This document shows positions 1-64,000 of a stretch of 64,000 nucleotides of DNA, one piece after another. A program made the translations under genes and the position numbers. A model generated the notes under the pieces. It did not search any database and was not told where the DNA came from. It saw nothing but the letters and a program-made list of their open reading frames with translations. Source of the DNA: Planctomycetota bacterium (lineage in GTDB: Bacteria; Planctomycetota; PLA2; JAEUHO01); contig CBDCWP010000010.1 in the NCBI GenBank assembly GCA_965223505.1, positions 32,001 through 96,000 of the forward strand. The letters are read 5' to 3'. Each line of letters begins with the position of its first letter. Position 1 is the stretch's first letter.

Positions 1-37
1 CGAATGCTCACTTCGAAGCGTTCGTCGTCCACGGCGG

Positions 38-490
38 CTACGGCGTGACCGTTGCGTCCTCGATCGCCATGATCTTCGCGACGCGGCCCTCGTGCCGGCC
101 GCCGTCGAACGGCGTGTCCAGGAACAAGTCGGCCATGCGCTGCATCGCAGTCGCGGAGAACGTGCGCGCACCCATGCAGGCGACGTTGGCGTCGTTGTGG
201 CGACGCGTCATCTCCGCGGTGTACTCGTTGTGGAGCGTCGCGGCGCGGATGCCGTGCACCTTGTTGGCGGCCATGCAGACGCCGATGCCGGTGCCGCAGA
301 GGACGAAGCCGCGTTCCGCGTCGCCCGACGCGACGGCGCGGGCGACGTCGGCGGCAACGTCCGGGTAGTCGACGGCGCCGCCGGGCGGACAGCCGAAGTC
401 GTTCACATCGTGTCCGTTGCCGCGCAGGTGCTCGATCAACGCGATACGTTCGTCGATCGCGGCGTGGTCGGATCCGATTGCGATCTTCAT
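38..490 (-). CDS. rpiB: Ribose-5-phosphate isomerase B
   Basis: MKIAIGSDHA, CGTGIG, ANKVHGIRAA, RRHNDANV and GGRHEGRV motifs of the RpiB/LacAB family; 4-bp overlap with the upstream gene. Confidence 0.95.
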   Translation of the reverse strand: MKIAIGSDHAAIDERIALIEHLRGNGHDVNDFGCPPGGAVDYPDVAADVARAVASGDAERGFVLCGTGIGVCMAANKVHGIRAATLHNEYTAEMTRRHNDANVACMGARTFSATAMQRMADLFLDTPFDGGRHEGRVAKIMAIEDATVTP

Positions 491-1563
491 TGCACGAGGC
501 TCCCCGCGATGATCGTTGCCGCCGCGTCGAGCCGGCGCGCCAGCTTGCGGTACTCAGGATACGGCCCGCCGGCGGGATCGGCGATGTCGCCGCCTTCCGG
601 GTCGAGCAGGAACACGTCGCGCTCGCGATGGGGGAAGAACGCCAGGATCTGTTCCCGCTGCTCGCGCTCCATGCAGAAGATCCGCGAGGACTGCTCGACG
701 AGATCCTCCGAGAGCTTCTGCGAGCGGTGCGCTTCCAGATCGAGCGGCGGATCGAACATCTCGTTCGCGACGCGGCGCGCCTTGCGCGAGGCGCGCCGGT
801 TCGGTTCGGCGGCGACACCGGCGCTCGAGACGATGAAGCCGCGTTTCTCGAGCTCGTTCTCGCGGCAGCCGATCTGCATGGCGAGCCGGCGGCGAAGAAC
901 GGCGGCGACGAGCGGGCTGCGGTCGGTGTTGCCCTTGCAAACGAAGAGGATGTTCGCCCACCGCGGCGCGCGCACCCGCCACTCGGGGATGCCGCCTTCG
1001 CGCAGCACGGTGACGTCGTCACCGACGATCTTGACGACCGTGCTGGCGACGCCGCCTTCCGCCGGTCCGCCGTCGATGACCATGTCGAGCTCGCTCGGGA
1101 AGTCACGCAGCACGTCGTCCGCGGTTGTGGGCGAAGGGTTGCCGGAGATGTTGGCGCTTGGAACGTAGAGCGGCACACCGGCCGCACGCACGAGGCCGCG
1201 CGCCAGCGGATGCGAAGGCAGTCGGAACCCGGCGAGGCCGCCCGCGCGATCGGGAAGCACGAGCGTGAGCGGACCGGGCCAGAAACGCTTCATGAGGTCG
1301 ACAGCGGCGCGGGGGATGTTCGGGCAGCGGTCGCGCACAGGTGTCGTGCTCGCGACCATCATCGTCATCGGCTTGTTGCGCGGACGACCCTTGAGCTCGT
1401 ACAGACGTTCGACCGCATCCGGAAGCTCGGCGGAGACCGCGACGCCGTAGACGGTCTCGGTCGGGAACGCAACGAGGCCGCCTCTGCGCAGGATGGCGCC
1501 GGCGCGCGCAAGCTCTTCGTCGAGCGCGCCTCGGTCCAGTACACGTAGCACTTCCGTTCCCAT
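487..1563 (-). CDS. tsaC: L-threonylcarbamoyladenylate synthase (TsaC/Sua5) fused to a C-terminal low-molecular-weight phosphatase (YwlE-like)
   Basis: N-terminal VAFPTETVYG, KGRP, PGPLT, SANISG motifs; C-terminal ILFVCKGNTDRS P-loop and DIADPAGG; ATG at 1563 chosen as start. Confidence 0.9.
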   Translation of the reverse strand: MGTEVLRVLDRGALDEELARAGAILRRGGLVAFPTETVYGVAVSAELPDAVERLYELKGRPRNKPMTMMVASTTPVRDRCPNIPRAAVDLMKRFWPGPLTLVLPDRAGGLAGFRLPSHPLARGLVRAAGVPLYVPSANISGNPSPTTADDVLRDFPSELDMVIDGGPAEGGVASTVVKIVGDDVTVLREGGIPEWRVRAPRWANILFVCKGNTDRSPLVAAVLRRRLAMQIGCRENELEKRGFIVSSAGVAAEPNRRASRKARRVANEMFDPPLDLEAHRSQKLSEDLVEQSSRIFCMEREQREQILAFFPHRERDVFLLDPEGGDIADPAGGPYPEYRKLARRLDAAATIIAGSLVQ

Positions 1564-1660
1564 GGGGGCGGAGGATACCTCCGCTTTCCCCCGCACTCAG
1601 AGATGGCGGCACCGGGTGCATTCGGCGCGGGACGAAGCGGGTGCGGTAGCCTTGTGCGCC

Positions 1661-2413
1661 ATGGACGACCGCTCGCGCGATGCCCCGACACCAAAGGGAC
1701 TTCAGTTCCTCGGCGCGGTTGCCGGCGGGCTGGTGCACGAGATTCGCAACCCGCTCTCCACCATGAACGTGACGTTGCAGCTGCTGCGGGAGGCGTGGCC
1801 GCAGGGGGAGGGGGACGCCCGCGAGCGCAAGACGGCGCGGCGCATCCACACGTTGCTCGACGAGGTGAAGCGGCTCGAGGCGATCCTCGACGACTTCATG
1901 CGGTACGCCGGAATTCGGCGCCTGAACCTGGCCAACGTGGACCTGAACCGGGTGCTGGAGGAGTTGACCGGGTTCATCCTCCCGGAGTGCGCGCGCGCGG
2001 GCGTGGAGCTGGCCTTCTACCCCGACCGCAAGCTGCCGATCATGCCGCTCGACGAGCGGCTGGTGAAGCAGGCGGTGCTCAACCTGTTCCTCAACGCGAT
2101 CCAGGCGATGGAGACGAACGACGACGAGGGAGCGGAGCGGCAGTTGATCGTCCGAACGCGACTGGACGGCGATTTCGCGCGCGTGGACGTCATCGACACG
2201 GGGCCGGGCATTCCCAAGGACGCCCGCGAGAAGGTGTGGGAGGTGTACTACAGCCGCCGGCGAACGGGCAGCGGGCTCGGCCTGCCGACGGCGCGCCGGA
2301 TCGCCGAGGAGCATGGCGGAGACCTCTCGTTCGAGACCGACGAGGGCAAGGGGACGAACTTCGTGCTGCGTCTGCCGTTGGCCGGTCCGCCGCGTGGCGA
2401 GGACGACGCGTGA
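1661..2413 (+). CDS. Histidine kinase (HisKA + HATPase_c) with no sensor or TM domain
   Basis: GLVHEIRNPL H-box, NLFLNAIQA N-box, DTGPGI, GSGLGL G-boxes. Confidence 0.9.
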   Translation: MDDRSRDAPTPKGLQFLGAVAGGLVHEIRNPLSTMNVTLQLLREAWPQGEGDARERKTARRIHTLLDEVKRLEAILDDFMRYAGIRRLNLANVDLNRVLEELTGFILPECARAGVELAFYPDRKLPIMPLDERLVKQAVLNLFLNAIQAMETNDDEGAERQLIVRTRLDGDFARVDVIDTGPGIPKDAREKVWEVYYSRRRTGSGLGLPTARRIAEEHGGDLSFETDEGKGTNFVLRLPLAGPPRGEDDA

Positions 2414-2799
2414 ACGGCGGCCCCCAGGCACTCGAAGTGTTCGGTCTGACCCTGAGCGTGGAGATGCTCGAGGACGGGATCCGCATGCGCGCGCTCTACA
2501 AGCAGACCGCGGTGCGGGGCGGTTTCACCGTGTGGCCCTCGCAGGCCCAGCTGGGGGAGCTGCTGGCGCAGATCGAGCGCCAGTATCACGACTTCGAGCA
2601 GCCGGTCGACTGGACGCTCGACGTGGGGGACAAGCACCTGTCGCTGGCGTGGACGCTCGACGGGCTCGGCCACGTGCAGGCGGGGCGGCTGCGCATGGCC
2701 GACGCGGCCGCCGGCTGGTCGCTTCAGGGGCGGCTGAGCGGCGATCAGAGCTACCTGCCCCGCATCGCGATGGGTTTGCAGCTCCTGCTGCGGGCCTAG
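2410..2799 (+). CDS. Small hypothetical protein, resembles WapI-type immunity proteins
   Basis: GTG start overlaps kinase stop (GTGA); LDGLGHV...GDQSYLP pattern recalled from WapI-like proteins; not database-checked. Confidence 0.55.
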   Translation: MNGGPQALEVFGLTLSVEMLEDGIRMRALYKQTAVRGGFTVWPSQAQLGELLAQIERQYHDFEQPVDWTLDVGDKHLSLAWTLDGLGHVQAGRLRMADAAAGWSLQGRLSGDQSYLPRIAMGLQLLLRA

Positions 2800-2930
2800 G
2801 CGTATCCCCGAGGCCCCGTCGCGCGATGTTCGTTTGGGGGGCCCCCAAGAATGGGCACGCAGCGCTGCAACGCCTGATTTCTGCCCCTTCCCCGGTGGAC
2901 CTGCCAGGATGTCGTGACACATTGGCAGCA

Positions 2931-4343
2931 ATGTCCACTGCACCCACCGCACGTTTGAAGATCCTGGTCGTCGAGGACGACGAGGCCCACGGCGAGGTCA
3001 TCGCCGACGTCCTCGAGTCCGAGGGCCACCGCGTCGCCCTCGCAACCAGCGCCGCCGCCGGGATCGAGGCCCTCGAGAAGCCGGGTATCGACCTCGTCGT
3101 CACGGACCTGCGCCTCCAGGACGCCGACGGCCTGGAGATCGTCGAGCGCTGCGGCGCCCTGCGCGGCGACCATGCCGTGCCCCAGTGCGTGGTCGTCACG
3201 GGCTACGGAACGGTCGACGGGGCCGTCGCGGCCATGCGCGCCGGCGCGCTGCACTACCTCCAGAAGCCGCTGGACGTGGACATCCTGCGCGAGACCGTCC
3301 GGTCGGCCGCCGAGCGCATCGCGCTCGAGGTCGAGAACCGCGAGCTGCAAGTCACGCTCGACAAGTCCTTCGCCTTCCCCGGCATCCTCGGTCAGACGCA
3401 GGCCATGCAGCGCATCTTCGACGTGATGAACCAGGTCGTCGAGACGGACGCCACGATCCTCATTCGCGGCGAGTCCGGCACCGGCAAGGAGCTCGTCGCC
3501 CAGGCGCTGCACCGCGCCGGCCCGCGTCGCGGCAAGCCGTTCGTGCCCCTCAACTGCGCGGCCCTGGCCGAAGGCGTGCTCGAAAGCGAGCTCTTCGGAC
3601 ACGAGGAAGGCGCGTTTACGGGCGCCAGCGCGCAGCGCAAGGGGCGCTTCGAAGCCGCGCACGGCGGGACGCTGTTCCTCGACGAGATCGGCGACATGCC
3701 TCTCGCCACGCAAGCGCACCTGCTGCGCGCGCTCGAGTCCGGCGAGATCGTGCGCGTCGGCTCGAACGACCCGCTGCAGGTGGACGTGCGCGTGATCGCC
3801 GCGACCAACCAGGACCTGGACGCCATGGTCGCCGAGAAGCGCTTCCGCGAGGACCTGAGCTTCCGACTGCGTGTCGTGCAGATCGACCTGCCTCCGTTGC
3901 GCGAGCGCCTGGCCGACCTGCCGATGCTCGCGGAGCATTTCCTCGCCGAGGCCGCGGAGAAGCACCGCAAGCCTGCGCGCAACTTCGGACCCGACGCCAT
4001 GGACCGGCTCATGAGCTACGGCTGGCCGGGGAACGTCCGGGAGCTCAAGAACGCGATCGAGAGCATGGTCTTGATGTCGCGCGGTCCGCTGCTCACCGCC
4101 GAGCAGATTCCGGCCTACGTGAAGCCGAGCGAGGAGCGGCCGGAGAGCTTGCGTAGTCTCTCCGGGCTCGTACTGGAAGACGTCGAACGCGCGCTGATAT
4201 CGAACACTTTGCGCGACGTCGGCGGCAATCGGGAACGCGCTTCGCAGATGCTGGGCATCAGCACCCGAACGCTGTACCGGAAAATCAAGGCCTTCGGCCT
4301 GTCGAGGCGCCCGAAGGGTGTCGAATCGGCAAGGTCGGACTGA
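2931..4343 (+). CDS. Sigma-54-dependent response regulator (NtrC/AtoC family: REC-AAA+-HTH)
   Basis: ILVVEDD receiver, GESGTGKE Walker [32 protein letters not shown]-terminal Fis-type HTH. Confidence 0.95.
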
Positions 4344-4444
4344 CGGACCCTGCCGAATCGGCACGTCCGCGGTCGCATCGAACGTCGCAGGGCCGGTCTC
4401 CGAACAGGGTTCGGACGGTGGTTTTTGAAGAAAAAGGAGCCGAA

Positions 4445-6385
4445 ATGGCCGAACGGATCATTGGTATCGACCTCGGAACGACCAACAGCGTCGTCGCCGT
4501 GATGGAAGGCGGCGAGCCGCGCGTGATCGTCAATCAGGACGGCCATCGCATCACCCCCAGCGTCGTCGCGTTCACCGAGGGCGGCGAGCGGTTGGTGGGG
4601 CAGGCGGCGCGCCGTCAGGCCGTGACGAACCCCGAGAACACGGTCTACAGCATCAAGCGCTTCATGGGCCGCCGGCACAACGAGGTGGAGTCCGAAGAGA
4701 AGCTCGTCTCGTACCGCATCGTCGGGGCGCCCGACGAGCTCGTGAAGTGCGACATCCGCGGCAAGACGTACACGCCCCCGGAGATCTCCGCGATCATCCT
4801 CCAGCACCTCAAGAAGGCCGCGGAAGACCACCTCGGTGGGCCGGTCAAGGACGCGGTGATCACGGTCCCGGCGTACTTCAACGACAGCCAGCGCCAGGCG
4901 ACGAAGGACGCCGGTGTCATCGCCGGCCTCAACGTGCGCCGCATCCTCAACGAGCCGACGGCGGCCGCGCTGTCCTTCGGCATCAACAAGAAGGAGACCG
5001 GCACCATCGCCGTCTTCGACCTGGGCGGCGGCACGTTCGACATCTCGATCCTCGAGCTCAACGAGGGCGTCTTCGAGGTCAAGTCGACCAACGGCGACAC
5101 GCACCTCGGTGGTGACGACTTCGACCAGATCCTGCTCGACCACGTCGCGGACGAGTTCAAGAGCGAGCACGGTATCGACCTGCGTCAGGACACGATGGCG
5201 CTGCACCGCGTGCGCGAGGCGTGCGAGAAGGCCAAGATCGACCTCTCGAGCTCGCCGCAGACCGACATCAACCTGCCGTTCATCACGGCCGACGCCGCCG
5301 GTCCGAAGCACCTCACACGCAGCATCACCCGCGCGAAGTTCGAGCAGCTCATCAGCGAGACGCTCGACCGCGTCCGCGGACCGTGCCAGAAGGCGATCGA
5401 GGACGCCGGCATCGCCGCGTCCGAGCTCGACGAGGTGCTGCTCGTCGGCGGCTCGACGCGCATCCCGCTCGTCCAGACGGTGGTCAAGGAGATCTTCGGC
5501 AAGGAAGGCAACAAGACCGTCAACCCCGACGAAGGCGTCGCGCTCGGCGCCGCGATCCAGGCCGGCATCCTGTCGGGCGACGAGACGCTGCAGGACCTGC
5601 TCCTGCTCGACGTCACGCCGCTGTCGCTGGGCGTCGAGGTCCAGGGCGGCATGATGCACACGCTCATCGAGCGCAACACGACGATCCCGACCAAGAAGGA
5701 CGAGGTGTTCTCGACCGCCGCGGACAACCAGCCGCAGGTCGAGGTGCACGTCCTGCAAGGCGAGCGGCCGCAGGCCTCGGCCAACCGCACGCTCGGCAAG
5801 TTCATCCTCGACGGAATCCCGCCGGCGCCGCGCGGCATGCCGCAGATCGAGGTGACGTTCGACATCGATGCCAACGGCATCCTCAAGGTGTCCGCCAAGG
5901 ACAAGGGCACCGGCAAGGAGCAGAACGTGGTGATCGAGTCGTCCTCGGGTCTCTCCAAGGACGAGGTCGAGCAGATGCGCAAGGAAGCCGAGTCGCACGC
6001 CGAGGAGGACGCCAAGTTCAAGGAGGTCGGCGAGGCGCGCAACAAGGCTGATCACGCGCTGCACGAGGTCGACAAGCTCCTGAGCGAGCACGGCGACAAG
6101 GCCGACGACGCGATCAAGAGCACCATCGAAGAGAAGAAGAAGGCGCTCGAGAGCGTGAAGGACGGCGACGACCCCGCGGCGATCGAGGCGGCCATCAACG
6201 ACCTGATGACGGCCATGCAGGAGATCGCGAAGAAGGTCTACGCCGAGGCGCAGGCGGCCGATCCGGCTGCCGCCGCCGCAGCGGCCGCCGCCGCGGGCGG
6301 TGTGCCGGACGCCGGGACCGAGACCACGTCGGCCGAGAGCGACGAGAACGTCATCGACGCCGACTTCGAGGTGAAGGAGACGTAG
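4445..6385 (+). CDS. dnaK: Chaperone DnaK (Hsp70)
   Basis: [32 protein letters not shown] tail; AAGGAG RBS upstream. Confidence 0.98.
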
Positions 6386-6409
6386 GCGCGGCGCGGCTGC
6401 GCCGCGCCT
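6384..6409 (+). terminator. GC-rich hairpin after the dnaK stop
   Basis: AGGCGCGGCGC-GGCT-GCGCCGCGCCT, 11-bp perfect stem; no U-tract. Confidence 0.45.
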
Positions 6410-6476
6410 GTAGGGGCAGCCCTCGTGGCTGCCCAACCGGGGCACGGAATTGGGCGACCACGAGGGTCGCCCCTAC
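6410..6476. repeat. REP doublet (GTAG-type REPs in inverted orientation)
   Basis: GTAG-GGGCAGCC-ctcgt-GGCTGCCC ... GGGCGACC-acgag-GGTCGCCC-CTAC. Confidence 0.9.
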
Positions 6477-6559
6477 ATCCGCCAGCGTTCATCGCCTCGC
6501 GGTCGCCGAGGTGTCGTGCACGATCACGTGCACGTTCACGTCCACGTGGCGCAGAAGCT

Positions 6560-6627
6560 GTAGGGGCAGCCCTTGTGGCTGCCCAACCGAGGACGCGTAG
6601 TTGGGCGACCACGAGGGTCGCCCCTAC
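6560..6627. repeat. REP doublet
   Basis: Same two palindromes as 6410-6476; terminal CTAC overlaps the EVE gene stop. Confidence 0.9.
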
Positions 6628-7091
6628 GTCGCCATCTTGACGACGTGGTCGAACTCGGCCTTGCGCACGGGCTGCACCGACAGCCGCGCGCCGCGCTGAA
6701 CGACCATCATCTTCGCGAGCTTCTTTTCGCCCTTCAGCGCCGAGAGCTCGACCACCTCGTCGAACTTGCGCACGAACGTCACGTCCACGACGTACCAGCG
6801 CGGGTCGTCCTTGCTCGACTTCGCGTCGTAGTACTTCGACTTCTTGTCGAACTGCTCGGGGTCCGGGTAGCCGGCGCGCGTCACCTTGGCGATTCCGGCC
6901 ACGCCCATGGGCTTCGCGTTGCTGTGGTAGTAGAGGACCTCGTCGCCCTTCTGGATCTCGTCGCGCAACAGATTGCGCGCCTGGTAGTTGCGAACGCCCT
7001 CCCAGTACGTCGTCTGCTTCGGCGCCTTCCTCAGGTCGTCGATGCTGAACACGTCGGGCTCGCTCTTGAACAGCCAGTACTTCTTCGCCAC
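6624..7091 (-). CDS. EVE domain protein
   Basis: YWLFKSEP, WEGVRNYQARN, YYHSN, RLSVQPV motifs; GTG start with GGAG RBS. Confidence 0.92.
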   Translation of the reverse strand: MAKKYWLFKSEPDVFSIDDLRKAPKQTTYWEGVRNYQARNLLRDEIQKGDEVLYYHSNAKPMGVAGIAKVTRAGYPDPEQFDKKSKYYDAKSSKDDPRWYVVDVTFVRKFDEVVELSALKGEKKLAKMMVVQRGARLSVQPVRKAEFDHVVKMAT

Positions 7092-7126
7092 AGGTCGGTC
7101 TCCGTCGGGCGCCACACGGTACCGGA

Positions 7127-8203
7127 TCAGGCGAAGAATGTAGACGCCGCCTCGGCGTGCGGCAGCGGCTCCGGAATGTCGAGCTTCGGCTCGTTCTGAA
7201 TCCACCACTGCTGCGCCGCCTCCGGCGACCACACGCCGGCGTCCGGACACGCCTCGAGCGCGTGCAACACGGCGCCCGCCGTCGGCGGCCGCGCGTCCGG
7301 CACCTTTTCCAGGCACTGCATCACCAACCGCTCGAGCGTGGGCTCGATGTCGCGCCCGGTGCGCTCGCTCAGCGGCTCCGGCGCGTCCTTGATGTGCTTG
7401 CGCAGGATCTCGATGTCCGTTTCGCCGCGAAACACGTGATCCCCGGCGAGCATGAAGTACGCGACGGCGCCGATGGCGTACAGGTCCTGGCGGCCGTCGT
7501 GCCGGAAGGCGGGCGACAGCGCTTCGGGCGCCATGTAATGCGGCGTGCCGCTGATGTGCTTCGGCATGTCCTCCTCGATGTCGTCGGCCACGTTCTTGAC
7601 GAGCCCGAAGTCGAGCACCTTGAGCCAGTCGTACACTCCGCCGCGAACGCACAACATCAAGTTGCCCGGCTTGATGTCGCGGTGGATGAGCCGTACGCCG
7701 TGCGCCTCGCTCAACGAGCCGCAGAGCTGACGCAGCACGTGGATCGTGCGGCTCTCTCCGAACGGCCCCGTCTTCGCGATGATCCGTTCGAGCGACGCGC
7801 CCGCGAGGTACTCCATCGCGTAGTAGAAACGGCCGTCACGCGTTCGTCCGTGGTCGTAGATCGCGACGGTGTTCGGATGGCGAAGCTGCGCCGTCAGCTG
7901 AACCTCCTGTTCGAAGTAGCTGATCGCCTCCTCGTCGGCGACGTTCATGCGCAACGCCTTGACCGCGGCGGGGCGAGCCAGCTGCGCGTGACGCGCGAGG
8001 TACACCTCGCCCATGCCGCCGTCGCCGATCTTGCGCTCGAGCGTGTAAGGCCCGAGGCGCGACGGGGAGACGCCGCCGTTTCCCGGCCTCGAGCCGCGCC
8101 GGCGCAGCCACCAGAGGACGAAAGTCGCCGTCGAGGCGACGAGCACGCCCACGAGCACCGAAGCGGGATCCAGGGCGGCCGGGGTCGGAAGAGGTGCGGG
8201 CAT
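7127..8203 (-). CDS. Ser/Thr protein kinase with N-terminal TM anchor
   Basis: IGDGGMGEVY, AVK, HRDIKPGN, DFGL, GTPHYMAPE; hydrophobic N-terminus. Confidence 0.92.
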   Translation of the reverse strand: MPAPLPTPAALDPASVLVGVLVASTATFVLWWLRRRGSRPGNGGVSPSRLGPYTLERKIGDGGMGEVYLARHAQLARPAAVKALRMNVADEEAISYFEQEVQLTAQLRHPNTVAIYDHGRTRDGRFYYAMEYLAGASLERIIAKTGPFGESRTIHVLRQLCGSLSEAHGVRLIHRDIKPGNLMLCVRGGVYDWLKVLDFGLVKNVADDIEEDMPKHISGTPHYMAPEALSPAFRHDGRQDLYAIGAVAYFMLAGDHVFRGETDIEILRKHIKDAPEPLSERTGRDIEPTLERLVMQCLEKVPDARPPTAGAVLHALEACPDAGVWSPEAAQQWWIQNEPKLDIPEPLPHAEAASTFFA

Positions 8204-8271
8204 GCGGCGCAGAGGATACCCGTTTGGCTGATGACCGTCGGGAAGCACGGGTTGGTACGATTGCCCGCGTG

Positions 8272-9696
8272 ATGCATCGCACCCTTTGTCTCGTGGTCGT
8301 TCTCGCCGTCTCCCCGCCCGCCCGCGCGGACGAGTCGCCCGCCAAGGGCGCCGCGCACGCCGTTCCGAAGGTGGACGGCATGGTCTTCGTCGGCGTCAAC
8401 GAGCACGGCGCGGAGGAGTGGTATCGCGTCATCGACGAGGCCATCGTGATCCGGATTCCCGGCGGTCCGTTCCTCGAGCGGCCCTACGAGGCCCAAGGGA
8501 CGACCGAGGATCCGAAGCCCTCCAACGTCGCGTCGTTCTTCGTCGACAAGCACGAGGTGACCAACGCGCAGTTCGTCCGGTTTCTCAACGCGGTCGTTCC
8601 GAACGGACGCACATCGCTCTCGAAAGACGGACCTGCGCTGTTGGTGCCGCCCGCGGAGAAGCGATGGGCGCACATCCTGCGCGCGGTCAACGACGGGAAG
8701 GAGCACCCGTCCGACGGCTGGCGCGTCGTCCCCGGCCGTGAGTCGCATCCGGCCACGATGGCGACGGGACACGGCGCGCTGCAATACGCGAAGTGGGTTC
8801 GGGGCCGCATTCCCGAGCGCAGGGAGTGGGAGAAGGCGGCGGGCGGACCGAAAGGGCTGATCTATCCGTGGGGCGATGCGCCGCCCGACGCGACCCGCGC
8901 GAACTTCGGCGGCGTCGATGCGAAAGGCACGTTACCCGTCGGCTCGCGGCCCGACGGCGCGTCGCCCTACGGCGTCATGGACATGGCCGGCAACGCGTAC
9001 GAGCGCGTCATGACGATTCGCAACAACCAGAGCCTTCCCGTCATGATCAAGGGCGGCGCCTGGGTCTCGCCGCATCCCCTCAACCTGCGGGTGAGCGACA
9101 TGTGCGTCCAGCCGATGCAGGTTGCGGATCGAAGTGTCGGGTTCCGGTGCGCGATGGACGATCCGCAGCCGGACCGCGCCTCGATGCCCGAAGATGCGTC
9201 GCCTGTCTTGCGGCTCGAGAGCGACTTCAGCGACGCCGTCGAACGCGCGCAGGAAGAGCGCAAGCCGATCTTCCTGTCGCTGATGTACGAAACCTGCGGC
9301 CAGTGCGACCGGGTGCGTGCCCAGCTCTATCGCGATCCGCTGTTCATCGCGTACTGCAACGAGTACATGGTCGTCGTGTTCGGCCTGCAGGCCGGCGACG
9401 CCACCACCCGTGGCTACAAGCCCAAGGACCGTCCGCTGCATCCGGACATCGAGCAGTGGGAGCACCACCATCTCTTCAGCCGCGGCATCGCGGTGGTCGA
9501 GGGCTTCCAGGTTTCGCCGGGGAACTTCGTGCTGCATCCCGATCGCGCCGCGCCCGGCGCCGGAGAGAAGGCCCTGCTCGTCTCGGAGCGCGAGCTACCG
9601 AAGTGGGGCGGCGCCACGGACACGTACCTGCGCGCGTTCGATCGCGCGCGCAAGGCGTTGGCCGCGGAGGACGCGAAAGCCTCCGAGAAAAAGTGA
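8272..9696 (+). CDS. Secreted FGE-sulfatase (SUMF1-like) domain protein with C-terminal thioredoxin-like CxxC domain
   Basis: Signal peptide ending ARA; EVTNAQF, EWEKAA, YPWG, DMAGN, GFRCA; then YETCGQC. Confidence 0.82.
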   Translation: MHRTLCLVVVLAVSPPARADESPAKGAAHAVPKVDGMVFVGVNEHGAEEWYRVIDEAIVIRIPGGPFLERPYEAQGTTEDPKPSNVASFFVDKHEVTNAQFVRFLNAVVPNGRTSLSKDGPALLVPPAEKRWAHILRAVNDGKEHPSDGWRVVPGRESHPATMATGHGALQYAKWVRGRIPERREWEKAAGGPKGLIYPWGDAPPDATRANFGGVDAKGTLPVGSRPDGASPYGVMDMAGNAYERVMTIRNNQSLPVMIKGGAWVSPHPLNLRVSDMCVQPMQVADRSVGFRCAMDDPQPDRASMPEDASPVLRLESDFSDAVERAQEERKPIFLSLMYETCGQCDRVRAQLYRDPLFIAYCNEYMVVVFGLQAGDATTRGYKPKDRPLHPDIEQWEHHHLFSRGIAVVEGFQVSPGNFVLHPDRAAPGAGEKALLVSERELPKWGGATDTYLRAFDRARKALAAEDAKASEKK

Positions 9697-9735
9697 ACCG
9701 GAAACGGGTGTGACGGGCACTCCACACCAGACGCG

Positions 9736-12465
9736 ATGAAGCACCCCAACGACGTCATCGACCGCGACGTGCTCGTGAGCCACATGGACGGTGTGCGCCG
9801 GCTCGCGCGCAGCCTCGTTCGAGACGACACCACGGCCGACGACGTCGTGCAGGAGGCCATGGTCGCGGCACTCGAGACCCGACGACCGGTCAAGCACAGC
9901 GTGAAGGCGTGGCTGTCGGGCGTGGTGCGCAACGTCGTTCGCCGCGATCATCGAAGCGCATCGAGGCGGTCCGCGCGCGAGGAGGCCGCCGCGAAGCCCG
10001 AGGCAACGCCGTCGGTGGCGGAAGCCGTCGTGCAGGCCGCGGAGCAGAGCCGCATCCTCGACATGGTCGTCAACATGGCGGAGCCGTACCGCTCGGCGAT
10101 TCTGCTGCGCTTCGTGCAAGATCTGCCGCCGCGCGCCGTCGCCGAGCAGCTCGGCCTGCCGGTCGAAACGGTGCGCACGCAGGTCAAGCGCGGCCTCGCG
10201 CAGCTGCGCGGCGAGCTCGACCGCCGGCACGGCGGACGCGCGAGGTGGATGGGGGTGTTGTCGGTCGTCGCGTCCGGGCCGGCCCTCGGAAAGGTCGCGC
10301 CGAAGGTGGGATCGGCGAGCGGCGCGAAGATCGCGGTGTCGGCCGTGGTCGTCGCGGCGATCGGGTTCACCGCGTGGTGGTCCTGGACCCTGGCGTTTCC
10401 CGAAGAGGATCCCGTTCCGGACGAATTCGAGCTGGACGACGGCAGGTCGCTGGTCGCCGACACGCCGGAACAGCCGCCCGAGATCGTGCTGAAGCCGTTG
10501 ACGGCCGATACGCCGAAGGGCGACGAGGGTGTCGTCGTCGATACGGATCCGCCGCCGCAGTTGATCGTCGAGAGCGAGGTTGAGGCCGAGAAGAGCGAGG
10601 ATCGTCCCCAGCCGGAGGGCGCGACGCCGACGCCGCGGCTGCAGCCGACGAACACGTCGAAGCCCGATGTCGTCAAGCCCGAGCCGGACCGCTTGCGCGA
10701 TCGACCGCTCGGCTCGCTGCAGGCCGACACGACCGGCGGGCTCGTCGAGATTCCCGAAGGCAACGTCTGGATCGGCACGCCGCTTCGGTGGGTCGAAGGA
10801 CGTGCCGGGGCGCTTGGCGGACGCAACGTGCCGAGCGGCCTCTTCATGGAGACGCCGCGGCATCTCGCAGCCGTCGGCGCGTTCAGCATCGATCGCTACG
10901 AGGTGACCAACGCGCAGTACCACCGCTTCCTGATCGAGTCGTCGCGTGTCGAGTACGAGGTGCGCGAGCGCAATGAGACGCTCGATCGCGTCGCGGAAAA
11001 GCTCGTCCGGCGCGACGTGCCGGCGAACCTCGACTGGGACCACACGGTCTACCAGCTGTACCGAACGAACTTCGCGACGCTGCACGCGCAGGATCCCGGG
11101 TCGGTGCGGCTCGATCCCGAGACGAAGCTTCCGGACTTCGAGCGCACGTTCGAGGTGTTCCGCAAGCGGGCGCTTCGTCGCCGCACGATGTTGCTCTTCT
11201 ACGATCGCCCTCCGCCGGGGCACTGGCCGTCCGATCGCTACGAGGTGGGCTCCGCCAACCAACCCGTGCGCTTCGTCTCCCAGCGCGAGGCGGCGGCGTT
11301 CGCCAACTGGGCCGGCAAGCACCTGCCGACCGAGCTCGAATGGGAATATGCGTCACGCGGCGCGGACGGCTGGGCGTATCCATGGGGCGGTCGCGCGACC
11401 GGGTTCGCGACCCGGGTGAACGGTGGAGGCGCGCGCAACCCCGGCGAGGCGCCGTTCACCGTCGACGTCGACCAGCTCGAAGGCGGCGTGTCGATCTTCG
11501 GGATCTACAACACGCTCGGGAACGTGTCGGAGTGGACCAGCTCGGTGCTCACACGGTATCCCGAGTCCACGGCGGCGCACTGGAGAGAGGGACGGGTCGT
11601 CGTGGTTCGCGGCGGATCGGCGGCCGACCAGGACCGCCTCGTGGTGCGTCCCGCATTCCGCGGCTGGCGTGGCGACGAGCCGCTGCCGAACCGACGGCGC
11701 GAGTGGACCGGGTTCCGCTGTGCGCTCTACGCCGAACCGGCGCGCAGCCGTCTGCCGGACCTTCAGACGCTGCTCTCCGCGACGCGCACGTTGCCCGCCG
11801 ACGCGCTCGATCTCGACAGCTACGCCGGCGCCGAAGCGACGGCGCTCGTGCAACCGGGCGCGGCGGTGGAGAACGCGATCTTCGTCACCAACCAGGCGTA
11901 CGCGGTGCTCGGCGCGACGCTGCGATCCGTCGGTACGACGACGTCGAAGCCGACGCGCTTCAGTGTCACGAAGACGCACGCGCTGCGTGAGACCGATCAT
12001 CTGCTGGCCGAGAGCGAGAAACGGGTGCCCGTCGTCTTCGGCATGATCTACACGGACGTGCCGATCACGAGCGTGTTCGGAAGCGGCGGCAAGCCGTTCG
12101 ATCTGCCCAAGACGTCGATGCCGCGCCGCGTCGCGCCGCCCGGCGCCTACCTCGTCGGCTTGTATCTACAGCGCCTGGTCCTGATGCCGTTCGACGGCGA
12201 TCTCTTCTACATCTCCCGCAAGCCCGTGCCCAAGAGCGTCGTCAATGTCGTGAAGCGCTCGGCGCCCCGCCGGGGGGAGCCGAGCGGCGAGGTCGTGTTC
12301 CGCATGTTGGAGAGCGCCGATCTGCTCCGCTTCGAGATGACCCTTCCGCTGGGCGGCGGCGCGCCGGACGGGACCGTCGTCGTCGTTCGCTTCCAGCTCG
12401 GTACCGAACGTCGTGCATTGCGCGACGCGCAGCAGTTCGCCCGTTGGCAGTTCCATCCGAGGTAG
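9736..12465 (+). CDS. ECF sigma factor fused via a TM helix and acidic/Pro linker to an FGE-sulfatase domain plus C-terminal extension
   Basis: ADDVVQEA/AWLSGVVRN (sigma2) and VAEQLGLPVETVRTQVKRG (sigma4); TM AVVVAAIGFTAWW; EVTNAQY, LPTELEWEYA, GNVSEW, GFRCA. Confidence 0.85.
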   Translation: MKHPNDVIDRDVLVSHMDGVRRLARSLVRDDTTADDVVQEAMVAALETRRPVKHSVKAWLSGVVRNVVRRDHRSASRRSAREEAAAKPEATPSVAEAVVQAAEQSRILDMVVNMAEPYRSAILLRFVQDLPPRAVAEQLGLPVETVRTQVKRGLAQLRGELDRRHGGRARWMGVLSVVASGPALGKVAPKVGSASGAKIAVSAVVVAAIGFTAWWSWTLAFPEEDPVPDEFELDDGRSLVADTPEQPPEIVLKPLTADTPKGDEGVVVDTDPPPQLIVESEVEAEKSEDRPQPEGATPTPRLQPTNTSKPDVVKPEPDRLRDRPLGSLQADTTGGLVEIPEGNVWIGTPLRWVEGRAGALGGRNVPSGLFMETPRHLAAVGAFSIDRYEVTNAQYHRFLIESSRVEYEVRERNETLDRVAEKLVRRDVPANLDWDHTVYQLYRTNFATLHAQDPGSVRLDPETKLPDFERTFEVFRKRALRRRTMLLFYDRPPPGHWPSDRYEVGSANQPVRFVSQREAAAFANWAGKHLPTELEWEYASRGADGWAYPWGGRATGFATRVNGGGARNPGEAPFTVDVDQLEGGVSIFGIYNTLGNVSEWTSSVLTRYPESTAAHWREGRVVVVRGGSAADQDRLVVRPAFRGWRGDEPLPNRRREWTGFRCALYAEPARSRLPDLQTLLSATRTLPADALDLDSYAGAEATALVQPGAAVENAIFVTNQAYAVLGATLRSVGTTTSKPTRFSVTKTHALRETDHLLAESEKRVPVVFGMIYTDVPITSVFGSGGKPFDLPKTSMPRRVAPPGAYLVGLYLQRLVLMPFDGDLFYISRKPVPKSVVNVVKRSAPRRGEPSGEVVFRMLESADLLRFEMTLPLGGGAPDGTVVVVRFQLGTERRALRDAQQFARWQFHPR

Positions 12466-12468
12466 CCG

Positions 12469-14700
12469 GTGGACCGCAGGACGCTCTCCGTACTCCTCGC
12501 CGCGGTCGCGCTCGCCGCGCTCTGCATCTGGCTCTTGCTGGGTCGCGACGACGACGCCCCCGAGCCGCGCTACGCCGAACCGCTTCCCGACCCGGCGCCG
12601 GAACGCATGCTCGAAGGGGAGCCGGATGCGAAACCCGCGCCGGTTCACCCCATCGTCGAGCCCGAGCCGGTTGCGAAGAAGCCGGACGTCGAGCTCAGGG
12701 ATCCGCTGGATCCGAACGAGCCGCCGAAGGACCCGCCGGTCGTCGTCGCAGAGGACGACCCGAAGAAGAAGAAGGACACGGGTACGACCGGCGTCGTCTC
12801 GGGCTCCGGCCCACGCTCGCCACCGAACCGCGAACCCCTGGACGGCAACGGGGGCATGGTCTGGATCGAACCGGTTCACAGCATGCGCTTCGGCGCGCCG
12901 AAGGTGGACACGATCGGGCGCACGAATCGCATGGGAGAGCGCGGGCCGGTCAACTACCAGTCGGAGTGGCCGCAGCACACGAAGGATCTGCGCAAGTACG
13001 CGATCGATCTCTACGAGGTGACGAACGCGCAGTACCACCGCTACCTGACCGAAGCGGCCCAGATCACCTACATCACCGACCGCAACGAATGGGACTACGA
13101 CACCCAGACGCCGGTGCCGCCACTGGTCAAGATCGCGACGGTGATCGTGACGGAGCTGCTGCCGGACGGCAAGGAGTGGGTCGTGCCGAGGGGGCTGGAG
13201 TGGTACGAGGTCGCCCGGCAGCTCTACGAGACGAACAAGGACACGCTGCACCGGGTGTATCCGGCCCTGATGCAGTTCGACAACAAGACGGAGGCGTTCG
13301 ATCCGGAGGCGACCTGGGAGGCGTTCCTGAACAAGGAGCTTCGCAACGACATCGAGCTGCGGTTCTACGACCGCGCGCCACCGGGGTCGTGGCCCGAGAG
13401 CAAGTATGCGCCGGGCATGGGCGCCCATCCGGTTCGCGACATCACGTTCGAGGAGGCGCAGGCATTCGCGCACTGGGCCGGCAAGCACGTGCCCAACGAG
13501 TACGAGTGGGAGTACGCGGCACGCGGTCCCGCCGGACTCGAGTTTCCCTGGGGGCGCAAGTCGGTCGGCTTCGCCGACGTCGTCAACGGCGGAACGCCGC
13601 TCGAAGAGGGCGCCAAGCCGAAGACGCAGCACATCACGACCAACGTGGGCGGGATCTCGTGGGCCGGATGCTTCCACATGCTCGGTAACGTCTCCGAGTG
13701 GACCGGCTCGCGCTTCCGGCCGTATCCCGACTGGGTGCAGGAGTTCAACCTGACACGCGCGCCGTGGGCCGCGCTCGAGCACGTCGGACGCGCCATGGTG
13801 ATCCGCGGAGGCAGCGCCGCCGACGAGTACATGGAGCTCGTGTCCACGACGTCGCGCGGCTACCAGCGCGTTACCAAGGCGTTCGAGAAGTACATCAAAG
13901 ACACCTTCGGGGACGAGCGTCGTCTGGAGTACGAACCCCTGCCGAAGCGCCGGCTGCAGTGGTCGGGATTCCGCTGTGCCCTCTACGAGGAACCTGCGCG
14001 CAGCCGCTTGCCCGAGATCGAGTACCTGCTGACGCAGGCGAACCGCGTGCGGTACGGCGACTTCGACGAGGACGGCTACGCAGGAGCGGAGGTGAGCTTC
14101 GCGGGTGGCCCGGGGCACGCGCCGGAGGACGGGGTCTACGTGTTGCACGCGGCGCACACGTTCGTCTCCCTGCCGGCCAAGAAGCCCCGCTATCCGACCG
14201 GCGCGACGGGGGCCGTGCCCAAGATCGAGGACGACGAGTCGTTGCTCGAAGCCGGCGCGACGGACACGCCGCTCTTGCTGGGTCTGTTGCAGCTGGATCT
14301 GGAGGCCTACAACCTTCGCACGGTGCGCGACCTCGATCCGATGCAGCCGCCGTCGCGTTATCTGGAGGAGCCGCTGCCGGGCGACGTGTACGTGATCGCC
14401 GTGTTGTGGAAGCACCTGGCGTTGCTCTCGCCGGACCTGCGGACGGTCTACTATCTCTCCGCCAAGCCGATCACCGGCGGCAATCTCAAGTACCTCAAGC
14501 CCGTGAAGACGGCTGTGTTTCCGAAGTCGAACATCGAGGTGCGACCGCAGCAGAACGACGTGCGCGTGGAGCTGTTCGTGCCGCTCGACAAGGAAGAGGA
14601 GGACGGCCCGCAGGCGCAGATTCGCGTGCGGTTCCACCTCGAGATCGAGCGCAACCTGCTTCGTCGGATCGGCGAGTGGCAGCTGCACCGAAGCCGCTGA
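12469..14700 (+). CDS. Membrane-anchored FGE-sulfatase domain protein, paralog of the C-terminal part of the upstream ECF fusion
   Basis: N-terminal TM, Pro/Glu/Lys linker; shares IDxYEVTNAQYHR, FYDRxPPGxWP, WAGKH, RGGSAAD, GFRCALYxEPARSRLP with 9736-12465. Confidence 0.85.
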   Translation: MDRRTLSVLLAAVALAALCIWLLLGRDDDAPEPRYAEPLPDPAPERMLEGEPDAKPAPVHPIVEPEPVAKKPDVELRDPLDPNEPPKDPPVVVAEDDPKKKKDTGTTGVVSGSGPRSPPNREPLDGNGGMVWIEPVHSMRFGAPKVDTIGRTNRMGERGPVNYQSEWPQHTKDLRKYAIDLYEVTNAQYHRYLTEAAQITYITDRNEWDYDTQTPVPPLVKIATVIVTELLPDGKEWVVPRGLEWYEVARQLYETNKDTLHRVYPALMQFDNKTEAFDPEATWEAFLNKELRNDIELRFYDRAPPGSWPESKYAPGMGAHPVRDITFEEAQAFAHWAGKHVPNEYEWEYAARGPAGLEFPWGRKSVGFADVVNGGTPLEEGAKPKTQHITTNVGGISWAGCFHMLGNVSEWTGSRFRPYPDWVQEFNLTRAPWAALEHVGRAMVIRGGSAADEYMELVSTTSRGYQRVTKAFEKYIKDTFGDERRLEYEPLPKRRLQWSGFRCALYEEPARSRLPEIEYLLTQANRVRYGDFDEDGYAGAEVSFAGGPGHAPEDGVYVLHAAHTFVSLPAKKPRYPTGATGAVPKIEDDESLLEAGATDTPLLLGLLQLDLEAYNLRTVRDLDPMQPPSRYLEEPLPGDVYVIAVLWKHLALLSPDLRTVYYLSAKPITGGNLKYLKPVKTAVFPKSNIEVRPQQNDVRVELFVPLDKEEEDGPQAQIRVRFHLEIERNLLRRIGEWQLHRSR

Positions 14701-14728
14701 CCCCCGCGCGACGACGCACGCGGGGGTC
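14699..14728. terminator. Hairpin between convergent genes
   Basis: GACCCCCGCG ... CGCGGGGGTC, 10-bp perfect stem. Confidence 0.55.
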
Positions 14729-14746
14729 GAACCGCAGCCCCGGCTC

Positions 14747-15577
14747 CTAGGGCAGGTTGTCCGCGATGAAGCTGATCACGTCGGCGATGTCCGTGCGCGT
14801 GTAGAAGCCCGTCCCGGTGCACTTGGCGTCGCCCCACGACGTGACGCCGACGACGACCCACTCGCCCGTGTCGGGATCCTGCCGCATGAGCGGACCGCCG
14901 GAGTCGCCGAAGCAGGAGCCACCGTTCGTGCTGTGCAGGTTCTGCGCCATGTTGACGTGTCGCGGAAGCAGCTGCTTCACTTTGGAGTCCACGTAGCGCC
15001 GGCGGAACGGCACGTCGAGCGTGGGTGTCGGCGGCGCGGTCGGATCCAGGTGCGTGCCGTACCCCGCGGCGCGCAGCGTTCCCTTGAGCGCCCGTGCCTT
15101 CTTGAGCTCGGAGAGCAGACCTTGGTCCGGCAGCGGTGCGGGGTCGATTCCCACGACGGGCGTGACGAGGATGATCAGGCCGACGTCGGTCTGCTCCGAC
15201 GACATCTGGCTCTGCAACCTGAACTTGGGGTGCAAGACCATGCTCTCTACGGGAAGGTTCCCGAGTGTGCCCACGGGCGACGGCACGTTGACCGGTAGGA
15301 AGTTGACGCTCAGCTGATCGATACTCGTCACGCCCGCGTCGATGGCGTTCTGGAACCCCGCAACGCAGTGGCCCGCGGTCAATACGACGCGCGGATGAAT
15401 CAATGTACCGCTGCACAGCTGACCACCCTGTCCGATCCGCAGGACGACGACACACACGTTGTCGTGGATGTTGGTGTCGTCGAGGACGCCCTCGGTGATT
15501 GCGCCGGCCGGAACGGCGAACATGCCGATCAGGCACACCGCCAACATGATTCGAATCGAAGTCCTCGTCCGCAACAC
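14747..15577 (-). CDS. Secreted trypsin-like (S1) serine protease
   Basis: Signal peptide; LTAGHC, DVGLI, GDSGGP catalytic triad; AGGAGG upstream. Confidence 0.92.
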
Positions 15578-15839
15578 ATCCTCCTATCTCGAACGCGGGA
15601 TCGCGTAGTTTGGTTTGGCCGTCCGGAGATACCGCTTCGCGGAACGAATCGAAAGGGGCAAAGTCAGCCGACAGGCGATGTGGACGCTTCTGCAGTGTCG
15701 ATGTCCATCGAGCGCAACATGGTGCACGTCGCGGGCCGGACACGTTTCGGGTGGTGTGAACTCGGGCTCGGTGTGTACGCTGCGGGTGATGTGAGTGAGG
15801 TGGCCTCTGGGGTTGGCGCGTCTCGGGTCACCCAGCGCA

Positions 15840-16055
15840 TCGGCCAGCTCCAGCATCACTTGATGACGCCACCGATTCCGCCGCGCAGACGCCTCGACAC
15901 GGTTCCGTCCGATCTCGAAGACGTGATCTTGCGTTGTCTGGCGAAGGCCCCCGACGATCGCCGCGACGATGCCCGCATGCTGGGGATGCGCTCGGCGCGT
16001 GCGAAGACGCCGATTCGTGGAGCCGCACAGGCGACGAATGTGGTGGAACGGGCAC
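15840..16055 (+). pseudogene. Degenerate C-terminal remnant of a Ser/Thr kinase
   Basis: [30 protein letters not shown], then frameshifted [14 protein letters not shown]; parallels the C-lobe and tail of the kinase at 7127-8203. Confidence 0.6.
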
Positions 16056-16208
16056 GGCGAGCTGCGCGCCTCGACCGCGCCGTCTCGTCGGCCCTTTGCC
16101 CCTGGCGGGCGGCGCGAGCGAGCCGGGCGCGTCTTCTCGGGGCGGGCCTCCGGACCGGCGCGGCGAACGAGTGGGGCGGACTCTGTGAGGCGCGCCGCGG
16201 CCGCCTGA

Positions 16209-18590
<2,382 letters not shown>

Positions 18591-18612
18591 CGATCCCGTC
18601 CTGAGGTGAGCG

Positions 18613-19167
18613 ATGCCTGACGCGAGCGCCGTCGCCGGCGTGTCCGACCACGCGGGTTGGGCCGTGGTGGTGTGCGTGGAGGCCGGTCGCGTGCTCGACG
18701 CACGCCGGATCGAGCTGCTCGAGCCCGGCCTGCCGAAGCTTCCGCACCATCACGAGGCGCAGACGCTTCCGATCGGTGAGGCGACGGCGCTCATCGAGCG
18801 GGTGCGCGCATCGGCGGTGTCGTGCGCGAGCACGGCGCTGGACGTGCTGCCTGCGGGTGTCGGCGCGATCGCGATTCGCAAGCGTCCCGCGCTGTCTTCG
18901 AGCCTCGAAGAGCGAATCGGCAACTACTGGGCACAGTGCCGGGCCGACTCGGTAATGTACCGCGACGTGCTTGCCGAGACGGCGCGGGCTCGAGGCTGGA
19001 CGGTGCACGAGTACGACGCGAAGGCGGTCACGGCGGAGGCGGCCGACGTGCTCGGACTCGACGACGTCGCGGCGCACTTGAAGGCGCTCGGCAAGGCGTT
19101 CGCGCCGCCCTGGAACAAGGACCACCGTCTCGCGACCTCCGCCGCCATCGTGGCCGCGGCGAGGTAG
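18613..19167 (+). CDS. Hypothetical protein
   Basis: GAGGTG RBS, protein-like composition, co-oriented with katG; no motif recognised. Confidence 0.7.
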   Translation: MPDASAVAGVSDHAGWAVVVCVEAGRVLDARRIELLEPGLPKLPHHHEAQTLPIGEATALIERVRASAVSCASTALDVLPAGVGAIAIRKRPALSSSLEERIGNYWAQCRADSVMYRDVLAETARARGWTVHEYDAKAVTAEAADVLGLDDVAAHLKALGKAFAPPWNKDHRLATSAAIVAAAR

Positions 19168-19199
19168 CAGGCGCGCCGGGCGCACGCTACGTTCTGCCC

Positions 19200-19673
19200 G
19201 TGCCGAACGACGCCGCCATTCGCGCGTTCTGGGAACGCTGCCGAGCGCAGCGGCCCGCGTGGCAACGGGCGGACTTCCCGGCGCCCGAGGCCTGGGGCTT
19301 CGGGGCCGATTCCGCCATGGCCGACCGGTTGGGTGCGCTCGTGATCGAAGGCGTCAAGACCGCGACGAGCAGCGCGCTCTGGGAGTACGAGCATGACGGA
19401 TCGCCGCTGCCACGTGCCGGTGATCTCGGCAACGTGATCGACGGGCAAGGCGAACCGCTCTGCTTGATCGAGACGACGGAGGTTCTGGTCCTGCCCTTCG
19501 ATCAGGTGCCGTCCGACTTCGCCTACGAAGAGGGAGAGGGGGATCGCACGCTCGCTACGTGGCGTGAGGCGCATTGGGACTTCTTCGCGGGCTTCCTCCC
19601 ACGCATCGGATTGAAGCCCGCGTCCGACATGCCGGTCGTGTGCGAGCGCTTCCACGTGCTGGCGCTCGCGTGA
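19200..19673 (+). CDS. ASCH domain protein
   Basis: GVKTATSS, FAYEEGEGD, WREAHWDFF, VCERF motifs. Confidence 0.9.
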   Translation: MPNDAAIRAFWERCRAQRPAWQRADFPAPEAWGFGADSAMADRLGALVIEGVKTATSSALWEYEHDGSPLPRAGDLGNVIDGQGEPLCLIETTEVLVLPFDQVPSDFAYEEGEGDRTLATWREAHWDFFAGFLPRIGLKPASDMPVVCERFHVLALA

Positions 19674-19704
19674 TCGGCAAGGCGAACGGCGTGCGCCAGG
19701 TGGC

Positions 19705-19917
19705 TCACGCCGACCTGGCGCCCCACGAACGGGCAAGCCCTGGCGCATCTCCATGTTCTGCATTCGAGCGCGCCGCGAGCCACGTCCGCAACAGGCGATC
19801 GATCTCCGTCTCGCTCGCGTGCGGGTGGCCGCGCCGCAGTTGTGCCCGCTTCATCGGCACGACGGCCTCGAACAGGTCGAGCGCTTGTCGAAGTCGAAGG
19901 GCATGCGTGCGGGGCAT
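19705..19917 (-). CDS. MenA1 (Rv0078B)-like antitoxin, orphan
   Basis: RLRQALDLFE..MKRAQLRRGHPHASETEIDRLLRTWL..RSNAEHGDAPG resembles M. tuberculosis MenA1 as recalled; no intact toxin downstream. Confidence 0.65.
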   Translation of the reverse strand: MPRTHALRLRQALDLFEAVVPMKRAQLRRGHPHASETEIDRLLRTWLAARSNAEHGDAPGLARSWGARSA

Positions 19918-19985
19918 GCTGTTGGAACCGCACGGGCGGGGGACATGCAGGCGCGACCTCCCTACAATCCCGCCCGGAGGCATGG

Positions 19986-22361
19986 ATGTCGGACATGGAT
20001 CTCAGGCAGGACAGCGCACTGCACCCCGAAGGCGGCGAGCCGAAGTACAGGATCGAAGCACCGATCGGGCAGGGGGGCATGGGCGACGTTTATCTCCTCG
20101 AGGACCGGGACCTCGGCAGGCAGGTGGCCCTGAAGGTCCTGAAAGCCGATCTCGCGGAGGAAGACGCAGCGCGCGCGCACTTCGTGGCGGAAGCCCAAGC
20201 GACGAGCCAGCTCGAGCATCCCGGCGTGCCGCCGGTGCACGACCTCGGTGTGACGGCCGATGGGCGCGTCTACTTCACGATGAAGCTGATCCGCGGCCGG
20301 ACGCTGCGGGAGATCCTGCACGATCTCGTGCTCCGGCGCCGCGAGGTTCAGCGCGAATACAACCTCCACCGACTCGTCAGCATCGTGGCTCGCATCGCGG
20401 AGACGCTCCACTTCGCCCACGAGCGGGGCGTGCTCCACCGTGACATCAAGCCCGAGAACATCATGCTCGGCGACTACGGCGAGATTCACCTGGTCGACTG
20501 GGGCCTGGCTCGCGTCGATCGCCTTCCGGACGGTGAGGACCTGGAGGATGCGGAGCAGGTCGCCACGGCGCGCAGTTCGGAAGGTCTCCAGACCGAGCAC
20601 GGATCACTGAAGGGCACCTTGGCCTACATGAGTCCCGAGCAGGCACGCGGCGCCGTCCATGACCTCGATCCACGTAGCGAGGTCTTTGCTCTGGGCCTTG
20701 TGCTCTACGAGATCCTCACGTTGAAACCCGCCTTCGACCCGACCGATGCGAACCTGCTGGCCGCCGTCGCCGGCGCCGAGGTCCCCGACGTCGCAGAGCG
20801 CAATCCCAAGCGCAAGATTCCCACGGGGCTCGTGTCCGTCGTCCGCCGCGCGCTGCAGCCCGATCCAGCAGATCGGTTCCGAGACGCGAGCGCCATGGGG
20901 GAGCGTCTGCGCGCGTGGCTCGACGGCACGAGCGATCGAGACCGACGCCACGAGGAGGCGGAGCGCCTTGCGCGGGAAGGGCGCGAAGCGATCGGCCACT
21001 TTCAAGGACTGGCCAACGAGGCGCGCGAGGCCGAGGTGCGGGTCGAGGAGGTCAAGGCGGGGCTTGCCCCGCACCAGCCGATCGAGGAGAAGACGGCGTT
21101 GATCGCGGCACGCGCATGCGTGAAGCAGAAGAAGCGCGAAGTGGCGCTTGCGTTCGCCGATGCCACCCACCTGCTCAACGCAGCGCTCGCCCAGGAACAG
21201 GAGAACCCGTCGGCGCGTTCCGCGCTGTCCGACTTGTGGAAGGACCGCCTCGAGGATGCGGAGCGCGAGGGCGATGCGGCCGACGCCGCGCACGCCTTGG
21301 CCATGATCGAGCGTTATGACGACGGCTGTCTGGCGGCGTTCGTCGCCGGGGACGGGAGCCTCAGCCTGACCTCTGAACCTCCGGGTGCCGAGGTGAGCGT
21401 TGGCCGGTTCGAGGAGCAGAAGGGCGTCTTGGCGGTCGGAGAGGAGCGTGGGTTGGGGCCTACGCCGATACGGCGGGTCGGTCTACCCATGGGCTCCTAC
21501 CTCTGCACCCTGAAGCATGAGAGCGGCGAGGTCGTGCGCTATCCCGTTCACATCACCCGCAACCACCACTGGGAGGGCAAGGTCCGACTGCGTACGCGGG
21601 CGGAGATCGGAGACGGGTTCGTCTACGTACCGGGCGGCCCGTACCTCTACGGGGAGGGACGCGACGCGCGTGTCGTCGAGGTGCCCGACTTCGCCATCCA
21701 GCGCTTTCCGGTCACGTTCTGTGAGTACGGCGCGTTTCTCCAGGCCATCGAGGCGGAAGAGGGACGGGAGGCCGCTCGACAACGCGTGCCGCGTATCGGG
21801 TCCTCCGATGGCGAGTACATGGTGCGCGCGGAGGACGGATCGTGGCGCCCGAGGCCGGATCTGATCGAGGGCGATGCCCTGAAAGCGGCTCTCGAGCGGT
21901 TCGGTCCGGGTTTCGAGAAGGACATTCCCGTCCTGGCCGTCTCGTTCCATGACGCCGAGGCCTATTGTGCCTGGAAGACGAATACGACGGGGCTCACGTG
22001 GCGGCTACCGACCGAGCTCGAGCGCGAGAAGGCGGCGCGCGGCGTGGATGGCCGCATGTTTCCGTGGGGCGACATCGAGGATGCGAGCCTCGGCAAGTGC
22101 AGGGAATCCAGGGCCGAGAGCACGCAGCCCGAGCCGGTCGGTGCGTTTCCGCGCTCCGCGTCCGTCTACGGCATGGGCGACGCCGCCGGCGGCGTCTGGG
22201 ACTGGACGACGTCCTGGCTCGACCACCGCGAGGTGCTGCGCGTGTTGCGCGGCGGCTCCTGGGTCAATCCACCAGCGGGCATGCGCTGCGCGGTTCGCAT
22301 CGGCACCCAGCCGTCGAACCGCATCGCGGACTACGGGTTTCGTTGCGCGAGGGACCTCTAG
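19986..22361 (+). CDS. Ser/Thr kinase + coiled coil + PEGA-like + FGE-sulfatase (CLec-fold) fusion; putative DGR target 1
   Basis: IGQGGMG, HRDIKPEN, DWGL, YMSPEQ; LTSEPPGAEV; WRLPTELEREKAARG, FPWG, RVLRGGSW...GFRCARDL-stop; TACAAT -10 and GGAGG RBS. Confidence 0.92.
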   Translation: MSDMDLRQDSALHPEGGEPKYRIEAPIGQGGMGDVYLLEDRDLGRQVALKVLKADLAEEDAARAHFVAEAQATSQLEHPGVPPVHDLGVTADGRVYFTMKLIRGRTLREILHDLVLRRREVQREYNLHRLVSIVARIAETLHFAHERGVLHRDIKPENIMLGDYGEIHLVDWGLARVDRLPDGEDLEDAEQVATARSSEGLQTEHGSLKGTLAYMSPEQARGAVHDLDPRSEVFALGLVLYEILTLKPAFDPTDANLLAAVAGAEVPDVAERNPKRKIPTGLVSVVRRALQPDPADRFRDASAMGERLRAWLDGTSDRDRRHEEAERLAREGREAIGHFQGLANEAREAEVRVEEVKAGLAPHQPIEEKTALIAARACVKQKKREVALAFADATHLLNAALAQEQENPSARSALSDLWKDRLEDAEREGDAADAAHALAMIERYDDGCLAAFVAGDGSLSLTSEPPGAEVSVGRFEEQKGVLAVGEERGLGPTPIRRVGLPMGSYLCTLKHESGEVVRYPVHITRNHHWEGKVRLRTRAEIGDGFVYVPGGPYLYGEGRDARVVEVPDFAIQRFPVTFCEYGAFLQAIEAEEGREAARQRVPRIGSSDGEYMVRAEDGSWRPRPDLIEGDALKAALERFGPGFEKDIPVLAVSFHDAEAYCAWKTNTTGLTWRLPTELEREKAARGVDGRMFPWGDIEDASLGKCRESRAESTQPEPVGAFPRSASVYGMGDAAGGVWDWTTSWLDHREVLRVLRGGSWVNPPAGMRCAVRIGTQPSNRIADYGFRCARDL
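22234..22352 (+). repeat. DGR variable-repeat-like region VR1
   Basis: Matches 27091-27209 except at positions explainable as template adenines; matches 27303-27352 except at 4 adenines. Confidence 0.8.
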
Positions 22362-22444
22362 CCCCCTGGCTCCCTGCGCTCGGGGTGGCGTGCTCGATGT
22401 AGCGAGATCTGTGTGCGTGCCGGGCGGAGGCGTGCCGGACCTTT

Positions 22445-22532
22445 CGCCCGCTGCCTTGGACTCGTCGCTTTTCTCCGCCAACCCCGCATCGACGGCGTTC
22501 TCGTCGCCGGAGTCCTGCTGCTTCGCGGAGTC
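22445..22532 (-). pseudogene. Degenerate copy of a thiC 3' end
   Basis: Reads DSAKQQDSGDENAVDAGLAEKSDESKAAG; aligns at nucleotide level with the copy at 24515-24642. Confidence 0.7.
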
Positions 22533-22550
22533 TGCCTCGGCCCCAGGTCC

Positions 22551-24359
22551 TCAGAGCAGCTCCAGGATGATCACGGTGGCGACGGCCATGGTGAGGCTCA
22601 TGCCGATTCCCACTCGGGCAAAGTCCTTGGTTCGATAGCCCCCGGGTCCCATGACCATGAGATTGCACTGATGGGCGAACGGGAGCATGAAGGCACAGCT
22701 CGTTCCGAAGGCGACGGCCATGAACGTCTTCGACAGGTCAAGGCCGGACATGCTGGACACCTGCCATGCAACCGGAGCAAGAATGACGGCTGCCGCTCCG
22801 TTGTTGCTGGTGGTGCTGAGCACGGCGCTGACGACGAACAAGGCCGCGAATACGCCGGAGGAACCGAGTGGCGATTTCAGCTGTACCAGGAACGTCGCCA
22901 TCTCACCCGCCACCCCGTGCTGCTCCAACGCCATCCCGAGGGGGACCGTACCGGCGATCAGGAACAGGATCCGGAAGTCCACGGAGCGGCGCGCGGCCTC
23001 CAGGGACACGCAGCCTGTCGCGAGCATCAGGAGGGCGCTTCCGATTGCGCTGAGCGCCAGCGGCAACCAGTTGACGAGTGGCGGGATCAGGGCGACGAGC
23101 AAGAGAGCAATCGCAAGTGGTGCTCTACGGACGTCCTCCGCTTGGGCGGCGTCGGTAAGCACGATGAAGCGCGGATCCTCGGACAGCTTGCGGAGGTCCG
23201 GGGCCGAACCGGAGACGAGGAAGGCATCACCCAGCTGGAGTGGTTCGTCGCCGAGATTGCCTGCGATGACCTGATCGCGGCGCATGATCGCAAGGGCGCT
23301 GAGGCCGAATTCGTTACGGAAGGAAAGGCTGCGAAAGGTCTCTCCGATGGCCTCCGACCGCGGCGGGAGCGTCGCTTCGCCCAACAGCACGCCCTGCTGG
23401 AGAAGGCGAGTCGTCACCGCGGGATCCGCGATCCCGAACTGCACAAGGGCTTCTTCCGCGAATCGCCACGCGTTCTCTTCGGCTCCGGCTACGTACAACT
23501 GATCATCGGGTTCGATACGCAGGTCAGGGTGGGGGTGAATCGACGTGCGCCGCCTGGTGCCTTTGGGTCTACGTACCAGCACGACCCTGAGGGACCAACG
23601 CCCGCCGATATCGGCTTCACGGAGCGATTGGCCGGCGATCTCCGACTCATCGGGAACGCGCATGCGATAGAGATTCTCGGGGAAGTTGTAAGCCTCGGCC
23701 AACTCCTCAGGAACCTGCGCGCGGCCTAGCCGCTCTTCGCTCGACTCTTTCGGTAGCATGCGTCTGCCGATGATGCTCATGTACGCGATGCATATCGCCG
23801 TTACTGGCGCGCCGACTTTCGCGAACATGAACATGTCTACGGGCGTGCCCAGCCGGCCGCGCAGGTCTTCGGCGAGGATGAGGTTCGGTGTCGTTCCGAT
23901 CACGGTGAGGGCGCCGCCGACGATGGCGGCGAAGGCGAGCGGCATCATCAGCCTCGACGCCGGGACCTCCGCGCGGCGTGCGAGCACTGCCACCGCCGGC
24001 AGGAAGACGGCCACCGTCGCCGCATTGGACATGAACGCCGAGAGCACGGCCACCGATGCCATGATCGCAACGATCAGACGCACCTCGCTTCGCCCGCCGA
24101 CGCGTTGCAGTCCGCGGGCCATGAGCGTGGCGACGCCGCTCTCCTTCAGGCCCGCGCCCATGACGAAGATCGCCCCGAGTGCGATGACCGCGGGGTTTCC
24201 GAATCCGACGAGGGCCTGGTCGGGGCTCTCGAGCGTGCCCGTCGCCGCAAGTACGACCGGAATGGCCAGGGCTGTCATCGCGAGGGGGATCGCCTCCGTG
24301 ATGAAGAGGACGACCGCGGCTACGAGCGTGCCAATGGCGATGAGTTCATGAATTCCCAC
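22551..24359 (-). CDS. SLC13/CitMHS-family permease with TrkA-C domains
   Basis: Multi-TM; SAFMSNAATVA, TVIGTTPNL, two soluble TrkA-C-like repeats, HQCNLMVMGPGGY. Confidence 0.9.
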   Translation of the reverse strand: MGIHELIAIGTLVAAVVLFITEAIPLAMTALAIPVVLAATGTLESPDQALVGFGNPAVIALGAIFVMGAGLKESGVATLMARGLQRVGGRSEVRLIVAIMASVAVLSAFMSNAATVAVFLPAVAVLARRAEVPASRLMMPLAFAAIVGGALTVIGTTPNLILAEDLRGRLGTPVDMFMFAKVGAPVTAICIAYMSIIGRRMLPKESSEERLGRAQVPEELAEAYNFPENLYRMRVPDESEIAGQSLREADIGGRWSLRVVLVRRPKGTRRRTSIHPHPDLRIEPDDQLYVAGAEENAWRFAEEALVQFGIADPAVTTRLLQQGVLLGEATLPPRSEAIGETFRSLSFRNEFGLSALAIMRRDQVIAGNLGDEPLQLGDAFLVSGSAPDLRKLSEDPRFIVLTDAAQAEDVRRAPLAIALLLVALIPPLVNWLPLALSAIGSALLMLATGCVSLEAARRSVDFRILFLIAGTVPLGMALEQHGVAGEMATFLVQLKSPLGSSGVFAALFVVSAVLSTTSNNGAAAVILAPVAWQVSSMSGLDLSKTFMAVAFGTSCAFMLPFAHQCNLMVMGPGGYRTKDFARVGIGMSLTMAVATVIILELL

Positions 24360-24422
24360 ATCGGAAGGGTACGCCTGACCCTCCAAGCGCAAGACTGTTG
24401 CGTACCCCCTTGATCGACACGC

Positions 24423-24462
24423 CGGCCTCGAACAGGTCGCGCGCTTGTCGAAGTCGAAGGGC
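24423..24462. repeat. 40-bp direct repeat of 19863-19902 (fragment of the menA1-like gene)
   Basis: cggcctcgaacaggtcg(a/c)gcgcttgtcgaagtcgaagggc, one mismatch. Confidence 0.85.
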
Positions 24463-24514
24463 CGCGGCTTTCTGCTAGAGATCGTAGAGCGACGCGGTTG
24501 GGCGGTGGCCGAAG

Positions 24515-24642
24515 CTACGAGTAGATCTCGCCGCCCGCTGCCTTGAACTCGTCGCTCTTTTCCACCAACCCGCTTCGACGGCTTCCTCGTCGTCGAGGCC
24601 CTGCTGTTTCGCGCAGTCGCGCACCTGCTGCGTGATCTCCAT
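24515..24642 (-). pseudogene. thiC 3'-end remnant
   Basis: [42 protein letters not shown]-stop (one frameshift) versus ThiC tail [15 protein letters not shown]...AGGEIYS. Confidence 0.85.
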
Positions 24643-24823
24643 GGCGTGTTCGGGCGGGCAGGTGCGGGTCATCGGCGGTAGACCCTTGGTCCATGCGAGG
24701 CGATGGAGAGGGTGTTTGTCCAGCCGCGAGCGTTTGCCCGAGTTTCCGGGTTGCTACATGGCGTCGCCCCTGGGCGGGCAAACCTCCGCCCGCTCTGCCT
24801 AGAATCCTCGCGGAGGACTCCGC

Positions 24824-27218
24824 ATGAGCCACGTGATCGGACCGCGCAGCATCATCGAGTGGGCCGAGAAGGCGCCCGAGGGCCTCGGCGGGGAGTTCAC
24901 CCCCTCCGAGGAACGTTTCGTCACGGAGGGCACGGTGGGACGCGGCGCGATGGGGGAGGTGTTGCTCGTCAGCGACCAGGACCTCAAGCGCCAGATCGCC
25001 ATGAAGGTGCTCCGTGAAGAATCGGCCGGGACCCGCGAGCATCGGCTGCACTTCCTCGCGGAAGCGCAGGCCACCAGCCAGCTCGAGCACCCCGGAATTC
25101 CCCCGGTCCACGACATCGGCCTGACCCCCGAAGGTCGGCTCTTCTTCACGATGAAGCTGGTCCAAGGACGCACCCTCGAGGAGGTGCTTCACGACCTCGT
25201 GCTCAAGCGCCGCGCGGTCCTGCGCGAGTACGACCTGCACCGGCTGGTGACGGTGCTCGAGCGCATCTGCGAGCCGCTCCACTTCGCCCACGAGAAGGGG
25301 GTCGTGCATCGCGACCTCAAGCCCGCCAACATCATGCTCGGTGACTTCGGCGAGGTGCACGTCATGGACTGGGGGGTCGCCAAGACGCTGGGGGAGAGCG
25401 ACGAAGAAGGAGCGCTCGAGCCCGTCGAGACGATGCGTACGGAAACGGGTCTCGAGACCCGGCACGGAACCGTCAAGGGGACGGTCCCCTACATGAGCCC
25501 CGAGCAGTTTCGGGGGCAGCCGCTCGATCGACGCAGCGACGTCTACGCGCTGGGCTGCCTGCTCTACGAGATGCTCACGCTCCAGATGGCCTTCGACCCG
25601 CACGATCGCGACCTCTTGCAAAAAAAGGTGAGCGGAACCGTCCCCGACGTGCGCACACGCAATCCGCGGCGCAAGGTGCCCGAGCCTCTGGCCGGAATCT
25701 GCGAGCGGGCCATGTCTGCCGACCCGAACGACCGGTACCAGACGGCCGACGCGCTCGCGCACGACCTTCGGGGCTGGCTCGACGGCACCTTGGAGGCGAC
25801 GCGGCGGCACGAGGAGGCCGAGCGCCTCGCGAGCGAGGGGCGGGACGCGGCAGATCGGTTCCGGACGCTGGAACACGAGATGCGCGAGGCCGAGACTACG
25901 CGCGACGAAACGGCCGAGCGGGGCGAAGCGTGGCGGCCGCTGGCGGAGCAGACACCCTGGCTCGAGGCGCGCGCGCGGGTGCGTGCGTTGGAGCGGGACA
26001 CCGCCATCGCCTTCGCCGACGCCACGCACCTGCTGAACGCCGCGCTCGTGCAGGAGGAGGACAACGCGTCGGCGCGCACGGCGCTAGCCGACCTGTGGAA
26101 GCACCGTCTCGACGATGCCGAGGCGCGAGGCGATCCGGCTGACGCTGCTCATGCGATTGCGATGGTCGAGCGTCACGACGACGGCCGGCTCGCGTCCTAC
26201 ATCGCGGGGCGCGGCAGCCTGACGCTCGGGTCGGAGCCTGTTGGCGCCGAGGTCTTCCTCTCGCGCTACGAAGACCGCGACGGCGTCCTCGTCGCCGAAG
26301 GAGAACGATCGATCGGCGTCGCGCCGATCGCTGGACACGCGCTCCCCATGGGCTCGTACCTGTGCGTCCTCAGGCACGAGGGGCTGCCGGACATTCGCTA
26401 CCCCGTGCAACATCGCGCGCAATCGGGAGTGGGAGGGAACGGTGCGCATGCCCGAGGCCGAGGAGGTCGGCGAGGGCTTCGTCCACGTTCCCGCCGGTCC
26501 CTTCATCTACGGGGAGGGCAAGACGAGGACGGAGATCGACCTGCCGGACTTCGCGATCCATCGGTTCCCGGTGACGTTCGGCGACTACCTCGAGTTCGTG
26601 GCCCACGTCGAGGCCGAAGAGGGACTCGAGGCCGCCACGGCGCGCGCGCCGCAGACGCCGGGAGACGGCCTGTACGTCGAGCGCACCGAGGCCCGGGTGT
26701 GGCGCACGCTGCCGGTGATCGTCGAGGGCGAGGCGTACGAGGCGTCGCTCGAGCGATTCGGGGAGGGGTTCCTCGAACGGATCCCCGTGATGGGGGTGTC
26801 GTTCGAAGATGCCGAGGCCTACTGCGCGTGGAAGACGAAGACCAGCGGCTGTACGTGGCGCTTGCCGAGCGAAGAGGAGCGCGAGAAGGCCGCGCGCGGC
26901 GTGGACGGGCGCACCTTCCCCTGGGGCGAGACCGAGCACGCGAGTCTCGGGAAGTGCCGAGAGTCGCGGCCGGAGAGAACGCAGCCCGAGCCCGTCGGCG
27001 CCTTCCCCACGGCAGCGTCGGTCTACGGCATGGGCGATGCCGCTGGCGGCATGTCGGACTGGACGACGTCGTGGCTCGATCACCGCGAGGTGCTGCGCGT
27101 GTTGCGCGGCGGCTCCTGGAACGCTCCACCGGCGAACTTGCGCTGCGCGTCTCGAAGCGGCGTCCAGCCATCGGTCCGCAGCTCGAACATCGGGTTTCGT
27201 TGCGCGAGGGACCTGTAG
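24824..27218 (+). CDS. Ser/Thr kinase + FGE-sulfatase fusion, paralog of 19986-22361; putative DGR target 2; one +1 frameshift near 26409
   Basis: Same architecture as paralog; RYPV continues as (H)IARNREWEG in the shifted frame (paralog RYPVHITRNHHWEG); TAGAAT -10 and GGAGG RBS. Confidence 0.88.
27091..27209 (+). repeat. DGR variable-repeat-like region VR2
   Basis: Matches 27303-27352 except at 4 adenines; co-linear with VR1. Confidence 0.8.
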
Positions 27219-27302
27219 CCCCCTGGCTCCCTGCGGCCTGTCCGGGGCCCCTGCGAGCACAGGCCCGCCCAAGGGTCGAGATACGGCACCGAAAGCGTTG
27301 GT

Positions 27303-27352
27303 TGCTGCGCGTGTTGCGCGGCGGCTCCTGGAACAATCCACCAGCGAACATG
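27303..27352 (+). repeat. Truncated DGR template-repeat-like fragment
   Basis: tgctgcgcgtgttgcgcggcggctcctggAACAATCCACCAGCGAACATG; intergenic, AAY-rich, differs from both VRs only at A. Confidence 0.75.
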
Positions 27353-27465
27353 TCCGTACACCACTCGGGTGGTGCCGCCTGCAGCCACCATCGACGATCG
27401 GTGTCGAGGGAGACACGGAACCGCGAGCCCACGGTACCGCCCGTGTGCGCTGCTATGCTCTCGGG

Positions 27466-29856
27466 ATGTGGCGACTCGCCCCCCTGCTGCTCCTCGGCGC
27501 GGCCTGCGGCGGCGGTAGCGACGCCACGCCGCTGCCGACGGCCGAGGTCCTTGCCGTTACCACCCCTCTCCCGGCCGCCGGCGGCGTGGAATTTGCTGTA
27601 ACCGGCACGAGCCTGCCCGGAGGCGTCGGGGAAACCGTCGGCGTGCTGTTTCGCGCTGTCGAAGGAAACCCGTTCCTGGGCTGCACCACAGACACCCTCG
27701 ACGCCGTGGGCACGATCGCCGAGGACGGCAGCGTGCAGGGCACCGCGCCCGTGACCGGACTCGCGGGTCCTGTCGATGCCTACGTCACGCTCGACTACGG
27801 CGCCGGCGTGGAGCTCACCTCCGCGGCACCGATCGCGCGGTTCGAAGGCGGCATGGATCCCGCGATCGACCAGGACCTCGACGGCGTCCACGACCGCTGC
27901 GATCCAAAGACCTACGACTTCGAGGACGATGTGCCGGGCGTGCGGCCATCGGGCATGACCCAGCTCGACGGGCTCGAGCCGGGCTTTGTCGTCGCAACGA
28001 TGGACGGCGAGCAGGTCGCGCGCTACGACGGCGCCGCTTCCACGGGCCTGCACGATCGCTTCGACCGGTTTCGGCAGGACCTCCCGCACCAGGACGTCAC
28101 CGCGTACATCGACTACGACAGCACACCGAGCCTCTGTTCGCTCGAGTTCTGGTCGGAGGGCTCGTACGCGGGGAACGCGGGCGCCGGCCTGATCCTGCAG
28201 GTGCGGAGCGGGCTCCTCTACTTCTTCCCCCGCATCTGGCGCAACGTCCCCCCGGTGGTAGGACCCGCGCTCCCCGCGAGCGGCCGCATTCGCGTGCGAC
28301 TCCGGAAGGAGGAAGGAACCCGCAGCACCATGTACGTGGACGCGTGGGTGTCGGGCGCGTGGACGCTCGATCACGCCGTGTTCCCGATTCCCGACGACCG
28401 CCCCTTCCGGGGGCTCGACACCGCGATGGCGGACTATGGTTTCGGTTCGCGTGGCGTGAAGCGCGTCACGCTCGTGCGCGAACCGCTCGCCGGTGCCCTG
28501 ACCATTGCCCGCGCCGCACACACCGTGGCCGACTGGAAGCTCTTCCAGCGCGATGCCGACGACCGGGCCGCGATTCCCCTGCCGGTGCACTACAACGCCA
28601 GCGAGCCCGTCGTCTTGCAGGCCCGCGTGGTCTCGAGCGAGACACGAAGCGTGCTTCCAGGACACGGGTTCGCCGACCACCGCCTGGATCTTCCGGCAGC
28701 AACCGGTGGTCGGGCGTCCCTCGAGCTTGCGGGTGTGCCGACCGGTGGCAACTACGACATCGAGGTCCTGCTCACGGCGGCGGACGACGGCGCCGTGCTT
28801 GCCTTCGATCGCGTCGAGGAGATTGCGGTCGGCGATCTGTGGCTTGCCATCGGCCAGAGCAACATGGCCGGCTACTCCGGCACGCTCGCCGGCGCCACGA
28901 CGCCCATTTCGCAGGCGCACCTCTACGGCAATGACGGGCGTTGGAAGCAGGCGACCGAGCCCATGGACGACGGTACCGACCAGCTCGACGCCGTCTCGCG
29001 CGAGTCGCCGCAACACAGCCTGATGCTGCCCTTCGCCAAGTACCTCTACGAGCAGACAGGCGTCCCCGTCGGCGTCATCCCGGCGCCGAAGGGCGGCACG
29101 TACCTCTACACCCAGTGGCAGCGCAAGCCCGACGACCCGGATCACCGCGCGACGCTCTACGGCTCCGCCCTACACCGGGCACTCGTCCAAGGCGGTCCAC
29201 CCTTGCGCGGCATCCTCTGGTACCAGGGCGAGGGGGACGCCATCGCAGGCCGCACGACGGCGCAGTACAGGGAGGATCTCGAGCGGCTCATCGCGCAGTA
29301 CCGGGCCGACCTGTCGGCACCCGAGGCGGTGTTCCTCTGCGTGCAGTTGGGGACGTGGTCGGCCGGCCGCTTTCCCCACTGGACGAACATCCAGGAGGCG
29401 CAGCGGCAGGTGTGCCGGGCAGACGCCCTCGCCGCCCTGGCGACGGTGAAGGACCAGCCGCACTCCGACGGCATCCACTACGCGGTCGCGGCCGCCCAGG
29501 AGCTCGGCATGCGCTTGGCGGACCAGGCCCGCGTGCTTGTGTTCGGCCACGCGATCGATCCCCTGACCGAACTCGTCGATGTCGTGGCGAGCCCAGACGG
29601 CATGGCGATCGAGTTGCACTACGACGCGCCCGTCTTCGGAGGCGCGGCGGCGCTCTACGCCGTGGCCGACGATACGGGAACCAACGCCGTGATCGGCGTG
29701 TCGGCCTCGGGCAGCACGGTCACGCTCGAGCTCACCCGCGCGCTCGATGCCGGCGCTCTCGTGCGCTACGGCATGGCGACCGGCTCGAACGTCGCTTGGG
29801 TCGAGGATGCCCAAGGCGTGCCCGTCCCGGCCCTTGCCGACGTCGCCGTCCGGTAG
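27466..29856 (+). CDS. Lipoprotein with sialate O-acetylesterase/SASA (SGNH) domain
   Basis: Lipobox LLLGAAC; GDLWLAIGQSNM, GILWYQGE, DGIH motifs; N-terminal beta-rich modules. Confidence 0.85.
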   Translation: MWRLAPLLLLGAACGGGSDATPLPTAEVLAVTTPLPAAGGVEFAVTGTSLPGGVGETVGVLFRAVEGNPFLGCTTDTLDAVGTIAEDGSVQGTAPVTGLAGPVDAYVTLDYGAGVELTSAAPIARFEGGMDPAIDQDLDGVHDRCDPKTYDFEDDVPGVRPSGMTQLDGLEPGFVVATMDGEQVARYDGAASTGLHDRFDRFRQDLPHQDVTAYIDYDSTPSLCSLEFWSEGSYAGNAGAGLILQVRSGLLYFFPRIWRNVPPVVGPALPASGRIRVRLRKEEGTRSTMYVDAWVSGAWTLDHAVFPIPDDRPFRGLDTAMADYGFGSRGVKRVTLVREPLAGALTIARAAHTVADWKLFQRDADDRAAIPLPVHYNASEPVVLQARVVSSETRSVLPGHGFADHRLDLPAATGGRASLELAGVPTGGNYDIEVLLTAADDGAVLAFDRVEEIAVGDLWLAIGQSNMAGYSGTLAGATTPISQAHLYGNDGRWKQATEPMDDGTDQLDAVSRESPQHSLMLPFAKYLYEQTGVPVGVIPAPKGGTYLYTQWQRKPDDPDHRATLYGSALHRALVQGGPPLRGILWYQGEGDAIAGRTTAQYREDLERLIAQYRADLSAPEAVFLCVQLGTWSAGRFPHWTNIQEAQRQVCRADALAALATVKDQPHSDGIHYAVAAAQELGMRLADQARVLVFGHAIDPLTELVDVVASPDGMAIELHYDAPVFGGAAALYAVADDTGTNAVIGVSASGSTVTLELTRALDAGALVRYGMATGSNVAWVEDAQGVPVPALADVAVR

Positions 29857-29910
29857 GCACGGCAAGGCAAGGCCGGTCCGGCTGCGAAGTGGCGCTGGCG
29901 CGGAGACGGG

Positions 29911-31866
<1,956 letters not shown>

Positions 31867-31891
31867 GGATCATACGCTGGCGAGCCACCCT

Positions 31892-32004
31892 GTGGGGGCA
31901 GCCCTTGTGGCTGCCCAACGAGGGAACATGACCAATTGGGCGACCACGAGGGTCGCCCCTACCACGGACGCGCGCGATTGGGCGACCACGAGGGTCGCCC
32001 CTAC
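31892..32004. repeat. REP doublet plus an extra REP
   Basis: GGGCAGCC/GGCTGCCC and two GGGCGACC/GGTCGCCC-CTAC units; last CTAC overlaps the RND gene stop. Confidence 0.9.
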
Positions 32005-35000
32005 TCGGCGCCGATCTCCGCCGGAATCTTGAAGAAGATCGCGTACAGCGTCGGCACCACGATCAGCGTCAGCACCGTCGCGAAGCCCAGACCCGCCATC
32101 ACCGTCACCGCCAACGAGTTGAAGAACACGTCCGGCAGCAAGGGGATCATCCCGAGCACGGTCGTGAACGCCGCCATGCCGACCGGCCGCAGACGCCCCA
32201 CACAGGAGTCGAGGACCGCCACGATCCGCTCCTTGCCGCTCGCGATCTGCATGTCCATCTCGTCCACCAGGACGACGGCGTTCTTGATCATCATGCCGAT
32301 CAGGCTCAACAGACCCAGCAGCGCCATGAAGCCGAACGGCGAGCCGGCGGCCAACAGCCCGCCCGTCACGCCGATCAACGCCAGCGGCACCGTCAGGAAG
32401 ATGACCATCGGCTGGCGCAGCGCGTTGAACAGCGCGAGCACGATCAACACCATCATCAGCAGCGTGATGGGCAGGTTGCCCGCGATCGCCGCCTGGGCGT
32501 CCCCCGAGTTCTCGTACTCGCCGCCCCACTCGAAGCCGTAGCCGGGCTTCATCTCCGCCTTCATCTTGGCTTCGATCTCGGGCATGATCCGCTTGAGCAA
32601 CGCGCTCGGCAGGCCGACCGACGCATTGCACTGCGGCGTGATGGTCGAGGCGCGGTTGAAACGCTGGATGATGTGGTCTTCCCACTCGGTCGTGAACTCC
32701 GGTGCGACCTGCACCAGCGGAATCGACTCGCGCGCCGCCGGGCTCCAGATCTGCACGTCGCGGATGCTGCCGACGTCGGAGCGCTCGTTCGCCGGCGCCC
32801 GCGCCTTGATGGGAATGAGGTCGTCCCCTTCGCGGTAGAGACCGACGTTGATGCCGCCGAATGTGCGTTGCAACGCGACGGCGACGTCGCGTCTCGTGAC
32901 ACCCGCACGCGCCGCGCGCGTGTCGTCGATCTGCGGCCGCAGCACCTTGGCCTGCTCGCGCCAATCGTGGCGGATGTCCCGCGCGTGCGGGTCGGCGGCC
33001 ATGATGTCCATGACCAGCCCGGCGAGCCGGCGCAGCTCCGCCGGATCCTGGCCGCGCAACCGCAGCTCGATGTCGGAGCCGCCGCCCGGCCCCAGCACGA
33101 ACGGCGCGCCGTACGCCAGTCCGTCGGGCAAGCTCGACGCCACGAAGGCCTCGATGTCGGCGATCATCCCGTCGATGCGTTCGTAGCCGTCCACCTTGAT
33201 GATCATCTGACCGTAAGCGGTGTTCGGTTGCTCCGGCGCGTACGTCAGCAGGAAGCGCATCGACCCCTGGCCGATCGTCGTCGCGACCGACTCCGTGCCG
33301 TCAAGATTGAGCACGAACTCCTCGAGCCGTGCCAGGTCGTCGGAGGTTCGACGGATGTCGGTTCCTTCCGGCAGCCAGTAGTCCACGGTGAACTGCGGCG
33401 TCGTCGAGCTCGGGAAGAAGCTCTGATCGACGAACTTGAAGCCGCGCATCGCGACCGCGAGCAAGAGCACCATCACGCCGACCGTGACCCAGCGCATCTT
33501 GATGCAGCCGTGGAGGAACGCGCGGTATCCGCGGAAGAACACGCCGCCGTAGGGGTCCTTGTCGTCGTCCGACTCGTCGGCTTTCAGGAGCGTGACGCAG
33601 AAGAGCGGCGTGACCGTGACCGCCAGCAGCCAGCTGAGCAGCAACGAGTACATGATCACCTGGTAGAGCGAGCGACAGAACTCGCCCGTGCTGTCCTGCG
33701 AGGCGCCCAGCGCGGCGAAGGCGAGGATCGCGACGAACGTCGCGCCCAGCAGCGGCCACATCGTCTGTTTCACGACGGCCGTCGCCGCCTCGACGCGCTC
33801 CATCCCCTTCGAGATGTTGATCATGATCCCTTCGGTGACCACGATCGCGTTGTCCACGAGCATGCCGAGCGCGATGATCAAGGCGCCCAGCGAGATGCGC
33901 TCGAGCGCGACGCCCTTCATCTTCATCAAGATGAACGTGGCCAGCACCGTCAGCAGGAGGATCGCGCCGATCAGCAGTCCGCTGCGCATGCCCATCGCGA
34001 AGACGAGCACGCCGATCACGATCGCGAGCGCCTGCAGAAGACTGATCAGGAATCCTTGGACCGCCGCGGTGACGCCGTCGGCCTGGAAATACACCACACC
34101 GGTCTCGATGCCGATGGGCGTGTCGGCCTGGAGCTCCCGCAGGCGCTTGCGGACCGACTGGCCGACGGTGACGACGTTGCCGCCTTGCACTGTCGAGACG
34201 CCGACGCCGATGGCGGACCGGCCGTTGAACCGCAGCATGCTCGCCGGCGGTGACTCGTAGCCGCGCGTGATCGTCGCGATGTCGCGCAAGTAGACCTGGC
34301 TGTCCGCCGCGATGCCCTGGATGCGCAGGTTGCCGATCGAGTCCACGGAGTCGAGTCCCTCGATCGGCAGGATGCGGATGTACTCGCGGCCGATGCGCAT
34401 CTCGCCCGAAGGCTGGATGACGTTCTTGCCTTCCAGGCTGGCGTAGATCTGCGACTCCGGCACGCCGAGCTGCTTCAGCCGGTCACGGCTGATCTCGACG
34501 TAAATGACCTCTTTCTGGACGCCGAAGAAGGTGACCTTGGCGACGTCGTCGAGGAGCAGCAGCTCTTTCTCGAGCATGTCGACGTGGTCCTTGAGGTCTT
34601 TGTAGCTGTAGCCGTCTCCGTGAACGGCAAGGTAGATGCCGAATACGTCCCCGAAGTCGTCGTTCACGATCGTCGGCCCGGCGCCGGGCGGCAGCTTGCC
34701 TTGCGCGTCGCCGACCTTGCGTCGCAGCTCGTCCCAGACCTGTGGGAGCGTCGACTGGTCGTACTTGTCCTGGATCGTCACCGTCAGGATCGAAAGGCCG
34801 GGTTGCGAGGTGGGACGTGACCTGGTCGATCTGGCCCAGCTGCTGGACCGCCTTCTCCATGACGTCGGTGACTTCCTCGGCGACCTCCTGGGCAGTCGCG
34901 CCCGGGTAGGAGGTGATCACCTTCGCGTCCTTGATCGTGAACTCGGGGTCTTCGAGACGACCGAGCGTCTCGTAGGCCTGCCAACCGCCGAAGACGATGC

Positions 35001-35058
35001 AGACCGTCAGAACCCAGGTCGTGGTTCGATGCTTGAGCGCGGCGCCGGCGAGATCCAT
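32001..35058 (-). CDS. RND efflux permease (AcrB family); +1 frameshift near 34813
   Basis: LGRLEDPEFTIK N-terminus, GMLVDNAIVV, RLRPVGM; removing one C joins the frames (QVTS-TSQPGLS). Confidence 0.9.
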
Positions 35059-35062
35059 GCGC

Positions 35063-36365
35063 CTACTTCTCCTCGAGGAGTCGGATCTTGGTGCTCTTGG
35101 TGAGGAAGTGCACGCCGGCGGTCACCACCCGCTCGCCGCTCTCGACACCGCTCGAGACGACGATCTGCCCGCCGCCCATGTTGCGCGTCTCGAACCGCGC
35201 GTCGTTCGACGCCGTAGTGTCCCGCCGCGTCGGCCGACTCGGCGACGACCCAGACGTACGGTGTGCCGCCTTCGTCCACGAACAGCGCGTCCGCAGGCAC
35301 CGCGACGCCCTCGCCACGGTCCCCGAAGTTCTTGTCGAGGTACACACGCAGCGAAGCCGACATGCCCGGCATGATGTTGTATTGCTCCGGGCGGGGGAGC
35401 GAAACGGTCGCCGCGTACGTCTGCGTCTTCGGATCCGCTTCGAGCTGGAACTCGTCCATCTCGGCGTCGAACTCCGGGCTGTTCGGAATCTCGAACTGGA
35501 CGGTGACGCGCTCGACGTCCGACTTCTTCGCGCGGGCCGCCAGGCTTTCCGGGATGTCGGCGACCACCTTGACGCGGGTGATGCTCTGTAGACTCACGAT
35601 CGGGCTCTTGGCGCGAACGTCCTTGTAGTTGTCCACGTAGCGCTTGGCGATGACGCCATCGAACGGCGCGGTGAGCGTCGTGTCGTCGAGCGCGTTCTGC
35701 GCTTCGGTCTGTTGCGTCACGAGACCGCGGATGAGCGCTTCCTGCGCGTCGAGGTCCTCCTGCCGGGCGCCGGCCTTGCCCCGCTGGAGCGCGTCCGTCG
35801 CCGCGTCGAACTCGTCCTTGGCGAGGTCCGCTTTCAGCTTGATCTGATCGAACGCGCTCTTGGAGATTCGCCCCTTGTCGGCCAACGGCTGGTTGCGCTC
35901 GACCTCCTTCTGCGCGAGCTCCCAGGCCGCCTTCGCGGCGGAGACCTGGTTCTCGAGAATGCGGATGTCCTCTGCGCGCTCGCCCGCCTTCATCTTCGCG
36001 AGCTGCGCGCGGGCCTGCTCGAGCTGGGCCGTGATCTTGAGGAGCGCGGTTCGATAGTCGCGCTGGTCGATCTGCGCGAGCACGTCGTTCTTCTTGACCT
36101 CGTCCCCGGCCTTCACCGGCAGCGCGACGAGGGGACCGGAGACACGGAACGAGAGATCGACCTCGTCCTGGGCGCGAACGACGCCCGGGAACGCGCGCTT
36201 GACGGCCGCCGAAACGGACTCGACCACCTCCGTCTTGGCCGGTCGCACCGGCGGCGGGGCCTCGCCCGGATCCGTATCGGGGTCGTACGTGAAGGCGAAG
36301 ATCGCGCCTCCGACCATGAGGACACCGCCCACCAGCAACCCGACCATCTTCGGCCGACCCAGCAT
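35063..36365 (-). CDS. RND periplasmic adaptor (MFP); +1 frameshift near 35193
   Basis: LSFRVSG, coiled hairpin, APFDGVI, VPADAL; C-terminus GVESGERVVTAG in the shifted frame. Confidence 0.88.
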
Positions 36366-36495
36366 GCCGCCCTCCTTCCGTCCGCTCGCAGCTCGAAGGC
36401 ATGGTAGTGGCCGGGCGCCGTCGAATGCGACCCCCTTGATTGCTCAATCTTCGAACGTACTTGCCTCAAAGCGCGCGGATGGGTAGAGGGGCGCC

Positions 36496-37171
36496 GTGAC
36501 CGACTTGTCTGCCAACCCGACATCGTCGGGGCGCCGATACGCGTTGCTGCTCGCTGCGATGGTCGTGTTCATCGTGGTTTGGCCCGCGTTCGCGCCGCAG
36601 GCGCACGAATCGCGGTGGATTCGCATGGCGCTGCTGAGCGCCGTCCTGTCGATCGCCTTTCTGGTCACGCCCCCAGGGCGCATGCGGCGTGTCGTCATCG
36701 TCATCATCGCCGCGGAGCTCGCGGCGGGGTGGGCGGCGCAGTTCACCGACGACACATTCGTCTTGCTGGGCCGCTATGTGCTCGGTGTCGCCTTCAACGT
36801 CTTGATGGTGACGATCATCCTTCGTTTCGTGCTCGCGCACGGACGGGTCACCACCGAACGCATCGTCGCGGCCCTTTGTGCCTACTTGTTCCTCGGGGTT
36901 CTCTGGGCCGATCTGTACGGCGTCATCGAGGTGCTCGACGGACCGGCGTTTCGTTTCCCGGACGCGACGGGCGGAACCGACACGGCGCTCACCTACGTCA
37001 GCTTCGTGACGTTGACGACGCTCGGCTACGGCGATGTGACGCCGGTCCATCCACTCGCACGGTCTCTCGCCATTCATCGAGGCCGCGACCGGCCAGATCT
37101 ATCTCGCCGTCCTGGTCGCCCGCCTCGTCGCGCTGCAGATCGCGCACGCCACGCGCCGGCCCGTCGACTAG
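36496..37171 (+). CDS. Potassium channel family protein (Ion_trans_2); +1 frameshift near 37074
   Basis: SFVTLTTLGYGD selectivity filter; EAATGQIYLAVLVARLV follows in the shifted frame. Confidence 0.85.
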
Positions 37172-37192
37172 GACCGCAGCAGAACGAGTTCT

Positions 37193-37666
37193 CTAGTCCA
37201 GGTTCTCGCGCGCCTTCACGAGTAGGCGATTGAGCTCGGCCAGCTCCTTGCGGGACATGTGTCCGAGCAGCTGCTTGTGGGACTTCACGAGCGGTTCGTC
37301 GAGACGCTTCAGGAGGCTGAGACCCTTGCGCGTGACGCGCGCTCGAACGACGCGGCGGTCGTTCGCCGAGCGGTCACGCTTCGCCAGGCCGGCGCGCTCG
37401 AGACGATCGAGCAGGCGCGTGATGTCCGGCACTCGCGTGACCATGCGATCCGCGACGGCCAAGGAGGGCAGCCCGTCCGGTCCGGCGCCGCGCAGAATTC
37501 GCAACGCGTTGTACTGCGGCTCGGAGATGCCCTGTGCCTTGAGCAGCTGGCGAATGGTGCCGTGCAATCGGTCGCACGTTCGCCGCAGGTTCAGGAACGC
37601 CTCCACTTCCGGGGACGCGAACGGCTTGGTCTGCTTCAACTCGGCTTGGAGGCGGGACTCGGGCAC
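37193..37666 (-). CDS. MarR family regulator
   Basis: QYNALRILRG, PDITRLLDRLE, DRRVV. Confidence 0.92.
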   Translation of the reverse strand: MPESRLQAELKQTKPFASPEVEAFLNLRRTCDRLHGTIRQLLKAQGISEPQYNALRILRGAGPDGLPSLAVADRMVTRVPDITRLLDRLERAGLAKRDRSANDRRVVRARVTRKGLSLLKRLDEPLVKSHKQLLGHMSRKELAELNRLLVKARENLD

Positions 37667-37743
37667 GCCAAAACGCTACCAACGCCATCTATTGTTGCAA
37701 CGACGAAATGCGCGAGCCGGGCAAATGGTCACGCTGAGGACGG

Positions 37744-38359
37744 TCAGTCGCCGCTCATCTCGCGCTCGACTTCCCGACGCAAGTCTCCGTCAAGCTCCAA
37801 CTCGTCCAGGAACTCCTGGAGACGTTCCTTGTTCCGGCGTTCGGCGCGGTCAGCCGCCCACAACGCGAACACGAAAAAGCCGATCAGTGCGACGCCGATG
37901 ACGATGCCGAGCGTGGCCTGACCCGGTGCGCGTCGGGCCATGCGGGCGGCGACGCGTTCGATGGGGGAGACGTTATTGATGTCCACGGGGCCCGGCCCGA
38001 CCTGTTTCATGCGAACCAGCCCCCAGATGCCGGCGCCAACGGCAATGAGCGCGCCGATGATCGAGGCTTCGCGCATGAACGGGATGAAGAACAAGACGAC
38101 GGCCGAGATGCCGGCGTAGAACGACGTCGCACACAACTTCGCGGCCTTCATGCGGTTGCGGCCTTCGGCCTTCTCGGGGCTGAGGCCCAGGTCCCTTTGC
38201 GGACGCGCGCGACGAACCTGTCCGACGATGCCGTACGAGTTTGGGTACCTTCTTGGGCGTGTTGGCGATGTCGACGAAGATCGCCTGCCCGCACGACGGA
38301 CACGCGGTCGTCCCGGACTCGACCTGCGTACCGCAAGCATCACACGATTGCGTCGTCAC
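37744..38359 (-). CDS. Membrane protein with N-terminal zinc ribbon; +1 frameshift near 38240
   Basis: CDAC..CPSC at start; three hydrophobic segments in the second frame. Confidence 0.6.
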
Positions 38360-38391
38360 ATCGACATGCTACGTCGTCGCGAACGTCGCGT

Positions 38392-38477
38392 GTAGGGGCG
38401 ACCCTCGTGGTCGCGCAATCGTCCGTCGGCGAGGACGAACCCATTCGCGATTGGGCAGCCACAAGGGCTGCCCCTGC
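38392..38477. repeat. REP doublet
   Basis: GTAGGGGCGACC-ctcgt-GGTCGCG ... GGGCAGCC-acaag-GGCTGCCC-CTGC. Confidence 0.85.
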
Positions 38478-38478
38478 G

Positions 38479-39402
38479 CTACGAATCCGGAAACAATCCT
38501 TCGACACTCAAATAGCGCTGCCCGGTGTCGCAGAACACGCACACGATCGTCTTGCCGTTCCACTCGGGCCGGTTCGCCAAGCGCGTCGCCGCGATCGCGG
38601 TCGCGCCGGACGAGATGCCGACCAACACGCCCTCCGTGCGCGCGATCCGACGACAGGCCTCGAAGGCGTCGTGTTCGGACACCAAAACGATCTCGTCGAT
38701 GAGGTCGCGCTCGAGGATCGGCGGCTCGAATCCCGGCGCGGTGCCCATCATGCGGTGCGGATGAAAGACGCCCTGCGAGATGAACGGGGACTCCTCCGGC
38801 TCGACACCCACCGTGTAGAACCCCGCCTTGCGCGGCTTGATCGTGCGGGCCGTCCCGACCAACGTACCGCCCGTGCCGAGGCCTGCGACGAGCGCGTCGA
38901 TCTCGCCGTCGGTGTCCGCCCAAAGCTCTTCCGCCGTGGTCTCGGCGTGCGCCTTCACGTTGCTCGGATTCTCGTGCTGCTCGATGTAGAAGGCCCCGCG
39001 GTCCTGCGCGATGAACTTCGCCTCCTCGCGCGCCGCCTTCGTGCCGCCCTCCCTCGGCGTCAACACCAGCTCCGCGCCGAGGGCGACGAGCACTTGGCGT
39101 CGCTCGAGCGACTGAATCGCCGACATGACGAGCACGCAGTGATAGCCGCGCGCCGCGCACAACATGGCGAGCGCCATGCCGGTGTTGCCGCTGGTGGCCT
39201 CGACCACCGTCCCGCCGGGCTTCAAGATGCCGCGCTCTTCCGCGTCACGAACCATGAACAGGACCGGGCGGTCCTTGATCGAGTACGGATTGAACAGCTC
39301 GAGCTTCGCGAGCAGCGTTGCCGGGCAGTCCGGCGCGTAGCGCCGGAGCCTGAGCAACGGCGTACCGCCGATCGCCTGCGAAATATCGTCGAGGACCCTC
39401 AC
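38479..39402 (-). CDS. cysK: Cysteine synthase
   Basis: IGGTPL, SIKDR (PLP Lys), ATSGNTG, GLGTGGT, GISSGA. Confidence 0.92.
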   Translation of the reverse strand: MRVLDDISQAIGGTPLLRLRRYAPDCPATLLAKLELFNPYSIKDRPVLFMVRDAEERGILKPGGTVVEATSGNTGMALAMLCAARGYHCVLVMSAIQSLERRQVLVALGAELVLTPREGGTKAAREEAKFIAQDRGAFYIEQHENPSNVKAHAETTAEELWADTDGEIDALVAGLGTGGTLVGTARTIKPRKAGFYTVGVEPEESPFISQGVFHPHRMMGTAPGFEPPILERDLIDEIVLVSEHDAFEACRRIARTEGVLVGISSGATAIAATRLANRPEWNGKTIVCVFCDTGQRYLSVEGLFPDS

Positions 39403-39446
39403 GCGCCTGACTCTCCCACACCGGGAACAGCGTACAGCGCGGGCCG

Positions 39447-41384
39447 CTACGACCGAATGCGTTTGATCTTGCTGACGGGTTTGGAGGCCATGCGGTTGCC
39501 TCGTGCACCCACACCGGTCGTTTCGAGCTGGTCCAGGTCGAATTCGGCCTCGTTGATGCGCTGTCGCTTCTTCGGAACGAACGTGAGGTGAACCCGCCCC
39601 AGGTCGGGTACGTCGAACAAGCCTTCCTTGCGGGTCCTCTCGCCGAGCAGATAGTCCACCCGTCCGCCTTCCCCCTTGATCAGGCGGTACTCCCGTCCAC
39701 GGATGTACTTGTGGATGTGGACCTTCTTGGCGTACGCGAACTTCTTCGCGTCCCGATAGACGACCGTGAACACGTTGCCGACCTCTTCGTCGAAGGCGGC
39801 GCAGTGAAGCGCCTTGCCGGGGATGAGGACCTTCTCTTCGGGGCCGAGCACTCGATAGGTTCCGTCGCTCGACACGATCAACACGCGGTCGTACTCGCTC
39901 ATCGTGAACTGGTGCGTGCCGCTCTTCACCGCCGTGCCGAAGAAGCCCGATTCCGGGTCGTAGCAGGCGCGGATGTTCTGGCGCGCGACCGTGCGCTTGT
40001 CGACCGAGTCGAACGTCGTGATCGTCGTGCGCCGCGGCCACCGGTCGCCGTGCCGCTTCAACAATCCCTCGAGGAAGGCGATGGACGTCTTCGTCAGGTT
40101 GCGCAGCTTCGACTTCACCGACGTGATGGACTTGACGATCTCCTCGACCTGCGTGCGGGACTTCTCGATGTCGTACGCCGAGATGCGGCGGATGCGGATC
40201 TCGAGCAGCCGGGTCACGTCTTCGTCGATCATGGGGCGGACGAAGAGGTCTTCGTGCTCGTGCATGCCGTCCCACACCTCTTTGCGGACCGCCTCGCGCG
40301 TCTTCGCCTTCTCGATGCGCTTGTACACGCGCTGCTCGATGAAGATCTGCTCGAGCGTGAGCCAGTGCTGCTTGTCGAGCAGCTCGTTCAGCTCCCAGGT
40401 GAGCTCCGCCTTGATGAGCTTCTTGAGCTCCGCGGTCGCGTCCTCCAGCACCTCCGTCACCGAGAGCTGCGCGGGATGGCGGTCGCGAATGACCGTGATG
40501 GCCGACGCCAGGCTGACCTCGCAGTTCGTGTAGGCGTACAGCTGCGGAATCGTCTCCTTCGCGGTCACGCCCCGCGGCAGGGAGACCTGGATCTCCGCCT
40601 TGTCGGTCGTGTAGTCCTGGATCGAGCCGATCTTGATCGTGCCCTTCTGCGACGCGGTCTCCAGCGAGGCGATCAAGGACTCGGTCGTCGTGCCGTAGGG
40701 CACCTCGGTGATGACGATCGTCTTCGAGCCCTTCGCCTCCATGCGCGCGCGCACCTTCACGCGGCCGCGCCCGTCGTCGTACTCGCTGACGTCGATCAGC
40801 CCGCCTTGCGGAAAGTCGGGATGCAGCTCGAACGGCTTCTTCCGCAGCAGCGCGATCTGCGATTCGAGCACTTCGACGAAGTTGTGGGGCAGCACGCGGG
40901 TGGACATGCCGACGGCGATGCCCTCGATGCCGAGCAGCAGCGCGACGGGGATCTTGGCCGGCAGGTTCACGGGCTCCTGCTTGCGTCCGTCGTAGCTGGC
41001 CGACAGCTCGGTGAGGTTCTTGTTGAACAACGTCTCGAGCGCGAGCGGTGTCAGCCGGCATTCGATGTAGCGTGCGGCCGCCGCGGGGTGTCCGGTGATG
41101 ACGCTTCCGAAGTTCCCCTGTCGCTCGATGAAATAGTCCTTATTGGCGAGAACCACGAGCGCGTCGCCGATCGAGGCGTCGCCGTGGGGGTGGAGCTTCA
41201 TCGTCTCGCCGATGACGTTCGCCACCTTGTGGAACTTGCCGTCGTGCATCTCGTGCAGCGTGTGCAGAATGCGTCGCTGCACCGGCTTGAAGCCGTCGCG
41301 GATCTCCGGAATCGCCCGATCCACGATCACGTAGCTCGCGTATTCCAGGAAGTTGCGCTCCATGAGCTTGCTGAGCTGAACCAT
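39447..41384 (-). CDS. parC: DNA topoisomerase IV subunit A (short form)
   Basis: DRAIPEIRDGFKPVQRR, HPHGDASI, AAARYIE active-site Tyr; short CTD, no GyrA-box seen. Confidence 0.85.
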   Translation of the reverse strand: MVQLSKLMERNFLEYASYVIVDRAIPEIRDGFKPVQRRILHTLHEMHDGKFHKVANVIGETMKLHPHGDASIGDALVVLANKDYFIERQGNFGSVITGHPAAAARYIECRLTPLALETLFNKNLTELSASYDGRKQEPVNLPAKIPVALLLGIEGIAVGMSTRVLPHNFVEVLESQIALLRKKPFELHPDFPQGGLIDVSEYDDGRGRVKVRARMEAKGSKTIVITEVPYGTTTESLIASLETASQKGTIKIGSIQDYTTDKAEIQVSLPRGVTAKETIPQLYAYTNCEVSLASAITVIRDRHPAQLSVTEVLEDATAELKKLIKAELTWELNELLDKQHWLTLEQIFIEQRVYKRIEKAKTREAVRKEVWDGMHEHEDLFVRPMIDEDVTRLLEIRIRRISAYDIEKSRTQVEEIVKSITSVKSKLRNLTKTSIAFLEGLLKRHGDRWPRRTTITTFDSVDKRTVARQNIRACYDPESGFFGTAVKSGTHQFTMSEYDRVLIVSSDGTYRVLGPEEKVLIPGKALHCAAFDEEVGNVFTVVYRDAKKFAYAKKVHIHKYIRGREYRLIKGEGGRVDYLLGERTRKEGLFDVPDLGRVHLTFVPKKRQRINEAEFDLDQLETTGVGARGNRMASKPVSKIKRIRS

Positions 41385-41393
41385 GATGCGGCG

Positions 41394-43226
41394 TTACCCC
41401 GTGGGTTCCGAGATGAGGTTCTTCTCGATGAACGTGCGCCGGTCCGGCGTGTTCTTGCCCATGAAGAAGTCGAGCGAGCTCGAAACGTCCCCCATGTTCT
41501 TCACGACGACCTCGGTCAGGCGGATGTCCTCGCCGATGAAGCCGTTGAACTCCTTCGGGCTGATCTCGCCGAGGCCCTTGAAGCGCGTCACCTCCGGGTG
41601 CGTGATGTCCTTCAGCGCCTGATCGCGCTCCGCTTCGCTGTAGCAGTAGCGCGTCTCCTTCTTGTTGCGAACCCGGAACAGCGGCGTCTCGAGGATGAAG
41701 AGGTGCCCGGACGTGGCCAGCTCCTCGAAGTAGCGCATGAAGTACGTGAGCAGCAGGTTGCGGATGTGCATGCCGTCCACGTCCGCGTCGGTCGCGATGA
41801 CGACGTGGTTGTAGCGTAGCCCCTCGATGCCGTCCTCGATGCCGAGCGCGCGCATGATGTTGTAGAGCTCTTCGTTCTTGTAGACCGCGTCGCGCTTGAG
41901 GCCATGGGTGTTGAGCGGCTTGCCTCGCAGGCTGTAGATGGCCTGGGTCTGGACGTCGCGCGACTGCACCATGGCGCCGCCGGCCGAGTCGCCCTCGGTC
42001 AGGAAGATCATTGTCTCGGCGCGTCGCTTCGCGCGCGGGTCGTTGAAGTGCTGCTTGCAGTCGGTGAGCTTGGGAATGCGGATCGCCACCTTCTTCGCGC
42101 GCTCGCGCGCCTGCTTCTTGATCGACGCGAGCTCCTTGCGCACGCGCTCGTTGGCCTTCACCTTGGCCATCAGGGCGTCGGCGGCCTTCTGGTTCTTGTG
42201 CAGCCAGAGGACCGTCTGCTCCTTGACGTCCTTGACGATCCAGGAGCGCACCTCCGTCGAGCCGAGCTTGTTCTTCGTCTGGCTCTCGAAGACCGGATCC
42301 TGCAGCTTCACGGCGACGGCGCCGACGAGGCCGTCGCGAACGTCCTCTCCGGCGAAGTTCTTGCCGGCGAACTCGTTGACGCCCTTGAGCATGCCCTCGC
42401 GGAAGGCGCTTTGGTGCGTACCGCCGTCGTTCGTGTACTGGCCGTTCACGAAGCTGAAGTACGTCTCGCCGTAGGTGTTCGTGTGCGTGAAGGCGAACTC
42501 TAGCCGGTCCATGCGGCAGTGGGCCGCGTCGTACAGCGCCTGCTCGGCGCCGATCTCGTCTGCGAGAAGGTCGGACAGCCCGTTCTTGCTGACGTAACGA
42601 ACCGGCTTGCCTTCGGGCCCGTGGTAGACGAGTGTCAGTCCGCTGTTGAGGTGCGCGTAGTAGCGCAGGCGGTGCGCGAGGAGCTCCTCGTCCCAGACGA
42701 AGTCGCCGAAGATCTCCGGGTCGGGCGTGAAGGAGATGAGCGTGCCGTCGCGCTCGTCGGCCTTGCCGCGCTTCTTGCCGATCAGCTTGCCCTGGCGAAA
42801 GCCGGCGGCCTGGTACTTCTTGTCGCGCCAGCTACAGACGCGGAACTCGGACGAGAGCGCGTTGACGGCCTTGGTGCCGACGCCGTTCAGGCCGACCGAG
42901 AACTGGAATACGTCGTCGTTGTACTTGCCGCCGGTGTTGATCTGGCTGACGCAGTCGACGACCTTGCCGAGCGGAATCCCGCGGCCGTAGTCGCGGACGG
43001 TCATCGTGGGGCCGTCGCGGAAGATCTCGATCCGCTTGCCGGCGCCCATGATGAACTCGTCGACCGAGTTGTCGACGACCTCCTTGAGCATCACGTACAC
43101 GCCGTCGAGCGCGTGCGTCCCGTCGCCCACGCGGCCGATGTACATACCGGTTCTAAGGCGGATGTGCTCGAGCGCGTCCAGGGTCTGGATGGCGCTCTCG
43201 TCGTACTCGACCTTCTTCTTGATCAC
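41394..43226 (-). CDS. parE: DNA topoisomerase IV subunit B
   Basis: EHIRLRTGMYIG, EVVDNSVDE, EGDSA, DADVDG, RFKGLGE; GTG start after GGGAG. Confidence 0.88.
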   Translation of the reverse strand: MIKKKVEYDESAIQTLDALEHIRLRTGMYIGRVGDGTHALDGVYVMLKEVVDNSVDEFIMGAGKRIEIFRDGPTMTVRDYGRGIPLGKVVDCVSQINTGGKYNDDVFQFSVGLNGVGTKAVNALSSEFRVCSWRDKKYQAAGFRQGKLIGKKRGKADERDGTLISFTPDPEIFGDFVWDEELLAHRLRYYAHLNSGLTLVYHGPEGKPVRYVSKNGLSDLLADEIGAEQALYDAAHCRMDRLEFAFTHTNTYGETYFSFVNGQYTNDGGTHQSAFREGMLKGVNEFAGKNFAGEDVRDGLVGAVAVKLQDPVFESQTKNKLGSTEVRSWIVKDVKEQTVLWLHKNQKAADALMAKVKANERVRKELASIKKQARERAKKVAIRIPKLTDCKQHFNDPRAKRRAETMIFLTEGDSAGGAMVQSRDVQTQAIYSLRGKPLNTHGLKRDAVYKNEELYNIMRALGIEDGIEGLRYNHVVIATDADVDGMHIRNLLLTYFMRYFEELATSGHLFILETPLFRVRNKKETRYCYSEAERDQALKDITHPEVTRFKGLGEISPKEFNGFIGEDIRLTEVVVKNMGDVSSSLDFFMGKNTPDRRTFIEKNLISEPTG

Positions 43227-43401
43227 GGTCTCCCTCTCGACTCGCTTCGCTTGCTCGAGGACTGGGTCCTCTCGGGAAGCACAGGCCCGGCTCGATGGGT
43301 TCGGGGCCTGCGACCCTCTTATATGGATCGGGCCGACGGCCCGCAGACTCCATGGCGAAGGGCCTCGTCGCCGCGCGCCACGCGAGTAGAATCCGCGCCC
43401 C

Positions 43402-44328
43402 ATGCTGTCGCGCATCATTCCCGGACCGCTCGTCCGCCTGTTTGCCCGCCGCTACGTCGCGGGTGGCTCCATGGAGGAAGGGATCGACGTCGCGCGGCGC
43501 CTGCTCGACGACCGCCTCATCCTCAGCTCGATGGACCTGCTGGGCGAGGCCGTGGACGACCCCGAGCAGGTGCTGGCCAACGTGCGCATCTACCGCGAGC
43601 TCATCGACGCGCTCAGCAGCGACAGGCGTTTCACGACGTCCGGCTACCCGCCCGGCGGGTCCGCCGTCCCCTCGGTCTCGCTCAAGCCGTCCTGCTTCAC
43701 GATCGGCGAGCAGGAGGAGGCGGCCGAGCACATCCGCGGTCTCTGCCGCCGCGCGCACGAGAGCGGCGTTGCGATCACCATCGACATGGAGGACCATCCC
43801 TGGACGGACTTCACGCTCGATCTGTCGGTGTCGCTGTTCGAGGAAGGCCTCGACGTCGGCGCCGTGCTGCAGACCCGCCTGCACAGAACCGAGGCGGACC
43901 TCGAGCGGATTCCCGCGGGCATGCGGGTTCGCCTGGTCATCGGGATCTACCCGGAGCCCGAAGAGATCGCGCTCGTCGACAAGGCGGCCATGAAGGAGCG
44001 CATGCTGACCTACGCCGCGCGCCTGCTCGAGCGCGGTGCGACGGTCGAGTTCGCGACCCACGACGAGGGCTGCCTCGAGCGCTTTCTCACGGACGTCGCG
44101 CCGGCCGCGCCCGAGCGCTGTGAGATCCAGATGCTGCTGGGCGTGCCCCGCGATCGATTCGTCCGTCGGCTGCGCGAAGGCGCGTTCGGCCTGATGCTTC
44201 CGGTGCGCCTGTACGTGCCGTTTGCCGTTGGCTGGGCCGACGCGACGGCGTACCTGCGACGGCGCATGCGCGAGACCCCGAACATGATGTGGCTCGTCCT
44301 GCGCAACCTCATCCCGCGCAGGAAGTAG
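43402..44328 (+). CDS. Proline dehydrogenase (monofunctional)
   Basis: RRYVAG, DLLGE, TIDMED, ATHD, QMLLG, YVPF..YLRRR motifs. Confidence 0.85.
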   Translation: MLSRIIPGPLVRLFARRYVAGGSMEEGIDVARRLLDDRLILSSMDLLGEAVDDPEQVLANVRIYRELIDALSSDRRFTTSGYPPGGSAVPSVSLKPSCFTIGEQEEAAEHIRGLCRRAHESGVAITIDMEDHPWTDFTLDLSVSLFEEGLDVGAVLQTRLHRTEADLERIPAGMRVRLVIGIYPEPEEIALVDKAAMKERMLTYAARLLERGATVEFATHDEGCLERFLTDVAPAAPERCEIQMLLGVPRDRFVRRLREGAFGLMLPVRLYVPFAVGWADATAYLRRRMRETPNMMWLVLRNLIPRRK

Positions 44329-44332
44329 TGTC

Positions 44333-46771
44333 ATGACGCCGCGCGCGCCCCTCTTCGGCCTGATGTTCTTCGCATCGGGCGCGGCGGGCCTCATGTACCA
44401 GGTCTCGTGGCAGCGCGAGCTGGGTCTGCTCTTCGGAAACACGACCCACTCGACGTCGACGACGCTCGCGGTGTTCTTCCTCGGGCTCGCCGCCGGGAGC
44501 CACCGGTGGGGGCGGCGCTGCCGCGACGTCAGCCGGCCGCTGCGGTTGTTCGGCCGGCTCGAGGTCGCAACGGGCGTGTCGGCGCTGCTCATGCTCGCGC
44601 TCCTGCCGCTGTACCGGTCGTGGTTCGGCGCGCTCTACGCGCAGTTCGGCGACGTGCCGGCACTCTTCCTCGCCGTCAAGTTCGCGCTCGCCGCCGTCGC
44701 CTTGTTCCCGGCCGCGTTCTTCATGGGCGGCACGCTGCCGGTGCTGGCGCAGGGACTGGTGCGCGAGGACGTGGGCCGCACCGGCACCTGGCTCTACGCC
44801 GTCAACACGTTCGGCGCGGCGCTGGGAGCGATGCTCGCGGGGTTCTTCCTGCCACGATTCCTGGGCTTCCGAACGACGTACTTCGCCGCCGTTGCCGTCA
44901 GCGTCGCCATCGGGGTGGTGGCGATCGCTGTCGCCCGATCCGAATCGTCAGCGTCGGCTCCGCCTGCCGGGTCCGTGGATCGAACGCGGGCCGGCGTAGG
45001 GCTGGCCTTCGCCTCGGGCGCGCTGGCCCTCTCCCTCGAGGTGTTGTGGACGCGCATGTTCATGGTCGTGCTGCAAAACACCGTCTACACGTTCGGCGCG
45101 CTGCTGGTCTGCTTCCTGATCGCGCTGTCCCTGGGCGCGGGCCTCGCGCACGTGTTGTGTCGAACCCGCATCCCGCCGCGGCGGGTGATGTCGATCTTGT
45201 TGGTGGCGTCGGGGGTGCTCGTCGTCCTGTCGCCGCGTCTGTTCGGCTACGTCTCGGCGTGGCGGCTCGACGACGGCGGCGACTGGGGCCGCTACGTCGC
45301 GTACCTCTTCCTACGCGTCGGCAGCGTCGTGCTGCTGCCGGGATTGGTGCTCGGCGCGGTGTTTCCGTTCCTCCTGCGAACCGTGGATGTCCGCTCCGCG
45401 GGGGGCTCGCCCGGCGCGCTCGTCGGGCGTCTGCTCGCCGCGAACACGATCGGCGCGCTGCTGGGCGCCCTGGTCGCGGGCTACGCGTTGGTGCAGCTCT
45501 TCGGCTCGACGGCGGCGGTGGTCGTCGCCGGTTGCGTCTATCTGGCGTTGGCCGCGCTGACCGCGCGACGCCGCCGGCTGGCGTGGATCGCGCTCGTTCC
45601 CGTCGTGGTCTTGGGCGGATTCGAAGCGATCTGGCAGCACGGCGCCGCCCGGGCGCGCATCGCCGCGTCGGACGAGACGCTCGTCGAGGCCTACGAGGGC
45701 ACTGCGGGTTCGGTGGCCGTGGTGAAGCGCGGCCGGGGACTGCGGCTGCGCTTGAACCGCCACTACGTGCTGGGCGGGTCCGCGGAACCGACATGGGAAC
45801 GGCTGCAAACCCACATTCCGTTGTGCTTGCACGACGATCCGAAGTCGGTCTTCTACATCGGGATGGGCACCGGCATCACGGCCGGGGCGGCGCTTCGGCA
45901 CGACGTGAAGCGCGTCGTCGTGACCGAGCTTGTGCCCGAAGTCGTCGAGGCCGCGCGCGACCACTTCGCACCCTGGGCGGGCGGGCTGTTCGAAGACCAG
46001 CGCGTGGAGATCATCACGGAAGACGCACGGACGGTTCTCCACGGGACCCGGGAGCGCTACGACGTCGTGATCGGGGACTTGTTCCTGCCGTGGAAGCGCG
46101 GCGTCGGCTCGCTCTACACGCGGGAGCAGTTCGCCGCCGGCCGCGCCCGCCTGAAGGACGGCGGCATCTACGCGCAGTGGCTGCCCCTGTACCAGGTCGG
46201 CGACAGCTTCGGCGACATCGCGCACGCGTTCGCGCAGGTCTTCGACGAGGTGACGGTGTGGCGCGGCGATTTCTTCGCGGCGCGCGCCATCGTCGCGCTG
46301 GTCGGACGCAAGGGCGGGGAGCCGCTCGATCCGGAGGCGTACGCCGCGTCGTTTCGGCGGGTGTTCGCCTCGGGCGATCTCGACGTCTCGGCCGGGTTCG
46401 ACGTGCTGCCGTTCCACCTCTACCTCGGGTCGTTCGACCGCGAGACGTTCGCCGACGGTCGCGCGCTCAATACCGACGATCTGCCGGTGATCGAGTTCGA
46501 GGCGCCGAAGCTGCAGCGCAGAACGTCGGTGATCGAAGAAGAAGGGCTGCGCCGTCTGTATCTGTCGTTTCGCGGCGACGATATGTATGCGGGGTATTTG
46601 CAACGGCTCGACCCGACGCAGCGCAAATACGTGGAGGCGGGACAGGCGTTGTTCGAGTACGGATTGTGGCAGCGGCTGGACGAGAACGCGAAGGCGCGGA
46701 TCGCGTTCAGCAACTACGTGCGGTGCGTGCCCCGGGAGCAGATGGTGAAGTTCGAGGAATGGATCCAATAG
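44333..46771 (+). CDS. Fused MFS/spermidine synthase-like membrane protein
   Basis: About 13 TM segments (FFASGAAGLMYQV, YAVNTFGA), then SAM-binding IGMGTGIT, EDAR, YDVVIGD, QWLP. Confidence 0.88.
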   Translation: MTPRAPLFGLMFFASGAAGLMYQVSWQRELGLLFGNTTHSTSTTLAVFFLGLAAGSHRWGRRCRDVSRPLRLFGRLEVATGVSALLMLALLPLYRSWFGALYAQFGDVPALFLAVKFALAAVALFPAAFFMGGTLPVLAQGLVREDVGRTGTWLYAVNTFGAALGAMLAGFFLPRFLGFRTTYFAAVAVSVAIGVVAIAVARSESSASAPPAGSVDRTRAGVGLAFASGALALSLEVLWTRMFMVVLQNTVYTFGALLVCFLIALSLGAGLAHVLCRTRIPPRRVMSILLVASGVLVVLSPRLFGYVSAWRLDDGGDWGRYVAYLFLRVGSVVLLPGLVLGAVFPFLLRTVDVRSAGGSPGALVGRLLAANTIGALLGALVAGYALVQLFGSTAAVVVAGCVYLALAALTARRRRLAWIALVPVVVLGGFEAIWQHGAARARIAASDETLVEAYEGTAGSVAVVKRGRGLRLRLNRHYVLGGSAEPTWERLQTHIPLCLHDDPKSVFYIGMGTGITAGAALRHDVKRVVVTELVPEVVEAARDHFAPWAGGLFEDQRVEIITEDARTVLHGTRERYDVVIGDLFLPWKRGVGSLYTREQFAAGRARLKDGGIYAQWLPLYQVGDSFGDIAHAFAQVFDEVTVWRGDFFAARAIVALVGRKGGEPLDPEAYAASFRRVFASGDLDVSAGFDVLPFHLYLGSFDRETFADGRALNTDDLPVIEFEAPKLQRRTSVIEEEGLRRLYLSFRGDDMYAGYLQRLDPTQRKYVEAGQALFEYGLWQRLDENAKARIAFSNYVRCVPREQMVKFEEWIQ

Positions 46772-46836
46772 GACGACCCTTGTGGTCGCCCAATGAGGGA
46801 CACGCTTGGTTGGGCAGCCACGAGGGCTGACCCTAC
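46768..46836. repeat. Degenerate REP doublet
   Basis: ATAG-GACGACC-cttgt-GGTCGCCC ... GGGCAGCC-acgag-GGCTGACC-CTAC; starts at the upstream gene's TAG. Confidence 0.8.
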
Positions 46837-46856
46837 GGCAGGACATGCGACGGCCG

Positions 46857-47483
46857 TCAGCCCGTACGCACCACCCGGCCGTCGCGCAGCTCGACGTTGC
46901 CGAGGATGACGTCCGCGATGCAACGGGGGTACATCTTGCGCTCCGCACGCTGCACGCGGGCCGCCAACGTGTCCACCGTGTCGTCGTCGCGCACCTTCAC
47001 GACCACCTGGTCGATGATCGGGCCGCCGTCCACCTCGTCCGTGACATAGTGCACCGTGCAGCCGGTCACCTTGCACCCGCGCTCGAGCACCGCCTCGTGC
47101 ACGCGATGGCCGTAGCACCCCTTGCCGCCGAACGCCGGCAGCAGACTCGGGTGGACATTGAGCCACGCGCCCGCCAGGTCCGGCGGAACGGTGTAGATCG
47201 ACAGGAATCCGCCGTTGACGACGAGATCGGGCGCGTGGGGGCGCAGCGCCTCTTCGAGCGCGGCCGAGAATCGTTCCAGCCCGCGATACGTCTTGCGGTC
47301 GACGATCGCCACCGGAATGTCGCGCTCGCGCGCGTGGTCGAGCCCCGTGGCGCCGTCGCGGTCCGCGACGGCGAAGACGACCTCGCCCGGCACCTCGCCC
47401 GCGTCGATCTTCTCGAGCAGGTTCTTCAGCGTGCTCCCCGAGCCCGACAGCAAGAAGGCGATGCGGGCATGCGGCCGGGTCAT
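46857..47483 (-). CDS. purN: Phosphoribosylglycinamide formyltransferase
   Basis: SGSGST, NVHPSLLPAFGG, GCTVHYV, DGGPII. Confidence 0.95.
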   Translation of the reverse strand: MTRPHARIAFLLSGSGSTLKNLLEKIDAGEVPGEVVFAVADRDGATGLDHARERDIPVAIVDRKTYRGLERFSAALEEALRPHAPDLVVNGGFLSIYTVPPDLAGAWLNVHPSLLPAFGGKGCYGHRVHEAVLERGCKVTGCTVHYVTDEVDGGPIIDQVVVKVRDDDTVDTLAARVQRAERKMYPRCIADVILGNVELRDGRVVRTG

Positions 47484-47779
47484 TGCGACTCTTCTAACAG
47501 CCGACCCACGGCATCCGCTGCAAGTCCCGATACCTCGATGGTCTTGAGCGGCGTGCCGGCGCCCCGCACGATGCGCAACGCGCCCTTGGGGACGCCCAGG
47601 GTGTCGGCCAGCAGCTCGACCACCGCTCGGTTGGCCTTGCCGCCTTCCGGCGGGGCGGCGACCTTGACGCGCAGACGATCGCCGTAGACGCCCGCAATCT
47701 GGTTGCGCGAGCCGCCCGGCACGACCTTGCAGTGCACGTGCGCGCCGCCGTCGCGCGCCTCCACGAACGCCGGGATCAC
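47480..47779 (-). CDS. DUF167/YggU family protein
   Basis: VVPGGSR, VAAPPEGGKAN, LGVPK..IVRG motifs; GTGA overlap with the kinase stop. Confidence 0.9.
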   Translation of the reverse strand: MIPAFVEARDGGAHVHCKVVPGGSRNQIAGVYGDRLRVKVAAPPEGGKANRAVVELLADTLGVPKGALRIVRGAGTPLKTIEVSGLAADAVGRLLEESQ

Positions 47780-50700
47780 TTGTCGGGGTCGGGCTTGCCG
47801 GCCGGGTTCACCGGCGCCGGGGGGTTCTCGCCGGCGTTCGCATTCGCGTTCGGCGCGGGGGCCGGCGGCGCGCGCTTCTTCAGCGGTGGCACCTTTTCGT
47901 TGGCGTAGGCCACGTCGGGGTGCTTGCTCTCGCGCCGAATCGCACTGCCCCACGCGGTGCTTGCCCAGTTCGGGTCGGAGACCATCTTGTCCACGAGATC
48001 GTTGACCTCGAACAGCAGCGCGTTGAAGCGGTTGAACTCCTCGAGGATCTTCTGGCGCTGAGCGTTTCCGAAGTTCTTGACGCCGATGAGCCTCGGATCG
48101 ACCTGCTCCAGGAATTCGTTGAACTCCTGCTCGACCTCATGGGCGCGGTACCAAGCCGCGGCCACCTGCATCTCGGCGTCCAGCGAGTTCAGCCGGCGAC
48201 TGACGTCGGCGATCTCGTCTGCGTCGTCCCGCGAGAGCTTCGTCTTGTACGCGATGTAGTGCTTCTCGGCGGCGCCGCGGTCGCCGGCGAGCTCGGCCAG
48301 GATGCCGAGGCCACGCAGGTCGTCCTTCGTGAACTCGAACCGGGGCTCGCCCTTGTAGTAGAAGACGCGTTCGATCAAGACCTTCGGCCCGAGCTCGCGG
48401 AAGGTGGTCTCCTCGTCCCGGCCGAACTGGATGCCCGAGAGGGAGACGGCCCTGGGCTTCTTCTTCTCGACCTTGTCCTTTTCGCCGTCGAGCTCGACCA
48501 CCTTTCGGCTCCAGCCCTTGTCGAACGAGGCCTTGAGGTGCTGCAGGAGCGCATCGAGCGCCTTCGCGTCCCGGGCCCAGGTCTCCGCGAGCTCGCGGTA
48601 CGCGTCGGTGCGCATGTTGGCCGCGATCTGGCTCGTCTGTCCGGCGACCGAGGGAAGGACCGTCCCGTCGATGAGGTGGAACAGGCCGATGTTGATGTCG
48701 TCGTAGCCGGTCGGCGGATGGCGTAGGTCCACCAGCAGCCGGAAGTAGACGGCTTGGTCGTGCCGCCAATCGGCGTCCTCGAGCAGCTTCTTGTCGCGCT
48801 CGAGCCGCGTGATGCGGACACTGATCGCGTCCCGCCACTCGTTGAACTTCTTGGCGATCGGGCCGGTGCCGCCGCGGTCGCTCGGCAACGAGTCGAGGTA
48901 GTCGCGCAGGATCTTCAGTGCCGCGTCGTAGCCCTCGTGGGTGTTCTTGGGGTTCTTCGGTACGCCGCCGTCGTCGCTGGGCGGCGCCTTGGCGTTGTCC
49001 TTGAGCGCCTGGGTCGCGTCGTCCCACGCCTTCTTGAACGCCTCGCCCATCTTCTTTAGCGCCGCGTCGCGCCACTTCTTGCCGGGCGGATCGCCCAGGA
49101 CCCCCTTGATCAGCACCTCGACCTCGCCCGGCTTGTCGGCCGTGGGCTGCCGCAACAGCTGCACCTTGCCGATGAGCGGGTGCTCCAGGAACGCGTTGTC
49201 CACGATGTCGGCGAGCAGCTCGGTCACGGCGTTCTCCGCGAGCTTCTCTTCGAGGTCCATGTACGCGCCTTCGGCCAGCAGGCGATCGAGCTCGCCGGCG
49301 AACTCCTTCAGCTTCTTGTCGATCGCCGCGACGGCTTCGTCGTGCTTGGTCTCGGTCTCGCTCTTGAGCTCCTTGCGGGTCTTGATGTAGTCGCGAATGT
49401 CTTGCGCCGCCTTGTCGCCGGCGCTTGCGTAGCCCTGCAGCTTGGTCGAGCCGTCGTCGTACGCTTTCAAGAGCTTCCCGAATTCGGCAATCAACGCGTC
49501 GATGTCGGGGGCGTTCTCGCGCTTCTCCCAGTCCGCGATCTTCGGCTGGGCCTTGGCTTTCGAGCCCTTCCATTCCTTGATCTTGTCGCGCCACACCTTC
49601 GCCTTGGCGCCGTAGTCGGCGGCGAGCTTCAGGTGGCTCTTCTCGTCTTGCTCCCAGGTCTCGGAGATGTCGGACTTCGTTCGCCGCGTATCGAGCTCGA
49701 GCTTGTCGCTCGTGGCGTTGTTGAGGTAGGTGCTCACCCCCGTGATGAGCTGGGTGACCTTCACCCTCTCCTCGACGGCACTCATGTCCTTCGTCCTGTC
49801 GACCTCCTGGATCTCCGCGGGCTTGCTCATCAGCATCGCGATGACGCCGATCGCGGCGGCCAGCAGCACCGCGGCGGCGATGATGATCGGCTTGCGGCTC
49901 TTGGGCTTGATGCCGTGCTCTTCGAGACCGTGCTGCAGCCGCACCTTGTCGAGCGCGACCAACAGCTCTTCCGGCGTCTGATAGCGCTCGTCGGGATCCT
50001 TCGCCATCAGCTTGTGCACGATGGCGTCGAGCGCCTGCGGCACCGACTTCGCATGGTCGTTGACGTGCGGGACCGGCTTGTTGAGGTGTCCGAGCAGAAT
50101 CTCCTTCACCGTCTTGCCGGGGAAGGGGTTCTTTCCGCTGAGGACGCGGAAGAACGTGCAGCCGAGGCTGTAGAGGTCGGTGCGGTGGTCGATCGTCGTC
50201 TTGCGGCGGATCGCCTCCGGCGAGATGAAGTGGGGCGTCCCGATGATGCCCTGGCTCATCAGGTCGTCGTTCTCGGACCGCTTCGCCAGGCCCAGGTCGC
50301 ACAGCTTGGCGCTGCCGTCCTCGGAGACCATCAGGTTGTCGGGCTTGACGTCGCGATGCAGGATGTCGCGCTTGTTCGCGAAGACGAGCGCGTTGGTCGC
50401 GTCGAGGAACCAGTTCAGCGCTTCCTTCCAGTCGCCCGGCTGCTTGTCGAGGATCTCTTCGATGGAGCCGCCCGAGACGAACTCCATCGAGAAGAAGTAG
50501 TGACCGCCTTCGCTGCCGACGTCGTAGACCTGCACGACGTTGGGGTGGTTGAGCGCGCCGGCCGAGCGCGCTTCGTTCAAGAACTGATCGACGAACGCCG
50601 AGTCCTTGACGAACTTCTCGCTCAGCACCTTGAGCGCGACCTTGCGCTTCAGCGAGACCTGCTCGGCGAGGTACACGGCGCCCATGCCCCCCTTGCCGAT

Positions 50701-51174
50701 CTTCTGCTCGATCTTGTAGCCGCCGAGCTCCTTGCCGACGAGCTCGTCGGGCGGGAGCTTCTGCGCCGACGACGTATCGACACCGCGGGTGCGGTTGGTC
50801 GACGACGTGTTCTCGACACCGGCCGCATCGAGGTTGCGCCCTTGGGTCGGCTCTATCTCTTCGTCGGCGTCGCCGTCGGAAAGAACACGCAGGATCGTGA
50901 GTCCGAGCCGCAGCTCGTCGCCGGGGTTCAAGCCCGTGTCGCTCGAGACCGGCTGCCCGTTCACCTGGCTGCCGTGCGTCGAGTTCAGGTCGCGCAACAT
51001 CGCGGACGTGCCGTTGTCCCCGACGTGCACCTCGCAATGCGCTTTCGACACCTTCATGTCGAGGACGCGCATCGAAGCGGACGGATGACGGCCGAGGACA
51101 TAGACGCCCGGCCGACCGAGACGCAGGGTCTTGCCCGCGTCCTGGCCGTGTTCGATCCGAATTCGGATGCTCAC
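47776..51174 (-). CDS. FHA domain-Ser/Thr kinase with TM helix and long helical C-terminal region
   Basis: FHA (LGR, VSKAH, DLNSTHGS); IGKGGMG, HRDVKPDN, DLGL, GTPHFISPE; TM IIIAAAVLLAAAIGVIAML. Confidence 0.9.
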   Translation of the reverse strand: MSIRIRIEHGQDAGKTLRLGRPGVYVLGRHPSASMRVLDMKVSKAHCEVHVGDNGTSAMLRDLNSTHGSQVNGQPVSSDTGLNPGDELRLGLTILRVLSDGDADEEIEPTQGRNLDAAGVENTSSTNRTRGVDTSSAQKLPPDELVGKELGGYKIEQKIGKGGMGAVYLAEQVSLKRKVALKVLSEKFVKDSAFVDQFLNEARSAGALNHPNVVQVYDVGSEGGHYFFSMEFVSGGSIEEILDKQPGDWKEALNWFLDATNALVFANKRDILHRDVKPDNLMVSEDGSAKLCDLGLAKRSENDDLMSQGIIGTPHFISPEAIRRKTTIDHRTDLYSLGCTFFRVLSGKNPFPGKTVKEILLGHLNKPVPHVNDHAKSVPQALDAIVHKLMAKDPDERYQTPEELLVALDKVRLQHGLEEHGIKPKSRKPIIIAAAVLLAAAIGVIAMLMSKPAEIQEVDRTKDMSAVEERVKVTQLITGVSTYLNNATSDKLELDTRRTKSDISETWEQDEKSHLKLAADYGAKAKVWRDKIKEWKGSKAKAQPKIADWEKRENAPDIDALIAEFGKLLKAYDDGSTKLQGYASAGDKAAQDIRDYIKTRKELKSETETKHDEAVAAIDKKLKEFAGELDRLLAEGAYMDLEEKLAENAVTELLADIVDNAFLEHPLIGKVQLLRQPTADKPGEVEVLIKGVLGDPPGKKWRDAALKKMGEAFKKAWDDATQALKDNAKAPPSDDGGVPKNPKNTHEGYDAALKILRDYLDSLPSDRGGTGPIAKKFNEWRDAISVRITRLERDKKLLEDADWRHDQAVYFRLLVDLRHPPTGYDDINIGLFHLIDGTVLPSVAGQTSQIAANMRTDAYRELAETWARDAKALDALLQHLKASFDKGWSRKVVELDGEKDKVEKKKPRAVSLSGIQFGRDEETTFRELGPKVLIERVFYYKGEPRFEFTKDDLRGLGILAELAGDRGAAEKHYIAYKTKLSRDDADEIADVSRRLNSLDAEMQVAAAWYRAHEVEQEFNEFLEQVDPRLIGVKNFGNAQRQKILEEFNRFNALLFEVNDLVDKMVSDPNWASTAWGSAIRRESKHPDVAYANEKVPPLKKRAPPAPAPNANANAGENPPAPVNPAGKPDPDK

Positions 51175-51911
51175 GCGCCCTTCCTTTCCGTCATGGGGTC
51201 GTTTCTCGGGATCCCGTCGAAGACCGCACGGCCCACTCGAACGAGGGTTGCGCCCTCTTCGACGGCCGGCTCGAAGTCGTCGGTCATGCCCATGGAGAGG
51301 CCCGCGATGGGCGCACGTCCCACGCCAAGCCGCACCACGTCGTCTCGCACGTCCCTTAGAGTACGAAATGTGGCGCGAACGTCCCCCTCGGAACCACCCA
51401 GCCGGGCCATCGTCATGAGGCCGACAGGCTCCAGATGCGGGCATTGGGTCGTCACCATCTCTAGGAACGTCCGAACGGACTCCGGCGCAAGGCCTCCCTT
51501 GGCAGGATCTGCGGCGGCGTTGACCTGTACGTAGACCGGCCAGACCCGTCTCCGCGCCGCCAGGAGGTCCTCGAGGCGCCTCGCCAGCCGCTCCGAGTCC
51601 AGCGCCTGGAAGACGTCGAACAGATCGACCGCGACGGCCGCCTTGTTGCGTTGGAGGTGGCCGATGCCGTGCCAGGTCCAGTCGCTGGGGCCCAGGGAAC
51701 GCCGTTTGCGCGCCGTTTGCACCCGGTTCTCGCCCACGGCGCGCACGCCCGCGGCGTGCAACGGGTCGAAAACCCACGGCTCGACGGACTTGGTGACCAC
51801 GACCAGCTCGACGTCGCCCTCGGTCGCGTGCGCACCGCGCGCCCGGGCGGTCTCGATCCGCCCGCGGATCCGATCCAGGTTCTGTCGAAGTCGTTGCGCG
51901 ACGTGTTCCAT
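51171..51911 (-). CDS. yggS: PLP homeostasis protein (YggS/PLPBP)
   Basis: VVVTK, GENRVQ, WHGIGHLQRNK, GLMTM, LSMGMTDD, VRVG. Confidence 0.93.
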   Translation of the reverse strand: MEHVAQRLRQNLDRIRGRIETARARGAHATEGDVELVVVTKSVEPWVFDPLHAAGVRAVGENRVQTARKRRSLGPSDWTWHGIGHLQRNKAAVAVDLFDVFQALDSERLARRLEDLLAARRRVWPVYVQVNAAADPAKGGLAPESVRTFLEMVTTQCPHLEPVGLMTMARLGGSEGDVRATFRTLRDVRDDVVRLGVGRAPIAGLSMGMTDDFEPAVEEGATLVRVGRAVFDGIPRNDPMTERKGA

Positions 51912-52231
51912 GCGCTGGCAAAGATCCCATCGTACCGTCTCGCCCGGCGCGAGCGTTTGAAATCGAGGTCCTCCGGGCGTTCGTTCGTCGCCCTAACCCA
52001 TTTCCATAAATGGACTTTCGCGCATCGCCGTTGCGGCGATGAACCTTGACACTACACCGGCGGTCCCCTATAAGTTCGACCTTCCATGGGGGCGCCGGAG
52101 GGGCCCGCGGTGCGGGTGTTGCGTGTCGCCATGGTGCCAGTTTCAATCAACGGAACAGCGAGGCTCTGGAGTCGGCATGCGGGCCCTCCGCTGCCGGTTC
52201 GTGCGCACTCGCAATCCGCGGAAACATACAC

Positions 52232-53494
52232 ATGCAGGGCTTCACCTTGGCACGACGTGGCCTTCTCATTCTCTTGACCGCGGTGTTCGCGGCTGGACTC
52301 GCCGGACAACGCGACGCGGAAGGCGACGGCGGAAGCTGCCTGAAGCCGGCGCGGCCCGTGAAGGGCGCCGTTCCGCTTGCGCGACATGGCGAGATCTCTC
52401 TCGAGCGCTTGCCGTGGGATGCGACGGTCATTCGCATCAACCTCGGCAAGAACCGTCCCGTCGCCGTCGCGGCGTGCTACCTGATGAAGGAACACCTTCT
52501 CGTGTTGGCGCAGAACGGGATGGTGTACTGCCTCGACCGGCACAACCTGCGCGCGCGCTGGGTCGCGAGCCTTCGCTACCCGCTGAAGGCCCCGCCGTGC
52601 GAAGGTCCGACGCACTACGTCTTCCTGACCAAGGGACACGGCGGCGCGTCCTATGTCGAGACGATCAGCCGTCGGGCGGGAACGCGCGGCGAGCGGTTCC
52701 CGAAGAAGCTGCCGTTCGCGGCGTCCGGCGGCGTGGCCGCGAACGGAAGCATGGCGTTCGTTCCCTCGCTGGGCAGCCCGCGCAACAACAAGACGTTCGA
52801 GACCGTCAGCCTGGTCACCGCGCGTCGCGGCTGGGGCTACCTCAGCACCGGGCTGATCTTCGGCGCGCCGGCCGTGGATCCGTCGGGCGACATCGTCGTC
52901 TTCGGCAGCCAGGACGGGGTCCTCACGTCGTTGCCGGCTTCGGCCTCCGCGCCGGCGTCGGAGAACTGGACGCGTTCGCTCGCGGGGCACCTGAGCGCCT
53001 CGCCGGTCGTGACGCCCGAGCACGTGGTGGTCGGCACGCAGGACGGCATCCTGTACTGCATCAACCTGCTCACCGGCGGCGTCAACTGGCTCAAGGGCAT
53101 CGACGATCCGATCAAGGAGACCGCCTGGGTCTTCGGCGGTATGAAGACGACCAAGCGCTCGACGGGCATCGAGGGCGCGGCCGACGTCGACGTCACGCGC
53201 TACGAGGGCATCGCGTTCGCGCGCAACCGCTCGGGCACCCACGCGTTCGACCTGACGACGGGCAACGAGCTCTTCGCGGATGCGGCCGGGCCGAAGCCGC
53301 TCTGCCGTCAGGGCAAGTACGTCGCCACGCTGGATCGCAAGCGCACGCTCAGCCTGCGCGATGCGAATGACGGCTACAAGGTGAAGGGTCGCCTGAACCT
53401 GAGCATGTTCCACCTGATCCCGACGAACCGCACGAGCGGCGCGATCTACGCCTGCACGGCGGACGGGACGATCGTGGCGGCCATTCCGAAGTAG
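52232..53494 (+). CDS. Exported PQQ-like beta-propeller protein
   Basis: Signal peptide with LARRGLL; repeated GxxDGxLYC..GxVxW blades. Confidence 0.75.
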   Translation: MQGFTLARRGLLILLTAVFAAGLAGQRDAEGDGGSCLKPARPVKGAVPLARHGEISLERLPWDATVIRINLGKNRPVAVAACYLMKEHLLVLAQNGMVYCLDRHNLRARWVASLRYPLKAPPCEGPTHYVFLTKGHGGASYVETISRRAGTRGERFPKKLPFAASGGVAANGSMAFVPSLGSPRNNKTFETVSLVTARRGWGYLSTGLIFGAPAVDPSGDIVVFGSQDGVLTSLPASASAPASENWTRSLAGHLSASPVVTPEHVVVGTQDGILYCINLLTGGVNWLKGIDDPIKETAWVFGGMKTTKRSTGIEGAADVDVTRYEGIAFARNRSGTHAFDLTTGNELFADAAGPKPLCRQGKYVATLDRKRTLSLRDANDGYKVKGRLNLSMFHLIPTNRTSGAIYACTADGTIVAAIPK

Positions 53495-53656
53495 CGCCGA
53501 TTCGGCGCACCCGCAGCTCGCCGCAGGCCGTTCCTATCGGGACGGCCTGCTGCAATTCCGGGCGAACGGGACCTGAAAACGCGTCGGCGATGCCGGAACG
53601 TGGGCCAACCAAGGGGGTACGAGTAGACTGCGGGCAGGCCTTTTCGGGAGTGCGCG

Positions 53657-53893
53657 ATGCACGGATTCGAACTCAGCACGTTGATGGGACCGTTGGCCGG
53701 CTTGCCGGGCGGCTGGGAGTGGATCGTCGTGCTGTTCATCATCCTGCTGCTCTTCGGCCGGCGACTGCCGGGCGTGGCGCGCAGCCTGGGCCAGGGCATC
53801 AGCAGCTTCAAGAAGGGTCTCGCGGATCCCGAGGACGGCGGCGACAAGAAGAACGACGCCGGTGATGCGGCCGCCGGCGGCGGCGACACGTAG
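53657..53893 (+). CDS. tatA: Twin-arginine translocase TatA/E
   Basis: EWIVVLFIILLLFGRRLP..RSLGQGISSFKKG. Confidence 0.93.
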   Translation: MHGFELSTLMGPLAGLPGGWEWIVVLFIILLLFGRRLPGVARSLGQGISSFKKGLADPEDGGDKKNDAGDAAAGGGDT

Positions 53894-53896
53894 GTC

Positions 53897-54250
53897 GTCG
53901 GGCGACCCTTGTGGTCGCCCAATCAGGTGTGTCGCTCGTTGGGCAGCCACAAGGGCTGCCCCTACAGACCCGATCCGGCGCGTCCGTTGTGTCGGGCCGA
54001 CCCTTGTGGTCGCCCAATCAGGTGTGTCCCTCGTTGGGCAGCCACAAGGGCTGCCCTTACAGACCCGATCCGGCGCGTCCGTCGTGTCGGGCCGACCCTT
54101 GTGGTCGCCCAATCAGGTGTGTCCCTCGTTGGGCAGCCACAAGGGCTGCCCTTACAGACCCGATCCGGCGCGTCCGTCGTGTCGGGCCGACCCTTGTGGT
54201 CGCCCAATCAGGTGTGTCCCTCGTTGGGCAGCCACAAGGGCTGCCCCTAC
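53897..54250. repeat. Tandem array of REP doublets, 95-bp unit, about 3.7 copies
   Basis: cccttgtggtcgcccaatc recurs at 53906, 54001, 54096, 54191 with near-identical linkers. Confidence 0.95.
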
Positions 54251-55548
54251 ACCGACAGCCAAACGATCCTCGTCGTCTCGCCCCGCGGCTCGTGCCGGGC
54301 ATCCACGCCGTGCCCGACGATCCACGCGACGCCGTTCTCTCCCCTGACCACCAGCTGCCCCCGGCGGCTCCACCGTGGAACGCCGCGCTTCGAGAGCCAA
54401 CGGCGAACCGACACCCTCGACCTACGCCCCGGCGGCACGAACGTATCGCTGCTTCGTAGCAAGCGCACCTCGGGTGCATCACCGAGCACGTCGGCATCGA
54501 CCTCGACGCCGTCGGCCTCCGTTCCGTGGGACACGCGCAACGTCGGCAGCGGCCCGTCGATCATCTCCCGCCGCGCGAGCCACGCGTGGCGCGAACCGCC
54601 GACGTGCAAGTGCATGCCCTCCGGCAGATCGACGGCGCCGCCGTGCTCGATCATCGTGCGGGCGATCTCGACGTGTCGCCGGGTGAGCCACGGGCCCTCC
54701 GCGCCGGCGCCCAGCGACCGCCCGGCGTGACGCAGCGCGAGCGCGATTCCGATGTCGTCCAGCGTCGCGAGGAAGCGACGCGGCATGCGCACCACCTGCG
54801 CCGTTCGTTGATACTCGAACTGCGCACGCGCCACGGTTTCGATGCCGGCTTCGCGCCACTCGATGCGCCGCCGCAGCCGATCGGCGAGGCGCGCGAGATC
54901 ATGGCGACCGCCATGTCGCTCGAGTCGCGCCCGAATGCGCGCCCGGTCGCGGCGCACGTCCAGATTGGTCTCGTCCTCGACCCAGTCGATGTGGCGCGCT
55001 CGCAGATACGCGCGCAGCTCGGCGGGATCCGCCGAGAGCAGCGGGCGAACGACGTGGATGGGGGGGCCGTCACAGTGCGCGCCCAGACGCCTTCGTGCCG
55101 GAATCCCCGCCAGCCCGATGGGCCCGCTGCCGCGCAGTAGGCGCATGAGGAACGTCTCCGCCTGGTCGCCGGCGTGATGCGCGGTCGTGACGACGTTGCA
55201 GTCGAGCTGAACCGCAATGTGGTGCAGCATGTGATATCGATAGCGCCGGGCGAACGCCTCCGTTCGCGGCGCCTCGAAGGGGGGCGGGTCGCTCACGCTG
55301 CACGCGATCCGCAGCGTTTCCGCGAGCCGCTCCACGCGCGCGCGATCCCGGCGCGCGGCGTCGGCGCCGCGCCAGCCGTGATCGACGTGGGCGAGCGTGA
55401 GCGTGACGCCCAGCTCGGCGGATCGATGTGCGAGCAGGTGCGCAAGGGCGGTGCTGTCGGCGCCGGCGCTCACAGCGACCAGCACGCGGTCCCCCGGCCG
55501 GAAGAGGCCCGTCTCGAGCGCCGGCAGGGAGGAGCGTGTCGTTCGCAC
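54247..55548 (-). CDS. tilS: tRNA(Ile)-lysidine synthetase
   Basis: VAVSAGADS, HVDHGWR, ARRYRY, AHHAGDQAET, VRPLL, EDETN. Confidence 0.92.
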   Translation of the reverse strand: MRTTRSSLPALETGLFRPGDRVLVAVSAGADSTALAHLLAHRSAELGVTLTLAHVDHGWRGADAARRDRARVERLAETLRIACSVSDPPPFEAPRTEAFARRYRYHMLHHIAVQLDCNVVTTAHHAGDQAETFLMRLLRGSGPIGLAGIPARRRLGAHCDGPPIHVVRPLLSADPAELRAYLRARHIDWVEDETNLDVRRDRARIRARLERHGGRHDLARLADRLRRRIEWREAGIETVARAQFEYQRTAQVVRMPRRFLATLDDIGIALALRHAGRSLGAGAEGPWLTRRHVEIARTMIEHGGAVDLPEGMHLHVGGSRHAWLARREMIDGPLPTLRVSHGTEADGVEVDADVLGDAPEVRLLRSSDTFVPPGRRSRVSVRRWLSKRGVPRWSRRGQLVVRGENGVAWIVGHGVDARHEPRGETTRIVWLSV

Positions 55549-55643
55549 CGCGCCATCTTACGAGCGGGCGTTTCGCACCCGTTCCTCGCTTCATGCGCTC
55601 ATCCGGGCGGCGGTAGACTCCGCGTTCGAGCAGGAGAACCAGC

Positions 55644-56660
55644 ATGAGCATTCGTGTCGCGATCAACGGGTTCGGCCGCATCGGCCGTGTGGTGTTTCGA
55701 ATCCTCCAGGAGAAGGGCGACGCCTTCGAGGTCGTCGCGATCAACGACCTCGGCAAGCCCGAGGCGCTGGCGCATCTGCTCAAGTACGACAGCACCCACG
55801 GCCGCTTCGACGGCGACGTCGCGCTCGACGGCGACAAGCTCGTCGTCAACGGCACCGCGATCCCGCTGCTCAGCGAGCGCGATCCGGCCAATCTGCCGTG
55901 GAACGACCTGGGCAACCCGCTGGTCGTCGAGTCCACGGGCGTGTTCCGGCTGCGCGAGCAGCTCCAGGCGCACCTCCATGCAGGCGCGCAGAAGGTGCTG
56001 CTGACCGTGCCGCCCAAGGACGACGTGGACGCGCTCATCGTGCTCGGCGTGAACGATGACGAGCTCAAGCCCGAGCACCGCATCGTCAGCAACGCGTCCT
56101 GCACCACGAACTGCCTGGCGCCGATGGCGAAGGTGCTGCACGAGGCGTTCGGCATCGAGCGCGGCTTGATGAACACCGTCCACGCCTACACGAACGGCCA
56201 GCGCATCCTCGACCTCGAGCACAAGGACCTTCGGCGCGCGCGTACCGCGGCGACGAACATCATCCCGACGACGACCGGCGCGGCGCGCGCGGTCGGCAAG
56301 GTCCTGCCGGACATGGCGGGCAAGCTCGACGGCTTCTCGATGCGCGTTCCGGTGCCGGACGGCAGCATCGTGGACCTGACGGCGATCGTCTCGCGCGAGG
56401 TCACCATCGAGGAGGTCAACGCCGCCATGAAGGCCGCGGCCGAGGGACCGCTCGAGGGCATCATGAAGTACAGCGAGGATCCGATCGTCTCGTCGGACAT
56501 CGTCGGCGATCCGCACTCGAACGTCTTCGACGCGCCGCTCACGATGGCGATGGGCACGATGGTGAAGGTCTGCGGCTGGTACGACAACGAGTACGGCTAC
56601 AGCGCGCGCTGCGTGGACATGCTGGCGCGCATGGCCGCGCCCGTGCCTGCCGGCGCATAG
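55644..56660 (+). CDS. gap: Glyceraldehyde-3-phosphate dehydrogenase type I
   Basis: [26 protein letters not shown]. Confidence 0.98.
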
Positions 56661-56760
56661 CCCGGATTCCGGCCGTTTTCCGCCATCCGGGCGGTGTTTG
56701 CGGGGTCCGTCCAGGGCGCGGGTAGACTGTCGCCGCCGACGTATTTCGCAGGGAGCCCGT

Positions 56761-57420
56761 ATGACCACAGCCGTGAGCGCCGTCAAGATCGCCCCGTCGT
56801 TGTTGTCCGCCGACTTCGCGCGGCTGGACAGCGAGATCGGCGACGTCCTCGAGGGCGGCGCGGACCTGCTGCACCTCGACGTGATGGACGGGCATTTCGT
56901 CCCGAACATCACGTTCGGGCCGCCGGTCGTGAAGAGCATTCGCGGCTGCACGGACGCGGTGCTGGACTGCCACCTCATGATCTCGAAGCCGACGCAGTAC
57001 GTGGAGTCGTTCTGCGACGCCGGCGCGGACTGGGTGTCGATTCACGTCGAGGCGCCGGACGACATCGCCGAGGCGCTGCGCATGATCAAGGGCAAGGGCG
57101 CCAGGCCCGGCATCGTCCTCAATCCCGACACGCCCGTCGAGCAGGCCGAGCCCTATCTCGCGGATGTGGGGTTGGTGCTGATCATGTCGGTGTTCCCGGG
57201 CTTCGGCGGGCAGTCGTTCATTCCGGACGTGCTGGACAAGGTGCGCGCGCTCAAGGCGCAGGGCTTCGAGGGCGAGATCTCGATCGACGGCGGAATTGCC
57301 GAGGACACGGCGCCGCGGGCGATCGAAGCGGGTGTGGATATCATGGTTGCGGGCACGGCGGTGTTCGGCCGGGAAGACCGGGCGGCGGCGATTCGTGCGT
57401 TGAGGGGCCCCGCCGGGTAG
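56761..57420 (+). CDS. rpe: Ribulose-phosphate 3-epimerase
   Basis: APSLLSADF, HLDVMDGHFVPNITFG, MSVFPGFGGQ, IDGG. Confidence 0.96.
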   Translation: MTTAVSAVKIAPSLLSADFARLDSEIGDVLEGGADLLHLDVMDGHFVPNITFGPPVVKSIRGCTDAVLDCHLMISKPTQYVESFCDAGADWVSIHVEAPDDIAEALRMIKGKGARPGIVLNPDTPVEQAEPYLADVGLVLIMSVFPGFGGQSFIPDVLDKVRALKAQGFEGEISIDGGIAEDTAPRAIEAGVDIMVAGTAVFGREDRAAAIRALRGPAG

Positions 57421-57437
57421 GCGCGGAGAGTGAGCTG

Positions 57438-58313
57438 ATGGCGTTCTTCCGAAAGAAGAAAGAGATTCCGGTCGGGCTTTGGATGAAGTGCCCGGCGTGC
57501 GGAAAGATGGCGTTCACCAAGACGGTGGAGGAGAACCTCCACGTGTGTCCCGAGTGCGATCACCACATGAAGGTGAACGGGCCGACGCGCGTGAAGCAGC
57601 TGCTCGACGAAGGCTCGATCGAGCGCATGGGTGAAGACCTTCAGCCGCGGGATCTCTTGCACTTCTCGGGCGGCGGCGGCGAGACGTATGACGACGTGCT
57701 GAAGCGAAGCGCCGCGAAGTCGGGCGTTTCCGAAGCGGCGCTGGCCGTTCGCGGCGCGATCGACGGCCGTCCCGTCACGGTGGCGGCGATGGACTTCACG
57801 TTCCGCGGCGGCTCGATGGGCGTCGTGGTGGGGGAGCGGGTTGCGCTCGCGGCGGACGACGCGCTCGAGCGCGGTGTGCCGTTCATACTCGTGGCGACGT
57901 CGGGCGGCGCGCGGATGCAGGAAGGCGCGTTGTCGTTAATGCAGATGGCGAAAACCAGCGCGACGATCGCGCGTCTGCGCGAAGCCGGGCTGCCGTACAT
58001 CACGGTGCTCGCGGATCCGTGCACGGGTGGTGTGAGCGCGTCGTTCGCGGCGCAGGGTGACCTGACGTTGGCGGAGCCGGGCGCGTTGATCGGGTTCGCC
58101 GGACCGCGCGTGATCCAGAACACGATCAAGACGCAGCTGCCTGAGGGATTCCAGCGGGCCGAGTTCCTGTTGGAGAAGGGGTTCGTCGACCGCATCGTGC
58201 ACCGCCGCGACCTGAAGCAGGAGCTGGGGCGGTTGCTCGACTACTTGATGCCGGCGGAGCCGGAGGCCGAGTCGGAGCCGGAAGCAGCGCCTGAAGAGGC
58301 GCCGGCCAAGTAG
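57438..58313 (+). CDS. accD: Acetyl-CoA carboxylase carboxyltransferase beta
   Basis: WMKCPAC..CPEC zinc finger, GGSMG, SGGARMQEG, GFAGPRVI. Confidence 0.96.
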   Translation: MAFFRKKKEIPVGLWMKCPACGKMAFTKTVEENLHVCPECDHHMKVNGPTRVKQLLDEGSIERMGEDLQPRDLLHFSGGGGETYDDVLKRSAAKSGVSEAALAVRGAIDGRPVTVAAMDFTFRGGSMGVVVGERVALAADDALERGVPFILVATSGGARMQEGALSLMQMAKTSATIARLREAGLPYITVLADPCTGGVSASFAAQGDLTLAEPGALIGFAGPRVIQNTIKTQLPEGFQRAEFLLEKGFVDRIVHRRDLKQELGRLLDYLMPAEPEAESEPEAAPEEAPAK

Positions 58314-58868
58314 ATGGCCAAGGCCAAGCCCTCGCCGTACGACGTCGAGACGGTGCCCGTCGATCAGGTGCGGCCGCTGCGTTGGAAGTACCTGCGTCCG
58401 GGAGAGCCGGAGGACGCGGTCTGCTACAAGAGCGACGAGGAAGCGACGTGCGTGCACCTGGGGGTGCGGGACGAGTCGGGCGCGTTGATCGGCGTGGGGA
58501 GCATGCATCCGGAGAACCGGGTGGCGGGCCAGGGGCCGCACAGGCATCCGGGGATGCGGTTCCGGGGTGTGGCGGTGGAGGAGACGCACCGGCGCAAGGG
58601 CGTGGCGGGCGCGATTCTGAGCGAGATGGTTCGGCGGGCGCAGGACGGGGGCATGCAGGAGGTTTGGGCGAACGGCCGGACGAACCAGATCGCGATGTAC
58701 AAGCGGCACGGGTTCAAGGTGATGTCGCAGGAGTTCGAGATTCCGCGGCTGGGTGCGCACTTCGTGATCGTGCGGCGACTGAAGCAGAAAGGCGGGGCTA
58801 CGGCGTCGGGGCCGTCGGCTTCGGAGGCGCCGGAAACCGGGTCTGAATCACCTGAGTCAGAAAGCTAG
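58314..58868 (+). CDS. GNAT family N-acetyltransferase
   Basis: FRGVAVEETHRRKGVA acetyl-CoA motif, VWANGR, YKRHGF. Confidence 0.88.
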   Translation: MAKAKPSPYDVETVPVDQVRPLRWKYLRPGEPEDAVCYKSDEEATCVHLGVRDESGALIGVGSMHPENRVAGQGPHRHPGMRFRGVAVEETHRRKGVAGAILSEMVRRAQDGGMQEVWANGRTNQIAMYKRHGFKVMSQEFEIPRLGAHFVIVRRLKQKGGATASGPSASEAPETGSESPESES

Positions 58869-58913
58869 AGCCGGGCGAGGGCGCTGCTATGCTCCCGGGC
58901 TGTCGAGAAACGC

Positions 58914-58989
58914 TCCCCGATAGCTCAGTTGGTAGAGCAACTGACTGTTAATCAGTGGGTCGCTGGTTCGAGTCCAGCTCGGGGAGCCA
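58914..58989 (+). tRNA. tRNA-Asn(GTT)
   Basis: TCCCCGA/TCGGGGA acceptor stem, anticodon arm ACTGA-CTGTTAA-TCAGT, GGTTCGAGTCC T-arm, encoded CCA. Confidence 0.97.
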
Positions 58990-59258
58990 CACTCTCGCTT
59001 GCGCCCGCAGAGGCGCCCAGAGCCCGGCGCGACGCGGCTCGCCATACGTCGCCAGCAGGCGCCAGAACTTAGGCGCTTCGCGAGGTCGATGCCGCCGACG
59101 TCGCGGCGTTGCCGACCCGCCGGTTAACGCTCGGACTCTCTGCCGGACTCTCGAACTCTCTGTCGATCACCGAGAGCGCGCGTGGGTTGACGCCGGGCGC
59201 CTGGGGTGGGGGTCCAACCGGGTTGCGGAATGGTGTTGTGGGAGCCTTCGGCTACGAC

Positions 59259-59984
59259 ATGAGGCCAATGACCGAGCCGAACGACATGAGCCTGCCCGAT
59301 CGCATCCGAGATCGCCTGGAGGCGCTTGAGACGCAAGGGCAGCGCATCATCTCCGCGGCACGCGACAAGATCACGGCAGCGGCGCCGGGCACGGTTTCGT
59401 TTCGCTACCAGGCAGTGTTGCCAGGTCGCGACATTCTGTTGCCTCACGAACGGGCGCAGTCGCTCGGCTTCGTGACGCGCTACGAGGCACTGCCGGACGC
59501 AGTCGGCGCGCAGGTGGTCGTCTCCGGCGAGCGCCTCGAGCTGGGCAACCTCGACTTCCTTCGTCACACGCTCAACGAGTACCGAACGATTGTGATGAAC
59601 GAGCGCGATTCGGTCTACTACCGCAAGCTGCACTCCACCTGGCGCGCAATGCTCCTACGGCCGTCCGTGGTGGAGGGCACCATTGTCCGCGTCCTGGACG
59701 CCACGGACAAGGACGTCACAGCGGGGTTCGTCCAGTGGCTGGACCAGACGCAGAGCGCCATCAAGTTCATCATCAATGCGCTGGAGTTGGACTACCTCTA
59801 CAACGGAATCCTGCAGCACTGTGACGAGAGGCACTCCGAGCGGTTCCTGCAGGACTACCTTTCGGGGGAGTTGAACTACATCATGCTCAAGAGTGCCGGC
59901 ATCATCACGGCGGTGAAGGATCACCTGGAGCCGTACTACCGACTTGCCAACGCGCTGACCTTCCCGGAGCTAGGACCGCTCTGA
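59259..59984 (+). CDS. Hypothetical protein (island cargo)
   Basis: Protein-like ORF of about 240 aa just after the tRNA; no motif recognised. Confidence 0.65.
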   Translation: MRPMTEPNDMSLPDRIRDRLEALETQGQRIISAARDKITAAAPGTVSFRYQAVLPGRDILLPHERAQSLGFVTRYEALPDAVGAQVVVSGERLELGNLDFLRHTLNEYRTIVMNERDSVYYRKLHSTWRAMLLRPSVVEGTIVRVLDATDKDVTAGFVQWLDQTQSAIKFIINALELDYLYNGILQHCDERHSERFLQDYLSGELNYIMLKSAGIITAVKDHLEPYYRLANALTFPELGPL

Positions 59985-60352
59985 CGCTCGCGTGCCACTC
60001 TCTGCGACACCCAGTTGGGGGATGAAGCGAGAGTGCGGAGAGCCCTCTCCGCCCCAGGTCCGTCGATCTTCCCGTCTAGAACCGCCTCTTGGATGTCCGG
60101 TGCGAGATCGAGGAGGCGCATGACCTGGCTAATGCGGGCGCGCGAGACGCCGACCAGACGCGCCAGCTCGGCTCGGTTGCGGATGGCACCGGCGTGGATC
60201 AAGTCGTTCCACCTGTGGGCCAGGGCGAGAAGGCGGGCGACGCGCGGGATCCGTTCGCGGGGCGGGTCCAGAGCAGCCCTGGCGGGCTTCAGTTGCTTGC
60301 GGCCGTTCTTGCCCGCGGCCACGCGGACCTTGACCGTCACCGTGTCGCTCAT
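59936..60352 (-). CDS. Small HTH protein typical of serine-recombinase islands
   Basis: RIPRVARLLALAHRW..NRAELARLVGVSRARISQVMRLLDLAPDIQEA; ATGA overlap with the recombinase remnant. Confidence 0.75.
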   Translation of the reverse strand: MSDTVTVKVRVAAGKNGRKQLKPARAALDPPRERIPRVARLLALAHRWNDLIHAGAIRNRAELARLVGVSRARISQVMRLLDLAPDIQEAVLDGKIDGPGAERALRTLASSPNWVSQRVARERQSGPSSGKVSALASR

Positions 60353-60585
60353 GACTCGGTCTCCTGGGCGAGTGCCTTGATGCCGGTCGGCTGGAAGGCG
60401 ACCTCGACGGTGCCGGCCTCACGGTCGTAGGCGACGTGCTCGATCAGGAGCCCGAGCAGGCGCTTCTGCTCGGGCACGTGAAGGGCTTCCCACACCGGCT
60501 CGAACAAGCCCAGGGCCCGTCGGACATCGCCTTCGTCAACCTGGAAGCCCCGGGAGCGTGCGGCCCCGATGACCTGTGCAACCAG
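60349..60585 (-). pseudogene. C-terminal remnant of a large serine recombinase, cut by an IS
   Basis: DVRRALGLFEPVWEAL..EQKRLLGLLIEHVAYD..VEVAFQPTGIKAL resembles recombinase tails; N-terminus missing. Confidence 0.65.
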
Positions 60586-61929
60586 TGTCTCCCTCGACGA
60601 ATAGGTGACCTGCGAAGGGCAGGAAACCGGTGTTGATAAGGCTCTCTCCTTTGGCTGGCCTATGTGCCAGGGAAAGGAAGAGAGATGAACGACGATACGA
60701 AGGCGCCCGAGAGGTTGGACGGCCCGCTTCCGAAGGGAGGCGGAGGCGACGAAGTCGCCGGAGCCGAGCGGAGGAAGCGGGCCGTGAGCGGCTACGTGCC
60801 CCGCGGCACACGCAGCCGTCGTGCTCGAACGGTGCGAAGCGACGCATCGCGTAGCGCGGAGTTCACGGGCGAGCAGCGCTTGCTGGCGCTTGACTGTTGG
60901 TTTCGCAGCGAGCTTGCGGCCACGGAGTTCGCGCCGCTGATCGGCGTGAGCACGGCGTCGCTGTACGCGTGGCGTCGCAAGTTCGAGGAGGAGGGCCCCG
61001 CCGGTTTGCTCGGGCACAAGCGCGGCATGAAGGGCAGCGGGCTGCCCGAGCCGGCGCGCCGTGCGATCCTGATGATGAAGGACGCGCATCCGGACTGGGG
61101 CCAGGATCGGATCCACGACATGCTGATCCGAACGGAGGGTATCTCGGTTTCAGGCGGCGCGGTTCAGCGCGTGCTGAAGGAAGCGGGCTACGAGGTGGAG
61201 GCGGTTGCGCCGGCGCGCAACCCGCCCAAGGTGAAGCGATTCGAGCGCAAGCGACCGAACGAGCTTTGGCAAACGGATCTATTCACGTTTCTCCTGAAGC
61301 GCGAGCGTCGGCGCGTGCACCTGGTTTGCTACCTGGACGACTTCTCGCGTTTCATCGTGGGCTTCGGGCTTCACGCATCGGCGTCGGGTGCGATGGTTCG
61401 GGAGACGTTCGAGCAGGCGATCGCGAACTTCGGCGCGCCCGAGGAGATTTTGACCGACAACGGCGCGCAGTATCAGACCTGGCGCGGGAAGAGCTCGTTT
61501 CGCAAGCTTTGCGAGAAGCGCGGCATCAAGCAGATCGTGGCCAGGCCGAGGCGGCCGCAGACGCTTGGCAAGATCGAGCGTTTCTGGGGCACGCTGTTTC
61601 GCGAGCTGATCGACGGAGCGATCTTCCGCGGCATGGAGGACGCCAAGACGCGCATTGCTCACTTCATCGGGTTCTACAACTTCCAGCGCACCCACCAGGG
61701 CATTGGCGGCCTGGTTCCAGCGGACCGATTCTTCGAAGCCTCGCAGAGCGTGCGCAGCGCTCTGCAAGAGGCGGTTGCAACGAACGCCAAGGAGTTGGCG
61801 CTTCATGGTGAGCCGCGCAAGCCCTTGTACCTGGCGGGCCGAATCGGCGACGAGCCGGTGTCTCCACCGAAGGAGCCGGACGTGCAACGTGCCGCAAGTT
61901 TCGGGTCCAGGGTGGACCCCACTCTGTAA
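60586..61929 (+). mobile_element. IS481-family element (transposase CDS 60685-61929; right end not identified)
   Basis: HTH (SLYAWRRKF), PNELWQTD, LDDFSR, LTDNGAQY, PQTLGKIERF DDE core; left end begins TGT where recombinase homology stops. Confidence 0.82.
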
Positions 61930-62098
61930 CTTGTCCAAACCGAGAGTTCTGGAACGCCTTCTGGCGGCCGGAACGAATGGACCTCTCCAGGTTGCCAAAA
62001 ACCAGAGAGTAGTTTCGCCACAAGCACGCAGAGGCGAGGTCACGCGCACGCCCCAGCCGGCCCGGGCGCGTGCTGTCCGAGAGGGAGGGTCAGTGCAC

Positions 62099-62392
62099 CT
62101 AGGCAACCGACTCGAGGTTCTCCCTCAGGATCCTCGGGTGCCGCGCGGCGATGCGTAGCAAGGCGATCGCGGGCCCCTCGGGCTTGCGACGATCCTGCTC
62201 CCAGTTCCGAAGCGTGTGGATGCTGATGCCCATGGCCCGGGCGAACTGCGCCTGTGTCAGGCGCGCGAAGCGACGGAGGGCGGCGATGTCCCCTCCGTTC
62301 CTGAAGCGGCCCTGCACGAGGCGACGCCGGAGGCGCGCAGGAATCGCGCTTGCGAAGTCCTCGTCCGTCAGTTCGGGGATGTCGTCGGTCAT
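62099..62392 (-). CDS. Antitoxin with Xre-type HTH
   Basis: DDIPELTDEDF N-terminus; LTQAQFARAMGISIHTLRNWEQDRRKP. Confidence 0.85.
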   Translation of the reverse strand: MTDDIPELTDEDFASAIPARLRRRLVQGRFRNGGDIAALRRFARLTQAQFARAMGISIHTLRNWEQDRRKPEGPAIALLRIAARHPRILRENLESVA

Positions 62393-62676
62393 GATCGCTC
62401 CGGGTAGTCTCGGAACAGCCCTTGCTCACGCGTGGTCGCCCAGCGTGCGCTGATGATCCGAACTGTGTCCTCGTCCCGTTCCGTCCAGACGACCAGCACG
62501 ACGCCGCGTCGAATCAACCCGATCGCGACGAACCGGTCTTCGAGCTCGGAGTGGGACGCATCGAAGATCTCGAGGAAGTCCCGGCCGGACGTGAACAGCT
62601 CTGCTGCCTCCTCGAAGGAGACGTCGTGCTTGCGCTGATTCTCTCTGTCCTTGGCCGAGTCCCATTCGACCTTCAT
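62389..62676 (-). CDS. BrnT family toxin
   Basis: EWDSAKDRENQRKHDVSFEEA, EDRF, VRIISAR motifs; ATGA overlap with the antitoxin. Confidence 0.9.
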   Translation of the reverse strand: MKVEWDSAKDRENQRKHDVSFEEAAELFTSGRDFLEIFDASHSELEDRFVAIGLIRRGVVLVVWTERDEDTVRIISARWATTREQGLFRDYPERS

Positions 62677-62682
62677 CGGGAG

Positions 62683-62717
62683 AGTATACGCCATTGGCGG
62701 AGTAAGTCAATGGCGTA
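62683..62717 (-). promoter_or_regulatory. Sigma70-type promoter with overlapping palindromic operator for the BrnT operon
   Basis: TTGACT-N16-TATACT-N6-ATG; perfect 10-bp inverted repeat TACGCCATTG/CAATGGCGTA at 62687-62696 and 62708-62717. Confidence 0.75.
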
Positions 62718-62760
62718 CTCACCGCCTCCAGTGAGCGGAGTTCGTGCCGTCGCCGGATAA

Positions 62761-62827
62761 AACCCAGAGTCGCAAGGAATGGGGGCTCTCTGGCACAGAG
62801 AGTGTTTCGAACGAGGGTGGGGAGCCA
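62761..62827 (+). repeat. About 65-bp imperfect direct repeat, copy 1
   Basis: aacccagagt(c)cgcaaggaatgggg...acagagagtgtttcgaacgagg...tggggagcca shared with 63666-63738. Confidence 0.8.
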
Positions 62828-63077
62828 TTCGACTCCGCCTGCTTCGCAGGCTCCGTTCATGGCCTCCGGCCCTCGCCTACGGGCGCCTCTCTTCAACGTG
62901 TCTTGCGCATGATGTGTCCCCGATTCTTGTGCCCGGTCAACTGAGAGTGGCTTCGGATTCCCTCTACATCGGTGTGCCTCGCGATCTCCGGCAGCAATAG
63001 TGGCGGGCGTGGGACAGCCCGTCGGGCGACGCCGGCCACGCGGCCTTGAGGCGGATTACGAGCTTGGTGACCGGGTC

Positions 63078-63108
63078 TGGTGCAGAATGGTGCAGTTTGG
63101 TGTACCAT
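63078..63108 (+). promoter_or_regulatory. Three TGGTGYA boxes at 10-bp spacing ending in a TACCAT -10 element
   Basis: TGGTGCA at 63078 and 63088, TGGTGTA at 63098; ATG 6 nt after TACCAT. Confidence 0.6.
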
Positions 63109-63114
63109 TTCGCT

Positions 63115-63372
63115 ATGCCTACTGCGAAGAAGCCGGTCCGAAAGAGTGTCAGCGTCCCTGCGGTGCTCGCGAGGCGCATCCGGTCCCTAGCGAAGGCGCG
63201 GCGCCTGAGCGAAAACCGCGTCCTCGTTGAACTCATCGAGTCGGGCCTGGAGGCGAAGGAGAGGGAGAGGCTGCATTACCTCGACCTCCTCGAGCAGCTC
63301 CGCGCGTCGGATGACGAGGCCGAGCAAGAGCGCCTCATGGAGGAGCTCGCGCAACTGACGTTCGGTGATTGA
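63115..63372 (+). CDS. Ribbon-helix-helix-like protein, putative antitoxin
   Basis: RKSVSVP beta-strand plus two helices, acidic C-terminal half. Confidence 0.7.
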   Translation: MPTAKKPVRKSVSVPAVLARRIRSLAKARRLSENRVLVELIESGLEAKERERLHYLDLLEQLRASDDEAEQERLMEELAQLTFGD

Positions 63373-63614
63373 TGCCGACGATCCAATGGACGGACCTACC
63401 GGATGCCCTCCGCCGTCACCTCTTCCTGCGGGCGCGAGAGCGGGCCATCTCCGATAACGATCTGCTCAAGCTCAAGGCGTGGCGCGAGTCCAACCCGGAG
63501 GCGCCGGACGGCGAGTGGTACAAGGACTTCGGCTCGTTCAAGATCTGCGGGGAGGGGCGCTACCCGAAGACGTTCCTGCTCAAGGGACAGGCCGCCAAGG
63601 GGAAGCGGCTTTGA
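63372..63614 (+). CDS. Small basic hypothetical protein, putative toxin
   Basis: TGATG coupling to the RHH gene; 80 aa; WYKDFGSFKICGEG. Confidence 0.65.
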   Translation: MPTIQWTDLPDALRRHLFLRARERAISDNDLLKLKAWRESNPEAPDGEWYKDFGSFKICGEGRYPKTFLLKGQAAKGKRL

Positions 63615-63665
63615 GAATCGTCTCGGTTCGAGTCCTCGTCGGACCCCAGCGCGACCCCAGGACCG

Positions 63666-63738
63666 AACCCAGAGTCCGCAAGGAATGGGGCCTTCGGTAC
63701 AGAGAGTGTTTCGAACGAGGATGCGGAATGGGGAGCCA
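63666..63738 (+). repeat. Imperfect direct repeat, copy 2
   Basis: Aligns with 62761-62827. Confidence 0.8.
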
Positions 63739-64000
63739 ACTCTCCGCTTCGTGGCAGCGAGCCGCCGAGAGGGCCCCAACGCGAGGCTCCGGCGACGTCG
63801 CCCGTAGGCGCCCGAACTTCGCGGCTGGGGCGCGTCGGCATGGTCGAGGCGGTCCTCAACGCGCCCGGCGCCCAACAGCCGGACTCTACGCACTCTACCT
63901 CTCGCCCTAAGAGCTCGAGGCGTGTTATGAGTACCACCGTCTCGCATCGTGATCGGTTAGCGAATGTCAGATTGAGGCTGGATGGGAGATGACCCATGTC

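What the first reader, a model, noticed from the sequence alone, without database searches (positions are those of the whole stretch)
19986..27352. DGR signature: two kinase-FGE fusion genes with adenine-mutagenised C-termini next to a template-repeat fragment
Seen in sequence: after an identical 29-bp leader, the intergenic 50-mer at 27303-27352 reads AAC AAT CCA CCA GCG AAC ATG. Gene 1 reads GTC AAT CCA CCA GCG GGC ATG and gene 2 reads AAC GCT CCA CCG GCG AAC TTG. All 8 mismatches fall on adenines of the fragment (8 of its 9 As) and none on the 41 non-A positions. Beyond the fragment VR1/VR2 differ as GTT/TCT, CGC/CGA, ATC/AGC, ACC/GTC, CCG/CCA, AAC/GTC, ATC/AGC, GCG/TCG, GAC/AAC, TAC/ATC, which is mostly codon positions 1-2 with a fixed third pyrimidine, as expected from AAY template codons. 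Upstream, the paralogs diverge in the ordinary way. Established: DGRs mutate template adenines into the C-terminal VR of CLec/FGE-fold proteins. Inference: these are hypervariable ligand sensors wired to a cytoplasmic Ser/Thr kinase, diversified from one shared template.
Basis: partly seen in the sequence, partly recalled or inferred. Interest (0 to 1): 0.92.

Follow-up and report, generated by a model that had tools for sequence, protein, structure and literature searches.

The report
Decayed DGR locus with template relic
Two paralogous kinase genes carry the adenine-specific scars of a diversity-generating retroelement, but here only the first 50 bases of their template survive and no reverse transcriptase is nearby, so this looks like a switched-off copy of a known kind of targeted-mutation system.

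Summary
The 50-mer at 27303-27352 shares a 29-nt leader with the C-terminal repeats of both kinase-FGE genes. All 8 mismatches fall on its adenines (P about 4e-7). Over the whole 116-nt repeat, VR1 and VR2 differ at 20 of 27 template-A positions but at 2 of 89 other positions, while the 300 nt upstream are 79% identical.

The interpretation needs correcting:
- The 50-mer is the natural 5' end of a template repeat cut off after position 48-50. The assembly holds no 3' half, and the window has no RT or Avd.
- Contigs from 3 runs (2 samples) cross the break.
- Gene 2 has a one-base frameshift between kinase and FGE domain.
- The only RT, Avd and full TR lie on another contig (C43), in a complete paralogous DGR with two more kinase-FGE targets. 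That TR differs from the window's VRs at five non-A positions, so it did not write them.

Best reading: a degenerate DGR locus whose VRs are now frozen. Kinase-CLec targets and degenerate DGR loci are both in print, so this is a new member of a known kind.

The parts
19986..22361 (+). Gene 1: intact 791-aa Ser/Thr kinase with a C-terminal FGE-sulfatase (CLec-type) domain, a DGR target paralogue
   Evidence: Pfam Pkinase E 1.7e-34 and FGE-sulfatase E 1.6e-37, the latter covering profile positions 4-255 of 255. Kinase motifs VALK, HRDIKPEN, DWG and SPE are present. No 19-residue window reaches mean Kyte-Doolittle 1.6. The FGE domain matches solved FGE and SUMF2 chains.
22234..22351 (+). VR1: variable repeat at the end of gene 1. 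Variable codons lie in 22263-22333.
   Evidence: Relative to the fragment, 4 of 4 mismatches are at A. Its non-A letters at positions 10, 21 and 46 match the fragment, not the C43 template.
22334..22378 (+). Conserved 3' end of VR1 (IMH-like stretch), the stop codon and 17 nt of shared flank
   Evidence: The stretch GGGTTTCGTTGCGCGAG is identical in all VRs and in the C43 TR. Position 117 is G in all four VRs and T in the C43 TR. Homology between gene 1 and gene 2 ends 17 nt past the stop codons.
24824..26409 (+). Gene 2, kinase part (frame 2), up to the frameshift
   Evidence: Pfam Pkinase E 1.7e-40. tblastn of the paralogues runs in frame 2 up to about 26407-26410. Motifs IAMK, HRDLKPAN, DWG and SPE are present.
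26408..26410 (+). One-base insertion (CAAC where the three paralogues have CAC) that splits gene 2
   Evidence: DNA alignment of the four paralogues. Repeat spacing changes from 4859 to 4860 here. Contigs of runs X1 and X2 (one sample) cross it with 0 gaps. The X4 piece has only 22 nt on the left.
26410..27218 (+). Gene 2, FGE-sulfatase part (frame 0), no longer in frame with the kinase
   Evidence: Pfam FGE-sulfatase E 1.2e-38 on the frame-0 ORF 26241-27218. tblastn runs in frame 3 of the subject from 26403 on.
27091..27208 (+). VR2: variable repeat at the end of gene 2. Variable codons lie in 27120-27190.
   Evidence: Relative to the fragment, 4 of 4 mismatches are at A.
27219..27302 (+). 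Spacer between the gene 2 stop and the template relic. It has about the same length as the spacer between target A and the full TR on contig C43.
   Evidence: One search shows patchy similarity to the C43 spacer. The TR starts 212 nt after the VR start here and 211 nt on C43.
27303..27352 (+). Relic of the template repeat: the natural 5' end through position 48-50 of at least 116. All adenines are unmutated.
   Evidence: It keeps A at all 8 positions where the C43 TR has A in this stretch. It differs from the C43 TR at positions 10, 21 and 46, exactly where VR1 and VR2 also differ from it.
27353..27465 (+). Sequence to the right of the break. It is unrelated to any TR, RT or avd and is followed by a lipoprotein gene with a SASA esterase domain (27466-29856).
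   Evidence: There is no second copy in the genome. Contigs of X1, X2 and X4 bridge 27352/27353 with at least 48 nt on the left and 0 differences.
22551..24392 (-). CitMHS-family transporter gene lying between the two targets. It is not a DGR component.
   Evidence: Pfam CitMHS E 2.1e-72 and TrkA_C.

Best explanation
The window holds a degenerate DGR locus. Two paralogous cytoplasmic Ser/Thr-kinase/FGE-fold proteins had their last 116 coding bases repeatedly overwritten by mutagenic retrohoming. In that process a template-repeat RNA is copied by a DGR reverse transcriptase that misreads adenines, and the cDNA replaces the VR.

The template for both genes lay about 85 nt downstream of gene 2. 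A rearrangement has since removed everything beyond its first 48-50 bases. That removed the 3' part a DGR template needs, and any RT/avd that may have lain beyond it. Gene 2 has also acquired a frameshift.

The genome's one remaining RT/Avd/TR set, on contig C43, is a paralogous cassette with its own two kinase-FGE targets. It has not rewritten the window's VRs. VR1 and VR2 are therefore frozen products of past diversification.

Shown here: the A-restricted pattern, the homogenised non-A positions, the truncation, the frameshift, and the separate complete cassette. Inferred: the retrohoming mechanism (from what is established for DGRs), that the loss was a deletion, and that diversification has stopped. 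Whether this locus ever had its own RT or borrowed the C43 RT cannot be told.
For: 1. A-only mismatches: 8 of 8 over 48 nt, P about 4e-7.
2. VR1 and VR2 differ at 20 of 27 template-A positions and 2 of 89 other positions, against 79% identity in the 300 nt upstream. A shared template therefore homogenised them after the genes diverged; the proteins are 56-66% identical.
3. The fragment is template-like. It keeps A at all 8 positions that are A in the C43 TR, and it begins at the same codon and the same distance from a VR as the C43 TR.
4. The fragment ends after position 48. blastn-short of both 128-nt VRs against all 44 contigs found the 3' part only in VR1, VR2 and the three C43 copies.
5. 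tblastn with the C43 RT and Avd found one RT and one Avd in the genome, both on C43.
6. The C43 cassette is complete. It has RVT_1. The letters IGNLTSQ and YADD are in its translation; reading these as DGR-RT and catalytic motifs is from memory. Its Avd is above the NCBIfam cut-off, 88.7 against 80 bits. TR mismatches to its two VRs are 15 of 15 and 13 of 13 at A within positions 1-116.
7. VR1 and VR2 differ from the C43 TR at non-A positions 10, 21, 46, 60 and 93.
8. Gene 2 is frameshifted.
9. Contigs of 3 of 4 runs (2 samples, 1 study) run through the break unbranched. VR1 (X1, X2, X3) and VR2 (X1, X4) are identical to the window, and no variant is listed in the VR ranges.
10. Other rearrangement scars lie around the genes: two relics of the thiC 3' end and a duplicated 61-nt element.
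Against: - The assembly is 92.5% complete in 44 contigs, so a full matching TR with or without an RT could lie in the missing part.
- The runs were available only as contigs at depth about 2-10. Contigs drop rare variants, and the runs may include the window's own source sample. The absence of VR variation and of an alternative allele is therefore weak evidence.
- Non-A positions of VR1 and VR2 are still almost identical (2 of 89 differ). The last rewriting was recent, and ongoing activity would give the same picture.
- In Thiohalocapsa PB-PSB1, loci that looked degenerate in the reference were still diverse, because part of the population kept intact RT and TR (passages of 10.1101/2023.09.22.558884).
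- Gene 1 is intact.
- No related genome with the ancestral arrangement was found, so the deletion is inferred and not observed.
Confidence: 0.7

Rival explanations
1. The locus is still being diversified. A full-length template of the window type (and perhaps a second RT) exists in the unassembled part of the genome or in part of the population. The 50-mer is then a partial extra copy or one structural variant.
For: The assembly is 92.5% complete. The near-identity of non-A positions in VR1 and VR2 (2 of 89 differ) fits recent or current homing. There is precedent in PB-PSB1 locus DGR7, where intact RT/TR variants coexist with deleted ones (passages). A related genome, G011, carries four close DGR RT paralogues, so several cassettes per genome occur in this family.
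Against: No second RT, Avd or matching TR was found in 5.15 Mb. The relic sits exactly where a TR belongs, at the same spacing as on C43. Contigs of three runs pass the break without a branch. Gene 2 is frameshifted. VR1 and VR2 are identical in two samples.
Confidence: 0.13
2. The complete DGR on contig C43 diversifies the window's two genes in trans, using its own TR.
For: The 3' ends of the window's VRs carry the same VR-type letter (G at position 117) as the C43 VRs. They are identical to the C43 TR over positions 99-116. Trans use of a remote TR is described for other DGRs (passages).
Against: A cDNA from the C43 TR cannot produce the letters of VR1 and VR2 at non-A positions 46, 60 and 93, nor at 10 and 21. 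At positions 10, 21 and 46 the fragment has its own letters (T, C, A); VR1 shares all three and VR2 shares 10 and 21. The last writes therefore came from the local template.
Confidence: 0.04
3. The truncated template and the frameshift are assembly artefacts of a metagenome-assembled genome, caused by chimeric joining at a repeat.
For: The genome is a 44-contig assembly. The VR/TR repeats do break the run-level contigs at 22233-22253, 27093-27110 and 27303-27332.
Against: Independent run-level contigs bridge 27352/27353 in X1, X2 and X4 with at least 48 nt on the left and hundreds on the right, without a difference. X1 and X2 cover 26408-26410 without a gap. The shared leader is only 29-32 nt, and the break lies 20 nt beyond it.
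Confidence: 0.03
4. The pattern is ordinary paralogue divergence or gene conversion, with no retroelement involved.
For: None beyond the fact that FGE-domain C-termini are conserved motifs.
Against: The chance of 8 of 8 mismatches on A is about 4e-7. The split of 20 of 27 against 2 of 89 also argues against it. A complete DGR with the same repeat family is in the same genome, and TR/VR pairs with 17 of 17 and 21 of 21 mismatches at A occur in relative G011.
Confidence: 0.01

Closest known systems
Ser/Thr-kinase/CLec variable proteins of cyanobacterial DGRs (Vallota-Eastman et al. 2020, PMC7517822; passages read)
   Same: The target architecture is the same: an N-terminal Hanks-type kinase with a C-terminal CLec/FGE-type domain holding the VR. 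Paralogues are dispersed in the genome. One reported paralogue (all3226) has remnant TR-VR homology but no nearby RT. The authors suggest that diversification components are removed once a variant is selected.
   Different: The host differs: a 67-68% G+C genome that is not a cyanobacterium by composition. Its nearest full-length homologues in named MAGs are labelled Myxococcota or Bradymonadia at 28-36% identity. A piece of the template itself survives here beside the targets, which shows that a template distinct from the surviving one existed.
Degenerate DGR loci of Thiohalocapsa sp. PB-PSB1 (Dore et al. 2023 preprint, 10.1101/2023.09.22.558884; passages read)
   Same: One complete cassette occurs with loci where the RT or TR is missing or broken. 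Some targets have a protein kinase domain. The test of whether VRs match a remote TR at all non-A sites is used there to decide on trans activity.
   Different: In PB-PSB1 the decay is tied to IS and MITE-like elements. No transposase or repeat element was found at the break here. There the non-A test often points to trans use; here it excludes the only remote TR.
Bordetella phage BPP-1 DGR (prototype; introduction of Wu et al. 2018, PMC5758913, passages read; otherwise recalled)
   Same: Shared features are A-specific TR-to-VR differences, AAC-rich template codons at first and second codon positions, a VR at the C-terminus of a CLec-fold protein, an Avd accessory protein, and VR/TR asymmetry at the 3' end.
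   Different: The element here is chromosomal, with cytoplasmic kinase targets, two targets per cassette, and (on C43) the TR on the strand opposite to avd and RT. The window's own copy lacks RT, Avd and most of the TR.
DGR survey and classification of Wu et al. 2018 (PMC5758913; passages read)
   Same: The survey lists one target composition with a kinase domain (b12) and FGE-sulfatase as a VR-bearing domain. [quoted passage not shown]
   Different: The passages read do not describe a truncated TR left beside its targets.

Membership tests
Diversity-generating retroelement (DGR) cassette | TR/VR pair whose differences are restricted to adenines of the TR | tested here: met
   8 of 8 mismatches are at A over the 48 nt that survive. 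VR1 and VR2 differ at 20 of 27 template-A positions against 2 of 89 other positions.
Diversity-generating retroelement (DGR) cassette | A complete template repeat spanning the VR, including its 3' end | tested here: not met
   In the window the template stops after position 48-50 of at least 116. No 3' half was found anywhere in the assembly except on C43, whose TR is of a different type.
Diversity-generating retroelement (DGR) cassette | A DGR-type reverse transcriptase in the locus | tested here: not met
   No RT is present in the window. The single genome hit is on contig C43. It has RVT_1, E 3.4e-15, and contains IGNLTSQ and YADD (the meaning of these motifs is recalled).
Diversity-generating retroelement (DGR) cassette | Accessory protein Avd | tested here: not met
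   None in the window. The only one is on C43, with NCBIfam DivGenRetAVD at 88.7 bits against a cut-off of 80.
Diversity-generating retroelement (DGR) cassette | VR at the C-terminus of a CLec/FGE-fold target protein | tested here: met
   Pfam FGE-sulfatase reaches the last residue in gene 1 and in the FGE part of gene 2. PDB sequence hits are to FGE and SUMF2. Foldseek hits are to FGE-family chains with TM 0.5-0.6, from a model of mean pLDDT 69.
Diversity-generating retroelement (DGR) cassette | IMH/IMH* asymmetry at the 3' end of VR versus TR | tested here: inconclusive
   Position 117 is G in all four VRs and T in the C43 TR. The window's own TR lacks this region, so its IMH* cannot be read.
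Diversity-generating retroelement (DGR) cassette | Ongoing diversification: population variants at template-A sites | tested here: inconclusive
   No variant is listed in either VR in contigs of 4 runs. These are contigs at low depth, not reads.
Ser/Thr-kinase/CLec DGR variable proteins | Hanks-type kinase domain with catalytic motifs, fused to a C-terminal VR-bearing CLec domain | tested here: met
   Gene 1 has Pkinase plus FGE-sulfatase in one frame and all kinase motifs. Gene 2 has both domains, but they are split by a frameshift.
Formylglycine-generating enzyme proper | Catalytic copper-binding cysteine pair and sulfatase-maturing activity | not tested
   Only fold and family similarity was examined. 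The domain is read here as a binding scaffold by analogy with other DGR targets.

The most novel reading that the evidence does not exclude
Hypermutation at this locus may be a structural on/off polymorphism. Part of the population would still carry the full template (and perhaps an RT) downstream of gene 2, while the assembled allele has lost it. The two kinase sensors would then keep diversifying in a minority of cells and be frozen in the rest. A milder form of the same idea is that the locus never had its own RT and its private template was served in trans by the C43 RT/Avd. That would be a one-enzyme, two-template network in which the loss of one template fixes two sensors while the other pair goes on changing.
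Probability: 0.12. Interest if true: 0.5.

Novelty: new member of a known kind. Interest (0 to 1): 0.35.

Why it matters
The locus is a clean natural example of how a targeted-hypermutation system is switched off. The targets and the first 50 bases of the template remain. That is enough to prove past adenine mutagenesis from a template different from the one still present in the genome.

One intact cassette and one decayed cassette of the same family sit in one genome, each with two cytoplasmic kinase/FGE-fold proteins. This gives a simple comparison for asking two questions. Are DGR-written sensors fixed once useful? Can a surviving RT/Avd retarget orphaned VRs?

It does not change what is known about DGRs. 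Kinase-CLec targets and degenerate loci are already in print.

Tried and rejected
- Exact-pattern scan of metagenome contigs for window-type VR/TR (N at variable positions): 0 matches.
- Protein scan of metagenome contigs with the gene 2 kinase part: best relatives are only 52-60% identical, so no close strain was found. Of the 23 loci scanned (L117-L139), 1 (L125) has RT and Avd beside the target. None shows the window's arrangement with an intact template.
- Genome-contig scan with the three-protein alignment: mostly generic kinases. The 7 long kinase-FGE matches (28-36% identity; 6 span nearly the whole query, L038 ends at its contig's end) have 0 of 7 with RT or Avd and no TR-like repeat. 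L040 has one 37-nt repeat of the gene's 3' end.
- Synteny: the SASA-lipoprotein orthologues of G001 (65% identity) and G043 (55-56%) have none of thiC, CitMHS, kinase-FGE, RT or Avd in the stretch fetched around them (about 14-15 kb upstream and 2.5-3 kb downstream). The ancestral state of the break could not be reconstructed.
- A possible second template relic after VR1 (22411-22440): the local alignment score was reached by 30 of 500 and 107 of 500 shuffles, so it was rejected.
- Mobile-element footprint at the break: the 118 nt to its right occur once in the genome. No telling inverted or direct repeat lies there.
- Rfam over 18000-33500: only the TPP riboswitch of thiC.
- Structure: the AlphaFold model of the gene 1 FGE domain from a 13-row alignment has mean pLDDT 69, and residues 149-171, 195-201 and 205-237 are below 50. 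The variable residues could not be placed on a surface.
- Earlier notes of this scan: nothing on this genome fitted.
- Run-level contigs: parts of the stretch are without cover in X3 and X4. Many partial matches pile up around 25250-25640 in the kinase domain; I take them to come from other kinase genes or organisms (my reading), and they carry no weight.
Full report
**What is in the sequence**

The window is G000 contig C10, bases 32001-96000. The assembly is 5.15 Mb in 44 contigs of mostly 67-69% G+C. It is 92.5% complete with 1.7% contamination.

Gene 1 (19986-22361, +) encodes 791 aa. It has a protein kinase domain and an FGE-sulfatase domain that runs to the last residue. The motifs VALK, HRDIKPEN, DWG and SPE are present. 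No 19-residue window reaches mean Kyte-Doolittle 1.6.

Gene 2 starts at 24824 and is 56-66% identical to gene 1 at protein level. Its kinase part is in frame 2 and its FGE part (to 27218) is in frame 0. The switch is one extra base, CAAC at 26408-26410, where gene 1 and the two C43 paralogues have CAC. A CitMHS-type transporter gene lies between the two genes on the minus strand (22551-24392). A lipoprotein gene with a SASA esterase domain (27466-29856) and thiC (29911-31779, minus) follow.

**The observation**

The last 116 coding bases of both genes and the intergenic 50-mer 27303-27352 form one repeat family.
- The first 29 nt are identical in all three copies.
- In the next 21 nt the fragment differs from VR1 at 4 positions and from VR2 at 4 other positions. 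All 8 are adenines of the fragment, which has 9 A.
- The chance of this is about 4e-7.

Taking the A positions of the sister template on C43 (plus position 46), VR1 and VR2 differ at 20 of 27 A positions and at 2 of 89 others. The 300 nt upstream are only 79% identical, and 56% at third codon positions. The non-A letters of the two VRs have therefore been kept alike by copying from one template, long after the genes diverged.

**The rest of the system**

blastn-short of the VRs against the whole assembly found three more copies, all on contig C43. That locus is a complete DGR. Coordinates below are in L001, which is C43:12001-32000.

| Component | Position (L001) | Strand |
|---|---|---|
| Kinase-FGE target A | 7302-9707 | + |
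| A-rich TR | 9793 to about 9915 | + |
| avd | 10452-10060 | - |
| RT | about 11513-10350 | - |
| Kinase-FGE target B | 11594-14002 | + |

- Avd scores 88.7 bits against the NCBIfam DivGenRetAVD cut-off of 80.
- The RT has RVT_1 and contains IGNLTSQ and YADD. The meaning of these motifs is recalled, not tested.
- Within positions 1-116, the TR differs from its two VRs at 15 and 13 positions, all at A.
- tblastn with this RT and Avd finds no second copy in the genome.

**Which template wrote the window's VRs**

VR1 and VR2 differ from the C43 TR at non-A positions 10, 21, 46, 60 and 93. At positions 10, 21 and 46 the fragment has its own letters (T, C, A); VR1 shares all three and VR2 shares 10 and 21. 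At 46 VR2 has T, as expected for a mutated template A. A cDNA of the C43 TR cannot give these letters. The fragment keeps A at all 8 positions where the C43 TR has A. It starts at the same codon as that TR and lies at the same distance from a VR: 212 against 211 nt, VR start to TR start. The fragment is therefore the natural 5' end of a second, paralogous template.

That template stops after position 48-50. What follows (27353-27465) is unique sequence leading into the lipoprotein gene. No 3' half exists elsewhere in the assembly.

**Is the break real, and is anything still varying**

Four public runs (two samples, one study) hold the stretch, all as contigs.
- Contigs of X1, X2 and X4 cross 27352/27353 with at least 48 nt on the left and no difference.
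- X1 and X2 (one sample) cover the frameshift without a gap. The X4 piece has only 22 nt to its left.
- VR1 is identical in X1, X2 and X3, and VR2 is identical in X1 and X4.
- No variant is listed inside either VR.

Contigs drop rare variants, depth is about 2-10, and these runs may include the source of the assembly. This supports the break and the frameshift. It says little about rare diversification.

**History**

The region carries other scars:
- A 61-nt element at 19842-19902 recurs at 24402-24462 (90% identical).
- Two relics of the thiC 3' end lie at 22445-22532 and 24514-24642. The second translates to the ThiC C-terminus with a frameshift.

No IS or repeat element marks the break. A possible second template relic after VR1 is not above chance. 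Relatives did not help. No closer strain was found in metagenomes, and the nearest genera share no synteny here.

**The family in relatives**

Searching the 40 genomes held for the order (G000 included), 12 have a match to the C43 TR. In a separate 41-genome relatives set, 11 have a match to the RT. G011 has four close RT paralogues, and its TR/VR pairs show 17 of 17 and 21 of 21 mismatches at A. A metagenome contig (L125) has the same layout as C43: target, then TR, then avd and RT on the other strand. Across 13 FGE domains of this clade, column entropy is 2.33 bits at the 14 codons with template A in positions 1-2. It is 0.64 bits at the 27 other VR codons.

Many homologues have no DGR nearby. 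Of 23 metagenome loci, 1 has RT and Avd. Of 7 distant full-length homologues in named MAGs, 0 have them.

**How it works**

From established DGR biology, the template RNA is reverse-transcribed with misincorporation opposite A, and the cDNA replaces the VR, guided by the VR's 3' end. The scaffold residues of the FGE/CLec fold stay fixed while about a dozen AAC-type codons are rewritten. In a soluble protein with an N-terminal Hanks kinase, the variable face most likely binds a ligand or substrate that controls or directs phosphorylation. Vallota-Eastman et al. proposed this for cyanobacterial kinase-CLec targets (passages).

In the window this process has left its marks, but its template is now a stump without the 3' end. 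I consider the VRs frozen (confidence 0.7). The model of the FGE domain matches FGE-family structures, but it is of low confidence over the VR. The placement of variable residues is therefore by analogy only.

**Comparison and novelty**

All of the following are in print:
- Kinase-CLec DGR targets, paralogue dispersal and a paralogue with remnant TR-VR homology without an RT (PMC7517822, passages).
- Degenerate loci lacking RT or TR beside complete ones, and the non-A test for trans use (10.1101/2023.09.22.558884, passages).
- A kinase-bearing target class, and TR and RT on different strands (PMC5758913, passages).

I did not read these papers in full, nor their supplements. This locus is a new member of a known kind. 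Its particular value is the surviving template stump, which proves that a second template existed.

**Verdict**

The DGR reading is right in kind, but the system in the window is a relic and one of the two targets is broken. Interest 0.35.

Noticed in passing
window 22445-22532 and 24514-24642 (minus strand): There are two pseudogene relics of the 3' end of thiC; the real gene is at 29911-31779 on the minus strand. The second relic is 78% identical over 130 nt to 29910-30039 and translates to the ThiC C-terminus with a frameshift. The first is 84% identical to the second. They point to segmental duplication or rearrangement around the two kinase genes.
   Followed up: partly
window 19842-19902 and 24402-24462: A 61-nt element is repeated at 90% identity. 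One copy lies 84 nt upstream of gene 1. The other lies just upstream of the CitMHS gene start on the other strand. No Rfam family matches it.
   Followed up: partly
L001 (G000:C43:12001-32000) 7302-14002: This is a complete DGR with two kinase-FGE targets. Its TR is on the plus strand, convergent with avd and RT on the minus strand. The avd start (10452) overlaps the RT end (10350) by about 100 nt. The same layout is seen in metagenome locus L125.
   Followed up: partly
G011 contigs C133, C1, C726, C303 (L003, L012, L013, L014): A genome of the same family carries four DGR RT paralogues (75, 62, 59 and 42% identity to the C43 RT). Its TR/VR pairs have 17 of 17 and 21 of 21 mismatches at A. Beside the 75% RT, the TR-like stretch is homologous only over its 3' 79 nt.
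   Followed up: partly
L015 (G030:C265:8000-19048) 6807-6928 and 10855-10975: An A-rich TR lies next to an RT. A VR-like copy 4 kb away differs from it at 28 positions, of which 11 are not A. This may be another target no longer matched by the local template.
   Followed up: no
L119 and L122 (one 14.3-kb metagenome contig); L120, L124, L128: Kinase-FGE homologues (58-60% identity) occur singly or in pairs, with no RT, Avd or TR in the DNA held. Orphan members of this target family appear to be common.
   Followed up: no
window 31770-31868 (minus strand): A TPP riboswitch lies upstream of thiC (62.7 bits against a gathering score of 54.3).
   Followed up: yes
window 8446-9159 and 11263-11724: Two further FGE-sulfatase-like coding stretches are about 30% identical to the gene 1 FGE domain. 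They are unrelated to the VR repeat family.
   Followed up: no
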